Virus record (IMG/VR): IMGVR_UViG_3300025141_012107
Length of the DNA stretch: 55,682 bases
Strand: one strand, 5' to 3'
Source of the DNA: an uncultured virus (IMG/VR IMGVR_UViG_3300025141_012107)
Taxonomy: Duplodnaviria; Heunggongvirae; Uroviricota; Caudoviricetes
Shown here: piece after piece, positions 1-55,682 of the stretch
Position numbering within the stretch: the stretch's first letter is position 1
Layout: every line of letters begins with the position of its first letter
Notes under the pieces: generated by a model
The model's input: only the letters and a program-made list of their open reading frames with translations
What the model was told of the DNA's origin: nothing
Databases searched by the model: none
Translations under genes and position numbers: made by a program

Positions 1-223
1 ACAGGTTGACGATGAACAGTTCCTTATGGTCACGGATCTCGCCATTGTCAGCATACCATGCGCCCAAACGAACGTAGAACAACGGATCTTGAGCAATCAT
101 CTGTTCATGAACAGGATGACTTGCGCTCAGATTTCTGTGGGGAGTCATCAACAGCGTATTCAGCATCCCCAAACGAAGATCCTGTTCACTGGACGTATCA
201 ACTTGTGCAGTTCGTACAGCCAT
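1..223 (-). CDS. N-terminal part (runs off the window) of a probable TROVE/Ro60-like (ROT)-vWA family protein
   Basis: Hand translation MAVRTAQVDTSSEQDLRLGMLNTLLMTPHRNLSASHPVHEQMIAQDPLFYVRLGAWYADNGEIRDHKELFIVNL, with AAGGAG RBS. It resembles the N-terminus (E.DLRL.MLN.LL.TPHR, DP.FY, G..RDHKE) I recall for cyanobacterial/planctomycete TROVE-like vWA proteins. Not in the ORF track because it is truncated. Confidence 0.6.
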   Translation of the reverse strand, partial: MAVRTAQVDTSSEQDLRLGMLNTLLMTPHRNLSASHPVHEQMIAQDPLFYVRLGAWYADNGEIRDHKELFIVNL

Positions 224-273
224 GGTCTTTCTCCTTAGAAAGAGTTTTACAAATTATCGATTCGGATTCGGAA

Positions 274-483
274 TTAACCGAATACAGCCTGCGGACGAAG
301 AGTCATGTCACCGGTTTCTGCGTTGCGGTCAACAACGAAACCATTCATCTTGGTGAGAGGAGCACTGAAGTGATTAGCTACAGCCTGCTTGACGTCTTGG
401 TCGGTAGAGAGATCGCCCACATCGATATCCTCGAAGAGAAGATCGAACGATTCTCCATTGTATCTGACGTGAAGTACTGACAT
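274..483 (-). CDS. Small ubiquitin-like (beta-grasp) protein ending in AVFG
   Basis: 69 aa; LHVRYNGESFDL start and LRPQAVFG C-terminal Gly; AAGGAG RBS. Confidence 0.6.
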   Translation of the reverse strand: MSVLHVRYNGESFDLLFEDIDVGDLSTDQDVKQAVANHFSAPLTKMNGFVVDRNAETGDMTLRPQAVFG

Positions 484-528
484 TTTTCATCTCCTTTCGT
501 CTGCAAGCCTCAAGAGAGGCATAAAAAA

Positions 529-660
529 AGCCTTGTCTAAGTTTCAGGACGGTTTCTTGGGTAACGTGCAAGATTTGAACTTGCGACCTTCACTTCCTAA
601 TAGTGACGCTCAACCTACTGAGCTAACGTTTGTAACGTCCAAATTGTTGGAGACAAGGCT
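529..660 (-). ncRNA. Y-RNA-like RNA A: tRNA-like domain nested inside the conserved module
   Basis: 10-bp terminal stem AGCCUUGUCU/AGACAAGGCU followed by a U-run; inner stem GGACG/CGUCC; UACAAAC; D arm GCUC-AGUAGGUU-GAGC; anticodon-like arm UCACU-AUUAGGA-AGUGA; T arm GCAAG-UUCAAAU-CUUGC. Confidence 0.75.
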
Positions 661-663
661 AAG

Positions 664-798
664 TGGGAGAGGTAGGAGTCGAACCTACGAGTCTTGCGTT
701 TTCAGGGCAATGCTTTACCAAAAGTTTGTAAGCTACATCCCATTGGAGACGGACAAGCCGTCTAAGTCAGAATAGCTATAGCACTAAGCTACTCTCCC
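664..798 (-). ncRNA. tRNA-Phe(GAA)-like RNA B with about 60-nt structured D-loop insertion
   Basis: Acceptor GGGAGAG/CUCUCCC-A; T arm GUAGG-UUCGACU-CCUAC; anticodon loop CUGAAAA (closing pair is a C-C mismatch); D-loop holds ACUUAGACGG-CUUGU-CCGUCUCCAA...UACAAAC. Confidence 0.8.
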
Positions 799-823
799 AT
801 AATTATTCAGTTTTCAAAAAGCG

Positions 824-894
824 AACGTCCAAGTTCAGGCAGCGGTCAAAGCATTCCGAAGATTGGTTTGTATGCTGTCCTTGTTGGGGACGTC
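824..894 (-). ncRNA. Minimal module-only RNA C (no tRNA domain)
   Basis: GACGUCC-CCAA...CAGC-AUACAAAC...GCUG...AACUU-GGACGUU. Confidence 0.7.
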
Positions 895-908
895 AACTTA
901 ATTTCAAG

Positions 909-1050
909 TGGGGGAGACAGGACTCGAACCTGTAGTCTTTCGCTTATGAGGCAAACGCTTTTCCATTTGTTTGTAAGCTACGACCTATTGGAGACGAACA
1001 AGCCGTCTAAGTTGGAATAGCTGTTTAACGTAGTTTTTAGCTACTCCCCC
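909..1050 (-). ncRNA. tRNA-Met/Ile2(CAU)-like RNA D with about 68-nt structured D-loop insertion
   Basis: Acceptor GGGGGAG/CUCCCCC-A; anticodon arm UUUGC-CUCAUAA-GCGAA; T arm ACAGG-UUCGAGU-CCUGU; insertion nearly identical to that in RNA B. Confidence 0.8.
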
Positions 1051-1055
1051 ATGGA

Positions 1056-1100
1056 GGTCCCGGTCGCCAAGTTTCCGAAGAAGCTTGACGAGTCAGGACC
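1056..1100 (-). other. Long UUCG-capped hairpin within the ncRNA cluster
   Basis: GGUCCUG-ACUCGUCAAG-CUUC-UUCG-GAAA-CUUGGCGA-CCGGGACC. Confidence 0.5.
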
Positions 1101-1142
1101 ATATAGTTTTCAAAGAACTCTTTGAAAAGTCAAGAAGAAACA

Positions 1143-1287
1143 GGCGTCCAAGTTCGAGCAGCGGTATGACATTAGTCACAGATCTTAAATCTGTTGCCTT
1201 ATCCACTTGGCTATACGTTCATGTTGGTGAACATAGTGGGATTCGAACCCACGTTGTTGTTTGTACGCTACGCCAGTAGGGGACGCC
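1143..1287 (-). ncRNA. YrlA-like RNA E: circularly permuted tRNA-Leu(UAA)-like domain inside the conserved module
   Basis: 5'->3' order: GGCGUCC-CCUA, GUAGC, UACAAAC, T arm (GUGGG-UUCGAAU-CCCAC), acceptor UAUGUUCA/UGAACGUA closed by loop CCAACA, D arm, anticodon arm (UAA), GCUGC, AACUU-GGACGCC. Confidence 0.8.
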
Positions 1288-1418
1288 GGTTTCTTCTTCA
1301 CTTGTCAAAGTCGAGCCTTACGACTCTGCCCTATCTTATCAGCTTCCCAGCCACTTTCAAGGGCAATATTCAACTTATCGGCTTTTTCTTGAAATTCCTT
1401 TAATGAATTCCGCAAAGC

Positions 1419-1727
1419 TCAGTTTTTCTTACCTCTCGCAGCTTCAGAGGGCATCTTACCATATCTTTTATGGCTGTCAACCCCTAAATCATCGTCGTCA
1501 AAATCATCTCCGTCATCCCAAACTTCTCCGTTCTCATCTTTGTAACGCTCGTCTTTCATCCAAGTTATCACAACAGGATCTTCGCCTCGATAAAACTTTT
1601 CCTGATGCTGCCCGTCATGATCCTGGGGGAGAGGACATCGGACGGTAGCAACCCCATCGCCAAAGTCGTCTCCGATATAAAGGTGAGCATTACATTCGCC
1701 TTCAACATCTTCTGGTTTTCCAAACAT
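1419..1727 (-). CDS. Hypothetical protein (CxLxxxHxGxH motif, acidic tail)
   Basis: ORF with TAGGAG RBS. Confidence 0.6.
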   Translation of the reverse strand: MFGKPEDVEGECNAHLYIGDDFGDGVATVRCPLPQDHDGQHQEKFYRGEDPVVITWMKDERYKDENGEVWDDGDDFDDDDLGVDSHKRYGKMPSEAARGKKN

Positions 1728-1746
1728 TCGTTTCTCCTAAGTTAAG

Positions 1747-1828
1747 TGCGGAAGGAGGGACTTGAACCCTCAAGCCTTACGGCACTGGATTTTAAATCCA
1801 GCGTGTTTGCCAATTTCACCACTCCCGC
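1747..1828 (-). tRNA. tRNA-Leu(TAA)
   Basis: Full cloverleaf with long variable arm; loop TTTAAAA. Confidence 0.95.
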
Positions 1829-1829
1829 T

Positions 1830-2300
1830 CTATTCATTCCAATCGCTGTCGATCATATCGTAAGGATCGAAACCCATTCTTTTCAACTTGTTCCAAAAGC
1901 GAATGTTATCTCGTTCTCTTTGTTCCTGTTTCTCCTCTTCCTTTCTAGCCCATTCTTCTCGATGCAATTTAATCTCTTCCAGCCTTGCCCTGCGACATTG
2001 GCTACACATGTTCCATAGGTATCTGCATCGCACATGAGGGTCAAGCTTCCGTCTTGCATGTTCGGTAAACTTGCTGCTATCCTTTTTGTTTGCCGTTTTC
2101 TTTACCTTGTACTGAGTCTTGCGATGCTTCTTCCAAGACCTTACGATGGTCGTTGAAACGTCGTCCCATGCGTCAGGCAACATTCGGGGAGTCCTTTTCC
2201 CTCGAATCCTGTAACGCATTTCAGCATCTTCCATGTCCTCCAAGGACCCGTAGTAGCCACGACGTTCATTGGTCGTTGCGGGGGATCTGAAGTAACCCAT
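1830..2300 (-). CDS. Basic Arg/Lys-rich hypothetical protein (YFRSPATTNERR, LPDAWDD, RSWKKHRKTQYK)
   Basis: 156-aa ORF; RBS lies inside an upstream hairpin. Confidence 0.7.
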   Translation of the reverse strand: MGYFRSPATTNERRGYYGSLEDMEDAEMRYRIRGKRTPRMLPDAWDDVSTTIVRSWKKHRKTQYKVKKTANKKDSSKFTEHARRKLDPHVRCRYLWNMCSQCRRARLEEIKLHREEWARKEEEKQEQRERDNIRFWNKLKRMGFDPYDMIDSDWNE

Positions 2301-2304
2301 TTTC

Positions 2305-2363
2305 GTATCTCCTATGCAAAGTTAAACACTTCACATAGGAGATACCGGCTTTGTCCTTTTCAT
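2305..2363 (-). promoter_or_regulatory. Leader peptide MKRTKPVSPM overlapping a hairpin that sequesters the downstream RBS
   Basis: 12-bp inverted repeat GTATCTCCTATG/CATAGGAGATAC (2305-2345); uORF 2363->2331. Confidence 0.55.
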
Positions 2364-2379
2364 ATCTGTATCCTTTCAA

Positions 2380-2465
2380 TACGGGCGAGAGGGGTCGAAC
2401 CTCCATAGGATTTTACTCCCGCCAGATCCTAAGTCTGGTGCGTCTGCCAGTTCCGCCACGCCCGC
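2380..2465 (-). tRNA. tRNA-Leu(TAG)
   Basis: Cloverleaf, loop CTTAGGA, long variable arm. Confidence 0.95.
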
Positions 2466-2474
2466 TCTTTCAAA

Positions 2475-2560
2475 TACGGATAAGAGGAGTCGAACCTCCA
2501 TGGGATTTTACTCCCGCTAGATTCTGAGTCTAGTGCGTCTGCCTATTCCGCCACATCCGC
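2475..2560 (-). tRNA. tRNA-Leu(CAG)
   Basis: Cloverleaf, loop CTCAGAA, long variable arm. Confidence 0.95.
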
Positions 2561-3052
2561 TCTTAAGTCATTTTTGTTCTTGTTCCTTCCTCCATATGTA
2601 GGAGTTTGACTATGACAATTTGGACATAGTAATCTAAGATTCCTTATGCGATTGTCTGTCCTGTCTCCGTTCTCGTGGTCCAAATGCATTGAAAGAGGTT
2701 CTCCATTCCACTCTGTTCCCATTCCGCATTTAGAACATTTTTCTTCCAGTTTGCCACATTCGATTAACCTTTTCTTAAGGTGGCAATTGTTGTATACGAC
2801 TCCCTTTTTTAGGAGATCCCTTAACTCTCTCTTACTAGGTGGGCTCCATGTTTTATCAAGCTTTCTTCTAGATGCCTGCCCTAAAAAATGACTCGTATCT
2901 ATCTTGAAGTTTTCAATCTTGCCCTTCAAGTGAGAATGATTCCCCCCTGAAGGAGCAAGCCCTATCTTCTCCAAAACCTGGCTAATGGAGAAAGAAGTAG
3001 CTACTGCCTCCTCCAGATCTTGGATAGAATACCTTTTCGACGTATGCTTCAT
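2543..3052 (-). CDS. HNH homing endonuclease embedded in the tRNA array
   Basis: CxxC...HLDHENGDRTDNRIRNLRLLCPNCH; stop codon lies inside the tRNA-Leu(CAG) D-loop. Confidence 0.9.
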   Translation of the reverse strand: MKHTSKRYSIQDLEEAVATSFSISQVLEKIGLAPSGGNHSHLKGKIENFKIDTSHFLGQASRRKLDKTWSPPSKRELRDLLKKGVVYNNCHLKKRLIECGKLEEKCSKCGMGTEWNGEPLSMHLDHENGDRTDNRIRNLRLLCPNCHSQTPTYGGRNKNKNDLRADVAE

Positions 3053-3115
3053 ATTGCACCTCCACTATTAGGTACAATATCTTATAGTAAACCTCCTTCA
3101 CAATTTACCAATGAG

Positions 3116-3140
3116 GTTTGCCAGTTTCCGTCACCTGGGC
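3116..3140 (-). pseudogene. 5' fragment of a tRNA-Leu-type gene
   Basis: GCCCAGG-TG-ACGG-AAACTGGCAAAC, then similarity ends. Confidence 0.55.
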
Positions 3141-3146
3141 TTTATT

Positions 3147-3320
3147 TTACCATGTTTGCCTCACGGATGCATCCTTTTTCTTGCCAAATTCTTTTTCTTC
3201 TGTCGAATTCAAAGGGATTCTATGATCCCGCAGGATGTCAAAGAGATTTCGTTTACCTTGCCGGTCTTCGGCTCTCTTACGGTCATAGTCGTCTCCTTCG
3301 TCGTTTGCTTGAGTTTTCAT
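3147..3320 (-). CDS. Small hypothetical protein (start revised to MKTQ)
   Basis: AAGGAG RBS; the longer ORF-track start overlaps a tRNA-like element. Confidence 0.5.
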   Translation of the reverse strand: MKTQANDEGDDYDRKRAEDRQGKRNLFDILRDHRIPLNSTEEKEFGKKKDASVRQTW

Positions 3321-3337
3321 AGCAGTTCTCCTTTTAA

Positions 3338-3421
3338 TGCACCGGGTTGGATTCGAACCAACGTAGACTTTCGCCAACAGTTTGACAGACTGCTGCAACT
3401 CTCCAACTTTGCCGCACGCTC
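3338..3421 (-). pseudogene. Chimeric/pseudo tRNA with GTC (Asp) anticodon on a Tyr-like class II body
   Basis: D, anticodon, variable and T arms intact; acceptor strands GAGCGTG/CCGGTGC mostly unpaired. Confidence 0.6.
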
Positions 3422-3428
3422 TCAGTTA

Positions 3429-3465
3429 TTACAGCCTACCGGGCTCACCACCTGCCCAACTCGCC
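3429..3465 (-). pseudogene. 5' half of tRNA-Tyr(GTA)
   Basis: Acceptor 5' strand, D arm GGGC-AGGTGGTGA-GCCC, then GTAGG-CTGTAA; no 3' half follows. Confidence 0.55.
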
Positions 3466-3479
3466 TATTAAGTTTCAAA

Positions 3480-3562
3480 TACCCCTGACAGGAGTCGAAC
3501 CTGTACGCCTTAATCGGCAGTAGGTTTTGAACCTACCGTGTCTGCCGTTCCACCACAGGGGC
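3480..3562 (-). tRNA. tRNA-Leu(CAA)
   Basis: Cloverleaf, loop TTCAAAA. Confidence 0.95.
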
Positions 3563-3573
3563 TCTGTTTCAAA

Positions 3574-3657
3574 AGGCCGCTGAGGGATTCGAACCCTCGA
3601 TGGCTTAACGCCAGCGGATTTGCAATCCGCTCCCTTTGTCCGCTCGGGCAAACGGCC
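3574..3657 (-). tRNA. tRNA-Cys(GCA) with long variable arm
   Basis: Loop TTGCAAA; U73; variable arm TGGC-GTTAA-GCCA. Confidence 0.85.
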
Positions 3658-3862
3658 ATACAGTATTCAGTTTTTGGTCGTAAGTATATGTTAGAGCGTA
3701 CAGCATAAGCTGTCGCTCAAAATATACCATAGAGAGGTGCTAAGCAAGAAGCCAGAATGTTCGATTCTCTTAGTCATAACAGAAGTATCCTATCATACCA
3801 TCGTCACATTTCAAGCCTTTTCTGAAGAATCCTGCAATAATTTTCGGCATAAAAAGGCCCCT

Positions 3863-4657
3863 CTAGTTAGTAAATCCGCCGCCAGTTGCAACCTGACTGA
3901 ACGATTGCGAACCTTGGCTCGCCTGAACAGCAGACTGCGAAAAGACTTGGCATGCCTTTCTGATCGAAGAAGGATCACTTTTGGGAGTAAGAATCCATTC
4001 GTCACGGACTCCCATCTCGCCAAAAACCTGTTTGAAGTCAACCGATCCGTCGTCAACTCCCATCGCTGCGATGATATGGTTCTCGCTTTGCAGCATATCA
4101 TCAACAATCGCCTTGACTTTCTTAGCCGTCATGACGTACGAATGTTGGTCTGCGCCATCGCTGATGATCAAGCTGATCGAGCGAGCGAAAACGCCGTTGT
4201 CCTTGAACTCTTGAGACTTGGCCAAGATCGTTGCGAGAAACGCAGCCGTTTGATCGTACAAGGGAGTACCTTGATTCGGATCATAGTTGCTGGTCGTCAG
4301 TTCCGAGACTGCATCGATCAGTCCGAACGGATTGATAATCTCGCCGTTGAGCAATTGAGTGAAGGCCAAGATATTATCCCGCTGCTTCGAATCCCTCAAC
4401 GCTTGAATGACGAGATTATGTCCGTCCCGAACAGCTTGAGTACTGCCTTGGACAAATCGAATCGAACCACTATCGTCAGGCATAATGCCTAAGAGGACAA
4501 CTTCGCTCGCTTCGATATCGTCAACATCGACACCCATTGCTTCCTGAATCTGTTCGCCAACATCGAGGATTTCGATGGACTCCGCTCCCTCGGCAGACAG
4601 ATCTCCTTGATCTTGGGCCGATTCGAAAAGCGTACCAATCGTAGCTGAAGTACTCAT
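3863..4657 (-). CDS. vWA domain protein (TerY-like)
   Basis: MIDAS motif DDSGSI, GTPLYD, ISDGAD; start revised to MSTSATIG after GGAG RBS. Confidence 0.85.
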   Translation of the reverse strand: MSTSATIGTLFESAQDQGDLSAEGAESIEILDVGEQIQEAMGVDVDDIEASEVVLLGIMPDDSGSIRFVQGSTQAVRDGHNLVIQALRDSKQRDNILAFTQLLNGEIINPFGLIDAVSELTTSNYDPNQGTPLYDQTAAFLATILAKSQEFKDNGVFARSISLIISDGADQHSYVMTAKKVKAIVDDMLQSENHIIAAMGVDDGSVDFKQVFGEMGVRDEWILTPKSDPSSIRKACQVFSQSAVQASQGSQSFSQVATGGGFTN

Positions 4658-4685
4658 TTTTGCAGACTCCTTTTCGATTCTTTGA

Positions 4686-5753
4686 TTAATCGATATCGAC
4701 GCCGGGCCAATCAACGATGGGAGTGGTAGATTTAACGACATGCATCCCTGCGTTGACAAAACGTTCGAACGCTTCATCGGCCTGCGGAGTTGCATCGTAG
4801 ATCGGAGGATCTCCCGGATACTGTCCAGGGATCACAACCGGCGACGTACAATCTTCAAGCAGATAGATCTTCTTCACCAACGACGGGTCCTGTTGATTGA
4901 TCTCATCCAGCAGATCGTTGATAAACCATGCGAAGCAGTGACTCTTGGCTTCTCCCAACCCGATGATGATATCGTGGTCGAGAATAAGCTTGAGGAATCC
5001 AACCTTCTTCTGGGCGATGGATGTCCCATCCTGATCAGCCAAAACATCAGGCTGAATCGGAGAGTAATTCTCCGTCAGCGGATTCCCGCCCTTGATCTGA
5101 GTCTTGCGTTCATTGTGTCGGGCGACGGTATGGAAGAAGATCGCTTCATGGAGCAGGGGAATCAACGCATGTTCCAACCCGCCGAGAATGGCATGATAGG
5201 GCCATGGCGTCAATGCATATCGACGGTAAGCCGATGATCCCGTATTGAGGGTTTTCGAGTAATGCCTCAGATACGTTTCGAGATACATATAGTTGCCGCC
5301 CTTGATGGTATGGGCAACGGCTGGATTGACTTTCCATTTGCCGCTTTGAATGTCAGCGTCCTCGATGGGAAGTCCCGGCGTAGGATGGTTGCCGTCATCA
5401 TCAACGAGAAAGATTTGATGGAAGATCTGGATGACAGTATGCGTATCCATCGTCGGAGCAATGGATGTAATCAGGTGCATGTTTTCATAGATGAACTTAC
5501 ATGCTCTGACGCAGTCGTCATACGCACCGGCAACCGGAAGACCGCCCTGAGGATGGGCGAAGGTCAACTGAACGTCAATAGGAATGACGCAGATTTTGGT
5601 TTTGTCGATAGCGGCAGACTTGATGCCATGTTGTTTGGCCCAATCTTCCGCTTGCGGAGCCAGGTTTTCGTAGTCAACGAACCAGAGATCGCCAACTCGA
5701 CTTTCATCGAAATGGGCGGGAATCGGGAGCGTTGAAGCGGCTACTGAAGACAT
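4686..5753 (-). CDS. Isochorismatase/nicotinamidase-family cysteine hydrolase
   Basis: IDVQ, MDTH, WPYHA, KG, GEAKSHC (Asp-Lys-Cys triad). Confidence 0.85.
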   Translation of the reverse strand: MSSVAASTLPIPAHFDESRVGDLWFVDYENLAPQAEDWAKQHGIKSAAIDKTKICVIPIDVQLTFAHPQGGLPVAGAYDDCVRACKFIYENMHLITSIAPTMDTHTVIQIFHQIFLVDDDGNHPTPGLPIEDADIQSGKWKVNPAVAHTIKGGNYMYLETYLRHYSKTLNTGSSAYRRYALTPWPYHAILGGLEHALIPLLHEAIFFHTVARHNERKTQIKGGNPLTENYSPIQPDVLADQDGTSIAQKKVGFLKLILDHDIIIGLGEAKSHCFAWFINDLLDEINQQDPSLVKKIYLLEDCTSPVVIPGQYPGDPPIYDATPQADEAFERFVNAGMHVVKSTTPIVDWPGVDID

Positions 5754-5765
5754 TTGCTAACCTCC

Positions 5766-7586
5766 TTAGGTAATTGTGAGAAGCCTTATGGCTTTGTTAT
5801 CTACTGCGTAGATCCCTTCTTTTGCCAGGAACAGGTGGCTGCTCGAATCCACAAAAGGCTCCGTATCAGGGTAGTCCTTTGTTTCAGCGATCATACTACC
5901 ATGTAATTCGATGCGTTTCAACCCCTCATCTGTCGATGAGAAGAATAATTTTCCAGCCGCCGTTTTTCCCCTGATATTCTCCAGCCAAGCGACATGCTCG
6001 TTGCTATCGTCAATACTAGCTAAAACCTCGCCTTTTTCGCTGATTACGACGCAATGAGAGACGACGTTTGCCCCCTCTTTTGACTTATATAGGAACCAGC
6101 AAATTTCATCTGCAAAATAGCAAGTTGAGTCCAAAAGCTGACCCCGAAACGGCGGCAGCTTGACTCTATCGTTGATTCCCTTGCTTGAAGTCCTGAAAGT
6201 GAAAGCTACCGACATTTCGCCAGCCCGATAGAATCCGAAACCGAACTTTTTCCCTGCCCAGAACAAAGTTTGACCAGACAATACGTCACCAATTCGTTCA
6301 ATTCCCTCAACTCCGGAAACAGTTACTCGCTTCGTTAAGAATCCGTTGTTCAACCAGAACAAGTCTTTGCCGTTTGAATCAAAGACAGGAAGAACACCTC
6401 TATAACTATCAACCGTCAATTGATCAACAACTTGTCCGTCTTCCAAACAAAGAGCTTTTCCGCTCTTCCCAAAGAGAGATTGCTTACCATGAATGCGATA
6501 CCGAACTTGAGGGTCAAGCTTGCTCCGATGAACAACCTTGTTCTCTTCTCTTCTATAAGCTCCATCTTCATGATACAAATACTTCAACTTACCGCTTTGA
6601 AGGGCAGCAAACAAAATTACTCCGCTCGTTTCAAACATACGATCCGCCTTTACCGAACCTTTAATGGTAACGGTCTGAACGATTCTACCAGAAGGAGGCT
6701 TCTGATATGAGTACGGAGACTGAAGAAGGATGGCAGGGAAAGCACCACGTTTGTCCTTGACAAAAACGTCATGAAAATGACTTCTCAACGAATCGGAGAG
6801 TTCATTCATCTTTCTGGCAGGCTTGGGATACTTAACGTCCGGATGAAAAACGCTAATACGATGCAAAGGTCTGTTGCCATGAGCAACCTTATGGGAACCT
6901 TTTTTGGGAATATATACTCCATCATACGGTCGAGTATACAGCAGACATTCAAACAACATAATGTTAAATGCATACCAGTCCGAATCCTCATTGTGAGGCT
7001 TGGTCAATTCAACTCGATCCGAATGACATACCAAAGGATCAACAAAGTTAGCAGTAAACATGGGACATAAATACTTACCATATTGCCAACTGTCTGCATC
7101 GATAAAGTAAGCATCGGTCCCAACAATAAGACAATTCATGTCGTTGTTGTCGCCAATCACAGCGACCTTATGTATACCGCTCAAGGTTTCATGTATATTT
7201 TGGAAGATCGATGCGACCTGTTCGTCGTCCGCACCAGAACTTCTGAAGCTTTTTTCCGAATACCTGAATAAAAGGTCTGCCCCTGGAATCAGCTTCATTA
7301 CATATCCGACAATCTGATTCTTGCTGTTTCTAACAAGACTCTCCGGAGAAACAACCTTGGCAGGAACCTGTTTGGGAAAGGCTGCAAGTTTTGTCTGATG
7401 AGCCTTAAGGCGAGCCGTTGCTGCTGACTGTTCGTGAGGTAAACCGGCATAGTCTTGGTGCTTAGGCCCTTTGAAAATTTTAACAGCCTTGCCGCCATAT
7501 TCGTAGACATCAGCCTCTCCGCCTTTTCCAATGGATTTAGACGGATCGAGTCTGACTTTTTTGTTATCAATATAAACGTCAGCCAT
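5766..7586 (-). CDS. Ser/Thr protein kinase (YegI/TerY-P type) with C-terminal beta-rich domain
   Basis: IGKGGEADVY, AVKIF, IGDNNDMN, FIDADS. Confidence 0.85.
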   Translation of the reverse strand: MADVYIDNKKVRLDPSKSIGKGGEADVYEYGGKAVKIFKGPKHQDYAGLPHEQSAATARLKAHQTKLAAFPKQVPAKVVSPESLVRNSKNQIVGYVMKLIPGADLLFRYSEKSFRSSGADDEQVASIFQNIHETLSGIHKVAVIGDNNDMNCLIVGTDAYFIDADSWQYGKYLCPMFTANFVDPLVCHSDRVELTKPHNEDSDWYAFNIMLFECLLYTRPYDGVYIPKKGSHKVAHGNRPLHRISVFHPDVKYPKPARKMNELSDSLRSHFHDVFVKDKRGAFPAILLQSPYSYQKPPSGRIVQTVTIKGSVKADRMFETSGVILFAALQSGKLKYLYHEDGAYRREENKVVHRSKLDPQVRYRIHGKQSLFGKSGKALCLEDGQVVDQLTVDSYRGVLPVFDSNGKDLFWLNNGFLTKRVTVSGVEGIERIGDVLSGQTLFWAGKKFGFGFYRAGEMSVAFTFRTSSKGINDRVKLPPFRGQLLDSTCYFADEICWFLYKSKEGANVVSHCVVISEKGEVLASIDDSNEHVAWLENIRGKTAAGKLFFSSTDEGLKRIELHGSMIAETKDYPDTEPFVDSSSHLFLAKEGIYAVDNKAIRLLTIT

Positions 7587-8364
7587 CGGTCTCCTCTTCC
7601 GGTTTGCGACGAATCACAACCAACCCTACGTCATCATGCATAAAACCAGGTTCGCCGTTGTAGTCTCTTGCGATCAGATGGAAACGACGACGAAGCATAT
7701 CTTGGTTGTTGAAATATTTGTCTTCTGTCCAAATTTGAGACAAACTTCCGAACTGTTTTTGTTGACCGGGGACATTTTTGTCAGGCTCAAAGTAACTCAA
7801 GCCGTCTGTACTAATGACCAAAGACTGTAAGGCATCCGTGGGAATACAGGCTCTTTGAACGAACTGGTATTTCCCGTCCTCTTCGGGAAAGATGTGAGAA
7901 TAAACCATATAAGGAGGCGCATTGCCGGGAAAAGGCCCGATTTCGGACATTTCTCCATTGACGCCAAAAAAACCATCTCCTATGGAAAATACATAAGAGT
8001 TTCCTGGCATAACAACTGCGACAATAGTTGTACACAGAAAATTCCCATCCAACAGATGAGTCTCATCTCCTCTCATGTTTTTGACGATTGCTTTTACTGC
8101 TTTCAGCGCATTAATACGGACATCGTCCATTGCACAATCAACATTAAAATTGTAAGACAAATATAATCCGACATCTTGGGCGACTATCCTAGAAATGATT
8201 TGAGCCCCAATTTCTGAATGATCGCTACTCCCGCATCCGTCGCAGACGACAGCGACAATCGTTGAACCGTCGTTGGTTACGCATACGGCGTCTTGATTAT
8301 TGCGGCCAGCATTGAGGTGATCTTTACCACAAACGGACGCCGAAGCGACTTGGAATTCATCCAT
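7579..8364 (-). CDS. PP2C-like protein phosphatase (YegK type)
   Basis: GKDH...NNQDA, VCDGCGS, IGDG, STDG, HDD; start revised to MDEFQ. Confidence 0.85.
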   Translation of the reverse strand: MDEFQVASASVCGKDHLNAGRNNQDAVCVTNDGSTIVAVVCDGCGSSDHSEIGAQIISRIVAQDVGLYLSYNFNVDCAMDDVRINALKAVKAIVKNMRGDETHLLDGNFLCTTIVAVVMPGNSYVFSIGDGFFGVNGEMSEIGPFPGNAPPYMVYSHIFPEEDGKYQFVQRACIPTDALQSLVISTDGLSYFEPDKNVPGQQKQFGSLSQIWTEDKYFNNQDMLRRRFHLIARDYNGEPGFMHDDVGLVVIRRKPEEETDG

Positions 8365-8420
8365 CGTTATCCTATCTATAAAGCCCTCGCATTGTACAAT
8401 ATTTGGATTGAAATTCAAGG

Positions 8421-8448
8421 GAAAAGAAAAGGCGGCATTTCTGCCGCC
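8421..8448 (-). terminator. Intrinsic terminator after the RNase P RNA
   Basis: GGCGGCA-GAAA-TGCCGCC followed by TTTTCTTTTC. Confidence 0.7.
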
Positions 8449-8454
8449 GATAAA

Positions 8455-8656
8455 GACGTTTGGCTCCGTAAGCAGGATTCTGTTCTATGTCGTCATTTCT
8501 CTATTGGCCCTCTACCCGCCATCATAGTCATGCTCACCAACTCCGGCTGCTTGAGGTTGCTATCTCTGTGGTCCAAGCGGCGTTAGCCTCCCACATTAGA
8601 GCACTATAGTCCTGACTTTCCTCTGCGAATTGCAGCGACGACTCGAACCAAACGTC
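8455..8656 (-). ncRNA. rnpB: Miniature RNase P RNA (catalytic domain, reduced S-domain)
   Basis: P1 GACGUUUGGUUC/GAGCCAAACGUC; P2 GUCGUC/GACGAC; CR-I GAGGAAAGUC; P4 AAG(U)CAGGA/UCCUGCUU; CR-IV AGAGAAAUGAC; CR-V AACAGAAUCCUGCUUA; L15-like GGGUA. Confidence 0.9.
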
Positions 8657-8978
8657 AAATACCCTTTAGAGCTTGCACAATTTTACCAACTTCTTTGCCC
8701 CATTCTGTCCGCTTATTGCCTATGGCCAATATAGTCTTGGAAAACTCGGAAGCTGGAGCGTCTTCTATCTTACCCAATTCTATTCTTCGAAGCAAGATCC
8801 TCATATCCTTGGACAATTCTTCGCCTCTCCTTTTCATTCCATCGAAATCATGGGACACAAAAATTACCAAAGAAGCATCGTCCGAAGAATCGTACAAGGA
8901 TTCAATCTCGTTCAAAATCCTATGTATTTCTAATTGGCTTTCTCTGATAGTTGATTCCACCACATTGATGGGTATCAT
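8655..8978 (-). CDS. Hypothetical protein
   Basis: ORF coupled to neighbours. Confidence 0.6.
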   Translation of the reverse strand: MIPINVVESTIRESQLEIHRILNEIESLYDSSDDASLVIFVSHDFDGMKRRGEELSKDMRILLRRIELGKIEDAPASEFSKTILAIGNKRTEWGKEVGKIVQALKGI

Positions 8979-9403
8979 TTTTTCAACCCTTTCTCAGCCA
9001 AATATTCATCAACTCTGTTTTTTACCCTTTGTGCTGGAGTGGAAGTTTCAACTACATACAGAGCTTCTGTCTTTAGTTCCTCGCCCCATTGCTGAACCAA
9101 ATCTGTGGCCCTGTCCCTGTAATCGTTGTCGGTGATGCTCTTGCCTACTGGAGACGAAAAGAATTCAATTGCTTTATTGATATCTGTTTCGCTCAAATGG
9201 TTCGCCGCTAAAACTACCAAGCGATTGAACAAAACATCTTCCCCATATTTGTCTTGAAGTTTCTTCCTATCTTCTTCACTAACCTCGGGAGCCGATCTCC
9301 AAAGATCGGCAAAAATACGATCTACCAATTCTCTGGTGATAACATTGCTTCCCATCAACTTCAACAACTGCATGGTTCGGCTAAGATATTGCGCTTCAGT
9401 CAT
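8975..9403 (-). CDS. DUF2059-like protein
   Basis: LSETDINKAIEFFSSPVGKSI signature. Confidence 0.6.
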   Translation of the reverse strand: MTEAQYLSRTMQLLKLMGSNVITRELVDRIFADLWRSAPEVSEEDRKKLQDKYGEDVLFNRLVVLAANHLSETDINKAIEFFSSPVGKSITDNDYRDRATDLVQQWGEELKTEALYVVETSTPAQRVKNRVDEYLAEKGLKK

Positions 9404-9792
9404 GGCTGAACAATGCCTCCCGTTTTCTGAGTCTCTTCCATAAGGTTGTCAAGAACCTTGAGGTCATGCTCTGTTGCGGTCGTAATCCCTCCGCCCTGCT
9501 GTTTTGTCTGTTCTTGAACTTCCGCTTCCGCCTGTTGCCAAGCTGCGTTGAACTTATCAAATGCTTCGTTGATATTCAGGGCATCAGCGATGACAAACTT
9601 GATACTAACAACACCTTGTCCGGTATCGACAGGTCCTATGCCTATAAAAATAGGCTCGTCCCCAGCTACAGGAACGTCCTCTCCGTCCGGAATATCTACT
9701 TCGAATTCGCCCTCCTTGGTCCACATTTCAATCCTGTGAAAACTGTCGGATTGAAATATGCTCCTACGACGAAAAGGAAGATTGAACTTCAT
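9400..9792 (-). CDS. Hypothetical protein
   Basis: ORF with ATGA overlap. Confidence 0.6.
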   Translation of the reverse strand: MKFNLPFRRRSIFQSDSFHRIEMWTKEGEFEVDIPDGEDVPVAGDEPIFIGIGPVDTGQGVVSIKFVIADALNINEAFDKFNAAWQQAEAEVQEQTKQQGGGITTATEHDLKVLDNLMEETQKTGGIVQP

Positions 9793-9851
9793 AAAACACC
9801 TTTCATTTGAGTTATTGACTTTGGATATTGTACTCTAATGGCAATCACAAA

Positions 9852-10045
9852 GGTGGGGCTGGACGGTACATCGCAGAAAAGAAGTAAAAAACGAGAATGA
9901 GTCTTGCGTCTTAATCGTTAACTATTGAGCCATTGAATCTTGAATTCTGACCTTCTAGATCACGATCAGGTACGTTGGTCATTCAAATGACCTAACATTT
10001 GTTTTCGCAGTTCACCTCTAGTCAACTTCTCCGCCCAACCCCATC
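9852..10045 (-). ncRNA. Candidate structured ncRNA with about 8 degenerate heptamer repeats
   Basis: Terminal stem GAUGGGGUUGGGCGG/CCGUCCAGCCCCACC; internal repeats AGGUCA GAAUUCA AGAUUCA AUGGCUCA AUAGUUA ACGAUUA AGACGCA AGACUCA. Confidence 0.6.
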
Positions 10046-10061
10046 AACAGATCAGTCGAGA

Positions 10062-10520
10062 TCAGTCGAGATCAGGAATATCGATTGTCGTATTGTGATT
10101 GAAAGTGTCGAGTTCCGACTGGATGGTATCAATCTGTGTTTCCAGTCTGGCAGCATTCTGGTCCGCTTCTTGCCTACGGACTTCGGCCTCATAGACCGGA
10201 GCATCGCCAGAACCGTAATAGCTAGACGCCGAAGTTCCATGATTCGTGTTGATCCCATTCCAGAAATCTACTTCAGTCTTTGATTCTGAAAGTCTGAAGA
10301 TTTTGCCTACAATGGGGGCGTTAGCCTGAGCCACAGCAACCTTAAGATCGATCAGATGATTTACGAGAGCCTCTCGCCTTTGGACAAGGGCTCGGATATC
10401 CTCTTCTCGCTCTTCTCCCTGAACGGCAGAGTTTGAACTTTGAACCTTGTCGTTGACCTTCGCAATCCATCCGGCAACTCTTTTCTTGTAAGACAGTGCT
10501 TTTGCTAGTGTTAGTTTCAC
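10062..10520 (-). CDS. DIP1984/DUF6847-like coiled-coil protein
   Basis: MKLTLAKAL...SNSAVQGE...LKVAVAQAN...IQSELDTFN.TTI pattern. Confidence 0.65.
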   Translation of the reverse strand: MKLTLAKALSYKKRVAGWIAKVNDKVQSSNSAVQGEEREEDIRALVQRREALVNHLIDLKVAVAQANAPIVGKIFRLSESKTEVDFWNGINTNHGTSASSYYGSGDAPVYEAEVRRQEADQNAARLETQIDTIQSELDTFNHNTTIDIPDLD

Positions 10521-10531
10521 CTTGCAATCTC

Positions 10532-11137
10532 CTAGTATTCTTCGCTTAACAGGACTCTCTTAACTTCAACGCCCGAATAGCCCATTATATCCAACTGGGC
10601 TTTCACTTTTTTGTTTCTTACCCAAACCCGTCCAGCTTTCATAAGATCGAGTTCAGGAACGACGCATTGAACGGTTCCAGGATTCTGGCGAGCCTTTCTC
10701 AACCATCGGCTTTTTGACCATGAAGGCTTTAATACCAATCTGCGCTCATAGTCAGATACATTATAGTCGTTATGCCCAGAGTTCAAAACAATATGCCAAT
10801 AATCATAGTCGCTAAACATAAGGGTCGGAATCTGATCTTCCTCAAACGAGAACATGATGTAATTAGGAAACTCTCCCTTTTTACAATATATGCTCTTGCC
10901 GTCCTTGCAGCCTATCCATCTTCTCCATTGATTCTGGTAACCAGTCATACCATGAGCATGCACGTTGTTGCCTACCGTCATGTATAGCGGAACAAAACCA
11001 GCGGCATCGCCCATCCATCGGTAAGCAGGTTCAAAATACTCATCAAATTCATCTTTATACGGACCATAAGAGGGGCGCAGAATGCGAGCCTCAACTCCAC
11101 GCATATCCGTACAATGATGGAAAATGAACTTCTTCAT
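10532..11137 (-). CDS. DUF3841-like protein
   Basis: AYRWM and FSDYDYWHIVLN motifs. Confidence 0.55.
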   Translation of the reverse strand: MKKFIFHHCTDMRGVEARILRPSYGPYKDEFDEYFEPAYRWMGDAAGFVPLYMTVGNNVHAHGMTGYQNQWRRWIGCKDGKSIYCKKGEFPNYIMFSFEEDQIPTLMFSDYDYWHIVLNSGHNDYNVSDYERRLVLKPSWSKSRWLRKARQNPGTVQCVVPELDLMKAGRVWVRNKKVKAQLDIMGYSGVEVKRVLLSEEY

Positions 11138-11153
11138 CCGTGAACTTTAGCAA

Positions 11154-11651
11154 CTACTTCGCTCGTTGAATCATCTGCTGCTGTTCTAAATACAACTCTG
11201 ATCTTTCCCTTGTCCAAGGCTCAGTTTTAACGGGCTTATCTCTGGCGTCTACCCTTGGTCTTGCCTCTGGTCTTGCCTCTGGTCTTGCTGTTTCTTCTTT
11301 TGGCGGCTCTGGCTTTTCAGGAAGAGGGGCAGGCTCTTCTGCAACAGGCTCTTCCGTCTCTTCAGGATTGTCCCATGGAACAGAAGAAATGTCAAAAGGT
11401 TTCGTTGCGACTTGGGGATACAGTCTGGGTAACACAAAATCCTTGAAGTCCCCCTGATTCTCCTTCATAGCTCCAACTGTAATACTTAAATTACGAACAA
11501 GCTCGTCTAGGGCTCCAACCGTACCTGCCAAAGCGTTGTTCTCAGCTTTAAGGTCAGAAATTTGAGCTTGTTGAGAAAAACTCCACGCTCCCCAAGCGAT
11601 GATGATTGCCCCAAGAGCGGTATTCACGATATAAGGCTTGAGACCAGACAT
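11154..11651 (-). CDS. Membrane-anchored Pro/Glu-rich protein
   Basis: N-terminal transmembrane helix, coiled coil, ARPE repeats. Confidence 0.6.
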   Translation of the reverse strand: MSGLKPYIVNTALGAIIIAWGAWSFSQQAQISDLKAENNALAGTVGALDELVRNLSITVGAMKENQGDFKDFVLPRLYPQVATKPFDISSVPWDNPEETEEPVAEEPAPLPEKPEPPKEETARPEARPEARPRVDARDKPVKTEPWTRERSELYLEQQQMIQRAK

Positions 11652-11685
11652 AAGTTGTTATTCTAACATTTGACCTGCATACCCT

Positions 11686-11940
11686 TTATGCCACCGATCT
11701 GCTGAAGATGCGATCTACCTTCTTCCTCTTCTTCATAATATTTCCTGTTCGCTTTTTGTACTCTAATTCGCAATACGAATCTAGCATCTTTTCTACTTCT
11801 GGTTCCAAGTTGATGTTGCCACAAGAGCGGCATGTGAATACTTCTGAATTGATCCGAATTTCTATGTCGCCAACTTGTTTTGCTATTGCATGTATTCCTC
11901 TAGACTGACTTGTCTCTCGGTCGCAATGAATACAGTGCAT
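11686..11940 (-). CDS. MqsA/YgiT-type zinc finger protein
   Basis: CxxC...CxxCG. Confidence 0.6.
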   Translation of the reverse strand: MHCIHCDRETSQSRGIHAIAKQVGDIEIRINSEVFTCRSCGNINLEPEVEKMLDSYCELEYKKRTGNIMKKRKKVDRIFSRSVA

Positions 11941-11957
11941 TCATATCCCCTTACCCA

Positions 11958-12608
11958 TTACCAATGAAGTTCTGGAATTTCTAATAGACGATCATGGACT
12001 TCACCTCTAGTGTCAGCCAAACAAACGAACCTCGTACCATCGATTTCCTCGTCCATCTTGACATGGAAATGACCAAAGATCCAAATGTCAGGCTTGTGAA
12101 TCTCGAACATGCTTTGTAGAGCATTTTCTGTCCTACTAGAAAACTCCCCCTTCCCTATGGGGGTAGCCAGTCTTAGAACTGTGGCCTTAGCTACAGTAGG
12201 GCATTCGTGAGAAACGACGATCTGAGGTTTTGTATCGGCGTACTGAACCATTACGTCTTCAAATAACTTCTGATAAGAAAGCTCTTCATCCTCCCACCAA
12301 TCTATACCAATTGTTCTATTGTCAACATCGATAGAATAACCGCCACCAACCCAGAAGGCGTCCATACCTGGATGATAACCGAAGTCACCCAAATGGCTTG
12401 GATGAATCTGACATAATTCTGGGTTGTCGTGGTTACCTCTGATGAAACGATGGTCTTCAGAGTTTTCAACTAAAAGTAGATCTCGTTCTCGGAATATACC
12501 CATATCTCCGACTTGCCACGATTGGTCCAAACCAACAACACCCGAAGTAATGACCATGTTGTTGATCATCCATCTTCGGGTAGGGAATTCTCCATGAACG
12601 TCTCCCAT
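11958..12608 (-). CDS. Calcineurin-like metallophosphoesterase
   Basis: GDVHG, VGDMG, RGNHD, SHECP, GHFH. Confidence 0.9.
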   Translation of the reverse strand: MGDVHGEFPTRRWMINNMVITSGVVGLDQSWQVGDMGIFRERDLLLVENSEDHRFIRGNHDNPELCQIHPSHLGDFGYHPGMDAFWVGGGYSIDVDNRTIGIDWWEDEELSYQKLFEDVMVQYADTKPQIVVSHECPTVAKATVLRLATPIGKGEFSSRTENALQSMFEIHKPDIWIFGHFHVKMDEEIDGTRFVCLADTRGEVHDRLLEIPELHW

Positions 12609-12630
12609 AAACCAGATAGTAATGCTCCAA

Positions 12631-12945
12631 TCATTGCTTGCTATTTACAAGCACTTCAATTTCAAACTCCAATGCAGTCGTAACCTTTACCAATGAGGCT
12701 AACGATCTACCGTCATATGTTTTGCTTTCCATCCTAGCAATAACAGCTTGAGATACCCCGGACAGTTTAGCTAGTTGCTGTTGTGTTAGTTCTGACTTAA
12801 CTCTTGCCCTATGTATCTTGGATGACAAATCGGAAACGATCTGTGCTATTTCCTTTTTCGCTATTTCAGCCGGTGACGACCCCCACTTACTTATGAAGTC
12901 ATCTCGACGCTGACGTACTATTTCGTTCTTGCCTTTGACGGCCAT
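12631..12945 (-). CDS. XRE-family HTH regulator
   Basis: LTQQQLAKLSGVSQAVIARMES. Confidence 0.85.
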   Translation of the reverse strand: MAVKGKNEIVRQRRDDFISKWGSSPAEIAKKEIAQIVSDLSSKIHRARVKSELTQQQLAKLSGVSQAVIARMESKTYDGRSLASLVKVTTALEFEIEVLVNSKQ

Positions 12946-12973
12946 AAACGCAATCCTTATTCAGGTTGAATCG

Positions 12974-13001
12974 ATTATACCATATGACGCAATAAAGTCA
13001 A
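12974..13001 (-). promoter_or_regulatory. Sigma70-like promoter
   Basis: TTGACT-N16-TATAAT upstream of the HTH gene. Confidence 0.6.
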
Positions 13002-13008
13002 TATGGGC

Positions 13009-13545
13009 TTAATCGCTTCGTTTACTGTACAGACCGACGCCAGATCGATGACTAAATGAATCCAAACAATCGTAGTTGTCTTCCAAGTATCCTCTTGCCT
13101 TTTTGTAACCGCCTATCCGGCCTCGGCGATCATGATCATGAAGCATAACCAATGCCTCTGGGTTCATGAATTGTTCGGCAAACAAAATCGCTTCGTAACG
13201 GAAGACTCCACTTCGATCTTTTGGCCCAAAGCCAGTACTCCCATCGACCAATACAAAATCATACTTATACAATCGGGTAAAATCAGCCCATCGATCAGTA
13301 TGAATTTCGACTTGGGGAAGAAAATGGTTAACCTGATCAATACAGGATTGAAAATTCTCTATGGATACATAGGACTCAGGCTCAACAGAACTCCATACGG
13401 CCCAGGTCGTAACTCCGCACCCGAATTCTAAAACAGAATGCACCCGTTCCTTATATGGCTGAAGAATATTATACATCCAGTCCAACTCTTCGCCTGTAGG
13501 GGCTAAAGCAGACGGTTTAAAATCTTTGGGCAATGAAAAACTCAT
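13009..13545 (-). CDS. Class I SAM-dependent methyltransferase
   Basis: VLEFGCG, DFVLVDG, LHD. Confidence 0.75.
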   Translation of the reverse strand: MSFSLPKDFKPSALAPTGEELDWMYNILQPYKERVHSVLEFGCGVTTWAVWSSVEPESYVSIENFQSCIDQVNHFLPQVEIHTDRWADFTRLYKYDFVLVDGSTGFGPKDRSGVFRYEAILFAEQFMNPEALVMLHDHDRRGRIGGYKKARGYLEDNYDCLDSFSHRSGVGLYSKRSD

Positions 13546-14447
13546 AACTCCCTCACCATATTCAGAAGCATTTTAGACATACCTACAGGAGAGAAATACT
13601 TTTCGTAAACATCCATCGACGCCTCATGATAAGGGACAGGATCTATATCCCTTAGTTTCTCTAGATCCTCTGGCTTCGATAAAAGTACGTAGTGTTTTCC
13701 TGCCTCAAAGGGAAAGTCATAAGTAGGCTGATAATTCAAAGCCATTGGCATCCCGCATGAAGAGTATTCACATTCTCTTCTGTTTTTGCCGTCATGATTT
13801 CTTTGACGACCTTTGAGAGAAAGACCCCATTTGGTTCTTTTAAGCTTATGTATATACTCCTCCATCGGGAACCTAGCCAAATAGTTTTCGAACGAAAAGA
13901 ATCCTTTGTGCTTTACACAATAGTCTACCCACGGCTGTCTGCCAAATCTGTTGTTCTTTCCCGTAAGTATCGTGACATACTTATGACGACCGTTCTTCCA
14001 CTGAAATGGTTCTAGGGGAAAAAGGGCATTTGGCATAACCGTCCAAGACTTAACGGGTATCCCCAATGTGTCTGAAATAGTACTCCACGTTTTATTCTTA
14101 TACCATTGGATCTTGATTAGAAGGTCTACCCCAGATAAAGGCCCGTCTTCTTTCATCTTTTTCTTGTCCAAAGGACGTATTTGACCTTTCTTGTGAAAGT
14201 ATCCCAACGCATAGAACCTGGTAGTCGGATGGAACGTGTCCCAAGTGTCGATGCCTATTGTTTTACCTTCGACCTCTATCAGGTTCCAATTCTGCTGACG
14301 GGCTCCAGGTTTTTGAGAATAGACCTCTGGCAAGTCTTTGTCCTGAACATCAAACAAACCACTATCACCCAGCAATCGGATAATTGTCCGATTCCAACCA
14401 GCTAGAGATTTGTGTTCTTTCTGAACGTAAAGGGGGATCTTGCTCAT
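13542..14447 (-). CDS. Probable glycosyltransferase (GT-B-like C-terminus)
   Basis: EEYIHKLKRTKWGLSL.G...RECEYSSCG.P...GKHYV pattern. Confidence 0.5.
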   Translation of the reverse strand: MSKIPLYVQKEHKSLAGWNRTIIRLLGDSGLFDVQDKDLPEVYSQKPGARQQNWNLIEVEGKTIGIDTWDTFHPTTRFYALGYFHKKGQIRPLDKKKMKEDGPLSGVDLLIKIQWYKNKTWSTISDTLGIPVKSWTVMPNALFPLEPFQWKNGRHKYVTILTGKNNRFGRQPWVDYCVKHKGFFSFENYLARFPMEEYIHKLKRTKWGLSLKGRQRNHDGKNRRECEYSSCGMPMALNYQPTYDFPFEAGKHYVLLSKPEDLEKLRDIDPVPYHEASMDVYEKYFSPVGMSKMLLNMVREL

Positions 14448-15916
14448 AACATAGAGAACTGTTCAAAATTACTCAGTACCATTGTCTCGGTAGGATAAAC
14501 ATCGCACCTGAATACATACTTGAATTCATCGACGACTTGTTCATAATGGTATCGGAAAGAGTGTTTTTCCTCCGAATCGTGACATACTATAAACTTGGCA
14601 ACATCTTTGATCTTACGAATTAAAGGAACTCTTGCTGCTGGAGGCTCTGCATCTACTAAAGCAACATCCCAGAACAAACCTTCTTTCCATTGGTCAAAAT
14701 CGAACTCTTCCCATTTGTTAAAATAGATTAGCTTATGATGGTCATTGGCAAAACCTTCGAACAGCTTGAAATACTCCTTGCCTTTTTCGGGACTTTTGGG
14801 ATTGCTCTCTATAGTCAGGAGTTGCCTGTTCAATGGAACGCAAAGGCTATGAAGCATGGGAGTGCTATAGTGTCCGCATCCCAACTCAAGGACGTTGCCC
14901 TTAGTCTGGGCGAAAGCAGACAAAAGCACGGGCAAATGAGTACCAGTTGACTTCATGGCATTGATTTTGGGCTTCTTTAGTGACTGGGGGCCACTGTCTG
15001 TCTTGACTTCTTGTCTGGCTTTTTGTCTCTCTTCTCTATTGGCTTTGGCGACAGAACGACCAATGTAGTTTACCAATACTGTGGGATCTCCGCCAATAAC
15101 AGGTTCTGATTCTTCTGGTTTTGGCTGGACTTTAGGAGTAAAGCTGTCTGGATCAACAATCATTTCATATTCGGGTAGTTCTTTAAGAGCAGCTACAATA
15201 TTCGCCGTTCTATTCCCTTGCACCCACCCGAATTTCTTGAACTTAGGTCGTCTATATAACGATCCCAGTCTTTTGGCACAATAAAACAGATAAGTATCTT
15301 GCGACGGAACGGGCAGCTTATACTGATCATCGATTTTGGCAGGACTAGTTACGTTTTTTGTCCATTCCGTATTGCCGAAATATATGAACGAGATAATACG
15401 ACTATGCTTGACCTTGTTGGACTTAGGGTCGTAAGGAATATTCAAAGGTTTTGAATCAGAGAACATGGGAACAGAATCCGCCCATGCATCCATCTTTTCA
15501 ATAGCATTGTTCGGCTTGGTATATCCCCAAGGACTGCTAATAAAGGCTGGATTATCTTCAAACCATTCATCAAAGATCCATTGGTCACTATTGGTTGCGA
15601 AGACATCTGTATCTATCTTCAAATACCAAGGCGTCTTAACTCTTTCCCCCGGAATAACCGTCAACGCAGTGAGCATATTTTCACGCTGAGTGTCGTACAA
15701 CCCTTCTGGGGGATCCCAGAAATGAATCTGAAAATCGTCTCGATTGCGAAGCATCTTAAAGACAGGATGAGTAATCTTAATTTGCTTGGCATCGCAGATG
15801 GCAAGAACAGGACATGTCGCCAGTTCTGGTTTGAAATGAGCCCAACTAGGATAGGTTACCACCAACTGGTCCGCATGAGCTTCGTCCAAACCTAATACCA
15901 TTGTAAAATCGATCAT
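14444..15916 (-). CDS. Glycosyltransferase (DxD) fused to a methyltransferase
   Basis: N-terminal KIDTD and QDT; C-terminal VLELGCG, ALVD, VCHD. Confidence 0.65.
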   Translation of the reverse strand: MIDFTMVLGLDEAHADQLVVTYPSWAHFKPELATCPVLAICDAKQIKITHPVFKMLRNRDDFQIHFWDPPEGLYDTQRENMLTALTVIPGERVKTPWYLKIDTDVFATNSDQWIFDEWFEDNPAFISSPWGYTKPNNAIEKMDAWADSVPMFSDSKPLNIPYDPKSNKVKHSRIISFIYFGNTEWTKNVTSPAKIDDQYKLPVPSQDTYLFYCAKRLGSLYRRPKFKKFGWVQGNRTANIVAALKELPEYEMIVDPDSFTPKVQPKPEESEPVIGGDPTVLVNYIGRSVAKANREERQKARQEVKTDSGPQSLKKPKINAMKSTGTHLPVLLSAFAQTKGNVLELGCGHYSTPMLHSLCVPLNRQLLTIESNPKSPEKGKEYFKLFEGFANDHHKLIYFNKWEEFDFDQWKEGLFWDVALVDAEPPAARVPLIRKIKDVAKFIVCHDSEEKHSFRYHYEQVVDEFKYVFRCDVYPTETMVLSNFEQFSML

Positions 15917-16782
15917 TCGTACTTGCCCTCAAATTCTTTGTTCGAGTCAGCTACGATCTTCTTCCATTCTCTTGGTTTCAGTCGCCCAACTTGTTTGTCA
16001 TTGGCCATCCATGTGTCCAAATGTTTCAGAAGACCAGAATCTATTAACTCTCCTGTACACTTCCACCACAGTCTTCCCGAAGGACGCTTGGTTGTTGCGT
16101 GTTTTCGGCCATGAAGATGCAGGATTTTAGCCTTCTTAATGTCGTCAAAAACAGCAGAACAATTCCAGACCGAATCCAACACCTTTGTCTTATGGCGGAA
16201 GAACATGCATTGACAAGCGATCTCGTCAACGATAAAACGGCACTTACCTTTGTACGTTGTCTCGATCCAGTCTTTCATGAATTCGTCAGACTCGCCTTTG
16301 GTTATGCCAAGGACCCCGGTATTGATTGCTGGACCAGCTACCAGGGCCTCCTCAATCTGTTTTTTAGGCAACACGTCGCCTAAACTGTTAATCCTCTTCT
16401 TCAACCTTTGCCCACTGGAAATCCAATTTGAGAACTGGGTAAGCAATGTAGGGGAGTCTTTGATCTGAGCAATAAGTGGATCTACATTGGTTAAGAAAAC
16501 AACGTCGGTATCAACTGCCAAGGTTATGTCGTATGGTGTCTTGTTGATGATCTCAGGCTTGATGGTATACCCTGTATTCCTCTTGCACGGAGACTTCAAA
16601 GGGAAGTATGTAACGTCTACGCCCAAACGTCCAAGATCTTCTGTCATTTCACCAACATACTCATCTTCGGCCAAGCATACCGTAGCGTTGCCGCTGTAAT
16701 GTTTTCGCAAAGTATAAGCCGCAACCATCATTCGCAAAGCACATTTGTTACCGAAGTTAAAAAAGAAAACTCCCTTAGACAT
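15913..16782 (-). CDS. GT8-like/nucleotide-diphospho-sugar transferase
   Basis: KP, VDTDVVF, INTGV, DE, WN, ILHLHG. Confidence 0.7.
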   Translation of the reverse strand: MSKGVFFFNFGNKCALRMMVAAYTLRKHYSGNATVCLAEDEYVGEMTEDLGRLGVDVTYFPLKSPCKRNTGYTIKPEIINKTPYDITLAVDTDVVFLTNVDPLIAQIKDSPTLLTQFSNWISSGQRLKKRINSLGDVLPKKQIEEALVAGPAINTGVLGITKGESDEFMKDWIETTYKGKCRFIVDEIACQCMFFRHKTKVLDSVWNCSAVFDDIKKAKILHLHGRKHATTKRPSGRLWWKCTGELIDSGLLKHLDTWMANDKQVGRLKPREWKKIVADSNKEFEGKYE

Positions 16783-16793
16783 AGTTTTAGCCT

Positions 16794-18077
16794 TTATTTA
16801 CCTTTTGGGGCCGGATGCTGTCCGTACCAGATGATGTTTTTCTTACGTTCAATCCTTCTGAATTTCTTACGCTGTTCTACCACTCTTTTTTCAACTTCGG
16901 TTATTTGGTCAGATATGTCTTTTACATCTGCATCAGGATGTTGCAGCAAACCGTGTAGTACATCTCTTTCTTCTTTCACGACATCCAAGTCTCCCCTGGC
17001 TTGGTCTAATTGGTCTTTGATGGCTTTCTTCTCTTCTTCCGATGCATTTGTGGGAACATATTCAACCTTGTTCTTCTTCTCTTTCTTTGCTGCCTCTTTA
17101 ATCTTTGCCCTTCGATCATAAAGACCTTCTGTTCTTTCGTTTGTTACATCCGGCAACATCGCAGTAGCATCTGCAACCGCCTCATCAAAATCGACAAACG
17201 GGAAGACCTTCAAAGCAGAATCTGGATTACAGTTAAAAACTTCGAACCCATGATCGTCGAAGATGGGCTTCAATTGAGTATATCGTTGAACCAAAAGCTT
17301 GTAAGTGTTCATGTTATTGTTTTGCGAAGACTTGGATCTATCTTGTTCGAAGTGGTATTTGTTTTTCTCGTCCATATTAAAATCGACGCCCAACAAATAC
17401 AGTTTTCTGATCCCAAGATAAAACATAAGCCTTACGGCGACCAGCATTACAGATCGTCCGCCGCCGAAACTTTTGTGATTTCCCCAGTTAAAAGTATCTT
17501 CAAACAGAAATTGTTCAGCTTTAAAATGCTCATTACGCCGAAAGTACCAAACGTTGGGGCAGTCCCCAACCTTGACTTTGGAGTCTTTCCATTTCTCATT
17601 ATCAAAAAGAGTCTTCTCTGTATGACAAAACGGAACGAATTTCATGATTGCGGGATCTAACCACGTACTTTTTATAAAATTGCCTGGGTCGTCAACGCAT
17701 GTCCATATGTTGGGGCGAAAAGATGCGACAGAATTATTGACGCACATTGTGACGATACCCGGTTGCTTAAGTTTTTCTTTGTCTATGTTCTTAAAAGATG
17801 GGCCGCCGCAAATTAAAAAGGCGCTTGCCCCTTTATACATGTCTCCCATATAGATAGAGTGACCATCTCTCGTAAAAATCATAGCTGGCGGCTGAAGATA
17901 TCTCCCGATATGGAATCCTTCGTGCCGTTCTCTGCTTTGTCTTAACCGAGAATGATCTGTATCATCCCTAGCCTCGCCTCCCAAAGGCTTGTGGATAATA
18001 CCGCTGATTTCTTCACCGACATCTGTAAAATAGCCTGGTGGAACTTTTCGAGCCATCCTCTCTCTCCATAGGAACAA
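16794..18077 (-). CDS. DUF115/MptE-like (Maf-type) glycan-modifying protein
   Basis: ICGGPSF, CVNNS, YLGIRKLYLLGVDF, VFNCN. Confidence 0.7.
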   Translation of the reverse strand: MFLWRERMARKVPPGYFTDVGEEISGIIHKPLGGEARDDTDHSRLRQSRERHEGFHIGRYLQPPAMIFTRDGHSIYMGDMYKGASAFLICGGPSFKNIDKEKLKQPGIVTMCVNNSVASFRPNIWTCVDDPGNFIKSTWLDPAIMKFVPFCHTEKTLFDNEKWKDSKVKVGDCPNVWYFRRNEHFKAEQFLFEDTFNWGNHKSFGGGRSVMLVAVRLMFYLGIRKLYLLGVDFNMDEKNKYHFEQDRSKSSQNNNMNTYKLLVQRYTQLKPIFDDHGFEVFNCNPDSALKVFPFVDFDEAVADATAMLPDVTNERTEGLYDRRAKIKEAAKKEKKNKVEYVPTNASEEEKKAIKDQLDQARGDLDVVKEERDVLHGLLQHPDADVKDISDQITEVEKRVVEQRKKFRRIERKKNIIWYGQHPAPKGK

Positions 18078-18145
18078 CGTCTACCACTGTAATCGACCAG
18101 TAATAGACTGTTCCTACAGTCTAAAGGATAGCGTCAAATCAGACA

Positions 18146-20395
18146 CTAATTTACGAGATCTGAAAGTTCGTCAGGAGAAAGAATCAACAGCAAGTTCTCA
18201 GCAGCCAATTCTTTAGCTTTTACCAACTTCGCCCTGTCAGGCTCTCCGTCACCATCGACAACATGAGTTGTCTTTCTGCTAACCGATCCACTCATCTTTC
18301 CGCCCAGAGCTTCAACTTTATCCTTCCAATAATCCTTGGAAGGCTCGATGCCGCCTGTTATGCAGAAAACCTTTCCAGTCAACTTGCCGGTTTTGGGATC
18401 TTCAACGTCAATATGATCCAAAAGAGCATTGATAGCGTCTGTATTAGAGACAAAGAAGTCATAAACGCCTTGAGCAGTTTTTGCCCCCACTCCCTCAACG
18501 CTTTCCAAATCCTCAACAGATGCCTTGCGAATGGCTGCAAAACTTCTGAAGTGTCCAGACAGTTCTCCGCTTGTCCCTTTTCCTGCACCCGGAATACCAA
18601 ACGAAGTCAGGAATTTCGATAAAGGAATCTCTTTCTTACGAGACCTGGCGATGGCGATAATGTCCAAAAGACGATCATTGTCTTTGATCTTCTCAGGCTC
18701 ATCGACCATATGAATGCGAGCAATTGCAAGAATAGCGTTTCGACTAGTTACGCCTGCTCCAACCAATTGAGTAACCGTCAGGTCATACAAATCGGCAGGA
18801 CGAACAACGTCCCCGTTTTCTACCAACTTGCCGCAAACGTCTTCAGCAACACCCTTCGCTCCAAAAGTCTGGAGAAAATGAACGAGCATATTAACGTTCT
18901 GGGCAGGACATCCAGAGCTATTGGGGCATTTGAGATCATATGTACCCTTGTGACTTCCTTCAACAACATCCAACGCATGACCGCATGACGGACAATTGCG
19001 AGGATACTTCTGTTTGCTGATATCAATATCAGGGACCTTGTCGTCGCCAGCGTCGAGCTTAGCAACGAATCGATTCTTACTATCGAATGTTCCAAGGCAT
19101 TCGGGAATGATCTTGCCAGATTTTCGAATCTGAATTCTACGACCAATCTTGATATTATTCCTGGCGATGAAGCCAAGACTGTGAAGAGAGCATCGTTTGA
19201 CGGTCGTTTGGGCAAGCTTTACGCCTCGGAACAAACCAACCGGCGTAATCCTTCCCGTTCTTCCCGTTGCCCATACTACGGAATCAAGAGTTGGACTAGC
19301 AGTTTCATCTGAAAACTTCCAAGCAAGCTTAGAACGAGGGTTGCCGGTATCTTTGTCGTTGGCTCTTCCTAACTGTTCGGACTGTTCAAGATCGTTTGCG
19401 GAAATAACGATGCCGTCAACTTCATAGTTTAAGTCGGCTGCCTTGTCTTCAAGAACTTGGAGAAGTTTGGCATCAAACTTTTCGATTCGAACATGTTGAA
19501 TACCAAGCTCCTGGCTACACCATTTGGCCCGTTCAATTTCAGTCTTGTACGGAGGATTTCCAGCGTCCATCCATTCAACGCTATGAGCAACAAAGCTAAC
19601 GCCACGCTTAGCCGTAATCTCAGGATTGTCGAACTGATGGATGCCACCAGTAGTTGCGTTACGAGGATTGGCAAACGTTCGCTCGCCATCTTCGGCCCGT
19701 TTCTTGTTCAGAGACTCGAAAACATCTTTCATCGTTTCGAGTTCTCCACGAATGCAAACGCTTAACTGATGAGGAAGCGTAACGGATACACCCTTGACAT
19801 GAGCCATGTTAACCGTAACATCTTCGCCAACAGTTGCGTCTCTTGATCGAAGACCGGCTCGTTCCAATCTCCCGTCAACGTAATAGAGAGAGACAGCTAC
19901 GCCGTCACGCTTGTATCCCATGGCCAGGAATTCTGGATCAAGCTTTTTGCTTTCAGGTATGCCAAGACGTTTCTTGCAGTCGTTGACCCATTTGATCAGC
20001 TTTTCTTGACGAACCTTGAGAGTCCCATTCGCCTTGTCGATGGAGACCATCGGAGGATCATGCTTTACCATCTTGCCCTGCATTTGACGTTGACTTCCGG
20101 TGACGCCATCGAGAACATCGGAGATGGTCTTAAGTACGTAGCTGACTTCATTAACGTCCTTGATTGAAGTCTGTAGCCACTTGAGTCTTTCTCTCATGGC
20201 GTCGTACTTGTCGTCAGAAACGATCTCCCCGGTATCGGGGTGAGTCGTGTCCTGACCTTCGTCTTGCATCGTATCGAGATGACTGACGATTCTGGCCAAA
20301 GATTTGGCCTCTGTTTCCATGGCCTTTAGAGAAGGCCGCTCTTGTCGATCTGCATCGGTCTTACCGAACAGATCTATACTTGGGGTTGATTGCAT
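18146..20395 (-). CDS. ligA: NAD-dependent DNA ligase
   Basis: KRDG adenylation motif, IRGE, FANPRNA, DGIV, AWKF, OB fold, Zn finger, HhH, BRCT. Confidence 0.95.
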   Translation of the reverse strand: MQSTPSIDLFGKTDADRQERPSLKAMETEAKSLARIVSHLDTMQDEGQDTTHPDTGEIVSDDKYDAMRERLKWLQTSIKDVNEVSYVLKTISDVLDGVTGSQRQMQGKMVKHDPPMVSIDKANGTLKVRQEKLIKWVNDCKKRLGIPESKKLDPEFLAMGYKRDGVAVSLYYVDGRLERAGLRSRDATVGEDVTVNMAHVKGVSVTLPHQLSVCIRGELETMKDVFESLNKKRAEDGERTFANPRNATTGGIHQFDNPEITAKRGVSFVAHSVEWMDAGNPPYKTEIERAKWCSQELGIQHVRIEKFDAKLLQVLEDKAADLNYEVDGIVISANDLEQSEQLGRANDKDTGNPRSKLAWKFSDETASPTLDSVVWATGRTGRITPVGLFRGVKLAQTTVKRCSLHSLGFIARNNIKIGRRIQIRKSGKIIPECLGTFDSKNRFVAKLDAGDDKVPDIDISKQKYPRNCPSCGHALDVVEGSHKGTYDLKCPNSSGCPAQNVNMLVHFLQTFGAKGVAEDVCGKLVENGDVVRPADLYDLTVTQLVGAGVTSRNAILAIARIHMVDEPEKIKDNDRLLDIIAIARSRKKEIPLSKFLTSFGIPGAGKGTSGELSGHFRSFAAIRKASVEDLESVEGVGAKTAQGVYDFFVSNTDAINALLDHIDVEDPKTGKLTGKVFCITGGIEPSKDYWKDKVEALGGKMSGSVSRKTTHVVDGDGEPDRAKLVKAKELAAENLLLILSPDELSDLVN

Positions 20396-20600
20396 GGCTT
20401 TTTTCCTTTCTGCAATAGTATATTATACTATCGGATATTCCGGCATTAAAAACAAGCCCCACAGACGCCCTGTGAGGCTTAGATTATACAACCATGTTAT
20501 GGCACTTCCAAGTCAGTAGAAGCTCTCATACGGCGTCTGAGGACAATAGATAAAGAACAAGCCCAATACTCGAAAGCAAGGGCTTGTCCTCGATCAGGGG

Positions 20601-21725
20601 CTATACAGTTTTGGTCTTGGGAGTCCTGAAACCAATCTTCTTTTTGACCTCAGCGTACTTGCCGCTTTCGGTCTTCCAACTCCATTTGTCCTTGCCAACC
20701 TGCTTCAGCCAGAACTTCTGAGGCATAGCGTGGCTGGTCGATTCGATGACTTTCCGGACGCTTTCGACCGTCAGGGTCTTGTACTTCTTGATGGCTTTCT
20801 CAAATACCAAATCCATGACTCTGGTAATGATTTTCAAACCCATCAAATCGCTAATCAGATAAGCCGTATGATCATTCCACAGATCTTTGTTTGTCTGAGC
20901 CCAGATGTTGTAGTACGCCCGAACCAGTTCGTACAGAACTTCCGGATTCATTTCGCTGACTTGGCGATGCCTGAAGATCGATGTCGAACGTTCGACGTAG
21001 TCCTTGAACCCAAGCATCTTGCCATGAGTGGCCTTTTGCCCATTGAAGCATTTAACCCGACGATGTAAAACCGATAAAACATCGAGGTTCAGACGATCAA
21101 ACAAAGCTCCCACTGCCTGTTCATCCTCAGGAAGACGTTTGGACTGGAACATCTGATGGGCAACAATAGCCTTGTTCTCCCGGTCCCCATGGTAGTTGAT
21201 GTCAGTATGCAATGCCTGTCGTTCAGCCGGAGTCCCGTCAACCATGCAAGACATCAACCAGACCCAATGGGAAGCAACGTCTCTGTTGCTCTTATGGTCA
21301 ACTGCCGACAATCCATGCTGCCCGTCATGGATCTGAATGAACTTCCCCTTTTGAGAGGGAAACTTGACTATGACAGGATTGATATCATTGCGGATATCGA
21401 ACCCATCGGGAGGAACGACTTCTGCACCATTGACCAACGTCCCAACAAGAGACTGAGGGCGAGTCGCTGCATTCCTGTCGATGGCGTCAGCAAACTGTTC
21501 GACATGGGCCTTGCGCTTGATACGTTGGTCGCCCAAGGGATTCGCTTCCGTATATTCTTCGACAAACGAAAGAAGACGACCTCGACTGTGGGGGAGACAG
21601 AATGAGACGAACTGAACTCCATTCTGTATGTAAAGGGTTCCCGGAATGGTAAAGGACGACCGACTAGGGTCAGACATGGGTTTGCCTCCAAGCAAAGGTT
21701 TGACGTTACGCCCGATATTCAACAT
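20601..21725 (-). CDS. DGQHR/DndB-like (ParB-fold) protein
   Basis: QR motif, IHDGQHG, LHTDIN; true start uncertain. Confidence 0.65.
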   Translation of the reverse strand: MLNIGRNVKPLLGGKPMSDPSRSSFTIPGTLYIQNGVQFVSFCLPHSRGRLLSFVEEYTEANPLGDQRIKRKAHVEQFADAIDRNAATRPQSLVGTLVNGAEVVPPDGFDIRNDINPVIVKFPSQKGKFIQIHDGQHGLSAVDHKSNRDVASHWVWLMSCMVDGTPAERQALHTDINYHGDRENKAIVAHQMFQSKRLPEDEQAVGALFDRLNLDVLSVLHRRVKCFNGQKATHGKMLGFKDYVERSTSIFRHRQVSEMNPEVLYELVRAYYNIWAQTNKDLWNDHTAYLISDLMGLKIITRVMDLVFEKAIKKYKTLTVESVRKVIESTSHAMPQKFWLKQVGKDKWSWKTESGKYAEVKKKIGFRTPKTKTV

Positions 21726-21795
21726 GATACCATGTTACCATACCTTATATGCGGTTGCAACCCTATCTGAGCAATAATTTTCAAATAATTTGGGG

Positions 21796-22821
21796 TTAAC
21801 TGTTGCCCGCCAATGTCTCGAATAACAGATGAAATACCTTGTCTTTCAAGGCATCCCACATTTTGTCCTTAATTTCGTCCGGAGAGTCGCTGAGCGAAAA
21901 CAGACCCAAAGGTACGCCAGCCCCGCCTTCCCCGAATTTGCCTCCGGCATATTCCTTGCCAAAGACCTTCTTGCAAAAGGCGTTTACATCCAATGAGGCA
22001 TTCTGACTTCTAATACTTGCTTCAAGTCTATCTCCCACAACGCCAAAGATGACTGACGTTTCAACTCCTTCGATCCTCAACATCTTGTCGGCAAAGACAG
22101 GCAAGGCATCTCGTTTAGCAGGACTGATCACGCCGATGGTTCCGACATAGACGGAATCAACAAACTTACCATTGCCGTCTTCGTTCATCAGCTTTTCCAA
22201 CTCAAGGAAATACCTTGGCCAAGGATAACTGACGATACCGCTCAGTTTCTTTCGATCAAGAAATGGATTCAAATCTTGGGCAGCTTGAAAATCCCTCTCC
22301 GTTGAAGTTTCTTTGATAAGATCAGACGTATCAGTACGGATGCCCAAAGACAGTGCCGTTGCGACCGACACTGGCATGTCTTCTAAAGATGCATCCTTTT
22401 TGTTGCAGATTTCTTTGATCAACTCCCAAACCAACGTAGAAGCTGCTCCCACAGATTCAATCAAAGAAATTCCGTCTTCCTCTTCGGAACGATGATGGTC
22501 AATCGTAACGTCGTGAACAGGAGCATTAACATTCTGAGTCGTAGCGTCCACGATGATACCCAGCCGATAGACTCCAGCCTTATATTCGTCGAAGCTATAG
22601 ATGCTCAGATCGAGGACGTTAAGCATCGTTTGGTTTTGAGGATGACTGATGCGACCTTCATAGAAGATCTTTGATTCCAGCTTATACACAGTTTGTAACA
22701 GCCATTGTATACCAACCGCAGCACCCACCGCATCTGGGTCAGGGGCTCGATGGGTAAAGATACCAACCTTGGTATCTAGATCGACGTTGGCAAAAATGTT
22801 ATCAAACTCATTGCAAAACAT
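21796..22821 (-). CDS. DHH/DHHA1 phosphoesterase
   Basis: HRAPDPDA, IVD, IDHH, GIRTDT, ASIRS, GGK.GEGG. Confidence 0.9.
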   Translation of the reverse strand: MFCNEFDNIFANVDLDTKVGIFTHRAPDPDAVGAAVGIQWLLQTVYKLESKIFYEGRISHPQNQTMLNVLDLSIYSFDEYKAGVYRLGIIVDATTQNVNAPVHDVTIDHHRSEEEDGISLIESVGAASTLVWELIKEICNKKDASLEDMPVSVATALSLGIRTDTSDLIKETSTERDFQAAQDLNPFLDRKKLSGIVSYPWPRYFLELEKLMNEDGNGKFVDSVYVGTIGVISPAKRDALPVFADKMLRIEGVETSVIFGVVGDRLEASIRSQNASLDVNAFCKKVFGKEYAGGKFGEGGAGVPLGLFSLSDSPDEIKDKMWDALKDKVFHLLFETLAGNS

Positions 22822-22839
22822 AAATTTCCTTATTTGTGA

Positions 22840-23022
22840 TTAATCTTGACTTCCTGTTCCTTCTGCTTTTAGCTTATGTAGGTCGTCGCTGATTTCGTCA
22901 ATCTTTTTCTTAAGTTTGGCGAACTTCCATACATACTTGGTTTCACACATATGCCATCCGATTACACCAGACAGCAAACAGGCCAAAACCACAGTCAGCC
23001 AAATAGCTGGAGACACAATCAT
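22840..23022 (-). CDS. Small membrane protein
   Basis: Hydrophobic N-terminus. Confidence 0.5.
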   Translation of the reverse strand: MIVSPAIWLTVVLACLLSGVIGWHMCETKYVWKFAKLKKKIDEISDDLHKLKAEGTGSQD

Positions 23023-23294
23023 CCTCCTCCGGAAATAGCTAGAGCGATATAGACTTCATCTTCATCGGCTAACTTGGTATCCACGCCATTGAGAAAACGC
23101 ATGTCCTCGCTATTGATGTAAATGTTGACGAATTTGTTCATCTGTCCATCTTTGACGATCCTATTGTGAAGGTCTGGGAAGTTTAATTCTATATTCCTAA
23201 GCATAGTGCTTACAGTATTAGCCCTGACCTCTATAAAGTCGTTGTCATTTGCGAACGGTTTCAGTGCTGTCGGTATTTCTACTTTCATAACCAC
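23019..23294 (-). CDS. MoaD/ThiS/CysO-like ubiquitin-like sulfur carrier
   Basis: VEIPTALK, FVNIYIN.EDMRFL.G.DT.L, C-terminal SGGG. Confidence 0.9.
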   Translation of the reverse strand: MVMKVEIPTALKPFANDNDFIEVRANTVSTMLRNIELNFPDLHNRIVKDGQMNKFVNIYINSEDMRFLNGVDTKLADEDEVYIALAISGGG

Positions 23295-23458
23295 TTGTCC
23301 TCATCAGACATTCCTGATATTTCCTTGATAGCACCAAATATCTTTTGGACTATCGCTGTACTGCAACATGTTACTCTACATGTTCCCCACTTCAACTTGT
23401 TTGCCCTTTTCTTTTTTGAATACTTGGAGTAGTACTCTGCCATTGAGTTACGGTCGCA

Positions 23459-24127
23459 CTACTGAGGCAATGGAGCAAGAGAATAATCAACAAACATTTC
23501 TATGCCCGCCTCATACAATACCTTTTTCGCCCTGATCACACCAACTCCTTTGAATTCTTCATCTCCGCTTTCAAGACATTCCTTAATAACGTCGTTAATT
23601 GTCTTGTCGTCATCGGCTGCAAGGTATCTTTTAACCACTTCATTAGCTATACTTGCGTTGGGAACCGAATTTTCCCGGTCCTTCAAGACGCTGAAGATAA
23701 ATCCATCTTCCTTTTCCTTGTCGCCGAAATTCAGGATCTCGATCTTGTCAACTCGGATTTCATCAAGCGGGATCGTACCTTCGTCGGACCCAGGCAATAC
23801 GACTCTTCGTATTGTGTTCCTCATGGTCGCAAAATGATTGCTCATTTCCTGACGAACATCTTTGAAGAAGTCCTTTATAGCCCCCTCTTCGTCGATTGTC
23901 AACTCTCTCTCGTAAAGAGCAGAACGAAGACCGTGAGTAAGAGAACCAGGATCTGGATCAAACTGGAACGTTGTGTTAGAGTCTTTGCTCTTCAGCTTCC
24001 CTTTGCTCAGTTCAAAATCGTAGTCTATCGTTTCCTCGTCTGCTTTTTGATCAAAAGTGTTAACAAGTTCGTCTGCAAGTTTATGAACATTAGTAGGAAC
24101 GATGAATTCCATAATATCTTTAGGCAT
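23459..24127 (-). CDS. Hypothetical protein
   Basis: 222-aa ORF with GGAG RBS. Confidence 0.7.
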   Translation of the reverse strand: MPKDIMEFIVPTNVHKLADELVNTFDQKADEETIDYDFELSKGKLKSKDSNTTFQFDPDPGSLTHGLRSALYERELTIDEEGAIKDFFKDVRQEMSNHFATMRNTIRRVVLPGSDEGTIPLDEIRVDKIEILNFGDKEKEDGFIFSVLKDRENSVPNASIANEVVKRYLAADDDKTINDVIKECLESGDEEFKGVGVIRAKKVLYEAGIEMFVDYSLAPLPQ

Positions 24128-24301
24128 TTGTCGATCTCCAGAAAGTTAGATAATAGCTATTGTTATTATCGGCAGATCGGGGAAAAACAAAGCAGGAGCT
24201 ATCCCTAATCTTGGGTTCCTGCCTGCCTGAGGCGTAGAAAATCATATGGACCAATGACTTTAGGGACCTCATTCAGTCCCTAGTGTATCACGGTTTAGAC
24301 A

Positions 24302-24997
24302 CTATGAAACATTCCCGTAGGCATGGTGAACGATTATTTTCCCATTTCCATCAGTAATAAAGATAACATCTCCAGTATTGTTCCAAACTGGAGACCTACG
24401 ACCCCAATAAAGGTCTGTCTGAGTGTCCTGTCCTATCCCGGTGCGGATGCGGACAACCCCTGATGGGGGCAAAGCGTATCCAAGAGGGAAGTCGTAGCTA
24501 TAACCTGCTAGATCATTTATCACCCATCCATACAAGTTTATGCTAACAGACCCGTTGTTGGTAATTTCTATCCATTCTTCAGTAAGATTAAGTCGATCAC
24601 TTCCCGGAGGATTTGCATTTACAGCAGATATCACAAGGCTGGGCTCTTCAATAAACTTCATTAAGAGTGTATCGGCATCCAAGTAGTCAACTATTTCAGT
24701 TTCCTTACCATTGATAAGCAACTCTACGTCCGCTGAATACAACTGAACATTCAACCCATCAAAGTGTACTTTGAATGTTTTTTCGTCTACCGACGACGAA
24801 GAAGAAGCCGAAGAAGGCTCTACAGACACATGGGGAGGGGGATCAGACGACTCGGATGACCTGGTAGATCCCGAAGATTCAGACGACGAAGAAGCAGACG
24901 ACTGTTCGGGAGCAACAGATGGAGATGGAGAAACATGGGGTTGCGATGAATCTGACGACCGATCTGGGTCTGGTGATATTGAAGCTGGGTGACTCAC
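24302..24997 (-). CDS. Lamin-tail-domain protein with Ser/Pro-rich N-terminus
   Basis: EEWIEITNNG...L.GW.I.D, LYWG...VWNNTGD; start revised to GTG after TAGGAG. Confidence 0.8.
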   Translation of the reverse strand: MSHPASISPDPDRSSDSSQPHVSPSPSVAPEQSSASSSSESSGSTRSSESSDPPPHVSVEPSSASSSSSVDEKTFKVHFDGLNVQLYSADVELLINGKETEIVDYLDADTLLMKFIEEPSLVISAVNANPPGSDRLNLTEEWIEITNNGSVSINLYGWVINDLAGYSYDFPLGYALPPSGVVRIRTGIGQDTQTDLYWGRRSPVWNNTGDVIFITDGNGKIIVHHAYGNVS

Positions 24998-25018
24998 AAA
25001 AAATCTCCTAGTAATAAA

Positions 25019-25092
25019 TGCCCCTGAGAGGATTCGAACCTCTGACCTCCGCCATGTCGAGGCGGCGCTGCTTGCCACTGAGCTACAGGAGC
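25019..25092 (-). tRNA. tRNA-Val(GAC), atypical (C33)
   Basis: Cloverleaf; loop TCGACAT. Confidence 0.75.
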
Positions 25093-25103
25093 TTGGTTGG
25101 GTG

Positions 25104-25991
25104 CTATGCCCCAAATCCGTTTTTTTCTTTGATCTTGTTTATCTCTTTCTTAACAACGTTTACGTCACCAGTGCTTTCCGACTGTCTCTTGACAGAGTCT
25201 TTGACGCTCTTCTGAGCGGCAGCTACGACTGTATCAAGATCAGCTTCGGCAACGCCTGCCTTGCGAAGATTCTCTCGTAAGCTTTCCTTCGCTCTTTCCA
25301 AACCTCCAACAACACTTTTGGCAGTCTTTTCAAGCTTCTCTTTTGCCTTGGCGTCATACAAGAACCAAACGCCAACGCCTACCAAGCCTACCAAGCCTAG
25401 CAACCATACCCATGGATAGGCCGCTGAAACGTAGGCGATACCCAAAAGAGCTACGCCGGAGCCGGCAATGGTTCCGCCCAACCCGATTCGCTTGGTAACG
25501 CCCATAAAGATGATCCCGCCAACAACCAGCAAGGCACCAAGAATGTAAAGGATGCCTTCTCCGCTTTTCCCGTTGAAAAGTTCGACAGAAAAATCAGTAG
25601 AACCTCCAGATGCCTTGGATACTCCGGTAAGACCAACTTCAGGTGCTGATGTGTTAACTTCGCCCAACATCTCGTCGTTAGCTTGGGCAGAAATGTCGGA
25701 ACCCTTGCCTTTGGAAACATCGTTCTGGGTAAAGCTTTCGGCTCCCTCGATGTCTTCTATAACGATCTCTACACCATAGCCTTCGGGAGCTTCGTAGGTT
25801 TCTCCTCCGAATTCGATTGTGCGAGATTTAGGAGCAGGAACAACAGCGGTCTTCCCTGGTTCCGTTATGATCTGGACAGGATTGCTGCCAATTTTGTCAA
25901 GCGTAACAAAACCGAATGTGGTTACTACTAACAGCGTAATGGCTACGATTGTCGCAGTTGACACGTTTAGTTGTCTATCTGATAAAGACAT
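25104..25991 (-). CDS. Multi-pass membrane protein
   Basis: One N-terminal and three internal hydrophobic helices. Confidence 0.7.
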   Translation of the reverse strand: MSLSDRQLNVSTATIVAITLLVVTTFGFVTLDKIGSNPVQIITEPGKTAVVPAPKSRTIEFGGETYEAPEGYGVEIVIEDIEGAESFTQNDVSKGKGSDISAQANDEMLGEVNTSAPEVGLTGVSKASGGSTDFSVELFNGKSGEGILYILGALLVVGGIIFMGVTKRIGLGGTIAGSGVALLGIAYVSAAYPWVWLLGLVGLVGVGVWFLYDAKAKEKLEKTAKSVVGGLERAKESLRENLRKAGVAEADLDTVVAAAQKSVKDSVKRQSESTGDVNVVKKEINKIKEKNGFGA

Positions 25992-26260
25992 TATTTCTTC
26001 CCTCCTTTTTCACTATTCTCTCCCGGTCTACGGGCTTTGATATTTGAATCAGGAGTCGCTGGAACCGTCCCGAACTGAGGGCTACCAGGTGGAAGGATGC
26101 GTAGAGTCTTTCGTCTAACATTTTGTTCTCTTATGTCTTCGGTATTTCTAGTAGCCTCTGCACTTGCTCCAGTTATTTTCGTACTTGCGAAATACTGGCA
26201 TCCCGCTAACGACAGAATGAACAGAAATGCGAGGGCAGCGACCAACTTTCTGTAGGCCAT
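25991..26260 (-). CDS. Putative lipoprotein
   Basis: Signal peptide with LAGC lipobox. Confidence 0.65.
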   Translation of the reverse strand: MAYRKLVAALAFLFILSLAGCQYFASTKITGASAEATRNTEDIREQNVRRKTLRILPPGSPQFGTVPATPDSNIKARRPGENSEKGGKK

Positions 26261-26408
26261 AACCTTCTCCTTTCGACGAAAGGGCTTCTATATTCCCTTC
26301 TGCCCATATATCCGATTCCCTCTATTTATGAGAAAGAATGACCAGAAGTATTGTGTACTTCTAAGCTTGGACAATTACCTTATTATCGGCTTTTTTACCT
26401 ACATCCAA

Positions 26409-26615
26409 TCAGGTTGGGGGAATAGCAAAAACATGTCTTGTTAGATGTGGGTCAACGAACTCGGCATATTCCCGTCCGTTCCCATATTCAAATACGTTGC
26501 TATACCAACACGCAAACCATTGATCATTTGTTGTCTGAACTAGGAACTTCTGATTCTTACCCTTTTCCGCAGTCAATGCCTCTACCTCATTGATGGAAAC
26601 CGGCTGAAGTACCAT
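26409..26615 (-). CDS. Hypothetical protein
   Basis: ORF with GGGAG RBS. Confidence 0.5.
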   Translation of the reverse strand: MVLQPVSINEVEALTAEKGKNQKFLVQTTNDQWFACWYSNVFEYGNGREYAEFVDPHLTRHVFAIPPT

Positions 26616-26665
26616 GTGTCTTTCTCCCTAAATGACCCACGCTGGTGGTTCTTTGACTTTCCTTT

Positions 26666-26980
26666 TTACATAAGACATGGGGTCTTTGCGACTCTTTTTT
26701 TATCCTGCCACATCTTGGCAAAGTCGCCAGGTCGCAGACCGACCTGTTTCACAATGTATTCAGCAATATTCTTAGCATTGCTGCCCCAAAAAGACTCTGC
26801 TTTAATAGAGATGCTATGATTAGTAATAGGGTGGGTCCATTTTTCATGAGACCCACTAGTACCTTGGTACTGATAACCTATACTTTGTAAAAATCTGGTT
26901 ATCTCCCGATAAGACACGTTGGGCATTTTGGCGGCAGCCTCAACGAGCAGACGATAACCGGTGGAGTAGATAAGAAGCAT
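26666..26980 (-). CDS. HicA-like mRNA interferase domain protein
   Basis: YREITRFLQSIGY...SGSHEKWTHP. Confidence 0.7.
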   Translation of the reverse strand: MLLIYSTGYRLLVEAAAKMPNVSYREITRFLQSIGYQYQGTSGSHEKWTHPITNHSISIKAESFWGSNAKNIAEYIVKQVGLRPGDFAKMWQDKKRVAKTPCLM

Positions 26981-27041
26981 TCTTATAGTTCAGCTAAAAT
27001 GCTCGCCCTCCTCTGTGGAAAATGGATCTCAATCAGTAAAA

Positions 27042-27115
27042 TCGGGGTGACAGGATTCGAACCTGCGACAACTCGGCCCCAAACCGAGAACTCTGCCAAA
27101 CTGAGCTACACCCCG
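27042..27115 (-). tRNA. tRNA-Pro(TGG)
   Basis: Cloverleaf; loop TTTGGGG. Confidence 0.9.
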
Positions 27116-27121
27116 TAGCAA

Positions 27122-27194
27122 TGCGGGTATGGAGAGTCGAACTCGCAACCCCTACACTGGCAATGTAGTATACTACCCTTAATACGATACCCGC
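27122..27194 (-). tRNA. tRNA-Gly(GCC), atypical
   Basis: Loop TTGCCAG; two T-stem mismatches; A73. Confidence 0.7.
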
Positions 27195-27197
27195 TAT

Positions 27198-27515
27198 TTA
27201 TCCTACCAAATCTTTCAAAGCATTGGCAACGTCATTTTTAGTAGACAAGCCAACAATTTTCTTTTGAATAGCCCCGCCCTTAACTAACATCAGCGTAGGA
27301 ATAGACCTGACCTCGTTCTCCTTCGTGATCTCACTTGCGGTGTCAGCGTCAACTTTGATAAACTTAACCTTGTCGCCAAATTCTTCTTCAAGTTCATCAA
27401 GCGTAGGCTTGAATATCTTGCATGGTTGACACCATTCGGCTGAGAAGTAAACCAATACCGGCTCACTGCTTTCGAGAACCTCAGTTGCGTAACTGTCATT
27501 CGTTGCTTGAATCAT
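27198..27515 (-). CDS. trxA: Thioredoxin
   Basis: WCQPC active site, SIPTL. Confidence 0.95.
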   Translation of the reverse strand: MIQATNDSYATEVLESSEPVLVYFSAEWCQPCKIFKPTLDELEEEFGDKVKFIKVDADTASEITKENEVRSIPTLMLVKGGAIQKKIVGLSTKNDVANALKDLVG

Positions 27516-27906
27516 CTTTCTTTCCTTCGTTTTGCCTCAACTGTTCTAAAAGTCTTTCGGCAAATAGTAGATTAACCTTCGCAGCCTTGTCCGACTGTTG
27601 GCCTATGAGTGTATCAAACAAAGGCCGAGCGACCTTGTAAAGCGAATGTTTTAGACGATCAGATATCTTGATTTCGCCCAAGATCCCATACTGATTGGCA
27701 GGAGCGGGAGTGCAATGGTCTCTACCGGCATTGACATAAACAAACATACCCGTATCACGATGTCTCAACCAAGATGGGTCATGGTCGTCGTAAGCATACC
27801 ATCTTTCAGGATGGTTTAGCATACTGTCTATAATCTCGTTAACGAGATCTACATGAACAGGTAGTTCGGGGTTGGCTGAAGTTTTCCAAGAAAACCAACC
27901 CATCAA
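27496..27906 (-). CDS. Hypothetical protein
   Basis: Coupled ORF. Confidence 0.6.
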   Translation of the reverse strand: MMGWFSWKTSANPELPVHVDLVNEIIDSMLNHPERWYAYDDHDPSWLRHRDTGMFVYVNAGRDHCTPAPANQYGILGEIKISDRLKHSLYKVARPLFDTLIGQQSDKAAKVNLLFAERLLEQLRQNEGKKDDSSNE

Positions 27907-28454
27907 TCGTCTCCCCCGCCTCCACCGTCGTCGCCGCCAATCCGACTCATTCTGATGCGGCTGATCTTGAGTCTAGCCAGCTTGTTGCTGTTGCTGCTGG
28001 CGGTTCGAGTGGGGGGTTCGTAGGCAGATTCTGGAGCGGGTTCGGAAACAGGAGGAGGCACGTAAGTAGGCTCGACCGGTTGAACATCGATAGGAGTCGG
28101 AATCGAAACGACGGGGTCGGGGGCTTCAGTCACCGACTGTTCAACAACGTTGCCGATTTCTGCTTGACCGCTGGCGGTATCGATGAGACCAGCCTCTTCT
28201 GCTGCCGCAACTTCATCGGCATAGGCCAAGGCTTCAGCTTCGGTCGGATAATCCCATCCGTACTCGTTGAAATCGTCGAGCGTCATTGCCAGAATAAATG
28301 CTGTCTCCAGCAGTTCTTCGATGATGTCGCCCACTGCATCGTAAAAGACGACATAGTTTCTGCCGCCACGACTGACGGTTGCGAAATGGGTTGCCCTTCG
28401 TTTTGGAGGGGCTGAAACGGTTCCGCCTTTTTTCTTCTTACTAAATGGCCACAT
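27903..28454 (-). CDS. Hypothetical protein with Pro-rich low-complexity tail
   Basis: Coupled ORF. Confidence 0.6.
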   Translation of the reverse strand: MWPFSKKKKGGTVSAPPKRRATHFATVSRGGRNYVVFYDAVGDIIEELLETAFILAMTLDDFNEYGWDYPTEAEALAYADEVAAAEEAGLIDTASGQAEIGNVVEQSVTEAPDPVVSIPTPIDVQPVEPTYVPPPVSEPAPESAYEPPTRTASSNSNKLARLKISRIRMSRIGGDDGGGGGDD

Positions 28455-28466
28455 AATTCCGTCCTT

Positions 28467-28883
28467 TTAATCAAACGGGGTTTCTGTTTCGTCGCCCTCT
28501 ACGTCAGGCAACTGTCTTCCAAACATAGCGAATATTGCATTTTCCGTAATACTCAACGTATCGTCTAGCTGTTGATGAACCTCCGAAGTCTGAGGCATTT
28601 GAGTTGCCAAAATCTTTGAGAGGATGTCAGGTTGTTGAGACAATGTATCATGCTGTTCCAGCATAGACGAAAACATCTTTTCGACTTCTAGACGCCAATT
28701 GTCTAGCCATTCCCGGAATAGTTGTTCTCCGCCGTCCATTTCTTGGTCCAGATGACTCCTAACCACCTGTAAGGTAGCGTATTGGACGAACGAATTTACC
28801 AAGGCTGACATATTGTACAGTTGTTGAGATTCCATTGCAACCCTAATCTGTTCCTGGCCAAAAATCAGTCCATACTTTAACAT
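28467..28883 (-). CDS. Hypothetical protein
   Basis: ORF with GGAGG RBS. Confidence 0.6.
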   Translation of the reverse strand: MLKYGLIFGQEQIRVAMESQQLYNMSALVNSFVQYATLQVVRSHLDQEMDGGEQLFREWLDNWRLEVEKMFSSMLEQHDTLSQQPDILSKILATQMPQTSEVHQQLDDTLSITENAIFAMFGRQLPDVEGDETETPFD

Positions 28884-29112
28884 AACCCTCCGGCACTCCT
28901 CCGATGTCTCTTCGGATATGAATCTCAGCCGCTTTAGCAGTTTTGTCTCCCCATTTCAAACGGCAATGACGAACACCTCCAGTGTTGTGGCGAAACCTGC
29001 GATGAGTAACCCCAACATACTTATATAACTCGTCAAGCCACAGATGAACTTGAGGAAAGGCTGAGCCCAACTCTCTTTCGCAGTCCTCGCAATGTTCTCT
29101 GAAAAACGCCAT
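28843..29112 (-). CDS. His-rich hypothetical phage protein
   Basis: H..VHLWLD...HRRFRH...HIRRD. Confidence 0.55.
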   Translation of the reverse strand: MAFFREHCEDCERELGSAFPQVHLWLDELYKYVGVTHRRFRHNTGGVRHCRLKWGDKTAKAAEIHIRRDIGGVPEGYVKVWTDFWPGTD

Positions 29113-29504
29113 CAGTCGTCAACCATGTTGGTGGCAAATATTATTGCCATCTTCCGCCCCTCGTTTGTTGGTGCGAAGCGAGCAACTGGACTTACTCCGC
29201 TTGTTTCGGCAAAATGAGGATCAAGCTTGCCATTGCGCAAGCATCTTTCGAATATATCTTTGCGATAAACAAGGATCTTATGACCTTCATAGTTTGTACA
29301 TCCGTAATACTTTACTCTAGCAACAACCAAATCTCCTATGCGATCTATGCTCATAACAGAAAAACTACTAGGATTAGGATTCGGCGGAGAAGGTGTTGGA
29401 TTGGGATGATAAACCTCTGCAAGCTTCCAATCGCAACGAGGACAGAAGCGATCTTTGTCATATGAGCTGTAAGAGCTTGAACCAAAAGGTCCTGGCATTC
29501 CCAT
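29112..29504 (-). CDS. Hypothetical phage protein (PNP, GCTNYEG.KILV, LDPHF, ARF.PT motifs)
   Basis: ORF with conserved-looking motifs. Confidence 0.65.
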   Translation of the reverse strand: MGMPGPFGSSSYSSYDKDRFCPRCDWKLAEVYHPNPTPSPPNPNPSSFSVMSIDRIGDLVVARVKYYGCTNYEGHKILVYRKDIFERCLRNGKLDPHFAETSGVSPVARFAPTNEGRKMAIIFATNMVDD

Positions 29505-29521
29505 TTGTTTATCCCTTCAAA

Positions 29522-29594
29522 TCAGACTGACAGGATTTGAACCTGCGACTTCTGCGCCCGAACGCAGTGCTCTACCAAACTGAGCTACAGTCTG
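29522..29594 (-). tRNA. tRNA-Pro(CGG) with 6-nt anticodon loop
   Basis: CTGCG-TTCGGG-CGCAG; rest of the cloverleaf is canonical. Confidence 0.75.
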
Positions 29595-29766
29595 TTTATT
29601 CTAACATTCATTGCTCCACTATAACATGCACATGTTATTGAGCAATAATAGGGTTTACTAATGTCGTGGTCGTCTGGAACTTCAATTTCTTGACGACCAC
29701 GCTTTTCTTCAGGTTTTGACCAGTGAGGTCTTCTTTCGCCGCATTTTTCATATGAACATTTGACTT

Positions 29767-30054
29767 TCATGCCAATTTTCCGTAAACGGCGTTCGCTGAG
29801 ACCCATCCGTTAATACCGCCCTTGTTATTCCCTATCTGGAAACGATTGCCGTTCACTGCTTTTACGAAATGCAGATACTGGTTACCGCCAACTTTGCAAA
29901 GAACAATGTCTCCTTTTCTTATCTCGTCTCTGACGGGTTCGACCGTACACAGTTGCCCAGACTTAACTACGGGGTGCATAGAGTTCCCTCTTGGAAAAAA
30001 CTGAACCGTTTGTCCATCTTTCAATGCTTCGATATGTTTAGTTGCCCATCCCAT
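29767..30054 (-). CDS. S24/S26 peptidase-like small protein
   Basis: GNSMHP, GDIVL, YLHFV, IGNN. Confidence 0.65.
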   Translation of the reverse strand: MGWATKHIEALKDGQTVQFFPRGNSMHPVVKSGQLCTVEPVRDEIRKGDIVLCKVGGNQYLHFVKAVNGNRFQIGNNKGGINGWVSANAVYGKLA

Positions 30055-30056
30055 AA

Positions 30057-30127
30057 CTGCCTCGGTTGGATTCGAACCAACGCCAACGGCTTCAAAGACC
30101 GCTCACCTACCATTAGTGTACGAGGCA
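30057..30127 (-). tRNA. tRNA-Gln(TTG)
   Basis: Cloverleaf; loop CTTTGAA; U1-A72, G73. Confidence 0.85.
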
Positions 30128-30133
30128 TTCAAG

Positions 30134-30206
30134 CTGGCCTGGTAGGACTCGAACCTACAACCGACTGGATCAGAACCAGTTGCACCGCCAATTGTGCTAC
30201 AGGCCA
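30134..30206 (-). tRNA. tRNA-Gln(CTG)
   Basis: Cloverleaf; loop TTCTGAT. Confidence 0.9.
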
Positions 30207-30225
30207 ATTCTTTATTATCGACAAG

Positions 30226-30300
30226 TGGGCGAGAGAGGATTCGAACCTCCGACTTCTACTTTGTAAGAGTAGCACTCTGGCCAGACTGAGTTACACGCCC
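30226..30300 (-). tRNA. tRNA-Val(TAC)
   Basis: Cloverleaf; loop CTTACAA. Confidence 0.9.
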
Positions 30301-30305
30301 TATAT

Positions 30306-30374
30306 GGGAAGCGTCCTACCACTAGACGACGGAGGCCGAAGCCTCCGGCAGGATTCGAACCTGCGTTTCTTCCC
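30306..30374 (-). ncRNA. Circularly permuted tRNA mimic without an anticodon loop
   Basis: GGGAAG-AAAC-T arm (GCAGG-UUCGAAU-CCUGC)-CGGAGGC-UUCG-GCCUCCG-UC-D arm (GUCU-AGUGGUA-GGAC)-G-CUUCCC. Confidence 0.85.
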
Positions 30375-30378
30375 TAAG

Positions 30379-30451
30379 TACCCCATAGCGGATTCGAACC
30401 GCTGTGACGAGATCGAGAATCTCGCATCCTAAGCCACTAGATGAATGGGGC
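30379..30451 (-). tRNA. tRNA-Glu(CTC)
   Basis: Cloverleaf; loop TTCTCGA. Confidence 0.9.
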
Positions 30452-30457
30452 AATGAA

Positions 30458-30530
30458 CACCGCCAGGGGGAATCGAACCCGCCTCCTCTGGGATGAAGGC
30501 CCAGCGGTCTACCAGTAACGCTATGACGGC
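30458..30530 (-). pseudogene. Degenerate tRNA-Glu(TTC)
   Basis: Acceptor and anticodon stems intact; C33; D-stem and T-stem mismatches. Confidence 0.6.
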
Positions 30531-30877
30531 AATTTGTATCTCCAATTATTGGGTCTCGTTTGACCCCTCACTTTATCCCAAACTTTATCAGGCATGAACT
30601 CCAACTTGGGATCTTCTTGAAGCTCATACAAAAACAGTAAACCCTTGTTGATTTCCTCTATCCAATTGGTCAAATGCCAGTTGAACGAAGTCTTACCATA
30701 CCACACTTTGTTGAACGTGTCAACATCGTTACAGGAAACCATCTCTCCCCTACTGTCCAGAAGAAAGAAGCACTCCAATGGGCTGTATCCGTCTTCTGAC
30801 TGTATGATTCCTTTTTCATGTCCCATGGGTCCCAGCTTCTCGTAACATTCCATGTAGAAGTCGTAGAACTCTTTCAT
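30521..30877 (-). CDS. Hypothetical protein
   Basis: 118-aa ORF. Confidence 0.55.
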   Translation of the reverse strand: MKEFYDFYMECYEKLGPMGHEKGIIQSEDGYSPLECFFLLDSRGEMVSCNDVDTFNKVWYGKTSFNWHLTNWIEEINKGLLFLYELQEDPKLEFMPDKVWDKVRGQTRPNNWRYKLPS

Positions 30878-30968
30878 GGTACGAGAAACTTTTACATAGC
30901 TTGGCGCTCTTTCATTTGACTATCCTCCTAGTTTGCAGGGTTCCTATTGGTATTGTCGAAATTAAGGT

Positions 30969-31520
30969 ATGATCTACCTCACCCGTCATGGCAATCGACA
31001 CGATCAACATGACAAAAAGTGGCGAAGCAACTGCGAATTCTCATGGGACACTCCCATATGTCCAACTCATTTCCCAGCCATGCTCAATCAAGCCGAAACT
31101 TTGAAAGATAAGATTGAAGTCGTCTATTCAAGCCCCTTCGTTAGAGCCATGCAAACTGCCTGGGTTTATGCCGATGTTTGCAGCGTCCCGATCTGCATCG
31201 AAGGCTCTCTGTCTGAATGTCTCAAAGAAAAGTGGTTTCCAAATCCTGAGTCATTCCAGTTGCTAACCACCTCTGAACTTGCAAGAAACTACCCGCAAGT
31301 CGATCAAACCTATCAGTCACGCTTTGATCCCAAACCTCCGGAAGGAAGACGGCATTGTCGAAGAAGGGTCAGTCGTTTTCTTGACTGGTTGATCCCTCAA
31401 AATTCCAACTGCCTTCTCGTCGGTCATGGGTTCAGCATCAAGGACTGCAAAGTAAGATTCGGGATGGACGGAAAGATTCCTCCGAAAGGTATTTTGCTTA
31501 CGCCTCCGAACCAAGATTAA
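30969..31520 (+). CDS. Histidine phosphatase (phosphoglycerate mutase family)
   Basis: LTRHG, YSSPFVRAMQTA, LVGHG. Confidence 0.9.
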   Translation: MIYLTRHGNRHDQHDKKWRSNCEFSWDTPICPTHFPAMLNQAETLKDKIEVVYSSPFVRAMQTAWVYADVCSVPICIEGSLSECLKEKWFPNPESFQLLTTSELARNYPQVDQTYQSRFDPKPPEGRRHCRRRVSRFLDWLIPQNSNCLLVGHGFSIKDCKVRFGMDGKIPPKGILLTPPNQD

Positions 31521-31593
31521 ATGGGGCGACTGGATTCGAACCAGCAACCATCAGGATCAAAACCTGAGGCTCTTCCAGTTGAGCTACGCCCCA
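31521..31593 (-). tRNA. tRNA-Gln(TTG), second copy
   Basis: Cloverleaf; loop TTTTGAT; U73. Confidence 0.85.
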
Positions 31594-31603
31594 ATGCGTA
31601 GAA

Positions 31604-31677
31604 TCAGGGGAGGGGGAGTTGAACCCGCCATTCTCGGGTTCACAACCCGAAAGCTTATCCACTTAGCTGATCCCCTA
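31604..31677 (-). tRNA. tRNA-His(GTG), atypical
   Basis: Loop TTGTGAA; no G-1/C73; one T-stem mismatch. Confidence 0.65.
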
Positions 31678-31686
31678 TCAAAAAAG

Positions 31687-31760
31687 TCAGAGTGAGAGGA
31701 TTCGAACCTCCGACCTCTGCGTCCCTAACGCAGCGTTCTGCCAAACTGAACTACACTCTG
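31687..31760 (-). tRNA. tRNA-Pro(AGG)
   Basis: Intact cloverleaf; loop TTAGGGA. Confidence 0.9.
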
Positions 31761-31765
31761 TGAAA

Positions 31766-31810
31766 TCAGACTGGTCGGATTTGAACCGAGATTTTCCTGT
31801 TCCCAATGCA
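31766..31810 (-). pseudogene. 3' half of tRNA-Pro(GGG)
   Basis: TTGGGAACAGG...TCGG-TTCAAAT-CCGAC-CAGTCTG-A; no 5' half nearby. Confidence 0.6.
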
Positions 31811-31897
31811 TAATACGATGACAATTTACACACGGTAGAGCTTAATGACCTCGATCTTTCTGGTTGTTGATGTAATAACAAGTTTGGCTTTCATATC

Positions 31898-32308
31898 TCA
31901 GTCCTTAAAAACTGTTAGCCCATGTCTGTCTTTGACGTAACGATGGGTTTTAACAAGGCTCAACCAGACACACATTGCTTTGTCAGATATGCCGTTGAAC
32001 TCTGTTGTTAGTTGACCAAAAGTGTTGAGGGCATGAAGGTAAAGCTTTTTGCCGATCTTCTTGTTACGCAATTTCGGCGTAAGATGAGACGACCCGACAA
32101 AATACCGGCCATACCCCTTTTCAATGTATAGGTATCCAGCCTTAAGAGGTATCCCCTTTATTTCCTTGCCCTTCTTAAACCTCAAAACAAAACGAAACTC
32201 GTCTTCTTCATCCTCTTTTGACTCTTCCCTAATAACAAGATTCTGCCTCCAGCGAGGCGGCAACTTGATTGGAACAGACTTCTTCTTCTTGGCTTTTTTC
32301 TTGGCCAT
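31898..32308 (-). CDS. GNAT-fold-like hypothetical protein
   Basis: LTPKLRNKKIGKKLY resembles GNAT motif A. Confidence 0.5.
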   Translation of the reverse strand: MAKKKAKKKKSVPIKLPPRWRQNLVIREESKEDEEDEFRFVLRFKKGKEIKGIPLKAGYLYIEKGYGRYFVGSSHLTPKLRNKKIGKKLYLHALNTFGQLTTEFNGISDKAMCVWLSLVKTHRYVKDRHGLTVFKD

Positions 32309-32309
32309 T

Positions 32310-32606
32310 TTACTCGTATCCTATAATAAGACGAATACTTCTATCGACCGGAATAATGGCTGGTGATGCGATGATCGCTTCTTGCGTCAGATACGGCTCA
32401 TTGCCTTTGAATGGGCTGTCTAAACTATCCCATCCGTACGCATCTACTATAGCACAGTTGTCGCAATCGTGATTGTGAAAGCTTTTGTCATCAAGGGCCT
32501 TCAAAACAGCGGCATCGACTGGGTTGTTTTGGTCCAATTTTTCGTCATCAAGATAAATCAGTTGAGCTTCGTAGTCGTGATTGTGAAAAAGAACCGCAAC
32601 AATCAT
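32310..32606 (-). CDS. Hypothetical protein
   Basis: ORF with AAGGAG RBS. Confidence 0.6.
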   Translation of the reverse strand: MIVAVLFHNHDYEAQLIYLDDEKLDQNNPVDAAVLKALDDKSFHNHDCDNCAIVDAYGWDSLDSPFKGNEPYLTQEAIIASPAIIPVDRSIRLIIGYE

Positions 32607-32661
32607 CGTCGTTCTCCTTTATCGGGCCATTTGGCCCGATTAATGGCCCGATTCTTAAAAG

Positions 32662-32735
32662 TGGCCCCTCTCGGATTTGAACCGAGGACCTTCACCGTGT
32701 AAAAGTGTTGCTCTGGCCAACTGAGCTAAGGGACC
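32662..32735 (-). tRNA. tRNA-Val(TAC), second copy
   Basis: Cloverleaf; loop TTTACAC. Confidence 0.85.
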
Positions 32736-32743
32736 TTTTCAAA

Positions 32744-32814
32744 TGCGGCAGTGGGGAATCGAACCCCAGTCCTCTGGTTGGAAGCCAGACATAATACCAC
32801 TATACGACTGCCGC
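32744..32814 (-). tRNA. tRNA-Gly(TCC)
   Basis: Cloverleaf; loop CTTCCAA; A73. Confidence 0.9.
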
Positions 32815-32817
32815 TTA

Positions 32818-32960
32818 AGGAATCTTAGCAGGATTCAAACCTGCGTACTCAATTTTCCGGTTCAAGTACTGCTCAAGCCTAATGCGAAATTCCGACAGTC
32901 CGTACGGTAATCAATGCGTTTGCACGTCGGATACGGATTTTGGCTCCGCCATAAGATTCC
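32818..32960 (-). ncRNA. Enlarged tRNA-like RNA (9-bp acceptor, long D stem, expanded anticodon loop and variable region)
   Basis: GGAAUCUUA/UAAGAUUCC-U; GCGGA-GCCAAA-UCCGU; UCCGAC-[29 nt starting GUGCAAA]-GUCGGA; T arm GCAGG-UUUGAAU-CCUGC. Confidence 0.7.
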
Positions 32961-32964
32961 AAAG

Positions 32965-33039
32965 TATCCCCTACCGGATTTGAACCGGTGTTTACGCCGT
33001 GAAAGGGCGTCGTCCTGGGCCAGACTAGACGAAGGGGAC
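32965..33039 (-). tRNA. tRNA-Glu(TTC)
   Basis: Cloverleaf; loop CTTTCAC. Confidence 0.95.
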
Positions 33040-33041
33040 AT

Positions 33042-33323
33042 CTATTCACTTTCAAGATCTTGTTGCTCTTCTATGAACTCATCCCATTCCATCAATACTT
33101 CACTGCATGTTTTGTCATCAGAACTCCCCCATGGAATGGCTTTTTCCATTACCGTTCCGAATTCCCTTAACGTCTTAGCGTTGGGAATTTCTTGTGGGAA
33201 ATAGTCTGCGTTATGAAGCTCTTCTGAAATAGCTGTAGCAGCCTCTTCCTCAGCGTCTTGGCCGTCTTTTGCCAAGACAGGTATGAGTATCGTAGCTTCA
33301 ACCATGAACAGCCTATCAGCCAT
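33042..33323 (-). CDS. Acidic hypothetical protein
   Basis: 93-aa ORF. Confidence 0.55.
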   Translation of the reverse strand: MADRLFMVEATILIPVLAKDGQDAEEEAATAISEELHNADYFPQEIPNAKTLREFGTVMEKAIPWGSSDDKTCSEVLMEWDEFIEEQQDLESE

Positions 33324-33352
33324 TTAAACATGATACCCGACCAGCTATCACT

Positions 33353-33670
33353 TTATGTTAAGCGAGCGCTTGCCCAAGCTGCCTCTAAGGGAGAGGACCC
33401 AATGATCTCAAAGAGATCTTTTGGATGAAACCCATGAGTCCAATATCTTTTGCCGCTTGAATGAAAGGTCTCAGCCTTTTCATGGCAATCGGGACAAAGA
33501 GAAATGCCGTTTTCTTTAACATATCCGCCGTTAGGAAGTTCATTCCTATCGATGATATGATGAGCATCCAAGGTCCCCTCTGCCGCACCGCAAGCGGCGC
33601 ATTGATTACCATCCCTGCTGAATACAGCAGATCTGAACGATGATCGAATGAAACGCTTGCGATGCGACAT
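33353..33670 (-). CDS. HNH endonuclease-like protein
   Basis: VFSRDGNQCAAC, DAHHI, NGISLCPDCH; start revised to MSHRK. Confidence 0.8.
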   Translation of the reverse strand: MSHRKRFIRSSFRSAVFSRDGNQCAACGAAEGTLDAHHIIDRNELPNGGYVKENGISLCPDCHEKAETFHSSGKRYWTHGFHPKDLFEIIGSSPLEAAWASARLT

Positions 33671-34235
33671 TGGGGTTTGCTTGAATTTACTTTGGAGACG
33701 ACAAGAGAAAAGTGCTACGGCGTCACGCCGTAGACAAATAATGCTCTTCACTTGTCAAAGAAACTGAGTTTTTTAATGTCTGAAGAAGTAGTTCCCCACT
33801 TTCCAGCGCAAAAGAGAAAGCCCGATTTACCTGGGCCACGGTTCCTTGTCCCCCTGCGGGGGCAGTATGACCGTGACCCGGCTGTTCGGGTTCGCCATGG
33901 ACTGGATGTTGATTTGCGAGACGCATTGTTCTTTTCCATTCCGTCACTACTTTGCGACGACTATCTATTTCAGCAAGGCATTATACCTTACCTTCTTTAT
34001 ATTGCAACCCCCTAAATTGCGGCTGCAACAATTATTTTTGCAGCGGAGGTTTTATAAATCTCCCAGGCGGGTCTGAGTTGCCCCTGCCGATCTTTGTAGG
34101 CGGGACCTCCGCTGTGGGCGGCTCGTTTTTATCCTATCGGATATACGAGTCAAACCGCTTTAATCGCCTCTGCACCTTTTTTAGGCGTCAGCAGGACTCT
34201 CAGTTTCATTCGCTTCGTTTTTACGAAGCTGATCA

Positions 34236-34310
34236 ATAACGGACTGAGGATCGAACTCAGATTGATGGCGTATGAAACCACCCAGATCACCAAGACCTAG
34301 CCTCCCGTTA
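34236..34310 (-). tRNA. tRNA(CAT)-like with atypical D region
   Basis: Acceptor TAACGGG/TCCGTTA; loop TTCATAC; T arm CTGAG-TTCGATC-CTCAG. Confidence 0.6.
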
Positions 34311-34320
34311 AGTTTTCAAG

Positions 34321-34395
34321 TAGCGATGGCAGGATTTGAACCTGCGGCCCCTCCCGTATGAAGGGAATGCTCTGTCCAGACTGAGCTACATCGCC
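34321..34395 (-). tRNA. tRNA-Met/Ile2(CAT)
   Basis: Cloverleaf; loop TTCATAC; G1-U72. Confidence 0.9.
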
Positions 34396-34627
34396 AAATT
34401 GCTCGGTGAACTTGCCGGTCCTTGTTCGTGTCAAGCGAACCCGAGCGAATTCGTGTGTTTCGGCAGGAATCTCGCCTGCGACATCAAATAATATTCCCAT
34501 ATCCGATTTGATGCTCATGGCTATATGGATCGTCTTGTCTGATCCTCTCGGCCTTGGGAACTGGCCTGCCATATCTACACACTTAATTACATCGACCATT
34601 ATAAAATCCTTCTTTAATCTGTCAACC

Positions 34628-34978
34628 CTAGTCTCGAATATATCCACCAGATTTTTCCAGCCACTTGCCCCACTCCAATACCCATAACCAGAAAACCTTT
34701 AGTTCTGCCTTCATTTTCCCTTCTTTTTCCAGTCTTTCATGCAGCTTGCGACATCTGTCAAATCCGAAGCCATCAATCTTCTTAACAACCAACTTTGCCT
34801 GCCATTCGTTCAACTCAGCCAATGCCGAAGGCTTTGAACAATCTTCCTCAACATAGCTTTTAACTTCGTAGCAGACCCCAAGCTCCTGATGAAGATAGCC
34901 CAACATCTCCCAACTCATATCATTTGGACGATAAGTTTCAACGTCTTCATTGTTCGGTCTGAGTTTTATTGCGCTCAC
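34628..34978 (-). CDS. Hypothetical protein
   Basis: 116-aa ORF. Confidence 0.55.
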   Translation of the reverse strand: MSAIKLRPNNEDVETYRPNDMSWEMLGYLHQELGVCYEVKSYVEEDCSKPSALAELNEWQAKLVVKKIDGFGFDRCRKLHERLEKEGKMKAELKVFWLWVLEWGKWLEKSGGYIRD

Positions 34979-35189
34979 TTTTACTCCATTCCCACCAGCC
35001 GTAACAGTTGAATACTACATAGGCGAAAAACAATGTTGCCTCTGGCCACCTGGATCCAATGACGAAACATATTGCCATGATGCCTGAGGCGAAGAACCAT
35101 ATCGGCCAACACCATATATGCTTCTTACAATTGTAGTATAGTCCTACAAGATTCAGAACCGTTCCAAACCATAGCCAGAATTCCATCAT
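34947..35189 (-). CDS. PnuC-like small membrane protein (nicotinamide riboside transporter-like half)
   Basis: Three transmembrane helices; WCWPIW and YGWWEW motifs. Confidence 0.6.
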   Translation of the reverse strand: MMEFWLWFGTVLNLVGLYYNCKKHIWCWPIWFFASGIMAICFVIGSRWPEATLFFAYVVFNCYGWWEWSKSERNKTQTEQ

Positions 35190-36415
35190 CCTGCTGCTTC
35201 TGTCGCAAAGCCTACCGTCACTTTTCTATGTCCATTCTTAGCCGATTCTCTCAAAACCTTATATTCATCGAGAGCCGACATAAGATCCCATCCATTTTCC
35301 TCTTCGCCTGAACATATCTTGTTACATATCATGAGCGATTGTATACTGTCAAGTTCGGCAAATGAAAAGCCTTCTGAAAATTCGACGATGTAGTCAACGC
35401 CTCTCTGACATTCGTTCACCTTCTTGTTCATAAGATACGACACGATTTCTTCATGCCACCACTCTGTAACCAGACGATACCTCAACGAACCATCAGGAGG
35501 ATCGAAATTGAATATGCAGTCGATACGACCAGGACGACTAAACGCTTTGTCAATAGACTTTACGTCCTCATTGGTCGTAAAAACCCTCAGCATTGATCGG
35601 CTTTTATCCAGTCCATCCAAGGCACTCAAGATAGCACACGCTAAGCTACCTTTACCTTGGGACCTGTCCAGATGCGTTAGCTCAATGTCGTCTACGAATA
35701 TTACGTCGCTTGAGTCGAAGATTTCCTGAACATCCTTGCCATCATTAAAATGCTTTTCTATCTCGCCGATTTTTACGATCTTCGACGACAAGCCAAACAT
35801 ATCCGCTTTCCCCTGAATGTACTGACACATCAACGTCTTGCCATTGCCGGGAGGACCTGTAAACAAAACCCCCTTCTTGAGATGCTTTGCGTACTTTTTG
35901 TACTTAGACCGGTTTTCCATCAAGGTGATGGTATTTCTTATGACGCTTGTCACTACCTCTTCGCAGAGTATGGGGCAGAGCGTGGACATGGATCTTTTCT
36001 TGTTCTGTCTTAATGCGTGTCTTTTGAGCCTGAATAGATTACCCTTCTCGACGAAAACCCTATGATACCCAGAGCTACCTACGAAAAAATAGATAACAAC
36101 ATACTTGATATCTCCGCCTCGAACCTGATAACAACTAAGACCCTCTCCTGGATATTGATTAGGTCGGTCGTGCATCCTTGAGTCTCGAAGAAAAGGTGCT
36201 CCAGGAATTCCTCTCGACTCGATACATGGATCAGATAATTCTGAATGACGATGATATTGATACCTACTAACAGTAGACCAAGCGTCTAACGCTAACACCC
36301 TATCAACTGTCGTCCCTAGCATTTTCGCAATAGTCGGCATGCTATGGGCGATGACTTCTAAATGCTTCGGCAAACATCCTATCCCCTCTTCAGGGGAGCT
36401 ACAGCAAACGCTCAT
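35186..36415 (-). CDS. AAA+ ATPase
   Basis: GPPGNGKT, IFVDD, FTTN, AFSRPGRID, GFSFAEL. Confidence 0.9.
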   Translation of the reverse strand: MSVCCSSPEEGIGCLPKHLEVIAHSMPTIAKMLGTTVDRVLALDAWSTVSRYQYHRHSELSDPCIESRGIPGAPFLRDSRMHDRPNQYPGEGLSCYQVRGGDIKYVVIYFFVGSSGYHRVFVEKGNLFRLKRHALRQNKKRSMSTLCPILCEEVVTSVIRNTITLMENRSKYKKYAKHLKKGVLFTGPPGNGKTLMCQYIQGKADMFGLSSKIVKIGEIEKHFNDGKDVQEIFDSSDVIFVDDIELTHLDRSQGKGSLACAILSALDGLDKSRSMLRVFTTNEDVKSIDKAFSRPGRIDCIFNFDPPDGSLRYRLVTEWWHEEIVSYLMNKKVNECQRGVDYIVEFSEGFSFAELDSIQSLMICNKICSGEEENGWDLMSALDEYKVLRESAKNGHRKVTVGFATEAAG

Positions 36416-36470
36416 GCTACTTCTCCTTATTTGCAGGATATTTTACCTACATTACGAACACTTAAATACA

Positions 36471-37085
36471 ATGACGCAAACATGGTATGATCAATGTATG
36501 CCTCGAATTAAGGACATCGAGCCCCACCTTCATGTTCTGGCCAAAGAACTGAAAAAGATGCCCGGCGTTAGGTCTGTCTACGCTTGGGGTTCTTACGTTG
36601 ATAACCTTAAGAAGAAAAGCTTCAGGGTTAAAGATGTTGACCTATTGGTAAAGGCTGCCTTTTATTCAGAAGACCTGATCTCTATTACCGAAGACATTAT
36701 CAATGGAAAACTCGATGAAGAAACCCTATGGAACGAAGGTTATGATTCTAATGCCGTGAAGTTTAGCAATCAATATGTCGCCCTGATTAAACAAAACATC
36801 GATCCTTGGGTTATATCTTCTAACCGGAAGCTTCTTCATTGGGGTCCTTTGTCTGCGAATAGAAAAGAATCCGACGAAGTAAAACAAGAAGCCGAAGAAC
36901 ATGCAACCAAGCTATCTGGAGTTGCACCAGATAAACTTTCTCATGCTAAAAAATCTCAAAGAGAAAATTGGTACACCGAATTTCAATGGTATCTCCTTAA
37001 TCAATATGATGATATGCCATCTGGTTGGTATCCCTCTGCCGAAAAGATAACCGATATCGTACCTCATGCTATAAGGATCGCTTGA
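36471..37085 (+). CDS. Nucleotidyltransferase-fold (MNT-like) protein
   Basis: VYAWGSY...KDVDLL; start approximate. Confidence 0.65.
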   Translation: MTQTWYDQCMPRIKDIEPHLHVLAKELKKMPGVRSVYAWGSYVDNLKKKSFRVKDVDLLVKAAFYSEDLISITEDIINGKLDEETLWNEGYDSNAVKFSNQYVALIKQNIDPWVISSNRKLLHWGPLSANRKESDEVKQEAEEHATKLSGVAPDKLSHAKKSQRENWYTEFQWYLLNQYDDMPSGWYPSAEKITDIVPHAIRIA

Positions 37086-37086
37086 T

Positions 37087-37305
37087 ATGGCCAGATGCCC
37101 TTCATATAATAAACTTCTTGACAGCGATACAGATATCGTCGTTGGAAGAGTCGCTAACGATACAAGCGATCTCTGGTCTGACTACAATGCTCTCCATAGA
37201 CGGTGGAGATGGTTGGACCGTATAGCCGATGATAAAGCAGGACCGATCTGCGAAGACGAGGTCCCGGATGAACCCGATGCTACTGAATTTACTGACCTAT
37301 CTTGA
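37087..37305 (+). CDS. Small hypothetical protein
   Basis: Coupled to the NTase gene. Confidence 0.45.
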   Translation: MARCPSYNKLLDSDTDIVVGRVANDTSDLWSDYNALHRRWRWLDRIADDKAGPICEDEVPDEPDATEFTDLS

Positions 37306-38019
37306 AAAGTGGCTGGACAACAGGTATCATCTCTCTCGACTGAGAAAGTCAACGACCCTAACAACGGCTCCATATCCCTCCTGAGTACGTTGCCATGTTG
37401 TCCGTCCAGCCCTCTTGGCCGTCCAAACAGCTACAATTTATGCTGAATGGCAGTCTCTGAAACTTTGGGTAACAAAGGTCCTGCCTTACCAAAGACGCTA
37501 CTGAATGCTCTTCCCGGTTGCAATGGGATAATGAGTCGTCAACTGATCCTGGATTGGCACTGTCTACACAGGTTGCGGACAACCCGAAGGGTCGGCGGTA
37601 AAGATCTGAAAAGATATCCGAATAATGACGTAAACAATAAAAGCCTGTCTGGCTAAGACTAACTCAGAGTGTACGAGCGGCTTACTGAAAGACAACGCTT
37701 ATCTGGCTGAGTAAAGCATTCCAGTTATCGAATGTTGGTGCGGTGGCAGATGTCTTGGGATAACTAACCGTAAAATCAAACCCAAGTCTGTACGATAATT
37801 CGTCCGATTATGACGGAGAAGTCGCCCAGATATAGCCCAAAGTCTGCGCAATGGGCATTGGGGGGCGCAGTAAAGTATGAGGGCGCAGTGGGTATATGAC
37901 AATACGCATAGGAAGCCGGGTAATTCTAAGTCTGTTCTTCAACCACCGAAAAGGTATGTGCAGTTTCTAATTATCGAGCGTCGAAGACGTTCGATTCTTG
38001 CGAGCGAAGCGAAGCAAGA

Positions 38020-38544
38020 TTATGCGACAAGACACAAATTAGGATCCAAAGCAGGGTCTGGTATTTCGTCGTCTCCATTATCATCTCGTTTCCAATAGTC
38101 TCGACGTATAATACCCTCTACCTGTTTTGCACATTGAAATGCGCTGTCTTCAATTAGTTCTTCGATAATTTCCCCTTGGTACAGCGAGGATCCAAGGAAA
38201 ATAAGCGAATATTCGTCATTCTGCTCAATATTATCTATATCTATATCTATGATGGGTTGAATGATTTTGAACACACTACCAACGACATAACCATCAATAT
38301 AGTTAAACGTCACCCCATATTCGTTTTGACCCATCTGAAAATAAGAGCATAAATCAACATCTTCCATGACCACCAATTCTCTGGCATCTTTATTTGTGTG
38401 TCCATTGAGATAACAAAAACTAATATTGCTTCCCGTATATTCAACTGGGGGAACTTCTATACTGTAATCGAAATAGAGATCGCATGTTTTGATAACATGA
38501 AGATCCCAATCCTTTGGCCATGTTTGCAGTTTGGATTTATTCAT
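38020..38544 (-). CDS. Hypothetical protein
   Basis: 174-aa ORF. Confidence 0.6.
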   Translation of the reverse strand: MNKSKLQTWPKDWDLHVIKTCDLYFDYSIEVPPVEYTGSNISFCYLNGHTNKDARELVVMEDVDLCSYFQMGQNEYGVTFNYIDGYVVGSVFKIIQPIIDIDIDNIEQNDEYSLIFLGSSLYQGEIIEELIEDSAFQCAKQVEGIIRRDYWKRDDNGDDEIPDPALDPNLCLVA

Positions 38545-38547
38545 TGT

Positions 38548-40338
38548 TCATTCTTCAATAATGAGTTCGTAGGTGTAATCGACCGCCATAGCTTGTTTAA
38601 ACCAGTTGTAAAGAACTGATGCCTTCTTGTCTTTTCTGTCCTTGAGGAATATGTGTTGCATAAGTCCAAGTAGTATTTCGTTAGTCATCTTTTCGATTGT
38701 GGCGGAGTTTTGTTTAATATCCTCTGCCGTCGATCCGTGGAATGCTAAATAACGGTCGAAAGAAGCATCTGTTTCAACAGGAAATCCTAACGTTTTTAGT
38801 ACCACATAAGCCGTACCATCTGCTTGAACCTCTCGACCCTTCTTGTCTATCTCTCCTCCGTCTTCCCCAAAATGGAACTTAGCATGAGCCAACTCATGAA
38901 CAAGGGTTCTGATGTTCTCAACCGGACCATGTCTAGGATCAACATGAATTCGAATAGGGCCTGAAGAAAACATGTTTTTAGAAGCGCTTCCATGTTCTCC
39001 GCCTTCTGTTTCTGAAAAATCCAGATTATAATCAGTATCCTTGTTTATATATGAGCTTACGACTTTGATCCAATCTTCTGAATCTTTCTCTGTCCATTGT
39101 TCATTTGCTTTGGCGGTCCACTGTTCATCACTGGATATTACCTCTGGAATGGGAACAACATTTTTAGCATTAGGATTAGGTTCTACGTCGGCGACATCCC
39201 AAACTTGGACGAGGGGATAAGAAACCCTTCCGCTGACCTTGCTTCCCTCTCCCTTTGACTTTGCTTCTTGGAGCGTATTGATTACGTCTGCAATAGTTCC
39301 GCCCCTGATTTTGCTCCAAAGGAGAGATACGATGTGTGCTTTTTGATCAGCGTAACGAAGTTCTGTTTTCGCTGCTTTCTGAACCTCTGTAATGAGCTTT
39401 TTGTTTATTCGAGTTGATGGATCCCATTGTGAAATAAATTTCAAAACATACTGGACGGCAATTGGTTTAAGTTCGGAAACATGTTCATTCCTACCGAATA
39501 TGTCTATATCTCGCCCCTCGACTCTTGCTTCAGGTTTGATTTGATAACCCTTTTTCTTCCACCGGGTTTCTCCGCCAACATATATCGCTGGACCTTCGGG
39601 ACGATGGAAGGTTTGGAAAAGAATAAGCAGTTGATTGTTTAGGCTATACTTATAAAACCCTTTCTTGAAGTCAAAGTATTGTTTGATTATTTCGGACTTA
39701 CTTGTTTCATCAACTGAATCAGCTAACTCTCCGATGATTCCGACCACATTGTCTGCAAGGGCTCCTGAGTTGTTTTCTCTTTTTGCTGCTTCTGCTCCCC
39801 ATTGTACTTTATTTGAGATTCTATCAAACAGATTCTTTTCTTCGTCAGGATCTTCAAGGGTTGGTTCTTTGATTATCCCTTCTATTTGATCAAGACCCGC
39901 AAAATCAACAGTTATGCCAAGAGATATGAGTTCTTGTCTTGTTTCTTCCAAATTGTCTGAGGTAATTTTCTTGGTGATCGCCATTTTGGTAGGAATGGGG
40001 TATCCAGTTCTTTCCTTCCAATTGTAACTATTGAACACATAATACCCATTAAGTCTTCGCAACTTACGAGATATTTCTGCAACCAACCTTTTTGCCGCCG
40101 GATCAGGAGAGCCGGTAACTGGCAAAACAGCCAACCATAAAGCACTGTTGCTGCCTGGGCTTAGCCCGGTAACTAGTTTGACATCGCTACTCTGTTCAAC
40201 TGGGGGTTGAGTCTCAGGGGTTTCGGGGACTTCTGGGACCGGAAGTTGAGGCTCAGGGGCCGGAGCCGGAACCGGAACTGGAGGTTGATCCGGGACTGGC
40301 TGAGCATTTGGATCAGTTATCTGGGCTATTTTAGTCAT
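38548..40338 (-). CDS. Polyvalent-type protein: ArdC-like N-domain plus zincin metallopeptidase (MPTase/IrrE-like)
   Basis: YKYSLNNQLLI...W.K.G; TLVHELAH...EVQADGTAYVV. Confidence 0.75.
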   Translation of the reverse strand: MTKIAQITDPNAQPVPDQPPVPVPAPAPEPQLPVPEVPETPETQPPVEQSSDVKLVTGLSPGSNSALWLAVLPVTGSPDPAAKRLVAEISRKLRRLNGYYVFNSYNWKERTGYPIPTKMAITKKITSDNLEETRQELISLGITVDFAGLDQIEGIIKEPTLEDPDEEKNLFDRISNKVQWGAEAAKRENNSGALADNVVGIIGELADSVDETSKSEIIKQYFDFKKGFYKYSLNNQLLILFQTFHRPEGPAIYVGGETRWKKKGYQIKPEARVEGRDIDIFGRNEHVSELKPIAVQYVLKFISQWDPSTRINKKLITEVQKAAKTELRYADQKAHIVSLLWSKIRGGTIADVINTLQEAKSKGEGSKVSGRVSYPLVQVWDVADVEPNPNAKNVVPIPEVISSDEQWTAKANEQWTEKDSEDWIKVVSSYINKDTDYNLDFSETEGGEHGSASKNMFSSGPIRIHVDPRHGPVENIRTLVHELAHAKFHFGEDGGEIDKKGREVQADGTAYVVLKTLGFPVETDASFDRYLAFHGSTAEDIKQNSATIEKMTNEILLGLMQHIFLKDRKDKKASVLYNWFKQAMAVDYTYELIIEE

Positions 40339-40912
40339 GTTTCCATTCCTCTTTCAGGTCATTTGCGAATGGGGCTGTAAGATCGTTGTACATAAGAAAC
40401 TCCTTGTCAGGGTTTTTGTCATATCCATCTTGGTACGCAGCGTGGTGTTCCTTCATTCGTTTGGGTATATGTCTCTTCAGAGCATCCCATAGCTGTTTAT
40501 CTTTGAACTCCCCGCAGTCATTATTACCTTCTGAGTGTTTGGCCGCATATCCTTCGCCATCGTCTGTCTTTACGAGATTCACATTGCCTTCTCGTCTGTT
40601 GGGAATATATATAAACTTTCGATCTGGACGCCCATTCTCTTTGACTTGGCATTTGAAATAGCGTACAGGACATTCCCAATCGCCACCCGCCGACCACATT
40701 TCAGCCATAACAACTAATGTATCGATATGATCTTGCTTAGGACCGTTGTCAATAGATATGTTGCGTATGTTTCCTACGCTGTCATCATTTTCCAGGTCGA
40801 AGTTGATGTTACTAGAGTCTTGTTCCATCTTGACAAAATTTCGCCAAAGAGAACGCTTTTCGTCTCCGAAGTCAAAGTCTGTCTTGTTCTTTGCTACTTT
40901 GAACCAATTCAT
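40331..40912 (-). CDS. Hypothetical protein with MNWFKVA N-terminal motif
   Basis: Coupled ORF. Confidence 0.7.
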   Translation of the reverse strand: MNWFKVAKNKTDFDFGDEKRSLWRNFVKMEQDSSNINFDLENDDSVGNIRNISIDNGPKQDHIDTLVVMAEMWSAGGDWECPVRYFKCQVKENGRPDRKFIYIPNRREGNVNLVKTDDGEGYAAKHSEGNNDCGEFKDKQLWDALKRHIPKRMKEHHAAYQDGYDKNPDKEFLMYNDLTAPFANDLKEEWKHD

Positions 40913-41541
40913 CTAAACGCCACCGCATTGGGGTCAACGCCAGACATCCTTCTGTACTCCCTCATAGCCATGGGGTTGCCATCACTCAATACGGCCCAAG
41001 GAACATCGTCAAACCACTGGTCATTAGACATAACGTATATCGAGAACTTGGTTTGTTCAGCCTCTTCTTGGTAAGCATCCCACAGGCCATGCCCAATGCT
41101 ATTAATATCTCCTGATGTAAGACTCCATGTTTCAACATTGCTTCCTTGAACCCTCTTCCATCCCCACGCTTTCATAGCATACAGACGCACATCTCCCATG
41201 CCTTCTGCCATTTGGTATTCTTCATCGCTTACTTGAAGTTCTCGCAAAACTTCCATGAGAACATCCTCTTCGTCGTGATTTTCCCACTGATCTTCGGGAA
41301 TCCCCTTCTCAGAGAGATGCTCTTGAACCGCTGCCTGCTTCCACTGTTCCCACAATTCGTCATATGGTTCATCATCGTATTGGTTGATATCAATGCCGGA
41401 ACTGGACATGATAGAGTTCCGAGCGTTGAATATGGCCTCTCCCTCATGATTTGTGTCCCCAATATCTCCGTCCGCAAAAATAGCGACACTATCTTGTATC
41501 CACCACTCTCCCTGAACTGCTATCTTTGCAAACCAATTCAT
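40909..41541 (-). CDS. Hypothetical protein with MNWFAKIA N-terminal motif
   Basis: Coupled ORF. Confidence 0.7.
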   Translation of the reverse strand: MNWFAKIAVQGEWWIQDSVAIFADGDIGDTNHEGEAIFNARNSIMSSSGIDINQYDDEPYDELWEQWKQAAVQEHLSEKGIPEDQWENHDEEDVLMEVLRELQVSDEEYQMAEGMGDVRLYAMKAWGWKRVQGSNVETWSLTSGDINSIGHGLWDAYQEEAEQTKFSIYVMSNDQWFDDVPWAVLSDGNPMAMREYRRMSGVDPNAVAFR

Positions 41542-42380
41542 TAGCCCGTTTCCGTAGATACTGCCAAATACCAGTTCCCCGCTATGCGACGGAGCAGAAC
41601 AGGGACGCCACCTATGTTTGAGGCTGCCGATTCTTGGACAGTGCCAGATGTGGCTTCCTTTACAAGCATTGCGTTTTCAGAACTCAAGGCAATTGGGAAG
41701 CCTTTCCATAGAAAACTGTCAGTTGCAGTTAACGAAGCCGTACTAGCAACACTCAGGGCAAAAAGGCCACTGGTTATTCGCAGTCTCATTTCGTTACCTT
41801 GCAGGTAAAGAGAAACATCTGTAGACGAAGTCCCGGTCAAAGAAACAACCATAGGAGCGAATAATCCGCTAGGACCTTTGGCTAAACTTATGGGCATCCC
41901 GCTAACTGTTATCTTTTCGCTTGTCGCCGTAAAGTCTGAACCGGCATAGGCAATTCCTAAAGAATGGCTGCCATCAGAGTTTTGAACAGTGGCTACATCT
42001 ACGTTTCCGAATACAGCACCATTGTTTACAACAGTAACAGTGGCTCCTCCAGAAGATGAGCTAGAGCTAGATGATGACGATGATGTTGATGACGAAGACG
42101 TAGATGACGAAGATGATGAAGACGTAGATGATGAAGACGTAGATGATGAAGACGTCGAAGACGTAGACGATGTTTCCGTTGTGGACGACGATGAGCTTTC
42201 GGTGGACGCAGAAGAGTTGTCATCAGCGCCGCTCCCGCTCCCAATATCTGCCGACGACGACGATGATGACGTCGTGGGCGTCGTACTTGATGACGATGTG
42301 GGCGTCGTACTTGATGACGAAGGTGAACTCGTACTGGAACTACTGTTGTCGTCTGGTGCCGCACTGCCGCTACCGCTCAT
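41541..42380 (-). CDS. Ser/Thr-rich low-complexity protein with beta-rich C-terminal domain
   Basis: About 110-aa S/T tract followed by a globular region; GGGAG RBS. Confidence 0.7.
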   Translation of the reverse strand: MSGSGSAAPDDNSSSSTSSPSSSSTTPTSSSSTTPTTSSSSSSADIGSGSGADDNSSASTESSSSSTTETSSTSSTSSSSTSSSSTSSSSSSSTSSSSTSSSSSSSSSSSGGATVTVVNNGAVFGNVDVATVQNSDGSHSLGIAYAGSDFTATSEKITVSGMPISLAKGPSGLFAPMVVSLTGTSSTDVSLYLQGNEMRLRITSGLFALSVASTASLTATDSFLWKGFPIALSSENAMLVKEATSGTVQESAASNIGGVPVLLRRIAGNWYLAVSTETG

Positions 42381-42530
42381 TGGAATCTCCCGTTTGTCCG
42401 TAAAACGCTAAATAATGACTATATAACGCTTCGACAAAACAACGGGATAGTCCTGTATCCTACTTGTTAAGTGTTTTATTCATGATATAATGATTTTTGT
42501 CAACCGAAAGCCTCCTTGGTTGACAAATAG

Positions 42531-42558
42531 AAAAACCCGCTCTGTTAGGGCGGGTTTT
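42531..42558. terminator. Bidirectional intrinsic terminator
   Basis: AAAAACCCGCTCT-GTT-AGGGCGGGTTTT. Confidence 0.75.
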
Positions 42559-42582
42559 CGTTAGCAGGAGATCTCAATTTTG

Positions 42583-44091
42583 TTAAGCCAAACCCAAGCT
42601 GTACGGGTTTTCGGCTCCAATCTCTACCATGATATTGTCCCCCTCAAAAAGCATGGTCTTGGCAAACTTCCCAGCAAGCATAGTCAGAGCGTCGTAGTAA
42701 GTCTCAGATAAATGGTTGCTTGCGTATTGATGTCCGAATTCATGGACAAGAAAATCAACCACCATGTCAATATTGGCAGGAAATTCATCGAAGAACCTTT
42801 TCCCAACCTTGGCCTTATTGATAACCAAGGGTCCACCTGGGCCAAAGGTTCCTCTAAATCCCCACGTAATGTCGCTTGTGATATCGACCGCAATACCAAT
42901 ATCCATCGTTTTCAATGCCATCGTTTGGGCAAATTTGACAACCCGATGCATCCCATCCGTCCACTTGTCTTCCGGGATCAAATTTAACGGTTTCCCGTCT
43001 TCGTGATAAGGTTGGGGGGTCGGAGAAACCTTTCCGGCAGGAGGGGCAGAACCGCTTTGACGCACGTTATTCCATTGTCCGGACGACATGCTTCCGCCGA
43101 AAATTACCGTTCTTCCAGCCCCCATACACCGGTTATTCGCTTCCGGATCAGAAGGATCAAAGGCAACAGCGTCCTTTCCAAACCTTTCATCCTTCATATG
43201 AACAACAGCTTCTTTCGAGCATCTATCGTCTTCCGTTGCCTCTTGAACCCATTTTTCGGTGTTCTCTTCTTCGCCAACAACCAGATCATGAGTATGGTTG
43301 TAAACAAACGTCCGAACCGCCCTGAGATAGGCAGGCGTTACGTTGTCTCTGTTCATGTTGAGCGGAACCTTTTGCCCGATATCAACATGAAACTTGTCGC
43401 CGGTCTCAACGATTGGAATTCCCAACTCGTAGATCGTTGCCTTCTCGTCTCCGACAACTTCGTAGACCTTGATCTCGGTCTTTCGCATAGTCTTGCGAAG
43501 ATTGCCTTCGTCGTCAGCGACTTCTGTGGGCAACGTTTCTTCAAAAACGGCGACAGGAGAACGAGTCGGGATAACTTCTCCATTGAACTTGAATTTAATA
43601 TGGTCAGGAATGATCAAACGATGGGCAGCTTCGCATACCTGTTCAAACTCTTCCTGATTCATTCTAATCGTAGTGGTAACTTTCGTTCCAACCAATCGTT
43701 TGGTTCTGGATTGATGGCGACCGTCTTTGTCGAAGACAACCGTTCCCTTGGTGGTTTCAATGGTAGTAGATTCTCCGAAAGCAATAGCCGAAGCAATGAC
43801 CAGCTTCTCCCCAAGATTGAATCGACCGGCCTTTGTGGCATCACCCTTCTTGTAGGAAGGGGCGAAAAGGGTCCATGCATCGGATATACGACGAAACCCT
43901 TCAGGACTGTTATCAACAGCCTCTATAATGGCCGCTGGACGCCCTGGAATCTTCGTTATATAAACATTAGCCTCAGTTACATCCTCATCCCGAATGTTCT
44001 GCCAAAGCTCGTACAGGATGAACTCCTTGCCCTTATCGGCAAAGATCTGAGCCAAACCCTTGGGGTCAACAGAAAAAACCTCAGATGACAT
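42583..44091 (-). CDS. GHKL (HATPase) ATPase with C-terminal HExxH zincin-like domain
   Basis: ELWQNIRD, DNSPEGF, GRFNLGEK, GTKV; FLVHEFGH...H. Confidence 0.75.
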   Translation of the reverse strand: MSSEVFSVDPKGLAQIFADKGKEFILYELWQNIRDEDVTEANVYITKIPGRPAAIIEAVDNSPEGFRRISDAWTLFAPSYKKGDATKAGRFNLGEKLVIASAIAFGESTTIETTKGTVVFDKDGRHQSRTKRLVGTKVTTTIRMNQEEFEQVCEAAHRLIIPDHIKFKFNGEVIPTRSPVAVFEETLPTEVADDEGNLRKTMRKTEIKVYEVVGDEKATIYELGIPIVETGDKFHVDIGQKVPLNMNRDNVTPAYLRAVRTFVYNHTHDLVVGEEENTEKWVQEATEDDRCSKEAVVHMKDERFGKDAVAFDPSDPEANNRCMGAGRTVIFGGSMSSGQWNNVRQSGSAPPAGKVSPTPQPYHEDGKPLNLIPEDKWTDGMHRVVKFAQTMALKTMDIGIAVDITSDITWGFRGTFGPGGPLVINKAKVGKRFFDEFPANIDMVVDFLVHEFGHQYASNHLSETYYDALTMLAGKFAKTMLFEGDNIMVEIGAENPYSLGLA

Positions 44092-44135
44092 AATACATCT
44101 CCAAAATTTAAGTACATAACCCTATTGCTAATAAC

Positions 44136-44164
44136 ATCTTACCATAAAACATGGCAAATGTCAA
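44136..44164 (-). promoter_or_regulatory. Sigma70-like promoter
   Basis: TTGACA-N17-TAAGAT. Confidence 0.7.
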
Positions 44165-44200
44165 ACATTTCTTATTTCATTATATCAGGGGGTTTTCGGG

Positions 44201-44551
44201 CTATGGAGAAAGTTTTTCTTCCATGGCGACGACTTTGAACCGTTTCCGTATCCACTCTTTGGCTTCTTCGGGAACATTGATGTCTTCGCATGGAATAATA
44301 AGTTGTGGAGAAGGGGCTCCCCAAGCTATCCTAAAATCAGCCCAGAACTCCAGTCCTTGCAAGCCACTTCGTTCAGGCTGTTGAAGTAGAAGTCCCAACG
44401 CTTCCGGCGTTATCTCTACTTCATCCTTCTCAACATCGCACATGAAGGTTCCGAATCCATGGTGTTGGAAACGGTCTTCGGTTTGAGCGGCAACAACGAT
44501 ACAGTCTTCCCCATCTTTCTCAAAGCTTGCGATTTTTAATGCTGCGCTCAT
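44201..44551 (-). CDS. Hypothetical protein
   Basis: ORF with AAGGA RBS. Confidence 0.6.
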   Translation of the reverse strand: MSAALKIASFEKDGEDCIVVAAQTEDRFQHHGFGTFMCDVEKDEVEITPEALGLLLQQPERSGLQGLEFWADFRIAWGAPSPQLIIPCEDINVPEEAKEWIRKRFKVVAMEEKLSP

Positions 44552-45031
44552 GCTGCTATTCCTTTTGAACTTAGAAAAAAACCTGAGTCTCCCAAGATAA
44601 CCTCATCTTGGGTCCACTTACTTCAAATGAGAAAACTCCCATTCCTCATTGTTGCAGCATCTCCATCGGTCAATACGTAGACCGACAAACCCAGGCACGG
44701 AGGCACTGGGCTTAAGTATCTAAGGCGTATTCAATTAAGCTAAACCGATTAGAAGCCGGAAGAATTGGTTTTTCGTTTGATCCACCCATTATGCTGTTCC
44801 TTTGTATGTCGTGAGGTTGCTAATAGATCCTACATGATCGCAACGATATGTCAAGAGTCAGGTTCGTCATTGCCATTGAACTTAAGCCAAATGCCAAGCA
44901 ATGATGCGGCAAGAATGGCAAGAGCAATAACGAGGAGAATGACGGACTTGAGAAACTTGAATACCAAAAAGGCGGCGATCAGAACGATCAGCGTCGTAAC
45001 GATTTTGTCGAACTTTTCAAACATGATGCCC

Positions 45032-45060
45032 ATTCTACAGGATTTGCAACCCCATGTCAA
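45032..45060 (-). promoter_or_regulatory. Sigma70-like promoter upstream of a small membrane ORF
   Basis: TTGACA-N17-TAGAAT. Confidence 0.6.
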
Positions 45061-45091
45061 TAGGCTTGTTGTCGTAGAAAATGACTATTTT

Positions 45092-45823
45092 TCAGCTATA
45101 AGGACGCCTTAACCCATCCATTGTTTCTATAGACCAACTGTCCGGACACTCTGTCCTCATGTCACCTTTTTTCTTAGAAACGGGCATAGACATTGCTCGT
45201 TTCTCCACTAACATAATGTTGGGATAGAAGTGTACAGACCATGTTTGATCCCTGAACTCAATGGGATAAACAGTGCCAACCTTTTCAGGATCCCATTTGT
45301 ATTTCCATTTATGCAAGTAATCTATGAAGTTCTTCGAGTATTCGATAAAACTATTCTCGGAAAGATATCCTCCCCCATGACCTTCGTGATAACATAGAAA
45401 CGTGTCTTCGCAAACGTATACTCCATCTGGGGAAATAAGAGGATAGAAAACTTCAAAAGAACAACGCATCTGATCCATATGATGACCACCGTCGTCTATC
45501 ACAATGTCTATCTTAGGGATATGAGAGGCAACGTCATATAGGAAATACTTGTCTGTTTGACTGCCAATGAAAACTTTGATCTGTTTGTTATCAGCTTGTT
45601 TGCATTCAGGCTTAATGTCTATCCCATATACCTTGGCGTCGGATCCGAAATAGTCTGCCCACATCTTTAGGGATCCGCCTTCTGCTACCCCAATCTCCAA
45701 GATGCCCACATCAGTTCCACGGAATCTGCTAAGATGGCGTTCGTAGACTTCGAACGAATGGGTCCATTTGTAAATCATATCTCCGTGTTCGTTGTTTTCG
45801 AAGTATTCCTGCAAGTCGTTCAT
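45092..45823 (-). CDS. Class I SAM-dependent methyltransferase (sugar O-methyltransferase-like)
   Basis: LEIGVAEGGSL, GIDI, IGSQ, IDDGGH, YVCED. Confidence 0.85.
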   Translation of the reverse strand: MNDLQEYFENNEHGDMIYKWTHSFEVYERHLSRFRGTDVGILEIGVAEGGSLKMWADYFGSDAKVYGIDIKPECKQADNKQIKVFIGSQTDKYFLYDVASHIPKIDIVIDDGGHHMDQMRCSFEVFYPLISPDGVYVCEDTFLCYHEGHGGGYLSENSFIEYSKNFIDYLHKWKYKWDPEKVGTVYPIEFRDQTWSVHFYPNIMLVEKRAMSMPVSKKKGDMRTECPDSWSIETMDGLRRPYS

Positions 45824-45825
45824 AT

Positions 45826-46581
45826 CTATATGATCGTCAAATATTTGGCAGGAATATCATCGAAAAAGATAACCGTGTCAGGATCCAATCCGTCGCTAGA
45901 ATCAACCTCATAGTAATAATCTTCTAAACCTATCCTGTTAGCTAAAGACTCTTTCATGTACTTCTCTTCAAATGGCTCTTCGTCCGACACCTCTGGCATG
46001 TACCCGTCCTGCTTCATCCTTCCTAAGTCGATCTCTATTACTTGGTCATAATGAGAATAGACGGTATCAGTGTTGGCGGAAGTAAAAACCCCACATCCAG
46101 TATGCCTGTTGCTGATCCCCCTGGTCTCGCACCTGGCTTCCAGCCCGTCTCTCATGATGTCTTCAACACGATCTTCATACGTTCCATGATACACTTTGCT
46201 TCCATGGGCTACTCCGTCCCAGTAGGTTCCTTCGTCTATGGGGTTCACGTAGTCTAGCAAGTCGTAGTCCGTTAACCCGTCTATCCACTCAGTAGCGTTT
46301 AGCACAGACCCATCGACGACAACATGAAGTTCTCCATTGTCGAATACGACAATAGGGTTGGCGCTGGGGAAGTCTCCGACCTCTTCCCATTCAATACCTG
46401 ACTTTTCCAAGACATATCGGATCCCATGAGGATCCTCAATCATGTAATCTTCTAAGACTTGTTCGGCAGGAACGTGGGGTATGGACTCATCTATTTCATG
46501 CTGTTCTTGCATGAATGGCATATGAAGCTGTTGGGCAACATGAAACCAATTAGACAACTGCTCCGACTCCAGCCCCTCCAC
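45826..46581 (-). CDS. ADP-ribosyltransferase-fold protein
   Basis: VYHGT...I.RDGL...GVFTS; NWFHVAQ motif near the N-terminus. Confidence 0.55.
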   Translation of the reverse strand: MEGLESEQLSNWFHVAQQLHMPFMQEQHEIDESIPHVPAEQVLEDYMIEDPHGIRYVLEKSGIEWEEVGDFPSANPIVVFDNGELHVVVDGSVLNATEWIDGLTDYDLLDYVNPIDEGTYWDGVAHGSKVYHGTYEDRVEDIMRDGLEARCETRGISNRHTGCGVFTSANTDTVYSHYDQVIEIDLGRMKQDGYMPEVSDEEPFEEKYMKESLANRIGLEDYYYEVDSSDGLDPDTVIFFDDIPAKYLTII

Positions 46582-48115
46582 CTTCGTCTTCTGTCTTGAC
46601 TCCTGGCGAAGGGATTTGCATTGTTGGGGCCACTGCCGGGTCTGTGGGTTGGGCTCTCAACTGAGGCAGAACATTATCCAATGCCATATAGGCTCTTTGC
46701 ATATCGCCAATAACTATTAAGTTAGCAGCACCGCCTTTGCCAAACATTCTGCGATCAAACGTTCCATCTTGCTTTATGATGTTTGCCAAATATCTAGCCA
46801 CAATAGTCTTGGCACTGTTCTTGAACTCTGTTAGGCTTGCTACAAATCCAGGATCCTTCCGGATGCTATCCAGAGACAGGGTTTGACCAGATTCGCTTCT
46901 CCCAACTATTGCCTGATGCAAGCCGTCGATTGCATCCCTTGTCTTCTGTAGTGTATCTTGATCAATACCCAATTCTGTGCTAACTTCATGACCCTGTTGT
47001 TCATAAGAGCCTGGATGAGAGAACAGTTCAGTTTTAGCCGGTCTCCTTATACCTAAAATATCCCCTAGTGTTACGCTTTCGATAGGCGTTGTCGGCATAG
47101 TAACATCTGGCTGGTCGAACTCTTCGGGAGAGTCCTCTCTTTGTTGTCTATAGTTTCTGTCATACTCAACGCCAGACCTTGACTGGTCCCATTTCGATCT
47201 AATTAGATTAGCAACTTCTATTAATTGGGGTTGCAGTTCAGCTTGAACTTCAGGTGCGATCTGGAGAGTCCCGCTTGTAATATCCGATTCCAAGCTCTCT
47301 GGGTTTTGATAATACAGATAGATAATTGAGTCAAATATATCTTCCTTTGGAACGGACTCCCCCGTATCGGGTCTAGTGCCAGTCGTAACGATTTCTCTTA
47401 GGAAATTGTCGAAATCTTGAACTACAGAATCAAAGTCTTCATGCAGGCCCTCTCCCTCATGCCGTCTTTCAAAAGCACCCTGTTGCCCAGAGAGTTCTGC
47501 TAGCCTGCTATCTATTGATTTTTTTGCTCTTCCTATGATCAGGGGAAGGTTGGTTATATTTAGATTATCCTCGGACCACTCTATCATTCTTTCGTTCAAC
47601 TGATCAATACCTTGATTCATCTTCTCCAAGATGCCAGGTCGAAGGTATTTTTCATCCGCAGCCTTGACGGCTTTTGTTATTTCTGTTTCTTCGCCACGTT
47701 CATAGGTAAAGACATCAATCGTTCCGTTGTCTATGTTCATTAGGGCAACGTAGCCTGGATAGTCTTTCTTTGAGCCATCTTTTCTAGGTTTGCCGTATTT
47801 GGGATTGGCATGAGAAACAAAGTAGTACGAATTGCCGTCTCCGATATCGATGATTTTTCGTGTATCAGAATTCTGTTCCAGTATGCCCCACAAAGGTAGG
47901 TTAATATCCCTACCAATGATCTTTCTTATTTCGGTCTTGGGGGTTTTGGATTGCCTGTGGGTGTCCTGAAGATCGGGACCTATTTGACCTCGTTCCTTGG
48001 GATCGAAGTCAACTCGATGTAACCCTGCCCCCGGCATTCGGCTCTTCAGTTCGTCCGGTGCTTGGGGGACCGGCATGGCGTTTTTCTTAAAACCTTTGGT
48101 CGTAATCTGTCTCAT
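46550..48115 (-). CDS. Large hypothetical protein
   Basis: 521-aa ORF with GGAG RBS. Confidence 0.75.
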   Translation of the reverse strand: MRQITTKGFKKNAMPVPQAPDELKSRMPGAGLHRVDFDPKERGQIGPDLQDTHRQSKTPKTEIRKIIGRDINLPLWGILEQNSDTRKIIDIGDGNSYYFVSHANPKYGKPRKDGSKKDYPGYVALMNIDNGTIDVFTYERGEETEITKAVKAADEKYLRPGILEKMNQGIDQLNERMIEWSEDNLNITNLPLIIGRAKKSIDSRLAELSGQQGAFERRHEGEGLHEDFDSVVQDFDNFLREIVTTGTRPDTGESVPKEDIFDSIIYLYYQNPESLESDITSGTLQIAPEVQAELQPQLIEVANLIRSKWDQSRSGVEYDRNYRQQREDSPEEFDQPDVTMPTTPIESVTLGDILGIRRPAKTELFSHPGSYEQQGHEVSTELGIDQDTLQKTRDAIDGLHQAIVGRSESGQTLSLDSIRKDPGFVASLTEFKNSAKTIVARYLANIIKQDGTFDRRMFGKGGAANLIVIGDMQRAYMALDNVLPQLRAQPTDPAVAPTMQIPSPGVKTEDEGGGAGVGAVV

Positions 48116-48178
48116 GTCTCATCTCCAGATAAATTGGCTTATCTATCTGTTCGATGATTATGCCCGTATTCCTTGTAT

Positions 48179-48218
48179 AAAAAAAGGGCCAAGGGATTAA
48201 CCCCTCAGCCCTATTTTT
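48179..48218. terminator. Bidirectional terminator
   Basis: A-run, GGGCCAAGGG...CCCTCAGCCC, T-run. Confidence 0.55.
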
Positions 48219-48398
48219 AGGCCAGAGCGAGATTAAGCCTCCGTTTTTCGCCAAATTTCGGCAAAGGATCATATATTAGCGATTATGCCAGGATATGGCT
48301 TGTTATCGCTAATATATGAGCTATTGCGATACAAAAGCCTACTCGCCGGGCAGCACCGATAGCCCGGCGAGAGGCTCTTGCGAAGGAGGTTCTAAGCC

Positions 48399-48716
48399 TT
48401 AGTCCTGAACCGCTCTCGCTTCTTCAGCGAAGTGGTCGTATTCCTGAACGATGCCGATTTCGTATGCACCGGGAGCGACGGCAACCTTGCCATGCTCTTC
48501 GTGAGAAATCTCTGCGCCGTTGGGAGCCGAAAGGAATCGAGTTCCATTCGGAGCTTCCAAGACAGCAACGCCGTCGCCGGTTGCCCTGTGGGCATGACCC
48601 GTTAGTTCGCCTTCAGCCAATACATGACCGACGATAGGCTTGCCTTGAAACTTCGACGGATCGCAAGCCTTGATGAGTACATCTCCCTGTTGTCCAAACT
48701 TCTTGATAGTATTCAT
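48399..48716 (-). CDS. Conserved His-rich phage protein (QQGDV, LAEGELTGHAH, HEEH)
   Basis: Motifs I associate with the small partner of DUF6745 proteins. Confidence 0.7.
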   Translation of the reverse strand: MNTIKKFGQQGDVLIKACDPSKFQGKPIVGHVLAEGELTGHAHRATGDGVAVLEAPNGTRFLSAPNGAEISHEEHGKVAVAPGAYEIGIVQEYDHFAEEARAVQD

Positions 48717-48732
48717 ATCCTGAGTTCTCCTT

Positions 48733-49689
48733 TTAGGTTAGGACTTCCGGTTTGTCATTCGTTCCATTGCGGAAAGCCAAAGCTTCCGCTACTGTCTTGG
48801 TATCCGGAGGAACCCCTTCCATGTGCCATGTCTGAATCGAAGGGTTCTCCATAAATAGGTAGGGACGAGGATTGCCGACTCGTTCGTCTCCATCTTCGTC
48901 TCCATCTTCGTCTCTATCTTCATCATCGACATCATCGGTATTTTGTCCGATGTCCAAAAGAACCAGCTTGTAGCCGTCCTGTTCGTCCAGCGTCTCCCCG
49001 CCAAGCTTATGGTATATCCGTTCTACCCCCACTTTGCGAACAAATTCTCGACGAAGTTCAGCATTTGAGATGCGAGCGATCAATTTCGGATCGATTTCTC
49101 CCTCAGGGGTCTCCGCAAGCCAATCGGGTACTCTTACCCCATTCAACGCAAAGACGCCATATCCATCCCTGAAAACCATGGAAGGACCGCCGTCATGATG
49201 TAAATCAAGCTCTTCGTTGCACCAAATCTTGAGAGGACGTTCGGAAATGAAGCAATGCGTATCAAAGGCCCAAGTCCAAGCACAAGCCCGAACCAACTTC
49301 TGCCAAATCTGTAATCGTTCGATATGCTCCTTCTCAAACTTGCATCCAATCTCAAGGCAGAATAGATAGAAGCTGACCCAATATGCATCGAATTGACCCC
49401 AAGAAAATACTTGATGATATTTCGTTAGTTCCGCTTCAGGAATCGGCTTGTCTCCGTGTTCTTTCTTCCAGAGAATCGTGTTGATTTCTTTGAGACAGGA
49501 GAGAGGAGAGTCACACCAGACGAATTCGGGTGCTTTGGGCTGTTCCATAACCTGATAGAATTCAGCCATTGCCTCTTCGGCCAAAGGGCGATCTGCGGTA
49601 TCCGTTGATACGCCTATCTTGTACCACTTCTTCTTGGTATCTTCTAGCAGTTGTTCTTGTTTCGGCGTCAGTTCCGTAATCATTGTCAT
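48733..49689 (-). CDS. DUF6745-like protein
   Basis: FVWCDSP, GQFDAYW, SERP, LHHDGGP, DGY, NAELRR. Confidence 0.7.
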   Translation of the reverse strand: MTMITELTPKQEQLLEDTKKKWYKIGVSTDTADRPLAEEAMAEFYQVMEQPKAPEFVWCDSPLSCLKEINTILWKKEHGDKPIPEAELTKYHQVFSWGQFDAYWVSFYLFCLEIGCKFEKEHIERLQIWQKLVRACAWTWAFDTHCFISERPLKIWCNEELDLHHDGGPSMVFRDGYGVFALNGVRVPDWLAETPEGEIDPKLIARISNAELRREFVRKVGVERIYHKLGGETLDEQDGYKLVLLDIGQNTDDVDDEDRDEDGDEDGDERVGNPRPYLFMENPSIQTWHMEGVPPDTKTVAEALAFRNGTNDKPEVLT

Positions 49690-49998
49690 TCTCCGTTGGG
49701 TTGCAATATATCAGATGGGTTATAATCTATCATACCCCATGGTCGATGTCAACCCTTATTATTCTGTCCCTATTTTTGGCGGCAAATGACAAAAAACCAG
49801 AGAAAAATCGCCCTCCCCCAAAAAACCCTGAGCTTACTCGTCTCCCTGCAAGCCTCTACAAGCGCATGTGGAGATCTGTCTAAAAACCTGGGATCGTAAA
49901 AAGGAGCATAAATGGATGCACGAATGTTTCCCCTTTCATGACCCGTAAAATATGTGGCCCAATAAGAAAACGCTATGTTCCATTCCGGACTTCCAATG

Positions 49999-50496
49999 TT
50001 AAGGGATTTCATCAACCCACTCCATGCCCAACTCTTCAGCCGATTCTACATGATTGGTCATCGCCATTTGAACGGCACTGGTAATTGATTTCTCAACCGT
50101 TGGCGTAATCAATTCTCTACCGCAGTTTTTGCATGTCGGAATCTCAAGAGATTGTATCTCAATCGGAACGTCAACGCCATTGATTTTTACCGTTTCAACG
50201 TATCTTTTTGACCTTATCCAAACAGACAGTTGAAAACAACTAGGACATTTCCATGGAAACTTGGTCTTAGTCGTGTTTTTATGACTTTGTCTGATAGCGT
50301 ATAAATCGTCTTGTAATAGTTCGTTTTTCTTGTGCAAACCGATACTATAGGCAACAACGGAATAAACGACTGCCATTAGCATCATTGCCAAACCCATCCA
50401 GAAATTGAAAAACAACTGCACCGCACCGCCCAATAGACATGTCCAATAAACGACGATGATAGCAAAGTTTTTTAGCCCGTCGAGCATTCCTCTCAT
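49999..50496 (-). CDS. Membrane protein with MqsA-like zinc finger
   Basis: Two transmembrane helices; CPSC...CKNCG. Confidence 0.55.
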   Translation of the reverse strand: MRGMLDGLKNFAIIVVYWTCLLGGAVQLFFNFWMGLAMMLMAVVYSVVAYSIGLHKKNELLQDDLYAIRQSHKNTTKTKFPWKCPSCFQLSVWIRSKRYVETVKINGVDVPIEIQSLEIPTCKNCGRELITPTVEKSITSAVQMAMTNHVESAEELGMEWVDEIP

Positions 50497-53400
50497 ACTA
50501 CCATATTCGACTCACTTAATCTTAGCCCCTTGTTTCCTATGTCTCCATAGGTTTCGAAGCAATACTTATCAAACATGTCCCATTCAAAGATGTCCCCAAA
50601 ATTATGTATGTGCCTCAAATGGGTAAGCTCACGGAAAACAAGGTTAGACACATCCGGGCCGAAGTAATCAAAAACATCCTCTTCCATGGCCTCTTCAGTA
50701 TGAAACGTGTAATGATGCTTATAATCCGTTTGCAAATTGATCATAACATATCTTTCCCATTAACGATTCCGTCCCTAACTTGATCTCTAACCATATAAGG
50801 AGCTCTGATCGTCAACTGATTCCATATGTGACTGCGAAGATCAGATCGCCACGGCATCTCTTTATCTACAGCACTAGCTAAAGAACCAGTCTGCTTTACC
50901 GTCAACGGCATACTGGGAACATAAGTCCTACCTTCGGATTGTATCAGTATTAATTTCATGGCATACTTAGTCTATTCACCATCCCATTTTGAAGTCAAGT
51001 CTATCATGCTTGTAAAGAAAGGTACAGATATTTCTCTCATGCTAACGAAAATTTCAGCTTCTAAGGGAAATACCATGTCGCTACTGATCCCAGGATATTC
51101 GGCAAAAACAAAACCCGCCTCAACAGTAGACCCGTACAGATGACCCTTTAAATGGTTAAACGGAAATAAAGAATATGGATGAACCAAGTTATCCATACTG
51201 CCATCCGTAAATAATCCTGGGAACAGGACGAGGTTCTATTGCTCTCATCTTTGCAAAAATATCAGAAGCTAAGCCAGCATCTATCCTTCCTTTTACCGCA
51301 TTCGGTCGCAGACCACTACCTACGTTCGTATCTATCCAACTACTACGCAATATGCATAGGTCGAATATGGCAGACTTTCCGCTGAATGCTATGTTAATCA
51401 TTGGCGTAAATGCTTTCACTGAGAATGCGGTTGTATTCGCTGGTAATACTGGTGTGATTGTCTATAATAGGATTAAAAGCATCGGAAGCAACGTTGTACA
51501 AGCCTATTTCGAATAGCTTCCACGTATGAGGGAGAGGGACAGTGGGAATAGGGACTACATGAGTGCTGCCAGCTAAGTTAAGCATTATTCAACCCCCTGT
51601 CCCACTGCGGTCAATGTCTCTTTTTGCTACTCTCGGTCGATTGTGTATCTTCATTCGTTCAACAATTGCCCAATAACAAGCGGGACCAATGTCCCAAATT
51701 CCACGCCAAGGATAACAATCGTATATGGTCAACAATGGAGTTCCATTGACCATATGCCTTGTCTCTATGATTTGGCAAACTAATAGGATTCATATCTGCA
51801 TCATTTCTAAATCCCATGAAGCTTCAAAATCAACAGTCATGATGTCCATGTATCTCAAAAGAGCACCTATAAGGTCTCCCCTCTCCCATGCTCCCCACAA
51901 ATCTCTGTCCAACTGCTCTTGCATGAGCATGTACACTGTGTGCTCAACCATGAAATTAGACTTGAGTAAACTGCTAAGGTTGGTCATATCGGATCCTTTC
52001 GAACCCTCAGCCAATGTTTGACGACATCGTCAGCAAGCATGAAAACGAATTGCCACATTCTTGAATAGCTTGTCTGATACTTAATCACAAACTGAGGGTC
52101 CAAGTGACTTCTTGCCATGTGACCATAATCGATCTCCAGTATGGACCATATGTCGTAATAACTACCTTCCCATTTCCATCCATGCCATATTTTGCCAGCC
52201 AAATTTTTCATTAGTCTTCCGCCGAAGGTATGCCTCTCAACATAATCAAATTCATATTCATCAAAGGATCGCTTTGAACATATAGATAAGTTGAACAATT
52301 GCCGGTGCTGCAAGTAATCCTAATCTCTTCAAAACAACTGAAAAGGAAAAAGATAGCCTGTCGAGTAAGATTGGTTCTTGTCCGGTCTATCTTCATAGAG
52401 CGACGAGCCATGTTGTAAATATTAGATAAGTTAGTCATAGTCGTCTTCCATTCGTCCCGTATCAATGGCGACCTGGTTCATCAGAACATTAACGCCTCCC
52501 CATATGAATCTCATCGCTATCTCTTCTACAAGACTATTGCCCATCAGATCACCATCGGCTGGAACTTCAAAGCTGAAGCATAAGGTAGGTATGCCATCGT
52601 ACATTGCTGCTCTGTCGGGTTCAGGATTGAGTTCTATGCTTTTCATTCTGGCGGTATGACTATTCGGCTGATTCTGTCGATGCTTTCAAGCTCTCGAATT
52701 TTTTTCACGATGACCCTATCCTGTCCATCCCGATGTTTTCCTTGCAAGCTTATGCGCACATTTTGCCAAGTCCAAGGAACACCTGTATTGACGACGGTAC
52801 TAGACAGATTCTTCATGACCCTGCTCCCTTATATGTTCGCTGAAATCCGGCAACAAACAGTTGAGAGACGAATTGCAGAAGTTACTAAACTCTCTTGCGT
52901 AGTGATTCTCAAAACCATCTCCAGTCTTTAATCCCAGAAACCTCATGGTCGCTTTGCATAAGTTGAATTCAAACAAATCCCATGTCTTCGTAAGCGTCGG
53001 ATGATATCCTATGTTTGCAAGGTTGATCATAAAGCATCCTTTCTTAAGATCGTCTAAAACAATACGACGATATGATCTCAATGAACAGGGAAAGGGTTCT
53101 ATCCCAAAAACTTCTCTAAGGCGAATGAACAAAGGCGCATAAATATGGTTCTCCGTAGTGTTGTACGGATGAAAGCTGATGGGAATGGGACCAATACTAT
53201 TTATCGTGAACCTCTATCGCAAAGAACAGGTAATTTCGTACATCTTAACAGAAACCAATGAAATGATCAAGACTTACGAATTTTTCGGCAAAAGAAACGA
53301 TAATCAAACTCTATGGGTTCCATCTCCCATCTTCACCGTATATGATCTGCGCCTTCATCAGTTGAGACAAGCTTAAAACAACATCGTCCATGACCCAGTC

Positions 53401-55046
53401 CTCGATCCCAACACGATCCCCGTATTGAGTAATAAAGTCTCGGATATCAGATTCCCTGTATAATCTGCGTAGAAGCTTCCAGTTGATACCCTTGATCGTG
53501 AATCGTCTTAAGCGAAATCCTTGTGTTAGGTTCTTCATAACCCCATAGCCCTACGGGCTAATTCAAGTCATTCCTATTGCCGAATTTTGTAATCGAGTCA
53601 CTTAGCATCCAAGGTATTCTGTCAAGTAACTCGTCCATAATGTCATCAAACAGTCCGTGAGATAAGCCTCGATCATGCCAATGAGGCAATGGCAGCATGA
53701 TGTCCGTATAAGGATGGTTAGACTCACTGATGAAGGTAGTGTGTAGATTAATCATATCGAAGGATCTATAAACATTTCTTGGAATGGCTCATCTCTAAGG
53801 AAAACCGCAATACCCTCTCCGACTACCGAAAGTATGTCGTCTCTTATCATCCATGCGTATCTTGTAAGAATCATATAGCTATTGCGACCACTGTTTATCT
53901 GGCGATAATTAATCTCGCTGTCAGAGAATTCTAACCACATAGCTTTATCTAAATAGAAAATCGTCTTTGGATGTTCGTTCAGGTTCTTCATCTTACCACT
54001 GAGGATTATTTTCCATGACTTCAACCTCAACGTCTACATCTACAAACTTATTGAGATTCAAGTCATCCTTGGTTAGCCATGCATATTTGATTAGTATCAT
54101 ATGATTGCCACCAACGTCTCTGAATTGACTTAATCCATAATCGTTCTTGCCGAATTCTCGCCATAACTCTTTGTCCAAGCGTTGGATCCCATTGATGTCA
54201 GTTGATAGGTTTGTCACACCTTCGGCTCTCCTATGGCTATCATGGTCCCATACCTTAACCAATAAGCAGGAGGTTGATGAACGATCCACATGTTACGTAA
54301 ATCCGCACTGTCCATTCTCTCGCCTCCCCAATACCATATCGTGGCTACAAAAGGAACTTGCCAAGGACAGTTTCTAACCAAGTTAATCATATCTGTCTAC
54401 TGTATCAATAAGACATAGATTTATCATCCACGTAGAGAACAGGGTTTTCCTTATACACTCGTATACATCGGCATGTATTTGATACCAAAAACTCGTATCT
54501 AGCTTACTGTGGCTTGAGGTCCATGAGCTATAAGGTCCGGATTGAACAGCTAAATTATTCATAACCTATCCATGCGTCGTGTAATGTTTCAGTAAGACAT
54601 ACGTGTATCATCCATATGGGGAAGAGGGTGTCTCTTGTAGTTTCGTATACGTCATTATTCATAGATTTCCCACTGTTCGAATGTCTCATAAAGTAATATG
54701 AGGTCCATGGGTTATAATATCCGAGGATAGGAACCAAATTCTTCATCAGTAATTATTTTGTCTAATCCCAGAATTGATGGTTTTCATACATGTCGAAAGA
54801 CAATGGAATGCCTATGGTCCATTTACGAAACCCCAATTCCTCTTCTACAAAACCTGCCTCATCAGGATCAAATCCAAACAAAGAAACAATGCCTTCCCAT
54901 ACCTTAGGGTCGTTGAATGCCCATACTAGAGATGGGGTGGGGGATGTCCAAGCACTGTCTGTTAGACTCTTGATGTTAAGGCGTTTAGGTAAATGAGGAG
55001 ATAAAATCAAACAAGACAAGTTGGGAGAGAAAACAATGTTCTTCAT
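50493..55046 (-). repeat. Tandem array of about 18-20 small overlapping ORFs, most starting M-x-N-L
   Basis: MINLQ, MDNLV, MINIA, MLNLA, MTNLS (twice), MKNLA, MKNLS, MINLA, MKNLT, MINLH, MKNLN, VTNLS, MINLV, MNNLA, MKNLV, MKNIV. Confidence 0.75.
54383..54562 (-). CDS. 59-aa MxNL-array member missed by the ORF track
   Basis: MNNLAVQSGPYSSWTSSHSKLDTSFWYQIHADVYECIRKTLFSTWMINLCLIDTVDRYD; paralog of 54555-54746. Confidence 0.65.
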   Translation of the reverse strand: MNNLAVQSGPYSSWTSSHSKLDTSFWYQIHADVYECIRKTLFSTWMINLCLIDTVDRYD

Positions 55047-55151
55047 AAACCTATTCCAGACCTACTTCGGGTCTTTCTGTAGGAAAACCATCCTACCATA
55101 AAATGATAAATGAGTCAATGACTATTCGTTTCTGCCGGTTTTTTAGATCTT

Positions 55152-55397
55152 TTAGATCTTGCGGCCAATCGTCGTCACCCGCTGGTCATCCCGATGAGCC
55201 GTAACCAAAATGTCAGTTCCAACCTCTTCGTCTTCACAAAGTGCAAGTCCATCAATACAGAACTTCCTGAATTCGTCTTTGTGCATTCTGAATCCGACCG
55301 TCGCCGTCTTCCCCTTGATCGGAGAGATCGATAACGTCGGATGACTCGCCGTGGGGGCGTACGTTGCCGCTGAATTTGCTTGATTACCCATTGTCAC
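55152..55397 (-). CDS. Hypothetical protein
   Basis: ORF with AAGGA RBS and an upstream TATAAT promoter. Confidence 0.6.
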   Translation of the reverse strand: MTMGNQANSAATYAPTASHPTLSISPIKGKTATVGFRMHKDEFRKFCIDGLALCEDEEVGTDILVTAHRDDQRVTTIGRKI

Positions 55398-55682
55398 TTC
55401 CTTTCAAAAAGTGGTGTTATCTGAGTCCTGACATATTATAGTCGTGTCCAAATTTTCTGCAACCATTTCTTGTCGAATTTTCCAATCTTTTTAATTGATG
55501 TGGGTGTAAAAAGAAGTGCTATTTGAAAAACGACCAGTTAAAGACTTTATCGCAGGAATATTTTCGTGTGGTAAAAGCGGGGTGGAAGGGATCGTTTACG
55601 GGATGGGACTCCTAAGCCGTGTGAAGAAGGCGGGAAGGGGTAGAGGGTATGCTTTCGCCTTACCCCTACCCCCCTGGCGGGG

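Follow-up and report, generated by a model that had tools for sequence, protein, structure and literature searches.

Two tRNA genes of a huge phage carry a conserved two-helix handle in the D-loop beside a gene for a Ro60-like protein

Background

Particles composed of Ro60 and Y RNAs are known from animals to bacteria, and their roles in bacteria are poorly defined. YrlA RNAs with a tRNA-like domain are described as adjoining Ro60 in bacteria and in 22 phages, and Ro60 as binding a bulged helix, with the rest of the Y RNA acting as a tether or gate (PMC4201824). The Ro60 of Thermus phage phiLo binds two Y-like RNAs encoded upstream and joins the host PNPase (PMC12135203). The Ro60-binding motif of metazoan Y RNAs is given in the same two sources as GGUCCGA (PMC4201824, PMC12135203), and TROVE proteins are noted in a few jumbo phages (PMC7824862). 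Y RNAs that mimic tRNAs and lie beside a Ro60 gene are already known from phages and bacteria (PMC4201824; PMC12135203).

Here we describe a related layout in a window of 55,682 nucleotides (the whole stretch of DNA analysed), which is part of a huge phage. All genes of the locus lie on the minus strand, and its array of RNA genes is 100% identical to that of an IMG/VR record (G001, 122.6 kb, estimated to be 26% complete), which we used for genes extending beyond the window. A blastn search with the 761-nt array found no match in 50,697 phage records.

Results and discussion

Two tRNA genes in the window carry inserts in their D-loops, as the first-pass annotation had claimed with exact coordinates, and both are on the minus strand. 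The first, a Phe-type tRNA(GAA) of 135 nt (798..664), has an acceptor stem at 798-792/671-665 (GGGAGAG/CUCUCCC, 7/7 pairs), a D stem at 789-786/715-712 (GCUU/AAGC), its anticodon at 703-701, a T arm at 688-672 (stem GUAGG/CCUAC, 5/5; loop UUCGACU) and A as discriminator base. Its anticodon loop (CUGAAAA) is canonical, yet the anticodon stem contains a C31.C39 mismatch. The second, a tRNA(CAU) of 142 nt (1050..909), has an acceptor stem at 1050-1044/916-910 (GGGGGAG/CUCCCCC, 7/7), a D stem of GCU/AGC, its anticodon at 948-946 within the loop CUCAUAA, and a T arm at 933-917 (stem ACAGG/CCUGU, 5/5; loop UUCGAGU), with a 5-bp anticodon stem and a 7-nt anticodon loop with U33 both present. The acceptor and T stems of both genes are thus indeed perfect, as had been proposed.

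The D-loops measure 70 and 77 nt, far outside the usual size for a tRNA, which is approximately 7-11 nt. Most of this length is a 54-nt core, identical at 48 of 54 bases between the two genes, which lies between the 5' strand of the D stem and the GG of the D-loop, and ahead of which stand 8 unshared D-loop bases in one gene and 15 in the other; the insert of 60-70 nt reported in the first pass corresponds to the core plus these bases, and its consensus string was correct. Where 0.16 occurrences of the core motif would be expected in the window, there are two, and none of 100 shuffles contained two or more. ARAGORN called 23 tRNAs in the window, neither of these genes among them, whereas the Rfam tRNA model (RF00005) matched them at 33.2 and 35.4 bits, passing the gathering threshold of 29 with local matches that cover the 3' two thirds and skip part of the D-loop. 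In practical terms, tRNA genes bearing such an insert escape tRNA finders. The minimum-energy RNAfold folds of both RNAs also contain no cloverleaf; in the studied phage one strand of the insert, GUAGCU, copies tRNA positions 7-12 and so offers an alternative pairing that RNAfold prefers, a repeat that is not general among relatives. We had considered the direct repeat GUAGCU(UA) as a target-site duplication and dropped it, as it is without counterpart in relatives.

The core folds into what we term a handle. In tRNA(GAA) it occupies 777..724 on the minus strand, where it is identified by covariation and by a match of 55.5 bits to R1, our covariance model of the closed handle; in tRNA(CAU) it occupies 1022..969 on the same strand (52.6 bits). 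The first comprises an upper strand AGCUAU (777-772), a linker UCUGACUU (771-764), a lower stem (763-758/752-747), a bulge and loop CCAAUGGGAU (746-737), the second upper strand GUAGCU (736-731) and the heptamer UACAAAC (730-724). The loop CUUGU closes the lower stem in both tRNAs, and in this stem a G-C pair of the GAA handle is changed to G-U in the CAU handle. More generally, a closed handle starts with the upper strand, four variable bases and ACUU, after which come one strand of a lower stem of 6-7 bp, its loop and the opposite lower strand. A C-rich bulge follows (CC and next W, A and Y), and a short variable segment leads on to the second upper strand and UACAAAC, which is single-stranded.

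The handle is a conserved, covarying two-helix structure. Across 21 closed handles from nine viral loci (alignment A3), 92.4% of cells are paired, as opposed to 31-48% with slid partners as a control, and 9 of the 12 pairs show changes on both sides (51 cells), with a covariation score that was equalled in none of 500 shuffles. For a larger set of 52 distinct handles, in which the upper stem was not a selection criterion, that stem is 84% paired, whereas shuffling the partners 1000 times gives 68% on average and 74% at most. The near-invariance of some other parts is partly imposed by the search: much of UACAAAC, like the first bulge C, is written into the regular expression, and handles were accepted by a pairing rule that favours the lower stem.

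Five RNAs within about 760 nt share this module, with stem sequences that vary while their complementarity is kept. In three of these (RNA-A, RNA-B and RNA-D) the lower stem is open, such that the 5' and 3' ends of the RNA itself pair and a cargo sits inside the upper stem. RNA-A (1287..1143, minus strand; open handle GGCGUCC/GGACGCC and GUAGCG/CGCUGC) carries a permuted tRNA-like body consisting of a T arm, a closed acceptor hairpin whose loop contains ACCA, a D arm and an anticodon-like arm (UAA). RNA-B (894..824, minus strand; open handle GACGUCC/GGACGUU) has as its cargo a short UCUUCGGA hairpin only. RNA-D (659..530, minus strand; open handle GCCUUGUCU/AGACAAGGC) holds a tRNA-like body in the normal order at 632-559, with the anticodon UAG and a 5-bp acceptor, which ARAGORN does call, and is followed directly by a U7 tract (529-523). 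The handle comes in four arrangements. In the tRNAs it is closed and lies within the D-loop, and the three open forms enclose a permuted mimic, a tRNA-like body of normal order, and a small hairpin. An earlier suggestion that the insert is the permuted module holds in this light, since the insert is a loop-closed, circularly permuted version of the element that brackets the neighbouring RNAs.

By eye, a leader hairpin GGUCC...GGACC with a UCUUCGGAA motif was found ahead of tRNA(CAU) (1056..1100, minus strand), and a promoter-like site, TTGAAA-16-TAAGAT, lies ahead of the array (1333..1360, minus strand) as a consensus match alone. We also considered the ACUUGGAC repeats as -35 boxes and dropped them, since overlap with a consensus match, and a weak one, was seen in a single case. 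From the end of the array it is 47 nt downstream to the start of a gene for a 69-aa protein and about 310 nt to that of the Ro60-like gene.

The small RNAs of this locus resemble YrlA (RF02553) in that they lie beside a Ro60 homolog (here by predicted fold), in possessing, as do other bacterial Y RNAs, a stem of their 5' and 3' ends with a conserved bulged or looped site, and in their tRNA-like domain, the order in RNA-A (T arm, closed acceptor, D arm) being that of YrlA. However, the handle is distinguished by its C-rich bulge, ACUU and UACAAAC, and the bacterial GNCGAA is absent; the two handle-bearing tRNAs have no RF02553 match, and RNA-A and the cargos of bacterial relatives score 19.8 and 32-41 bits respectively, below the threshold of 69. 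Moreover, unlike YrlA, the studied RNAs retain anticodon arms, the two tRNAs have normal order and free acceptor ends and carry the handle, closed as a hairpin, as a graft in the D-loop, the arrays hold from 5 to about 15 genes, and the partner protein escapes the Pfam TROVE model.

Likenesses to metazoan Y RNAs are also present: the lower helix ends in GUC(C) followed by a bulged C on the 5' strand, and the opposite strand of the handle reads ACUUG(G)AC, where the 3' strands of hY RNAs read ACUUGAC. In contrast, the GGUCCGA motif is absent (a bulged stem is present but its conserved letters differ), there is no sequence-level match in Rfam, the cargo is another, and the setting is prokaryotic and viral. 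A phage homolog of Ro60 with Y-like RNA genes directly upstream is shared with phiLo, but phiLo has two RNAs rather than an array, and these RNAs (Yrl1 and Yrl2) carry a CGAA motif, with no tRNA body mentioned in the available portion of the account (PMC12135203).

The Ro60-like gene, which the first pass overlooked, is key to reading the handle as a docking site. The first 74 codons of its 514 lie at 1..223 (minus strand) of the window, and the remainder beyond it, in G001. The protein has no match in Pfam or PADLOC, the Pfam TROVE model finds nothing in G001, and the best sequence matches in the PDB are two TROVE proteins at E = 0.19. It nevertheless has at least 1920 homologs, and all four that were scanned match the Pfam 'Ro60 vWA domain', two of them above the cut-off. 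An AlphaFold2 model built with 32 homologs (pLDDT 84, pTM 0.68) was searched with Foldseek, and the matches ranked 1-12 are all Ro60/Rsr/TROVE chains, aligned over their full length with a probability of 1.00 and TM values of 0.55-0.67, among them human and Xenopus Ro60, Deinococcus Rsr and the Ro60 of Thermus phage phiLo (PDB 9KOP and 9L5Y). Because the model matches full-length Ro60 and the homologs match the Ro60 vWA domain, the protein is predicted to be a divergent Ro60, with a HEAT-repeat ring and a vWA domain that includes a DxSxS site; as the Pfam TROVE model misses it, this homology rests on the predicted fold.

Between this gene and the array lies the gene for the 69-aa protein (274..483, minus strand), whose product ends in RPQAVFG, has a beta-grasp-like model and weakly finds ubiquitin-like domains as its best fold matches. 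Ubiquitin-like, E1-like and JAB proteins are encoded together with the Ro60-like ring. Other conserved neighbours could be the true binder of the handle, for example a 311-aa protein that has no match in Pfam, PADLOC, PDB sequences or the ESM Atlas.

In viral contigs, the exact core motif was found only in the same virus, whereas looser two-part patterns found handles in other huge-phage contigs, the single matches among them being probably mostly due to chance. A search with the neighbouring 514-aa protein gave 17 viral loci. The regular expression and pairing rule identified 54 handles (33 open and 21 closed) in 11 of these 17 loci; in the six where the regular expression found none, variant handles could be recognised by eye in two. 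A looser scan based on pairing, run upstream on the gene strand, returned 64 handles in 11/17 viral loci and 259 handles in 73/80 bacterial loci, as against 1 viral and 3 bacterial handles on the opposite strand, which served as a control. The bacterial loci belong to cyanobacteria, planctomycetes, acidobacteria and others, and every one of their handles is open (closed handles: 0/259 versus 27/64 in viral loci).

The related genome G002 (373 kb, estimated to be 98% complete) illustrates this association at the scale of a whole genome. All nine of its R1 matches with E <= 0.001 fall within 24.4-28.6 kb, directly upstream of its Ro60-like gene (28,872-30,365), while the other 18 pieces of the genome yield no R1 match even at E <= 1; 15 of 19 matches to the regular expression on both strands lie inside the same stretch. 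Handles therefore cluster beside the Ro60-like gene in phages and in bacteria, and they are placed at RNA ends, in the variable region and, so far in phages only, in the D-loop of complete tRNAs. The idea of a protein-docking handle, raised in the first pass, fits this context, both because the array lies directly upstream of a protein whose model matches full-length Ro60 and because handles accompany this family across the viral and bacterial loci counted above.

Evidence on the tRNAs that host closed handles comes from an R1 search at E <= 0.001, which returned 42 rows, two of which repeat the window (leaving 40 distinct). We analysed 33 compact matches, setting aside one partial match of 41 nt and six matches that each reach across a neighbouring pair of open handles. 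For 27 of these 33, the host of the closed handle has a complete acceptor stem (7/7) and T stem (5/5), a combination that the same test found in 215 of 3000 random windows of G002 (7%). The hosts differ in acceptor sequence, and their anticodon loops are mostly canonical (CAU, GAA, GUU, UCU, CCU, UCC, UUU and others). In most, the handle is followed by GGUA or GGAA, so that G18-G19 and A21 are preserved, and most of the 27 retain their T loops. G18-G19 and A21 form the tRNA elbow with the T loop. Since these bases are kept after it, the handle occupies that part of the D-loop whose length varies, and an additional arm can protrude there with the L-shape unbroken.

From these observations, we consider that the two genes probably encode chimeric RNAs resembling Y RNAs: the Ro60-like ring would dock on the handle, leaving the tRNA body on display. 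Each RNA would comprise a complete tRNA body and a 54-nt two-helix handle in the variable part of the D-loop, and the handle would be the common docking site of a family of RNAs paired with the putative divergent Ro60 encoded downstream. By analogy with Ro60 and the bulged helix of Y RNAs, the ring would bind the bulged helix of the handle together with the flanking UACAAAC, and the insert would be retained in the mature RNA, without splicing. The tRNA body would presumably stay L-shaped, given that most hosts retain G18-G19, the T loop and an acceptor stem of 7 bp, and may be a display module that engages a factor recognising tRNAs, as has been supposed for the tRNA-like domain of YrlA. The recruited factor would in this way be linked to the ring and to the ubiquitin-like, E1-like and JAB proteins encoded with it; our guess for that factor is an anticodon nuclease or an enzyme of repair or turnover. 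The varied anticodons of the hosts are of the kinds attacked by known anticodon nucleases, which makes a role as bait or decoy attractive, although this role is a guess.

The same host tRNAs could instead be working translation tRNAs that are charged with the handle retained, the handle recruiting the ring for protection, quality control or regulation. Perfect acceptor stems, a discriminator A and 7-nt anticodon loops with U33 and a purine at position 37 are what such tRNAs would offer, as are the G18-G19 and T loops kept in most of the 27 hosts and the placement of the insert where D-loops vary in length; the lack of any other tRNA-Phe in the window or in G001 points the same way, with little weight given that this record covers an estimated 26% of the genome. 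However, G002 possesses ordinary genes for tRNA-Phe (two), tRNA-Met (three) and tRNA-Asn (three) elsewhere in its genome, so that, at least there, the copies bearing handles are extras, and such extras look more like a mimic or tether. Moreover, several hosts have degenerate or truncated anticodon arms (among the few with such arms, L123 3130-3243 and L125 83-193), the GAA gene has the C31.C39 mismatch, and mimics with a closed acceptor, which cannot be charged, are framed by this handle too. On balance, we regard a role in translation as unlikely.

As with a tRNA intron, the insert is extra sequence interrupting an otherwise good tRNA gene, and a new small intron, cut out by an endonuclease and a ligase to leave 75-nt tRNAs, would find a conceivable means of clean excision in the flanking GUAGCU(UA) direct repeat of the studied phage. 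Yet that repeat is missing in most relatives, and loss of the 54-nt core would leave an over-long D-loop of 16 or 23 nt. The first-pass view that the insert is unlike known introns is upheld by its size and form. The archaeal bulge-helix-bulge intron is marked at its exon-intron junctions by a 4-bp helix with a 3-nt bulge at either end, whereas in the covariation-supported fold of the handle, by inspection, the stems are 6 bp long, the internal loop measures 8 by 10 nt, and there is no bulge-helix-bulge. Group I introns possess a conserved core (P3-P8) of about 200 nt or more, for which an insert of 54-70 nt is far too short, and Rfam gives no match to an intron or ribozyme, even at E <= 10. 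An insert-free form of the DNA did not appear in four DNA sequencing runs, although with poor coverage this is uninformative: the runs gave short identical contig pieces only, with no variants or joints, and no RNA run is listed as containing the stretch. The same element also occurs outside tRNAs, as the terminal stem of free-standing RNAs and around closed-acceptor mimics, where there is nothing to splice, and an intron is altogether very unlikely.

Permuted tRNA genes, known in the red alga Cyanidioschyzon, raise the further question of processing, since in RNA-A, as in those genes, the 3' half precedes the 5' half. The handle might in this case be a processing signal, with cuts on both strands of its internal loop followed by ligation, such that open cargos are circularised and closed ones trimmed; RNA-A would then be a permuted tRNA with ACCA in its acceptor loop, and ACCA is likewise encoded after the acceptor stem in many normal-order cargos. 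Nonetheless, UUCG or GCAA tetraloops replace the tRNA ends in 2 of the 4 permuted cargos, and such closed acceptor stems in relatives, together with the setting beside a Ro60-like gene, point to a mimic. A scan of ORFs of the window revealed neither a splicing endonuclease nor an RNA ligase, and the tie to the Ro60-like gene has a simpler explanation, which leaves the processing signal highly improbable. Finally, that the two genes are pseudogenes, tRNAs in decay into which a small repeat or a mobile element has inserted, is scarcely credible, for although the element occurs five times in 760 nt and ARAGORN calls neither gene, the 7/7 acceptor is kept in 27/33 insertions as against 7% by chance, in relatives whose Ro60-like proteins are 47-62% identical to the one studied, with compensatory changes in both handle stems and a fixed position relative to one gene family.

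Conclusions

Our search of the literature, mainly without subscription papers, found neither a handle of the Ro60 type inside a tRNA nor the family of the 514-aa protein. As far as these searches show, what is new is the handle, a branch of Ro60 missed by family models, the arrays and, most notably, the presence of the handle as a graft within D-loops of complete tRNAs. The chimeric RNAs proposed here would belong to a second RNA-protein family with the layout of Ro60 and Y RNA, one that is very common, spans cyanobacteria, planctomycetes, acidobacteria and huge phages, and has escaped both the Pfam TROVE and the Rfam YrlA models. In this family the handle appears as a portable module, and the purpose of the tRNA-like part of Y RNAs becomes testable, through cargo swaps on one handle. 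The locus also suggests that tRNA baits may be used by phages, and ties a Ro60-like ring to a ubiquitin-like conjugation set.

It is improbable, in our judgement, that the tRNAs bearing handles are real, chargeable tRNAs. If they truly were, huge phages would use them to link a Ro60-type ring physically, along with the ubiquitin-like, E1-like and JAB proteins encoded beside it, to the partners of aminoacyl-tRNA, such as synthetases, EF-Tu, the ribosome or host anticodon nucleases, and the result would be a Ro60 particle on a working tRNA, sensing or countering attacks on translation.

Handle RNAs and the end of the array

The handle, a two-helix RNA element that opens around cargos or is closed within a tRNA D-loop, has a further graft site at the D/anticodon-arm junction in some bacterial RNAs (L213 1900-2400, L212 2300-3100 and L163 3300-4000). 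In these the 5' part of the handle is followed by an anticodon-like arm, the T arm, a closed acceptor, the D arm and the 3' part of the handle, and this arm order therefore places handle entry between the D and anticodon arms. In a distant relative the interruption is of another type than the handle: there, a 143-nt tRNA match (L132 1254-1396) carries an insertion of roughly 70 nt in the anticodon loop.

A second common motif, UCUUCGGA(A/U)GUUUG, is repeated in hairpin cargos (RNA-B, an open handle around a short hairpin, window 824-894; also listed at L122 2380-2495 and L127 2536-2624) and again in the leader hairpin that precedes tRNA(CAU) (window 1056-1100). At the end of the array, the lower stem of the handle of RNA-D, together with U7 (window 523-538), looks like the array's intrinsic terminator; this site is absent from the output of the consensus scan.

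Several tRNAs and tRNA-like bodies have odd anticodons, including UAG in the RNA-D body (window 559-632(-)), which has a short variable arm. A tRNA framed by a handle at L126 3696-3818 has UCA, expected to decode UGA. Away from the array, a tRNA of the 373-kb relative (G002 167507-167581) has an amber-reading CUA anticodon, and ARAGORN assigns a two-base anticodon to the tRNA at window 29522-29594(-). An HNH endonuclease gene (window 2543-3052(-)) lies amid tRNA-Leu genes.

Gene neighbourhood of the Ro60-like protein

Two of the 17 viral loci (L125 3920-4000 and L137 3946-3996) have a half-handle, made up of the lower stem-loop, the C bulge and AAY, that leads directly into AAGGAG, the ribosome-binding site for the Ro60-like protein. 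This arrangement may reflect autoregulation by that protein.

The conserved gene order runs from a 69-aa protein (window 274-483(-)) through the Ro60-like protein (start at window 1-223(-)) to a 311-aa protein, a JAB peptidase and a ThiF/E1-like protein, as in L008 2426-4415(-). Searches within 4 kb recovered the 69-aa and 311-aa genes in 14 of the 17 viral loci each, and the JAB and E1-like genes in 7 each. The 69-aa protein has an invariant C-terminal RP.AV.G, and its predicted structure (pLDDT 88) gives weak matches to ubiquitin-like folds, the best of them with an E of 0.047 and a TM of about 0.5. Such a coupling of a Ro60-type ring with a ubiquitin-like conjugation set is unusual.

Follow-up and report, generated by a model that had tools for sequence, protein, structure and literature searches.

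A circularly permuted, four-arm tRNA-like RNA upstream of a divergent Ro60-like gene in a tRNA-rich phage

The first of five handle-bearing RNAs in a large tRNA-rich phage contains a complete tRNA mimic, circularly permuted and opened at the variable region, and lies upstream of a gene for a divergent Ro60-like protein. The DNA analysed here (hereafter the window) is the whole 55,682-nucleotide record IMGVR_UViG_3300025141_012107 of IMG/VR, from an uncultured virus of the Caudoviricetes; the RNA in question, called RNA E, is on its minus strand from 1287 to 1143. From 5' to 3' it is made up of one strand of the handle, a T arm, a 7-bp acceptor stem closed by A73-CCA-ACAU, a D arm, an anticodon arm with UAA as anticodon, a 3-bp hairpin and the other strand of the handle (Table 1). 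On balance, we lean towards considering RNA E as a Y-RNA-type partner of the divergent Ro60, that is, a full tRNA mimic displayed as bait, decoy or sensor, probably opened by RNase P and probably non-decoding. A role as decoy seems more likely than that of a working leucine tRNA.

A sequence-only reading of this stretch had proposed a permuted tRNA-Leu-like domain at this position without naming a strand, and the anatomy that it described is correct. The minimum free energy of RNA E is -49.8 kcal/mol (z -4.3), a value equalled by none of 200 shuffles, all of the 35 proposed pairs have probabilities between 0.77 and 1.0, and ARAGORN, when run on the sequence un-permuted by rejoining it in silico, calls a tRNA-Leu(taa) with a 7-bp acceptor, A73 and CCA for most choices of the junction. 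The order T arm, acceptor, D arm, anticodon arm and short hairpin is therefore borne out, and so are the retention of the anticodon arm, with a 5-bp stem and a 7-nt loop, and the in-register position of CCA after the discriminator. The loop that had been given as CCAACA exists if A73 pairs with U-1; otherwise the loop is formed by A73-CCA followed by a 4-nt linker. RNA E also has G18G19, U8:A14, A35, a canonical T loop, the contacts between D and T loops and an intact elbow. The opposite strand of 1143-1287 folds well too, but it has no tRNA motifs and this reading was rejected.

Tandem tRNA genes can imitate such a permutation when the T arm of one gene is read together with the D arm of the next. 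When the 55.7-kb minus strand was dinucleotide-shuffled 100 times, a descriptor of the four-arm permuted form gave four hits; in the real window it returned RNA E and three junctions of tandem tRNA genes, which are devoid of CCA. While the artefact accounts for these three hits, for two of the seven loci in one scan of viral contigs and, in another that gave 16 loci, for most of the 11 classed as non-E, it was rejected for RNA E because neither a D arm nor an anticodon arm is found upstream of its T arm. The stretch is not an assembly artefact either, since it is reproduced by contigs of independent DNA runs: those of two public runs span the CCA loop with no difference, and the contig of a third run reaches position 1245. 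In the one RNA run searched, the only matches at RNA E were of T-arm length and came from other organisms, leaving RNA E uncovered.

Table 1. RNA E, its parts and its surroundings, in positions of the window.
Feature	Position	Strand	Basis or remark
RNA E: handle-bounded, circularly permuted four-arm tRNA-like RNA	1143..1287	-	fold, ARAGORN, pair probabilities
Handle helix P1 of RNA E	1287-1281/1149-1143	-	fold
Handle helix P2 of RNA E	1270-1266/1163-1159	-	fold
5' strand of conserved handle (GUCC-CC...UAGCG-UACAAAC), putative Ro60-like binding site	1259..1287	-	
3' strand of handle (CGCUG...AACUUGGACGCC)	1143..1163	-	
T arm, canonical UUCGAAU loop, C48 just upstream	1236..1252	-	
7-bp acceptor stem and closing loop	1214..1235	-	3' strand 1235-1229; 5' strand 1220-1214
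A73; CCA; 4-nt linker ending in U-1	1228; 1227-1225; 1224-1221 (U-1 at 1221)	-	
Predicted RNase P site	between 1221 and 1220	-	cleavage predicted
D arm (G15, G18G19, U20a)	1196..1211	-	
Anticodon arm, 5 bp and 7-nt loop	1178..1194	-	UAA at 1187-1185
Short variable-arm-like hairpin, 3 bp	1168..1177	-	similar short hairpins in relatives by eye
Extended 30-nt terminal inverted repeat, arms 1120-1149/1281-1310, 90%	1120..1310	-	may be a precursor processing stem
Sigma70-like promoter (10/12, extended -10) upstream of array	1453..1480	-	consensus match only
Sibling RNA: tRNA-Met(CAU)-like body, handle inserted, permuted, in D loop	909..1050	-	by reading; partial tRNA hit
Sibling RNA: minimal handle-only hairpin	824..900	-	
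Sibling RNA: tRNA-Phe(GAA)-like body, handle in D loop, circularly permuted	664..798	-	
Sibling RNA: unpermuted tRNA-Leu(UAG)-like domain nested inside handle	529..660	-	
69-aa Gly-ended small protein, probably ubiquitin-like	274..483	-	Foldseek E 0.07-0.5, weak
514-aa divergent Ro60-like gene, start	1..223	-	continues in L122:12489-14033
Phage mini RNase P RNA	8453..8654	-	72 bits, below gathering score 100
Ordinary type II tRNA-Leu(UAA) of phage	1746..1828	-	tRNA calls

RNA E opens an array that runs from 1287 to 529, upstream of the genes for the 69-aa and 514-aa proteins, and the five RNAs of this array have in common a handle in which GUCYCC..UACAAAC pairs with ACUURGAC. The siblings with Met-like and Phe-like bodies possess normal tRNA ends, and both were missed by ARAGORN. 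The window is part of a larger phage genome, a record of which (G001, 26% complete according to CheckV) is identical to it over the 3301 bases tested. Among its tRNAs (23 calls in the window), a tRNA-Pro on the minus strand at 31686-31760 bears the unusual anticodon AGG, and a similar tRNA at 29522-29594 (minus) has a 6-nt anticodon loop. Two weaker matches are also on the minus strand: 3346-3413 (28 bits to tRNA, GUC anticodon loop, long variable arm, no ARAGORN call) is possibly an irregular tRNA, and 30306-30374 (27 bits to YrlA), situated among tandem tRNA genes, is probably a junction artefact.

The 514-aa gene begins on the same strand about 0.9 kb downstream of RNA E and runs off the window, so its sequence was completed from G001; it is followed by genes for an unknown 311-aa protein, a JAB-like protein and a ThiF-like protein. 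Pfam gave no hit and NCBIfam no call for the 514-aa protein, and a search of G001 with the TROVE profile (PF05731) found nothing. The best PDB matches of its profile are phage Ro60 and Rsr (E 0.007-0.1), the Ro60 of Thermus phage phiLo being the closest at the sequence level with 14% identity, and vWA_Ro60 was matched near the cut-off by all five relatives scanned, two of them above it. Using an AlphaFold model (pLDDT 85, 41 sequences), Foldseek placed Ro60, Rsr and phage Ro60 structures at ranks 1-12 (E 2.4e-12, TM 0.67, 11-14% identity). Judged by its modelled structure, the protein is a divergent Ro60 with the Ro60 fold, and the Ro-type context that the sequence-only reading had assumed holds.

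At least 1920 of the 8000 candidates scored are relatives of this protein. The family occurs in Cyanobacteria, Planctomycetota, Chloroflexota, Acidobacteriota and large phages and is missed by TROVE-based surveys. The genome of the cultured cyanobacterium Acaryochloris marina contains a divergent Ro60-like locus (L201, NC_009925.1:298280-306695) besides the canonical Ro60 of Chen 2014 (PMC4201824). That survey dealt with TROVE-annotated genomes and its Acaryochloris entry is at 2.21 Mb; the locus of the present family is at 0.30 Mb in the same genome, and the family therefore lies outside the survey, at least in this organism. In a Fischerella genome, a CRISPR array is located immediately downstream of the Ro-like gene (L158:6222-8384).

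As for the 69-aa protein, nearly all Foldseek matches of its model are ubiquitin-fold chains, with weak E values of 0.07-0.5, and a ubiquitin fold is probable on that model. Where enough flanking sequence was available, viral loci had its gene in 12 of 15 cases, genomic loci in 65 of 75 and metagenomic loci in 46 of 48; the corresponding counts for the ThiF gene were 6 of 15, 29 of 70 and 17 of 28. All of these are lower bounds because the tblastn queries were the proteins of this phage. Locus searches with single proteins retrieved the phage itself only. Downstream of the Ro-like operon, at L122:166-3413 (+) and L122:6188-6538 (-), inspection by eye points to what we take to be NAD salvage genes, presumably nicotinate phosphoribosyltransferase-like and glutamine-dependent NAD synthetase-like, together with a PanD-like gene.

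RNA E belongs to a family that accompanies these Ro60-like genes. The loci compared were 185, of which 177 came via protein alignment (the best 80 of 177 genomic and the best 80 of 505 metagenomic matches being included) and eight from elsewhere. A descriptor of handle-flanked RNAs with the T-acceptor-D permutation recovered 107 distinct RNAs in 97 of the 185 loci, the window's own copies included, and none in five shuffles of the 177 loci. In most of the 107, any anticodon-like hairpin comes ahead of the T arm, as the "V" stem does in YrlA, and a 5-bp/7-nt hairpin after the D arm was seen in only one of 95 short forms. The four-arm form represented by RNA E (E-type) amounts to 21 RNAs: 12 that built the model R1, one found by the descriptor (L227), five further R1 hits (at least 86 bits, in 100 sources searched) and three forms with much lengthened acceptor stems, which were recognised by eye and lie on the strand opposite to the Ro-like gene (L135:2109-2715, minus). 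There are also 119 distinct examples of unpermuted tRNA-like domains lying inside the handle (loci L124-L299), and their anticodons are very varied. Odd anticodons are found among them (12 CUA, 14 UAG and 6 AUU), and tRNA finders report these domains as real tRNAs, suppressors included.

Within the 12-row alignment of E-type RNAs, 92.5% of the cells pair and both sides change in 31 of 34 pairs, including all five of the anticodon stem and all seven of the acceptor, counts that lean towards structure because the rows were chosen for pairing. RNAalifold, without any guidance, recovers the handle, T, acceptor and anticodon helices, and the handle helices P1 and P2 are covarying. Eighteen of the 21 anticodon loops score as 7 nt, with Y32 in 15, U33 in 15 and R37 in 17; the anticodons themselves are of 11 different kinds. 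Two pattern scans of viral contigs that were blind to genes gave seven true E-type RNAs on six contigs, all of them near a Ro-like gene, six of the seven having been known beforehand from other searches. The first motif scan of viral contigs had yielded mostly chance matches: filtering of 121 loci left two besides the window copy, one of them spurious, and L014 was assessed by direct reading. The form is rare in cells: of the whole genomes searched, none of 401 in one phylum sample had the pattern and one of 401 in another, namely that of L142, which was known before. On a quick tree built from 47 Ro-like proteins, the E-type loci lie dispersed.

The closest known relative in layout is YrlA (RF02553; PMC4201824; bioRxiv 10.1101/312249), with which RNA E shares the T-acceptor-D permutation, the closed acceptor loop, the terminal stem, the presence of several Y RNAs per locus and a position not more than 4 kb upstream of a gene, on the same strand, for a protein of Ro60 fold. 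Two features of the broad Y RNA class are found here, namely an adjacent Ro60-fold gene in the same orientation and a long stem in which the 5' end pairs with the 3' end. The anticodon loop is absent from YrlA, whose handle replaces or continues the anticodon stem (bioRxiv 10.1101/312249), whereas in RNA E an anticodon arm and a variable hairpin follow the D arm and the handle emerges from the variable region; the contrast with YrlA drawn in the sequence-only reading is a real one. The motif GNCGAAN0-1G is absent from RNA E and from the whole of 545-1290 and present in 4 of 106 relatives, the score of RNA E against RF02553 is 19.8 bits for a gathering score of 69 (relatives at eight loci reach 26-40 bits), and the partner protein, unlike that of YrlA, comes from a Ro60-fold family which the TROVE profile misses. 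RNA E is best read as a Y-RNA variant with a YrlA-like layout, outside YrlA by the GNCGAA motif, Rfam score and anticodon loop. What is new is the intact anticodon arm, the variable hairpin, a different handle and a different protein family.

Other systems resemble it in part. Deinococcus radiodurans Yrn1 is a Ro-bound RNA modelled with an anticodon-like arm (PMC4201824), as RNA E would be if it binds Ro; Yrn1, however, is unpermuted, with a 6-nt loop and a doubtful D arm, and is closer to the nested sibling at 529-660. The locus of Thermus phage phiLo likewise combines a phage-encoded Ro60 with upstream Y-like RNAs, Yrl1 and Yrl2, but these contain the CGAA motif, and the word "anticodon" does not appear in the main text of PMC12135203. 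Two-piece tmRNA also comes from a permuted gene, its acceptor loop is opened and it works unligated (PMC3978253); RNA E differs by lacking a tag reading frame, by its anticodon arm and by an A-U instead of G3-U70 at pair 3-70, and a search of RNA E for tmRNA gave no ARAGORN call and only a T-arm match to RF00023 (16 of 47 bits). In the literature searched, which did not extend to subscription journals, bioRxiv supplements and the supplementary figures of Chen 2014, no Y RNA was described that carries this handle or has its anticodon arm placed 3' of the D arm.

The determinants of bacterial RNase P, as listed in PMC10731613, are a 7+5-bp domain, U-1, G+1 and RCCA, all of which RNA E possesses in the form of a 7-bp acceptor and 5-bp T stem, U-1, G+1 and ACCA. 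A two-piece, CCA-ended Y RNA has a precedent in YrlA of M. smegmatis, which also has a 7-bp acceptor stem, there with a 4-nt loop, and is cleaved by RNase P in vivo and in vitro into two pieces, one of them ending in CCA (PMC4201824). That RNA receives its CCA once it has been trimmed and has no anticodon arm behind the D arm, whereas CCA is encoded and four arms are present in RNA E, for which the cleavage is predicted. From these sequence features, opening between U-1 and G1 is rather probable, and on cleavage too the sequence-only reading is probably right; the 8-nt closed loop may hinder docking of RNase P. The two pieces cofold at -50.6 kcal/mol. The phage encodes a 202-nt mini RNase P RNA which has lost most of the specificity domain and kept the L15 GGU, as well as a CCA-type transferase (PF01743).

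Encoded CCA is found in none of the 23 tRNA calls of the window. It is in register in 5 of the 21 E-type RNAs, or in 5 of the 16 with loops of at least 4 nt compared with 1.3% expected; a sixth has CCA one base out of register and the L303 loop is without it. The comparison with non-E relatives (5 of 16 versus 3 of 94, p 0.0015, with the strict descriptor; 4 of 10 versus 5 of 96 with a looser one) weakens to p 0.013 once four missed non-E cases are added, CCA then being enriched in non-E RNAs as well, so that the excess in the E-type depends on the set chosen. The five carriers are scattered on the quick protein tree, where they force five changes. Since five of the 21 E-type RNAs have a 5-6-bp stem with a tetraloop and three have long stems, opening cannot be the essential step of the family.

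One alternative takes the opened RNA further: RNA E would be leucylated and become a chargeable two-piece tRNA-Leu tethered to Ro60, as an amino-acid donor or as a stored, releasable tRNA. We consider this unlikely, and leucylation as such doubtful. A73, the elbow and A35 are in its favour, and both anticodon and variable arm are dispensable for E. coli LeuRS (PMC9976931). In-register CCA also coincides with leucine anticodons (3 of 4 versus 0 of 14, p 0.005, a count that omits L246, whose 9-nt loop reads as AAG too), and mini RNase P RNA was found in two of ten virus records searched (the other at G002:C1:34143-34368), precisely those in which the E-type RNA carries CCA in register or shifted by one base, although two of the other eight are without a known E-type RNA and several are incomplete. 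Yet A15-U48 and A20a, which belong to the leucine determinants of E. coli (PMC9976931), are present in all four true tRNA-Leu of the window and replaced by G15-C48 and U20a in RNA E. The other four CCA carriers have G73 (three), an antideterminant for LeuRS (PMC9976931), or U73 (one), the AAG anticodons are odd in coming with A33 or a 6-bp stem, and 16 of the 21 E-type RNAs have no in-register CCA. In an isotype test, the best matches of the body were nested tRNA-like domains of the same family, and the "Leu" of RNA E therefore rests on its anticodon and A73; a Tyr- or Gln-derived body was not supported by this test. With an ordinary tRNA-Leu(UAA) only 460 bases away in the same phage, RNA E is unnecessary for decoding UUA, and its use in decoding is less likely still than leucylation because tight protein binding at the variable arm sequesters engineered tRNAs (PMC7590224). 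Considering also the 11 different anticodons of the relatives, the chargeable tRNA-Leu proposed in the sequence-only reading must be graded as weak.

Alternatively, and with an equally low probability in our opinion, RNA E would stay uncut as a closed-loop, YrlA-like tether, in which the tRNA fold does no more than stabilise the molecule or serve as a dock for PNPase or some other effector that binds the elbow, the anticodon arm and CCA being relics of repeated recruitment of tRNA genes. In most family members the loop is indeed closed and lacks CCA, Ro60 is linked to PNPase by YrlA and by phage Yrl RNAs (PMC4201824, PMC12135203), and the scatter of E-type loci on the protein tree would agree with repeated recruitment. 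However, the anticodon stem is fully covarying and a 7-nt loop with U33 and R37 is kept in RNAs that are only 55-70% identical to RNA E, which indicates selection on the loop, and the ordinary tRNA genes of the phage are without encoded CCA, so a relic derived from them would have none.

A bolder version of the two-piece model appears improbable when taken as a whole: RNA E would be a natural two-piece, four-arm tRNA, matured by the minimal RNase P of the phage, aminoacylated and leashed through its variable region to the divergent Ro60, one member of a set of permuted tRNAs whose handles sit in the D loop, at the D/anticodon junction, in the variable region or at the acceptor end, the set acting as a tRNA tripwire or as amino-acid donor for a ubiquitin-like conjugation system.

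Finally, it is most improbable that RNA E is a permuted tRNA gene which, as happens in algae and archaea, is circularised, released from its handle and processed to a normal one-piece tRNA-Leu: the 3' half does come first, the intervening loop is at the acceptor end, the rejoined sequence is a valid cloverleaf and known permuted genes tend to be Ser, Leu or Tyr, but these are ligated at a BHB motif into one-piece tRNAs, with junctions at 20/21, 37/38, 50/51 or 59/60 (Soma 2014, PMC3978253), whereas the junction of RNA E is in the variable region and holds a putative protein-binding handle common to its four non-permuted siblings, many relatives have closed 6-bp stems, and RtcB was found in only one of five phage records and not in G001 (26% complete).

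Returning to RNA E as a displayed tRNA mimic, a sequence of events can be proposed. The handle, which comprises both RNA ends, would bind the Ro60-like ring; GNCGAA being absent from it, this binding is argued from linkage and shape. Folding and covariation show that the middle of RNA E is a complete permuted tRNA mimic with its four arms in native geometry and the handle leaving from the variable region. RNase P of the host or of the phage would probably cut between U-1 and G1 and 3' trimming would stop at the encoded CCA, giving a 63-nt and a 78-nt RNA joined by the acceptor stem and the handle, which most likely would not decode. Most likely, RNA E and its four siblings would then present tRNA surfaces, a real anticodon loop included, on the Ro ring to enzymes that attack tRNA, for which they would be bait, decoy or sensor, because the shape of the anticodon loop is kept while its identity turns over and because the 119 nested domains have such varied anticodons. 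Anticodon nucleases are common anti-phage effectors. In the most speculative step, a guess from gene order, the adjacent genes for ubiquitin-like, JAB and ThiF proteins may form a response arm.

The role of the tRNA-like domain in bacterial Y RNAs, and whether it is ever aminoacylated, was left open in the work on YrlA (PMC4201824; bioRxiv 10.1101/312249). RNA E is a near-ideal molecule for this question, being a Y-like RNA that has four arms, encodes its CCA and presents a textbook RNase P site, in a phage which supplies its own RNase P RNA and CCA-type enzyme, and its natural relatives, which vary in arms, CCA and features of the RNase P site, can serve as controls. Beyond this molecule, RNA E points to a large Ro60 family that TROVE-based surveys have not seen, and among the RNAs of this family tRNA occurs in several circularly permuted arrangements, a fact of relevance to the origin of Y RNAs from tRNA and to the conflict between phages and their hosts over tRNA.

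Follow-up and report, generated by a model that had tools for sequence, protein, structure and literature searches.

The stretch of DNA analysed here (the window; 55,682 nucleotides from an uncultured virus) carries on its minus strand, at 8455-8656, an RNase P RNA-like sequence that is real and more than a chance match. Taken as a whole, the evidence is best explained by a miniature type A RNase P RNA that is kept under selection in a large uncultured marine phage and processes tRNAs together with the host protein RnpA, an explanation that we consider fairly likely. Comparison of the sequence with its relatives supports an earlier note that had read this stretch as a miniature phage RNase P RNA whose catalytic domain is whole and whose specificity domain is reduced.

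The check proposed in the earlier note, a comparison with the Rfam RNase P models in Infernal, was positive. Under permissive filters, cmscan matched RF00010 at 8453-8654 on the minus strand over the full model (positions 1-367 of 367; 72.1 bits, E 4.9e-22, not truncated), and RF00010 was the top-scoring family of the RNase P clan. The ends of P1 coincide exactly with the bounds claimed for the gene. However, the score lies below the Rfam gathering threshold of 100 bits for RF00010, and a standard scan therefore overlooks the gene; a gathering-mode Rfam scan of the whole window returned no RF00010 match. Our own covariance model R1, with the window RNA and a close variant as its seed sequences, gave a single match in the window, at 8453-8658. 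The fold of the single sequence was not distinctive (MFE z = -1.27) and lacked P4, P5 and P6, and it was dropped as an uninformative structural guide. The elements of the RNA were assigned as follows:

8455..8656, minus strand: complete mini RNase P RNA, 202 nt, bounded by P1; RNA position 1 is window position 8656
8656-8645 with 8466-8455, minus strand: P1, 12 bp, with compensatory changes at 12/12 pairs in relatives
8645..8656, minus strand: P1 5' strand, GACGUUUGGUUC, beginning within the TGA stop (8657-8655) of the upstream ORF
8455..8466, minus strand: P1 3' strand, GAGCCAAACGUC, with a natural variant at 8463 (G-C to G.U)
8637..8642, minus strand: P2 5' strand GUCGUC, partner 8494-8489; 6/6 pairs compensatory, 98.1% of cells paired
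8623..8635, minus strand: miniature P3 hairpin, 4 bp CUGC/GCAG with loop AAUUC; 97.9% of cells paired
8611..8623, minus strand: CR-I, GAGGAAAGUCAGG, including the P4 5' strand (8618-8611) and bulged U 8615, from the RF00010 alignment
8606..8609, minus strand: P5 5' strand CUAU, partner AUAG 8563-8560; 100% of cells paired, 3/4 pairs compensatory
8599..8604, minus strand: P6 5' strand GUGCUC in J5/7, partner GAGCAU 8535-8530 in the P17 loop, from covariation
8564..8598, minus strand: specificity-domain stub, 35 nt, in place of P8-P14
8595-8591 with 8571-8567, minus strand: P7-like helix UGUGG/CCACA; 97.7% paired, 4/5 pairs compensatory
8588-8579, minus strand: stub hairpin GGC-UAAC-GCC inside the P7-like helix, the internal loop between them being GA / GCUUGGA
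8557..8560, minus strand: J5/15, GCAA, from the RF00010 alignment
8509..8556, minus strand: P15-P16-P17 arm, with P15 CCUC/GAGG, P16 GCCG/UGGC and P17 UGGU/ACUA
8516-8514, minus strand: L15 GGU
8494..8503, minus strand: CR-IV / J18/2, UAGAGAAAUG, with no P18 before it
8469..8483, minus strand: CR-V, ACAGAAUCCUGCUUA, including the P4 3' strand (8476-8470), from the RF00010 alignment

The catalytic domain is complete, with P1-P5, the bulged U, CR-I/IV/V, J5/15, P15-P17 with GGU and a P6 pseudoknot. P1-P4 with the bulged U, which had been claimed from the sequence, were located in the RF00010 alignment, P3 being very short (4 bp); CR-I, CR-IV and CR-V were likewise found as claimed, at 8623-8611, 8503-8494 and 8483-8469, as was the P15 with its GGU loop. 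P4 was paired in 100% of cells and has one covarying pair (A-U in 18 relatives, G-C in 6 and C-G in 2), and all four pairs of P5 were kept in 13/14 rows of a structure-blind MAFFT alignment. P15 and P16 were paired in 90.8% and 91.3% of cells, every pair being compensatory, while P17 was weakly paired in relatives (66.7%), which counts against our explanation. In bacterial enzymes the P15-loop GGU pairs with tRNA 3' ends; its middle G, which lay outside every search pattern, was invariant in 26/26 relatives. The CR-IV residues A155, G156, A161 and U162 were each identical in 25/26 relatives and were not forced by the search patterns either. By contrast, the family was gathered with exact CR-I and CR-V patterns and those blocks are invariant by construction, as is J5/15 in the metagenomic loci, where its motif belonged to the search pattern. 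J5/15 is the region of the conserved A that contacts substrate residue -1 in E. coli.

The pseudoknot is not the one proposed in the earlier note. UAUAGU/ACUAUG, suggested there as P6, was paired in only 36.4% of cells in the 26 relatives, a value equalled by 87/500 shuffles, and it clashes with positions of P5 and P17. The pairing that is supported is GUGCUC/GAGCAU between J5/7 and L17, with 89.2% of cells paired and compensatory changes at 6/6 pairs in the same relatives. P6 between these two regions is a type A hallmark.

The specificity domain (P7-P14, with CR-II/CR-III and the T-stem-loop binding site) is missing apart from the P7-like helix and one hairpin. In the RF00010 alignment, model blocks of 15, 15 and 110 positions (~140) are taken up by 13, 11 and 16 nt (~40), which agrees with the claimed reduction to ~40 nt with UGUGG/CCACA around GGC-UAAC-GCC; this structure (8595-8567) is upheld by covariation in relatives. 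The stub residues G66, A68, G69, C78, A85 and C86 were invariant in the 26 relatives. P18, whose role is to dock on the specificity domain, is also absent, 23 model positions being reduced to 1 nt.

Over all helices, 93.5% of pair cells in the 26 relatives were paired, compared with 68.1% in shuffles, and none of 500 shuffles reached the observed value; when partners were slid, only 33-48% of cells were paired. Compensatory changes were found at 48/59 pairs. P4 and P6 had been left out of the aligning model, yet they were paired in 100% and 89.2% of cells. RNAalifold applied to the structure-blind MAFFT alignment recovered P1, P3, P4, P5, P7, the stub hairpin, P15 and P17, with compensatory changes at 26/43 consensus pairs. 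For the variable helices this alignment was set aside, as P7, the stub hairpin and P15-P17 were out of register in it, and the R1-model alignment was used instead. A near-identical natural variant differs at 2/204 RNA positions, with the pairs retained at both, while its adjacent ORF differs at 21/266 positions (Fisher p = 3.6e-4). Contigs from other runs add one further RNA change, at an unpaired position. These patterns indicate that the gene is genuine and its structure kept under selection.

Relatives ~157-250 nt long came from pattern scans: 30 loci in viral, 68 in metagenomic and 14 in genome-collection sequences. RF00010 matched the pattern-found viral loci in 19/20 and 9/9 cases in two sets. 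A same-strand tRNA lies at most 100 nt away in 21/26 viral and 21/50 metagenomic loci, counted in flanks of just 300-400 nt, and the mini RNA is 0-20 nt from tRNA genes in 18/26 viral loci. In all 45 loci that have any tRNA, the nearest one is co-oriented with the mini RNA. Some relatives stand in records with terminase genes, and one in a complete record with terminal repeats. An isolate recorded as Achromobacter anxifer LMG 26857 has a canonical 405-nt rnpB, and a tRNA array of the same isolate harbours a mini copy of 224 nt. The mini form is therefore additional to the canonical gene, and mobile. Separately, one isolate was seen to carry a host-like rnpB with a fresh internal deletion. When four family members (the window RNA, a 162-nt marine RNA, a 204-nt RNA and the surroundings of the Achromobacter copy) were compared by blastn in distant mode with 50,697 GenBank phage records, nothing matched; this is a weak negative, since short conserved blocks cannot reach significance in such a search.

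We infer a viral origin of the window from a match to an IMG/VR virus record, the likeness of one protein to that of a large phage, and the gene content. A stretch identical to the window is part of a 122-kb IMG/VR record labelled 'provirus' with 26% completeness, and an identical RNA is also found on a 292,595-bp metagenome contig. A neighbouring 502-aa protein is 42.5% identical to a protein of a 485-kb uncultured phage. This phage (LR745208.1) gave neither an RF00010 nor an R1 match, which argues that the gene is not essential to such phages. In the window itself, all 23 tRNA genes share one strand; HNH endonucleases are also encoded, and most ORFs are orphans. Its 749-aa ORF has the Pfam domains of an NAD-dependent ligase; DNA ligase genes that it matches at <60% identity (~30% among the best matches listed) occur in 1,169 phage records. 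A tblastn search with the 596-aa ORF against cultured-phage records found no match. The window stretch occurs in runs of several studies labelled marine or seawater metagenomes; no RNA-seq run was among those listed as carrying it.

It could be argued that the RNA is a non-functional relic of an rnpB captured from a host, or that the sequence was wrongly binned as viral and the RNA is the genuine rnpB of a bacterium with a small genome. Reduced P RNAs are described for CPR bacteria in the available part of PMC8172020, one isolate has the freshly deleted rnpB, the record bears the 'provirus' label at 26% completeness, and Terminase_6N and Phage_capsid (the HK97 capsid family) were not found in this 122-kb fragment. 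However, compensatory changes and an evolution slower than that of the flanking ORF exclude decay, and no cellular housekeeping genes were found among the 66 window ORFs scanned, which are accompanied by the one-strand tRNA genes, the HNH endonucleases and the 485-kb-phage-like protein. Relatives in terminase-bearing records and in the complete record with terminal repeats, as well as the Achromobacter mini copy that is additional to a canonical rnpB, also speak against a relic or a bacterial gene, and we regard both as extremely improbable.

The surroundings of the gene in the window are as follows:

8421..8448, minus strand: intrinsic terminator, stem GGCGGCA-GAAA-UGCCGCC (8448-8431) then UUUUCUUUUC, beginning 6 nt past the end of P1
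8655..8978, minus strand: upstream ORF, 107 aa, pI 5.4, matching no family; its stop codon overlaps the first RNA bases
7579..8418, minus strand: downstream PP2C-type phosphatase gene, 279 aa, outside the RNA and given for context, with a promoter-like site at 8418-8391

The terminator, with its stem and T run, bears out the claim that the RNA has one of its own. No sigma-70-like promoter was found on the minus strand between the start region of the upstream ORF and the RNA, and the RNA is probably co-transcribed with the 107-aa ORF. Under our explanation, it would be transcribed together with this ORF and end at its own terminator, and its 5' end would require processing. A conserved partner gene was considered and rejected, since in the 120-odd loci the flanking ORFs recur only in this same phage and in a close variant of it. 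A conserved terminator or upstream arrangement was not evident in the nearest RNA relatives.

Two features of the tRNA genes count against our explanation. Unlike the close spacing in most relatives, the tRNA genes closest to the window RNA lie at 3480-3657 and 25019-25092. CCA is not encoded in 22-23 of the 23 tRNA genes, and on primary transcripts the GGU would therefore be left partnerless unless CCA is added first. Apart from these genes, Rfam tRNA matches of 33-35 bits occur at 664-741 and 916-981, neither of which is called by ARAGORN, and one window tRNA has an undetermined anticodon.

The position of the window gene among protein genes rather than tRNAs, the missing T-loop-binding module and these odd tRNA-like sequences (664-741, 916-981 and the tRNA of undetermined anticodon) would fit a ribozyme whose specificity broadened or changed with the loss of the elbow domain, so that it now acts on non-tRNA substrates, for instance to process phage mRNAs or destroy host RNAs. 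The earlier note's speculation that losing T-loop recognition might allow processing of aberrant tRNA-like RNAs can be seen as a mild version of this proposal. Such retargeting is very improbable in our view: family-wide, the mini RNAs are associated with ordinary tRNA arrays, the elements that read the acceptor end (GGU, J5/15) are kept, and no candidate alternative substrate was identified.

A Pfam scan found no RnpA gene in the 66 window ORFs scanned (6 + 60), nor did PF00825 match in five viral records that contain a mini RNA; one of these is 100% complete and has terminal repeats. The likeliest mechanism is accordingly a catalytic subunit that borrows a host protein. There is a small chance that the RNA is instead an active ribozyme that needs no host RnpA and works with an unrecognised phage protein, or nearly alone on co-transcribed tRNA precursors. 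Most window ORFs have no known family, which leaves room for a novel cofactor, but the ORFs neighbouring the RNA are acidic (pI 4.4-5.4), unlike RNA-binding cofactors, and among the loci compared they occur only in this phage and its close variant. The 0-20 nt between RNA and tRNA in 18/26 viral loci would permit action within the same transcript, which the solitary position of the window gene makes impossible there. As to action without protein, the accessible text of PMC5839562 describes cleavage by the catalytic domain in vitro at very high Mg2+, about 800 mM being required.

We therefore return to the reading that involves host RnpA. During infection, the mini RNA may combine with host RnpA, a partner that is pure inference, into a hybrid RNase P that would take the 5' leaders off pre-tRNAs of the phage itself, for which the window has at least 23 genes. 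The elbow-reading module P9-P14 and P18 would be dispensable in the phage setting and hence lost, and the remaining conserved P7-like stub and P6 would brace the core. Alternatively, the mini RNA could act as a decoy or competitor that binds host RnpA, catalyses poorly and titrates or retargets the protein, so that host tRNA maturation falls. Any partner would be drawn from the host pool, as no phage RnpA was found, and bacterial P RNA contacts its protein through the catalytic domain, which is kept here. In the portion of PMC5839562 at hand, removal of the specificity domain cuts in vitro activity about 100-fold. A decoy nevertheless seems quite improbable, because residues for substrate and chemistry are conserved too (L15 GGU, the As of J5/15, the bulged U and the P4 geometry), most relatives lie within phage tRNA arrays on the same strand, and blocking RNase P would hurt a phage that invests in 20-30 tRNA genes.

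A broader reading, to which we give an even chance, is that many phage lineages carry their own class of RNase P RNA, ~157-250 nt long, derived from type A, without a specificity domain and working with host RnpA. The P7-like helix and its invariant GA / GnUUGnA internal loop would then be a new minimal module, serving either as a brace of the core that substitutes for the L8, L9, L14 and L18 contacts or as a vestigial hold on the tRNA elbow. The window would provide an example of the class in a huge marine phage, where the gene stands alone and is equipped with a terminator.

If the proposed function is true, tRNA 5' maturation joins the translation-related functions encoded by viruses, besides tRNAs and translation factors, and the question arises how an RNA of viral origin would share the one RnpA protein of the host, or compete for it. 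Compact ribozymes with relatives down to ~157 nt may serve structural work and RNase P-based tools, and scores under the Rfam cut-off expose an annotation blind spot. The RNase P reviews consulted distinguish types A, B and C in bacteria, besides archaeal types and organellar forms, and a phage-encoded form is missing from them. To our knowledge, RNase P RNA is regarded as a universal cellular ribozyme. Within the open literature, the newest papers aside, our searches turned up no description of an RNase P RNA encoded by a phage. They returned a single RNase P-like RNA of viral origin, which comes from a eukaryotic virus and, according to the available sections of PMC3001073, has only some secondary-structure similarity and did not process pre-tRNA in vitro. 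Judged from these sections, it is not a clear homolog.

The phage RNA resembles bacterial type A (rnpB / E. coli M1 RNA, RF00010) in CR-I/IV/V, P1-P5, the bulged U in P4, P6 between J5/7 and L17, and the P15 internal loop with GGU. It differs in its length of 202 nt, compared with the typical 340-420 nt given in the part of PMC4919922 available to us, in the 35-nt stub that replaces P8-P14 (CR-II/III and the T-loop site), the lack of P18, the 4-bp P3, the score under the Rfam cut-off, and its phage encoding without an rnpA gene. The P RNAs of CPR bacteria and Mycoplasma fermentans, as far as the accessible description in PMC8172020 goes, also lack P12, P13, P14 and P18 and fall below Rfam thresholds. 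However, they are cellular and sole copies, retain much of the specificity domain and in some cases lack the GGU, whereas the phage RNAs lack the whole P8-P14 region, a comparison made with the published description.

Engineered E. coli catalytic-domain ribozymes (Eco CP RPR, delP18, mini-P3) likewise have no specificity domain, and in them P18 is dispensable and P3 can be shortened. The activity of Eco CP RPR hinges on a P6-like pairing, and the phage RNA also has P6. Unlike these constructs, the phage RNA belongs to a natural evolving family with a conserved stub and invariant loop residues that the constructs lack. On the broader reading of a phage-borne class, nature would have reached the same minimal ribozyme as laboratory construction.

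The likeness to archaeal type T (type P) suggested in the earlier note holds as one of form, not of descent. In Pyrobaculum/Thermoproteaceae these RNAs are ~200 nt long, with a catalytic domain and nearly no specificity domain (PMC4919922, in part), and P6 is modelled as present and P18 as absent (PMC5839562, in part); the phage RNA has the same combination of a kept catalytic domain, a degenerate specificity domain, P6 and no P18. However, type T is archaeal and cellular, is the organism's sole RNase P RNA and works with archaeal proteins. By best match and context the phage RNA falls outside type T, as RF00010 tops the clan and the context is a bacterial-type phage genome; the same best match and the bacterial-style L15 GGU point clearly to descent from bacterial type A. 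These comparisons indicate that the resemblance to type T is convergent and that the phage RNA is an accessory copy on a mobile genome. A naturally minimised catalytic domain borne by a phage would be an experiment of nature on the purpose of the specificity domain and P18, running parallel to type T and to the engineered catalytic domains.

The minus strand of positions 8455-8656 encodes a 202-nt RNA closed by a 12-bp terminal helix. When positions 8300-8800 were scanned against Rfam with permissive filters, the bacterial class A RNase P model RF00010 matched 8453-8654 on the minus strand along its entire length (model 1-367 of 367; E 4.9e-22), although its 72.1 bits fall short of the gathering score of 100. 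RNase P was absent from the whole-window Rfam scan at curated thresholds, which returned 24 tRNA matches only. The alignment contains intact P1-P2, CR-I, J5/15 (GCAA), P15-P17 with GGGUA, CR-IV and CR-V, together with a shortened P3; the ~140 model positions of P7-P14 are reduced to ~40 nt and the 23 positions of the P18 block to 1 nt, and part of J2/4 is also deleted. Since the alignment and the bounds of P1 show these elements in place, the coordinates and the list of parts that the earlier note had read from the sequence were right, and the Infernal comparison with Rfam RNase P models that it had proposed gave this full-length, sub-threshold match. The terminator it had described is also present. 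Its overall reading was essentially right, with the exception of the P6 pairing. We conclude that the finding of a mini RNase P RNA at this locus is real and that this RNA is homologous to bacterial type A RNase P RNA. As it misses the gathering score and lacks the specificity domain (S-domain), both of which define the curated family, it is regarded as a new structural variant and not an ordinary member.

Parts of the mini RNA (minus strand; RNA position 1 = window 8656), with the share of cells paired in the alignment of 26 relatives where counted; figures for nested helices are inflated, as the alignment was fitted to them.
P1: RNA 1-12 / 191-202; 93.2% paired
P2: RNA 15-20 / 163-168; 98.1% paired
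P3: RNA 22-25 / 31-34, 4 bp, loop AAUUC; 97.9% paired
CR-I: RNA 34-46
P4: RNA 39-41 and 43-46 / 181-187, U42 bulged; 100% paired, one covarying pair (A-U 18, G-C 6, C-G 2)
P5: RNA 48-51 / 94-97; 100% paired
P6 pseudoknot: RNA 53-58 / 122-127, GUGCUC / GAGCAU, the latter in the P17 loop; 89.2% paired, 6/6 pairs compensatory
P7-like helix: RNA 62-66 / 86-90, around GA, the hairpin GGC-UAAC-GCC and GCUUGGA; 97.7% paired
Stub hairpin: 98.6% paired
P15: RNA 101-104 / 145-148; 90.8% paired
P16: RNA 110-113 / 136-139; 91.3% paired
P17: RNA 118-121 / 129-132; 66.7% paired
GGU: RNA 141-143
CR-IV: RNA 154-163
CR-V: RNA 174-188
Intrinsic terminator: window 8448-8431 (minus), stem followed by a T run, starting 6 nt after P1

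Single-sequence folding recovered P1-P3, the stub and P15-P17, and the predicted minimum free energy was no better than that of shuffled sequences (z = -1.27); the evidence for the RNA therefore comes from homology and covariation. Relatives were sought with the universal CR-I and CR-V blocks at shortened spacings. An exact 20-mer of the mini RNA occurred in one IMG/VR contig (G001, 122,591 bp), which was 100% identical to the window across the 301 bases compared. The block search identified 9 loci in viral contigs at gaps of 110-140 (including G001), 14 at 141-171 and 7 at 79-109. RF00010 matched 19 of 20 and 9 of 9 viral loci submitted, each over the full model, with 28-118 bits and RNA lengths of 157-249 nt; one viral locus, L013, gave no match at E <= 1e-3. 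Scanning metagenomes with a pattern tuned to the sub-architecture of the window RNA yielded 68 loci with 62 distinct cores, among them a 292,595-bp contig (L055) with a core identical to that of the window and one close variant (L089). A covariance model built from the window RNA and L089, nested structure only, gave a single match in the window and 78 matches across 79 sources. In a set of one genome per prokaryotic species, 14 loci showed the same pattern and all 14 matched this model. A 1.5-kb metagenome contig (L079) carries two same-strand mini copies (1-141 and 195-399) ~50 nt apart, one of them interrupted by the contig end.

Base pairing was counted in 26 relatives with the same stub and no P18, P4 and P6 being added as pseudoknots. 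Standard pairs filled 93.5% of 1,434 pair cells compared with 68.1% in shuffles, none of 500 shuffles equalled the observed value on any of five measures, and sliding the 3' partners by 1-3 columns reduced pairing to 33-48%. Changes on both sides were found in 48 of 59 pairs. The pairing of P4 and P6 is free of the fitting bias because neither was contained in the aligning model. The low value for P17 probably reflects another register in other members. A structure-blind MAFFT alignment of 14 members, folded with RNAalifold, independently yielded P1, P3, P4 and P5, the P7-like helix and stub hairpin, and P15 and P17; of the 43 pairs, 26 are compensatory. The catalytic-domain (C-domain) fold is thus conserved and covarying, P4 and P6 included. 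The P6 pairing UAUAGU/ACUAUG put forward in the earlier note was rejected, as it was paired in 36.4% of cells, a value reached by 87 of 500 shuffles.

A rival reading, that the gene is a relic, has to be set against the constraint on its sequence. The RNA has lost P8-P14 and P18. L089 differs from the window RNA at 2 of 204 positions, both changes turning a Watson-Crick pair into a wobble pair (one in P1, one in P17), while the adjoining ORF differs at 21 of 266 positions (Fisher p = 3.6e-4). Contigs of two further runs carry the same two changes and one at an unpaired position. Among the 26 relatives, no variation is seen in the central G of the L15 GGU, at the first pair of P5 or at the stub positions G66, A68, G69, C78, A85 and C86, and 25 of 26 agree at each of the A, G, A and U of CR-IV; CR-I and CR-V, as well as GCAA in the metagenome set, are invariant because the search patterns were built on them. 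The 35-nt stub (8564-8598, minus) contains a conserved asymmetric internal loop, formed by GA (5' side) opposite GnUUGnA (3' side), and the hairpin loop it carries varies freely. This conserved internal loop argues that the stub is a functional module and not a mere cap; speculatively, it might adopt a T-loop-like fold. The smallest members (L028-L034, viral contigs, ~157-166 nt) are without any specificity domain, P5 being capped by a 5-8-nt loop, and a tRNA gene begins 0-8 nt after each of these RNAs.

Linkage to phage tRNA arrays extends across the family. A same-strand tRNA gene lies within 100 nt of 21 of 26 viral and 21 of 50 metagenomic loci (within 20 nt of 18 and 16, respectively), the nearest tRNA is co-oriented with the mini RNA in all 45 loci having any, and 8 of the 14 genome-collection loci have tRNA genes in their 1-kb flanks, up to 11. 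Unlike most relatives, the window copy is not adjacent to tRNA genes (nearest 4.8 kb downstream and 16 kb upstream), and substrates other than tRNAs are a rival reading. The window copy is atypical in its family: it stands free, with protein genes around it and a terminator of its own, its carrier is a huge marine phage, its P3 has 4 bp and P18 is missing. The minus strand carries it together with 85 of 104 crude ORF calls and all 23 ARAGORN tRNA genes (559-3657 and 25019-34395), 22-23 of which do not encode the 3' CCA, so that the retained GGU would lack an encoded partner there unless CCA is added beforehand. The stop codon of a 107-aa ORF without known family overlaps the 5'-terminal bases of the mini RNA, and no sigma-70-like promoter was found ahead of the RNA on the same strand; co-transcription with this ORF followed by 5' processing is therefore likely. 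Downstream lie overlapping genes for a PP2C phosphatase and a 606-aa protein of no known family (5766-8418, minus). Most window tRNA trailers start with UU, in many cases as UUGAA or UUUGAA, a pattern suggesting that they share a signal for 3' processing. Weak Rfam tRNA matches at 664-741 and 916-981 were not called by ARAGORN, which assigned one tRNA (29522-29594) an undetermined anticodon.

A cellular gene is another rival reading of the locus. The window proteins are mostly orphans, and those recognisable include an NAD-ligase, thioredoxin, HNH endonucleases, a HicA-like protein and methyltransferases; a lamin-tail domain matches a phage tail family. Minus-strand ORFs at 26666-26980 and 23019-23294 encode a HicA-toxin-like and a ThiS-family (ubiquitin-like) protein. 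No cellular housekeeping genes were seen among the 66 window ORFs scanned. The identical stretch is part of an IMG/VR record, and relatives occur in records with terminase genes and in one of 183,648 bp that is complete and has terminal repeats. Neither terminase nor capsid genes were found in G001, a 26% fragment. A 502-aa window protein shares 42.5% identity, along 94% of its length, with a protein of LR745208.1 (485,034 bp, 'uncultured phage'), in which neither RF00010 nor our covariance model detected a mini RNA; the gene is thus patchy among related huge phages. Viral origin of the contig is well supported, not proven.

No Ribonuclease_P (RnpA) domain was recognised in the 6 + 60 window ORFs scanned or in five viral records with mini RNAs, one of them complete; a control search was positive for this family in 10 of 14 reference genomes. 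The mini RNA would thus be a catalytic subunit that host RnpA joins, and the resulting hybrid enzyme would mature phage pre-tRNAs. This proposal leans on work on the E. coli C-domain (PMC5839562), which cleaves without the S-domain both with and without C5 protein at a ~100-fold lower rate, and requires a P6-like pairing but not P18, an element that serves to dock on the S-domain at P8. Rival readings are a decoy for RnpA, which would likewise bind the host protein, and a partner other than RnpA, or none. On balance we regard function as an active RNase P as probable. Achromobacter anxifer LMG 26857 (record title) has a mini copy of 224 nt (C5:14076-14299; 82.7 bits) in addition to a canonical 405-nt rnpB (202 bits), so the mini form is an accessory copy co-existing with a host enzyme. 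The mini copy is embedded in an array of 11 tRNAs. The contig that carries it measures 486,889 bp and may be a resident jumbo phage; phage-type proteins encoded in its first 40 kb are a topoisomerase II large subunit, an RNA ligase, a dUTPase and a PNK-like ATPase. The isolate is a possible cultured test system. Separately, a 249-nt RF00010 match (187 bits) in Pseudomonas sp. NPDC096917 (record title; L118:1501-1749) looks like a host-type rnpB that has cleanly lost ~100 nt across P10-P14 and is damaged in the 3' strands of both P5 and P7. Its surroundings are free of tRNAs, and no second rnpB was found among the 84 of 102 candidates scored in that genome; the match may stem from an assembly artefact or represent either a pseudogene or a genuinely reduced gene.

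In the full-text literature searched, a scope outside which most subscription journals lie, we found no account of an RNase P RNA encoded by a phage, and the relevant passages of a 2024 and a 2016 review contain no such form. The sole viral case found, as excerpted from PMC3001073, is a camelpox RNase P-like RNA, which is inactive. Reduced bacterial P RNAs also occur in CPR bacteria and Mycoplasma fermentans, but these are cellular sole copies (PMC8172020). The parts found dispensable in engineered C-domain ribozymes (S-domain, P18, long P3) are absent from the phage RNA, while P6, found to matter there, is retained (PMC5839562, in part). In form, the phage RNA converges both with such engineered ribozymes and with archaeal type T RNAs, the latter of which are described in sections of PMC4919922 and PMC5839562 as consisting of the C-domain only, with P6 present and P18 absent.
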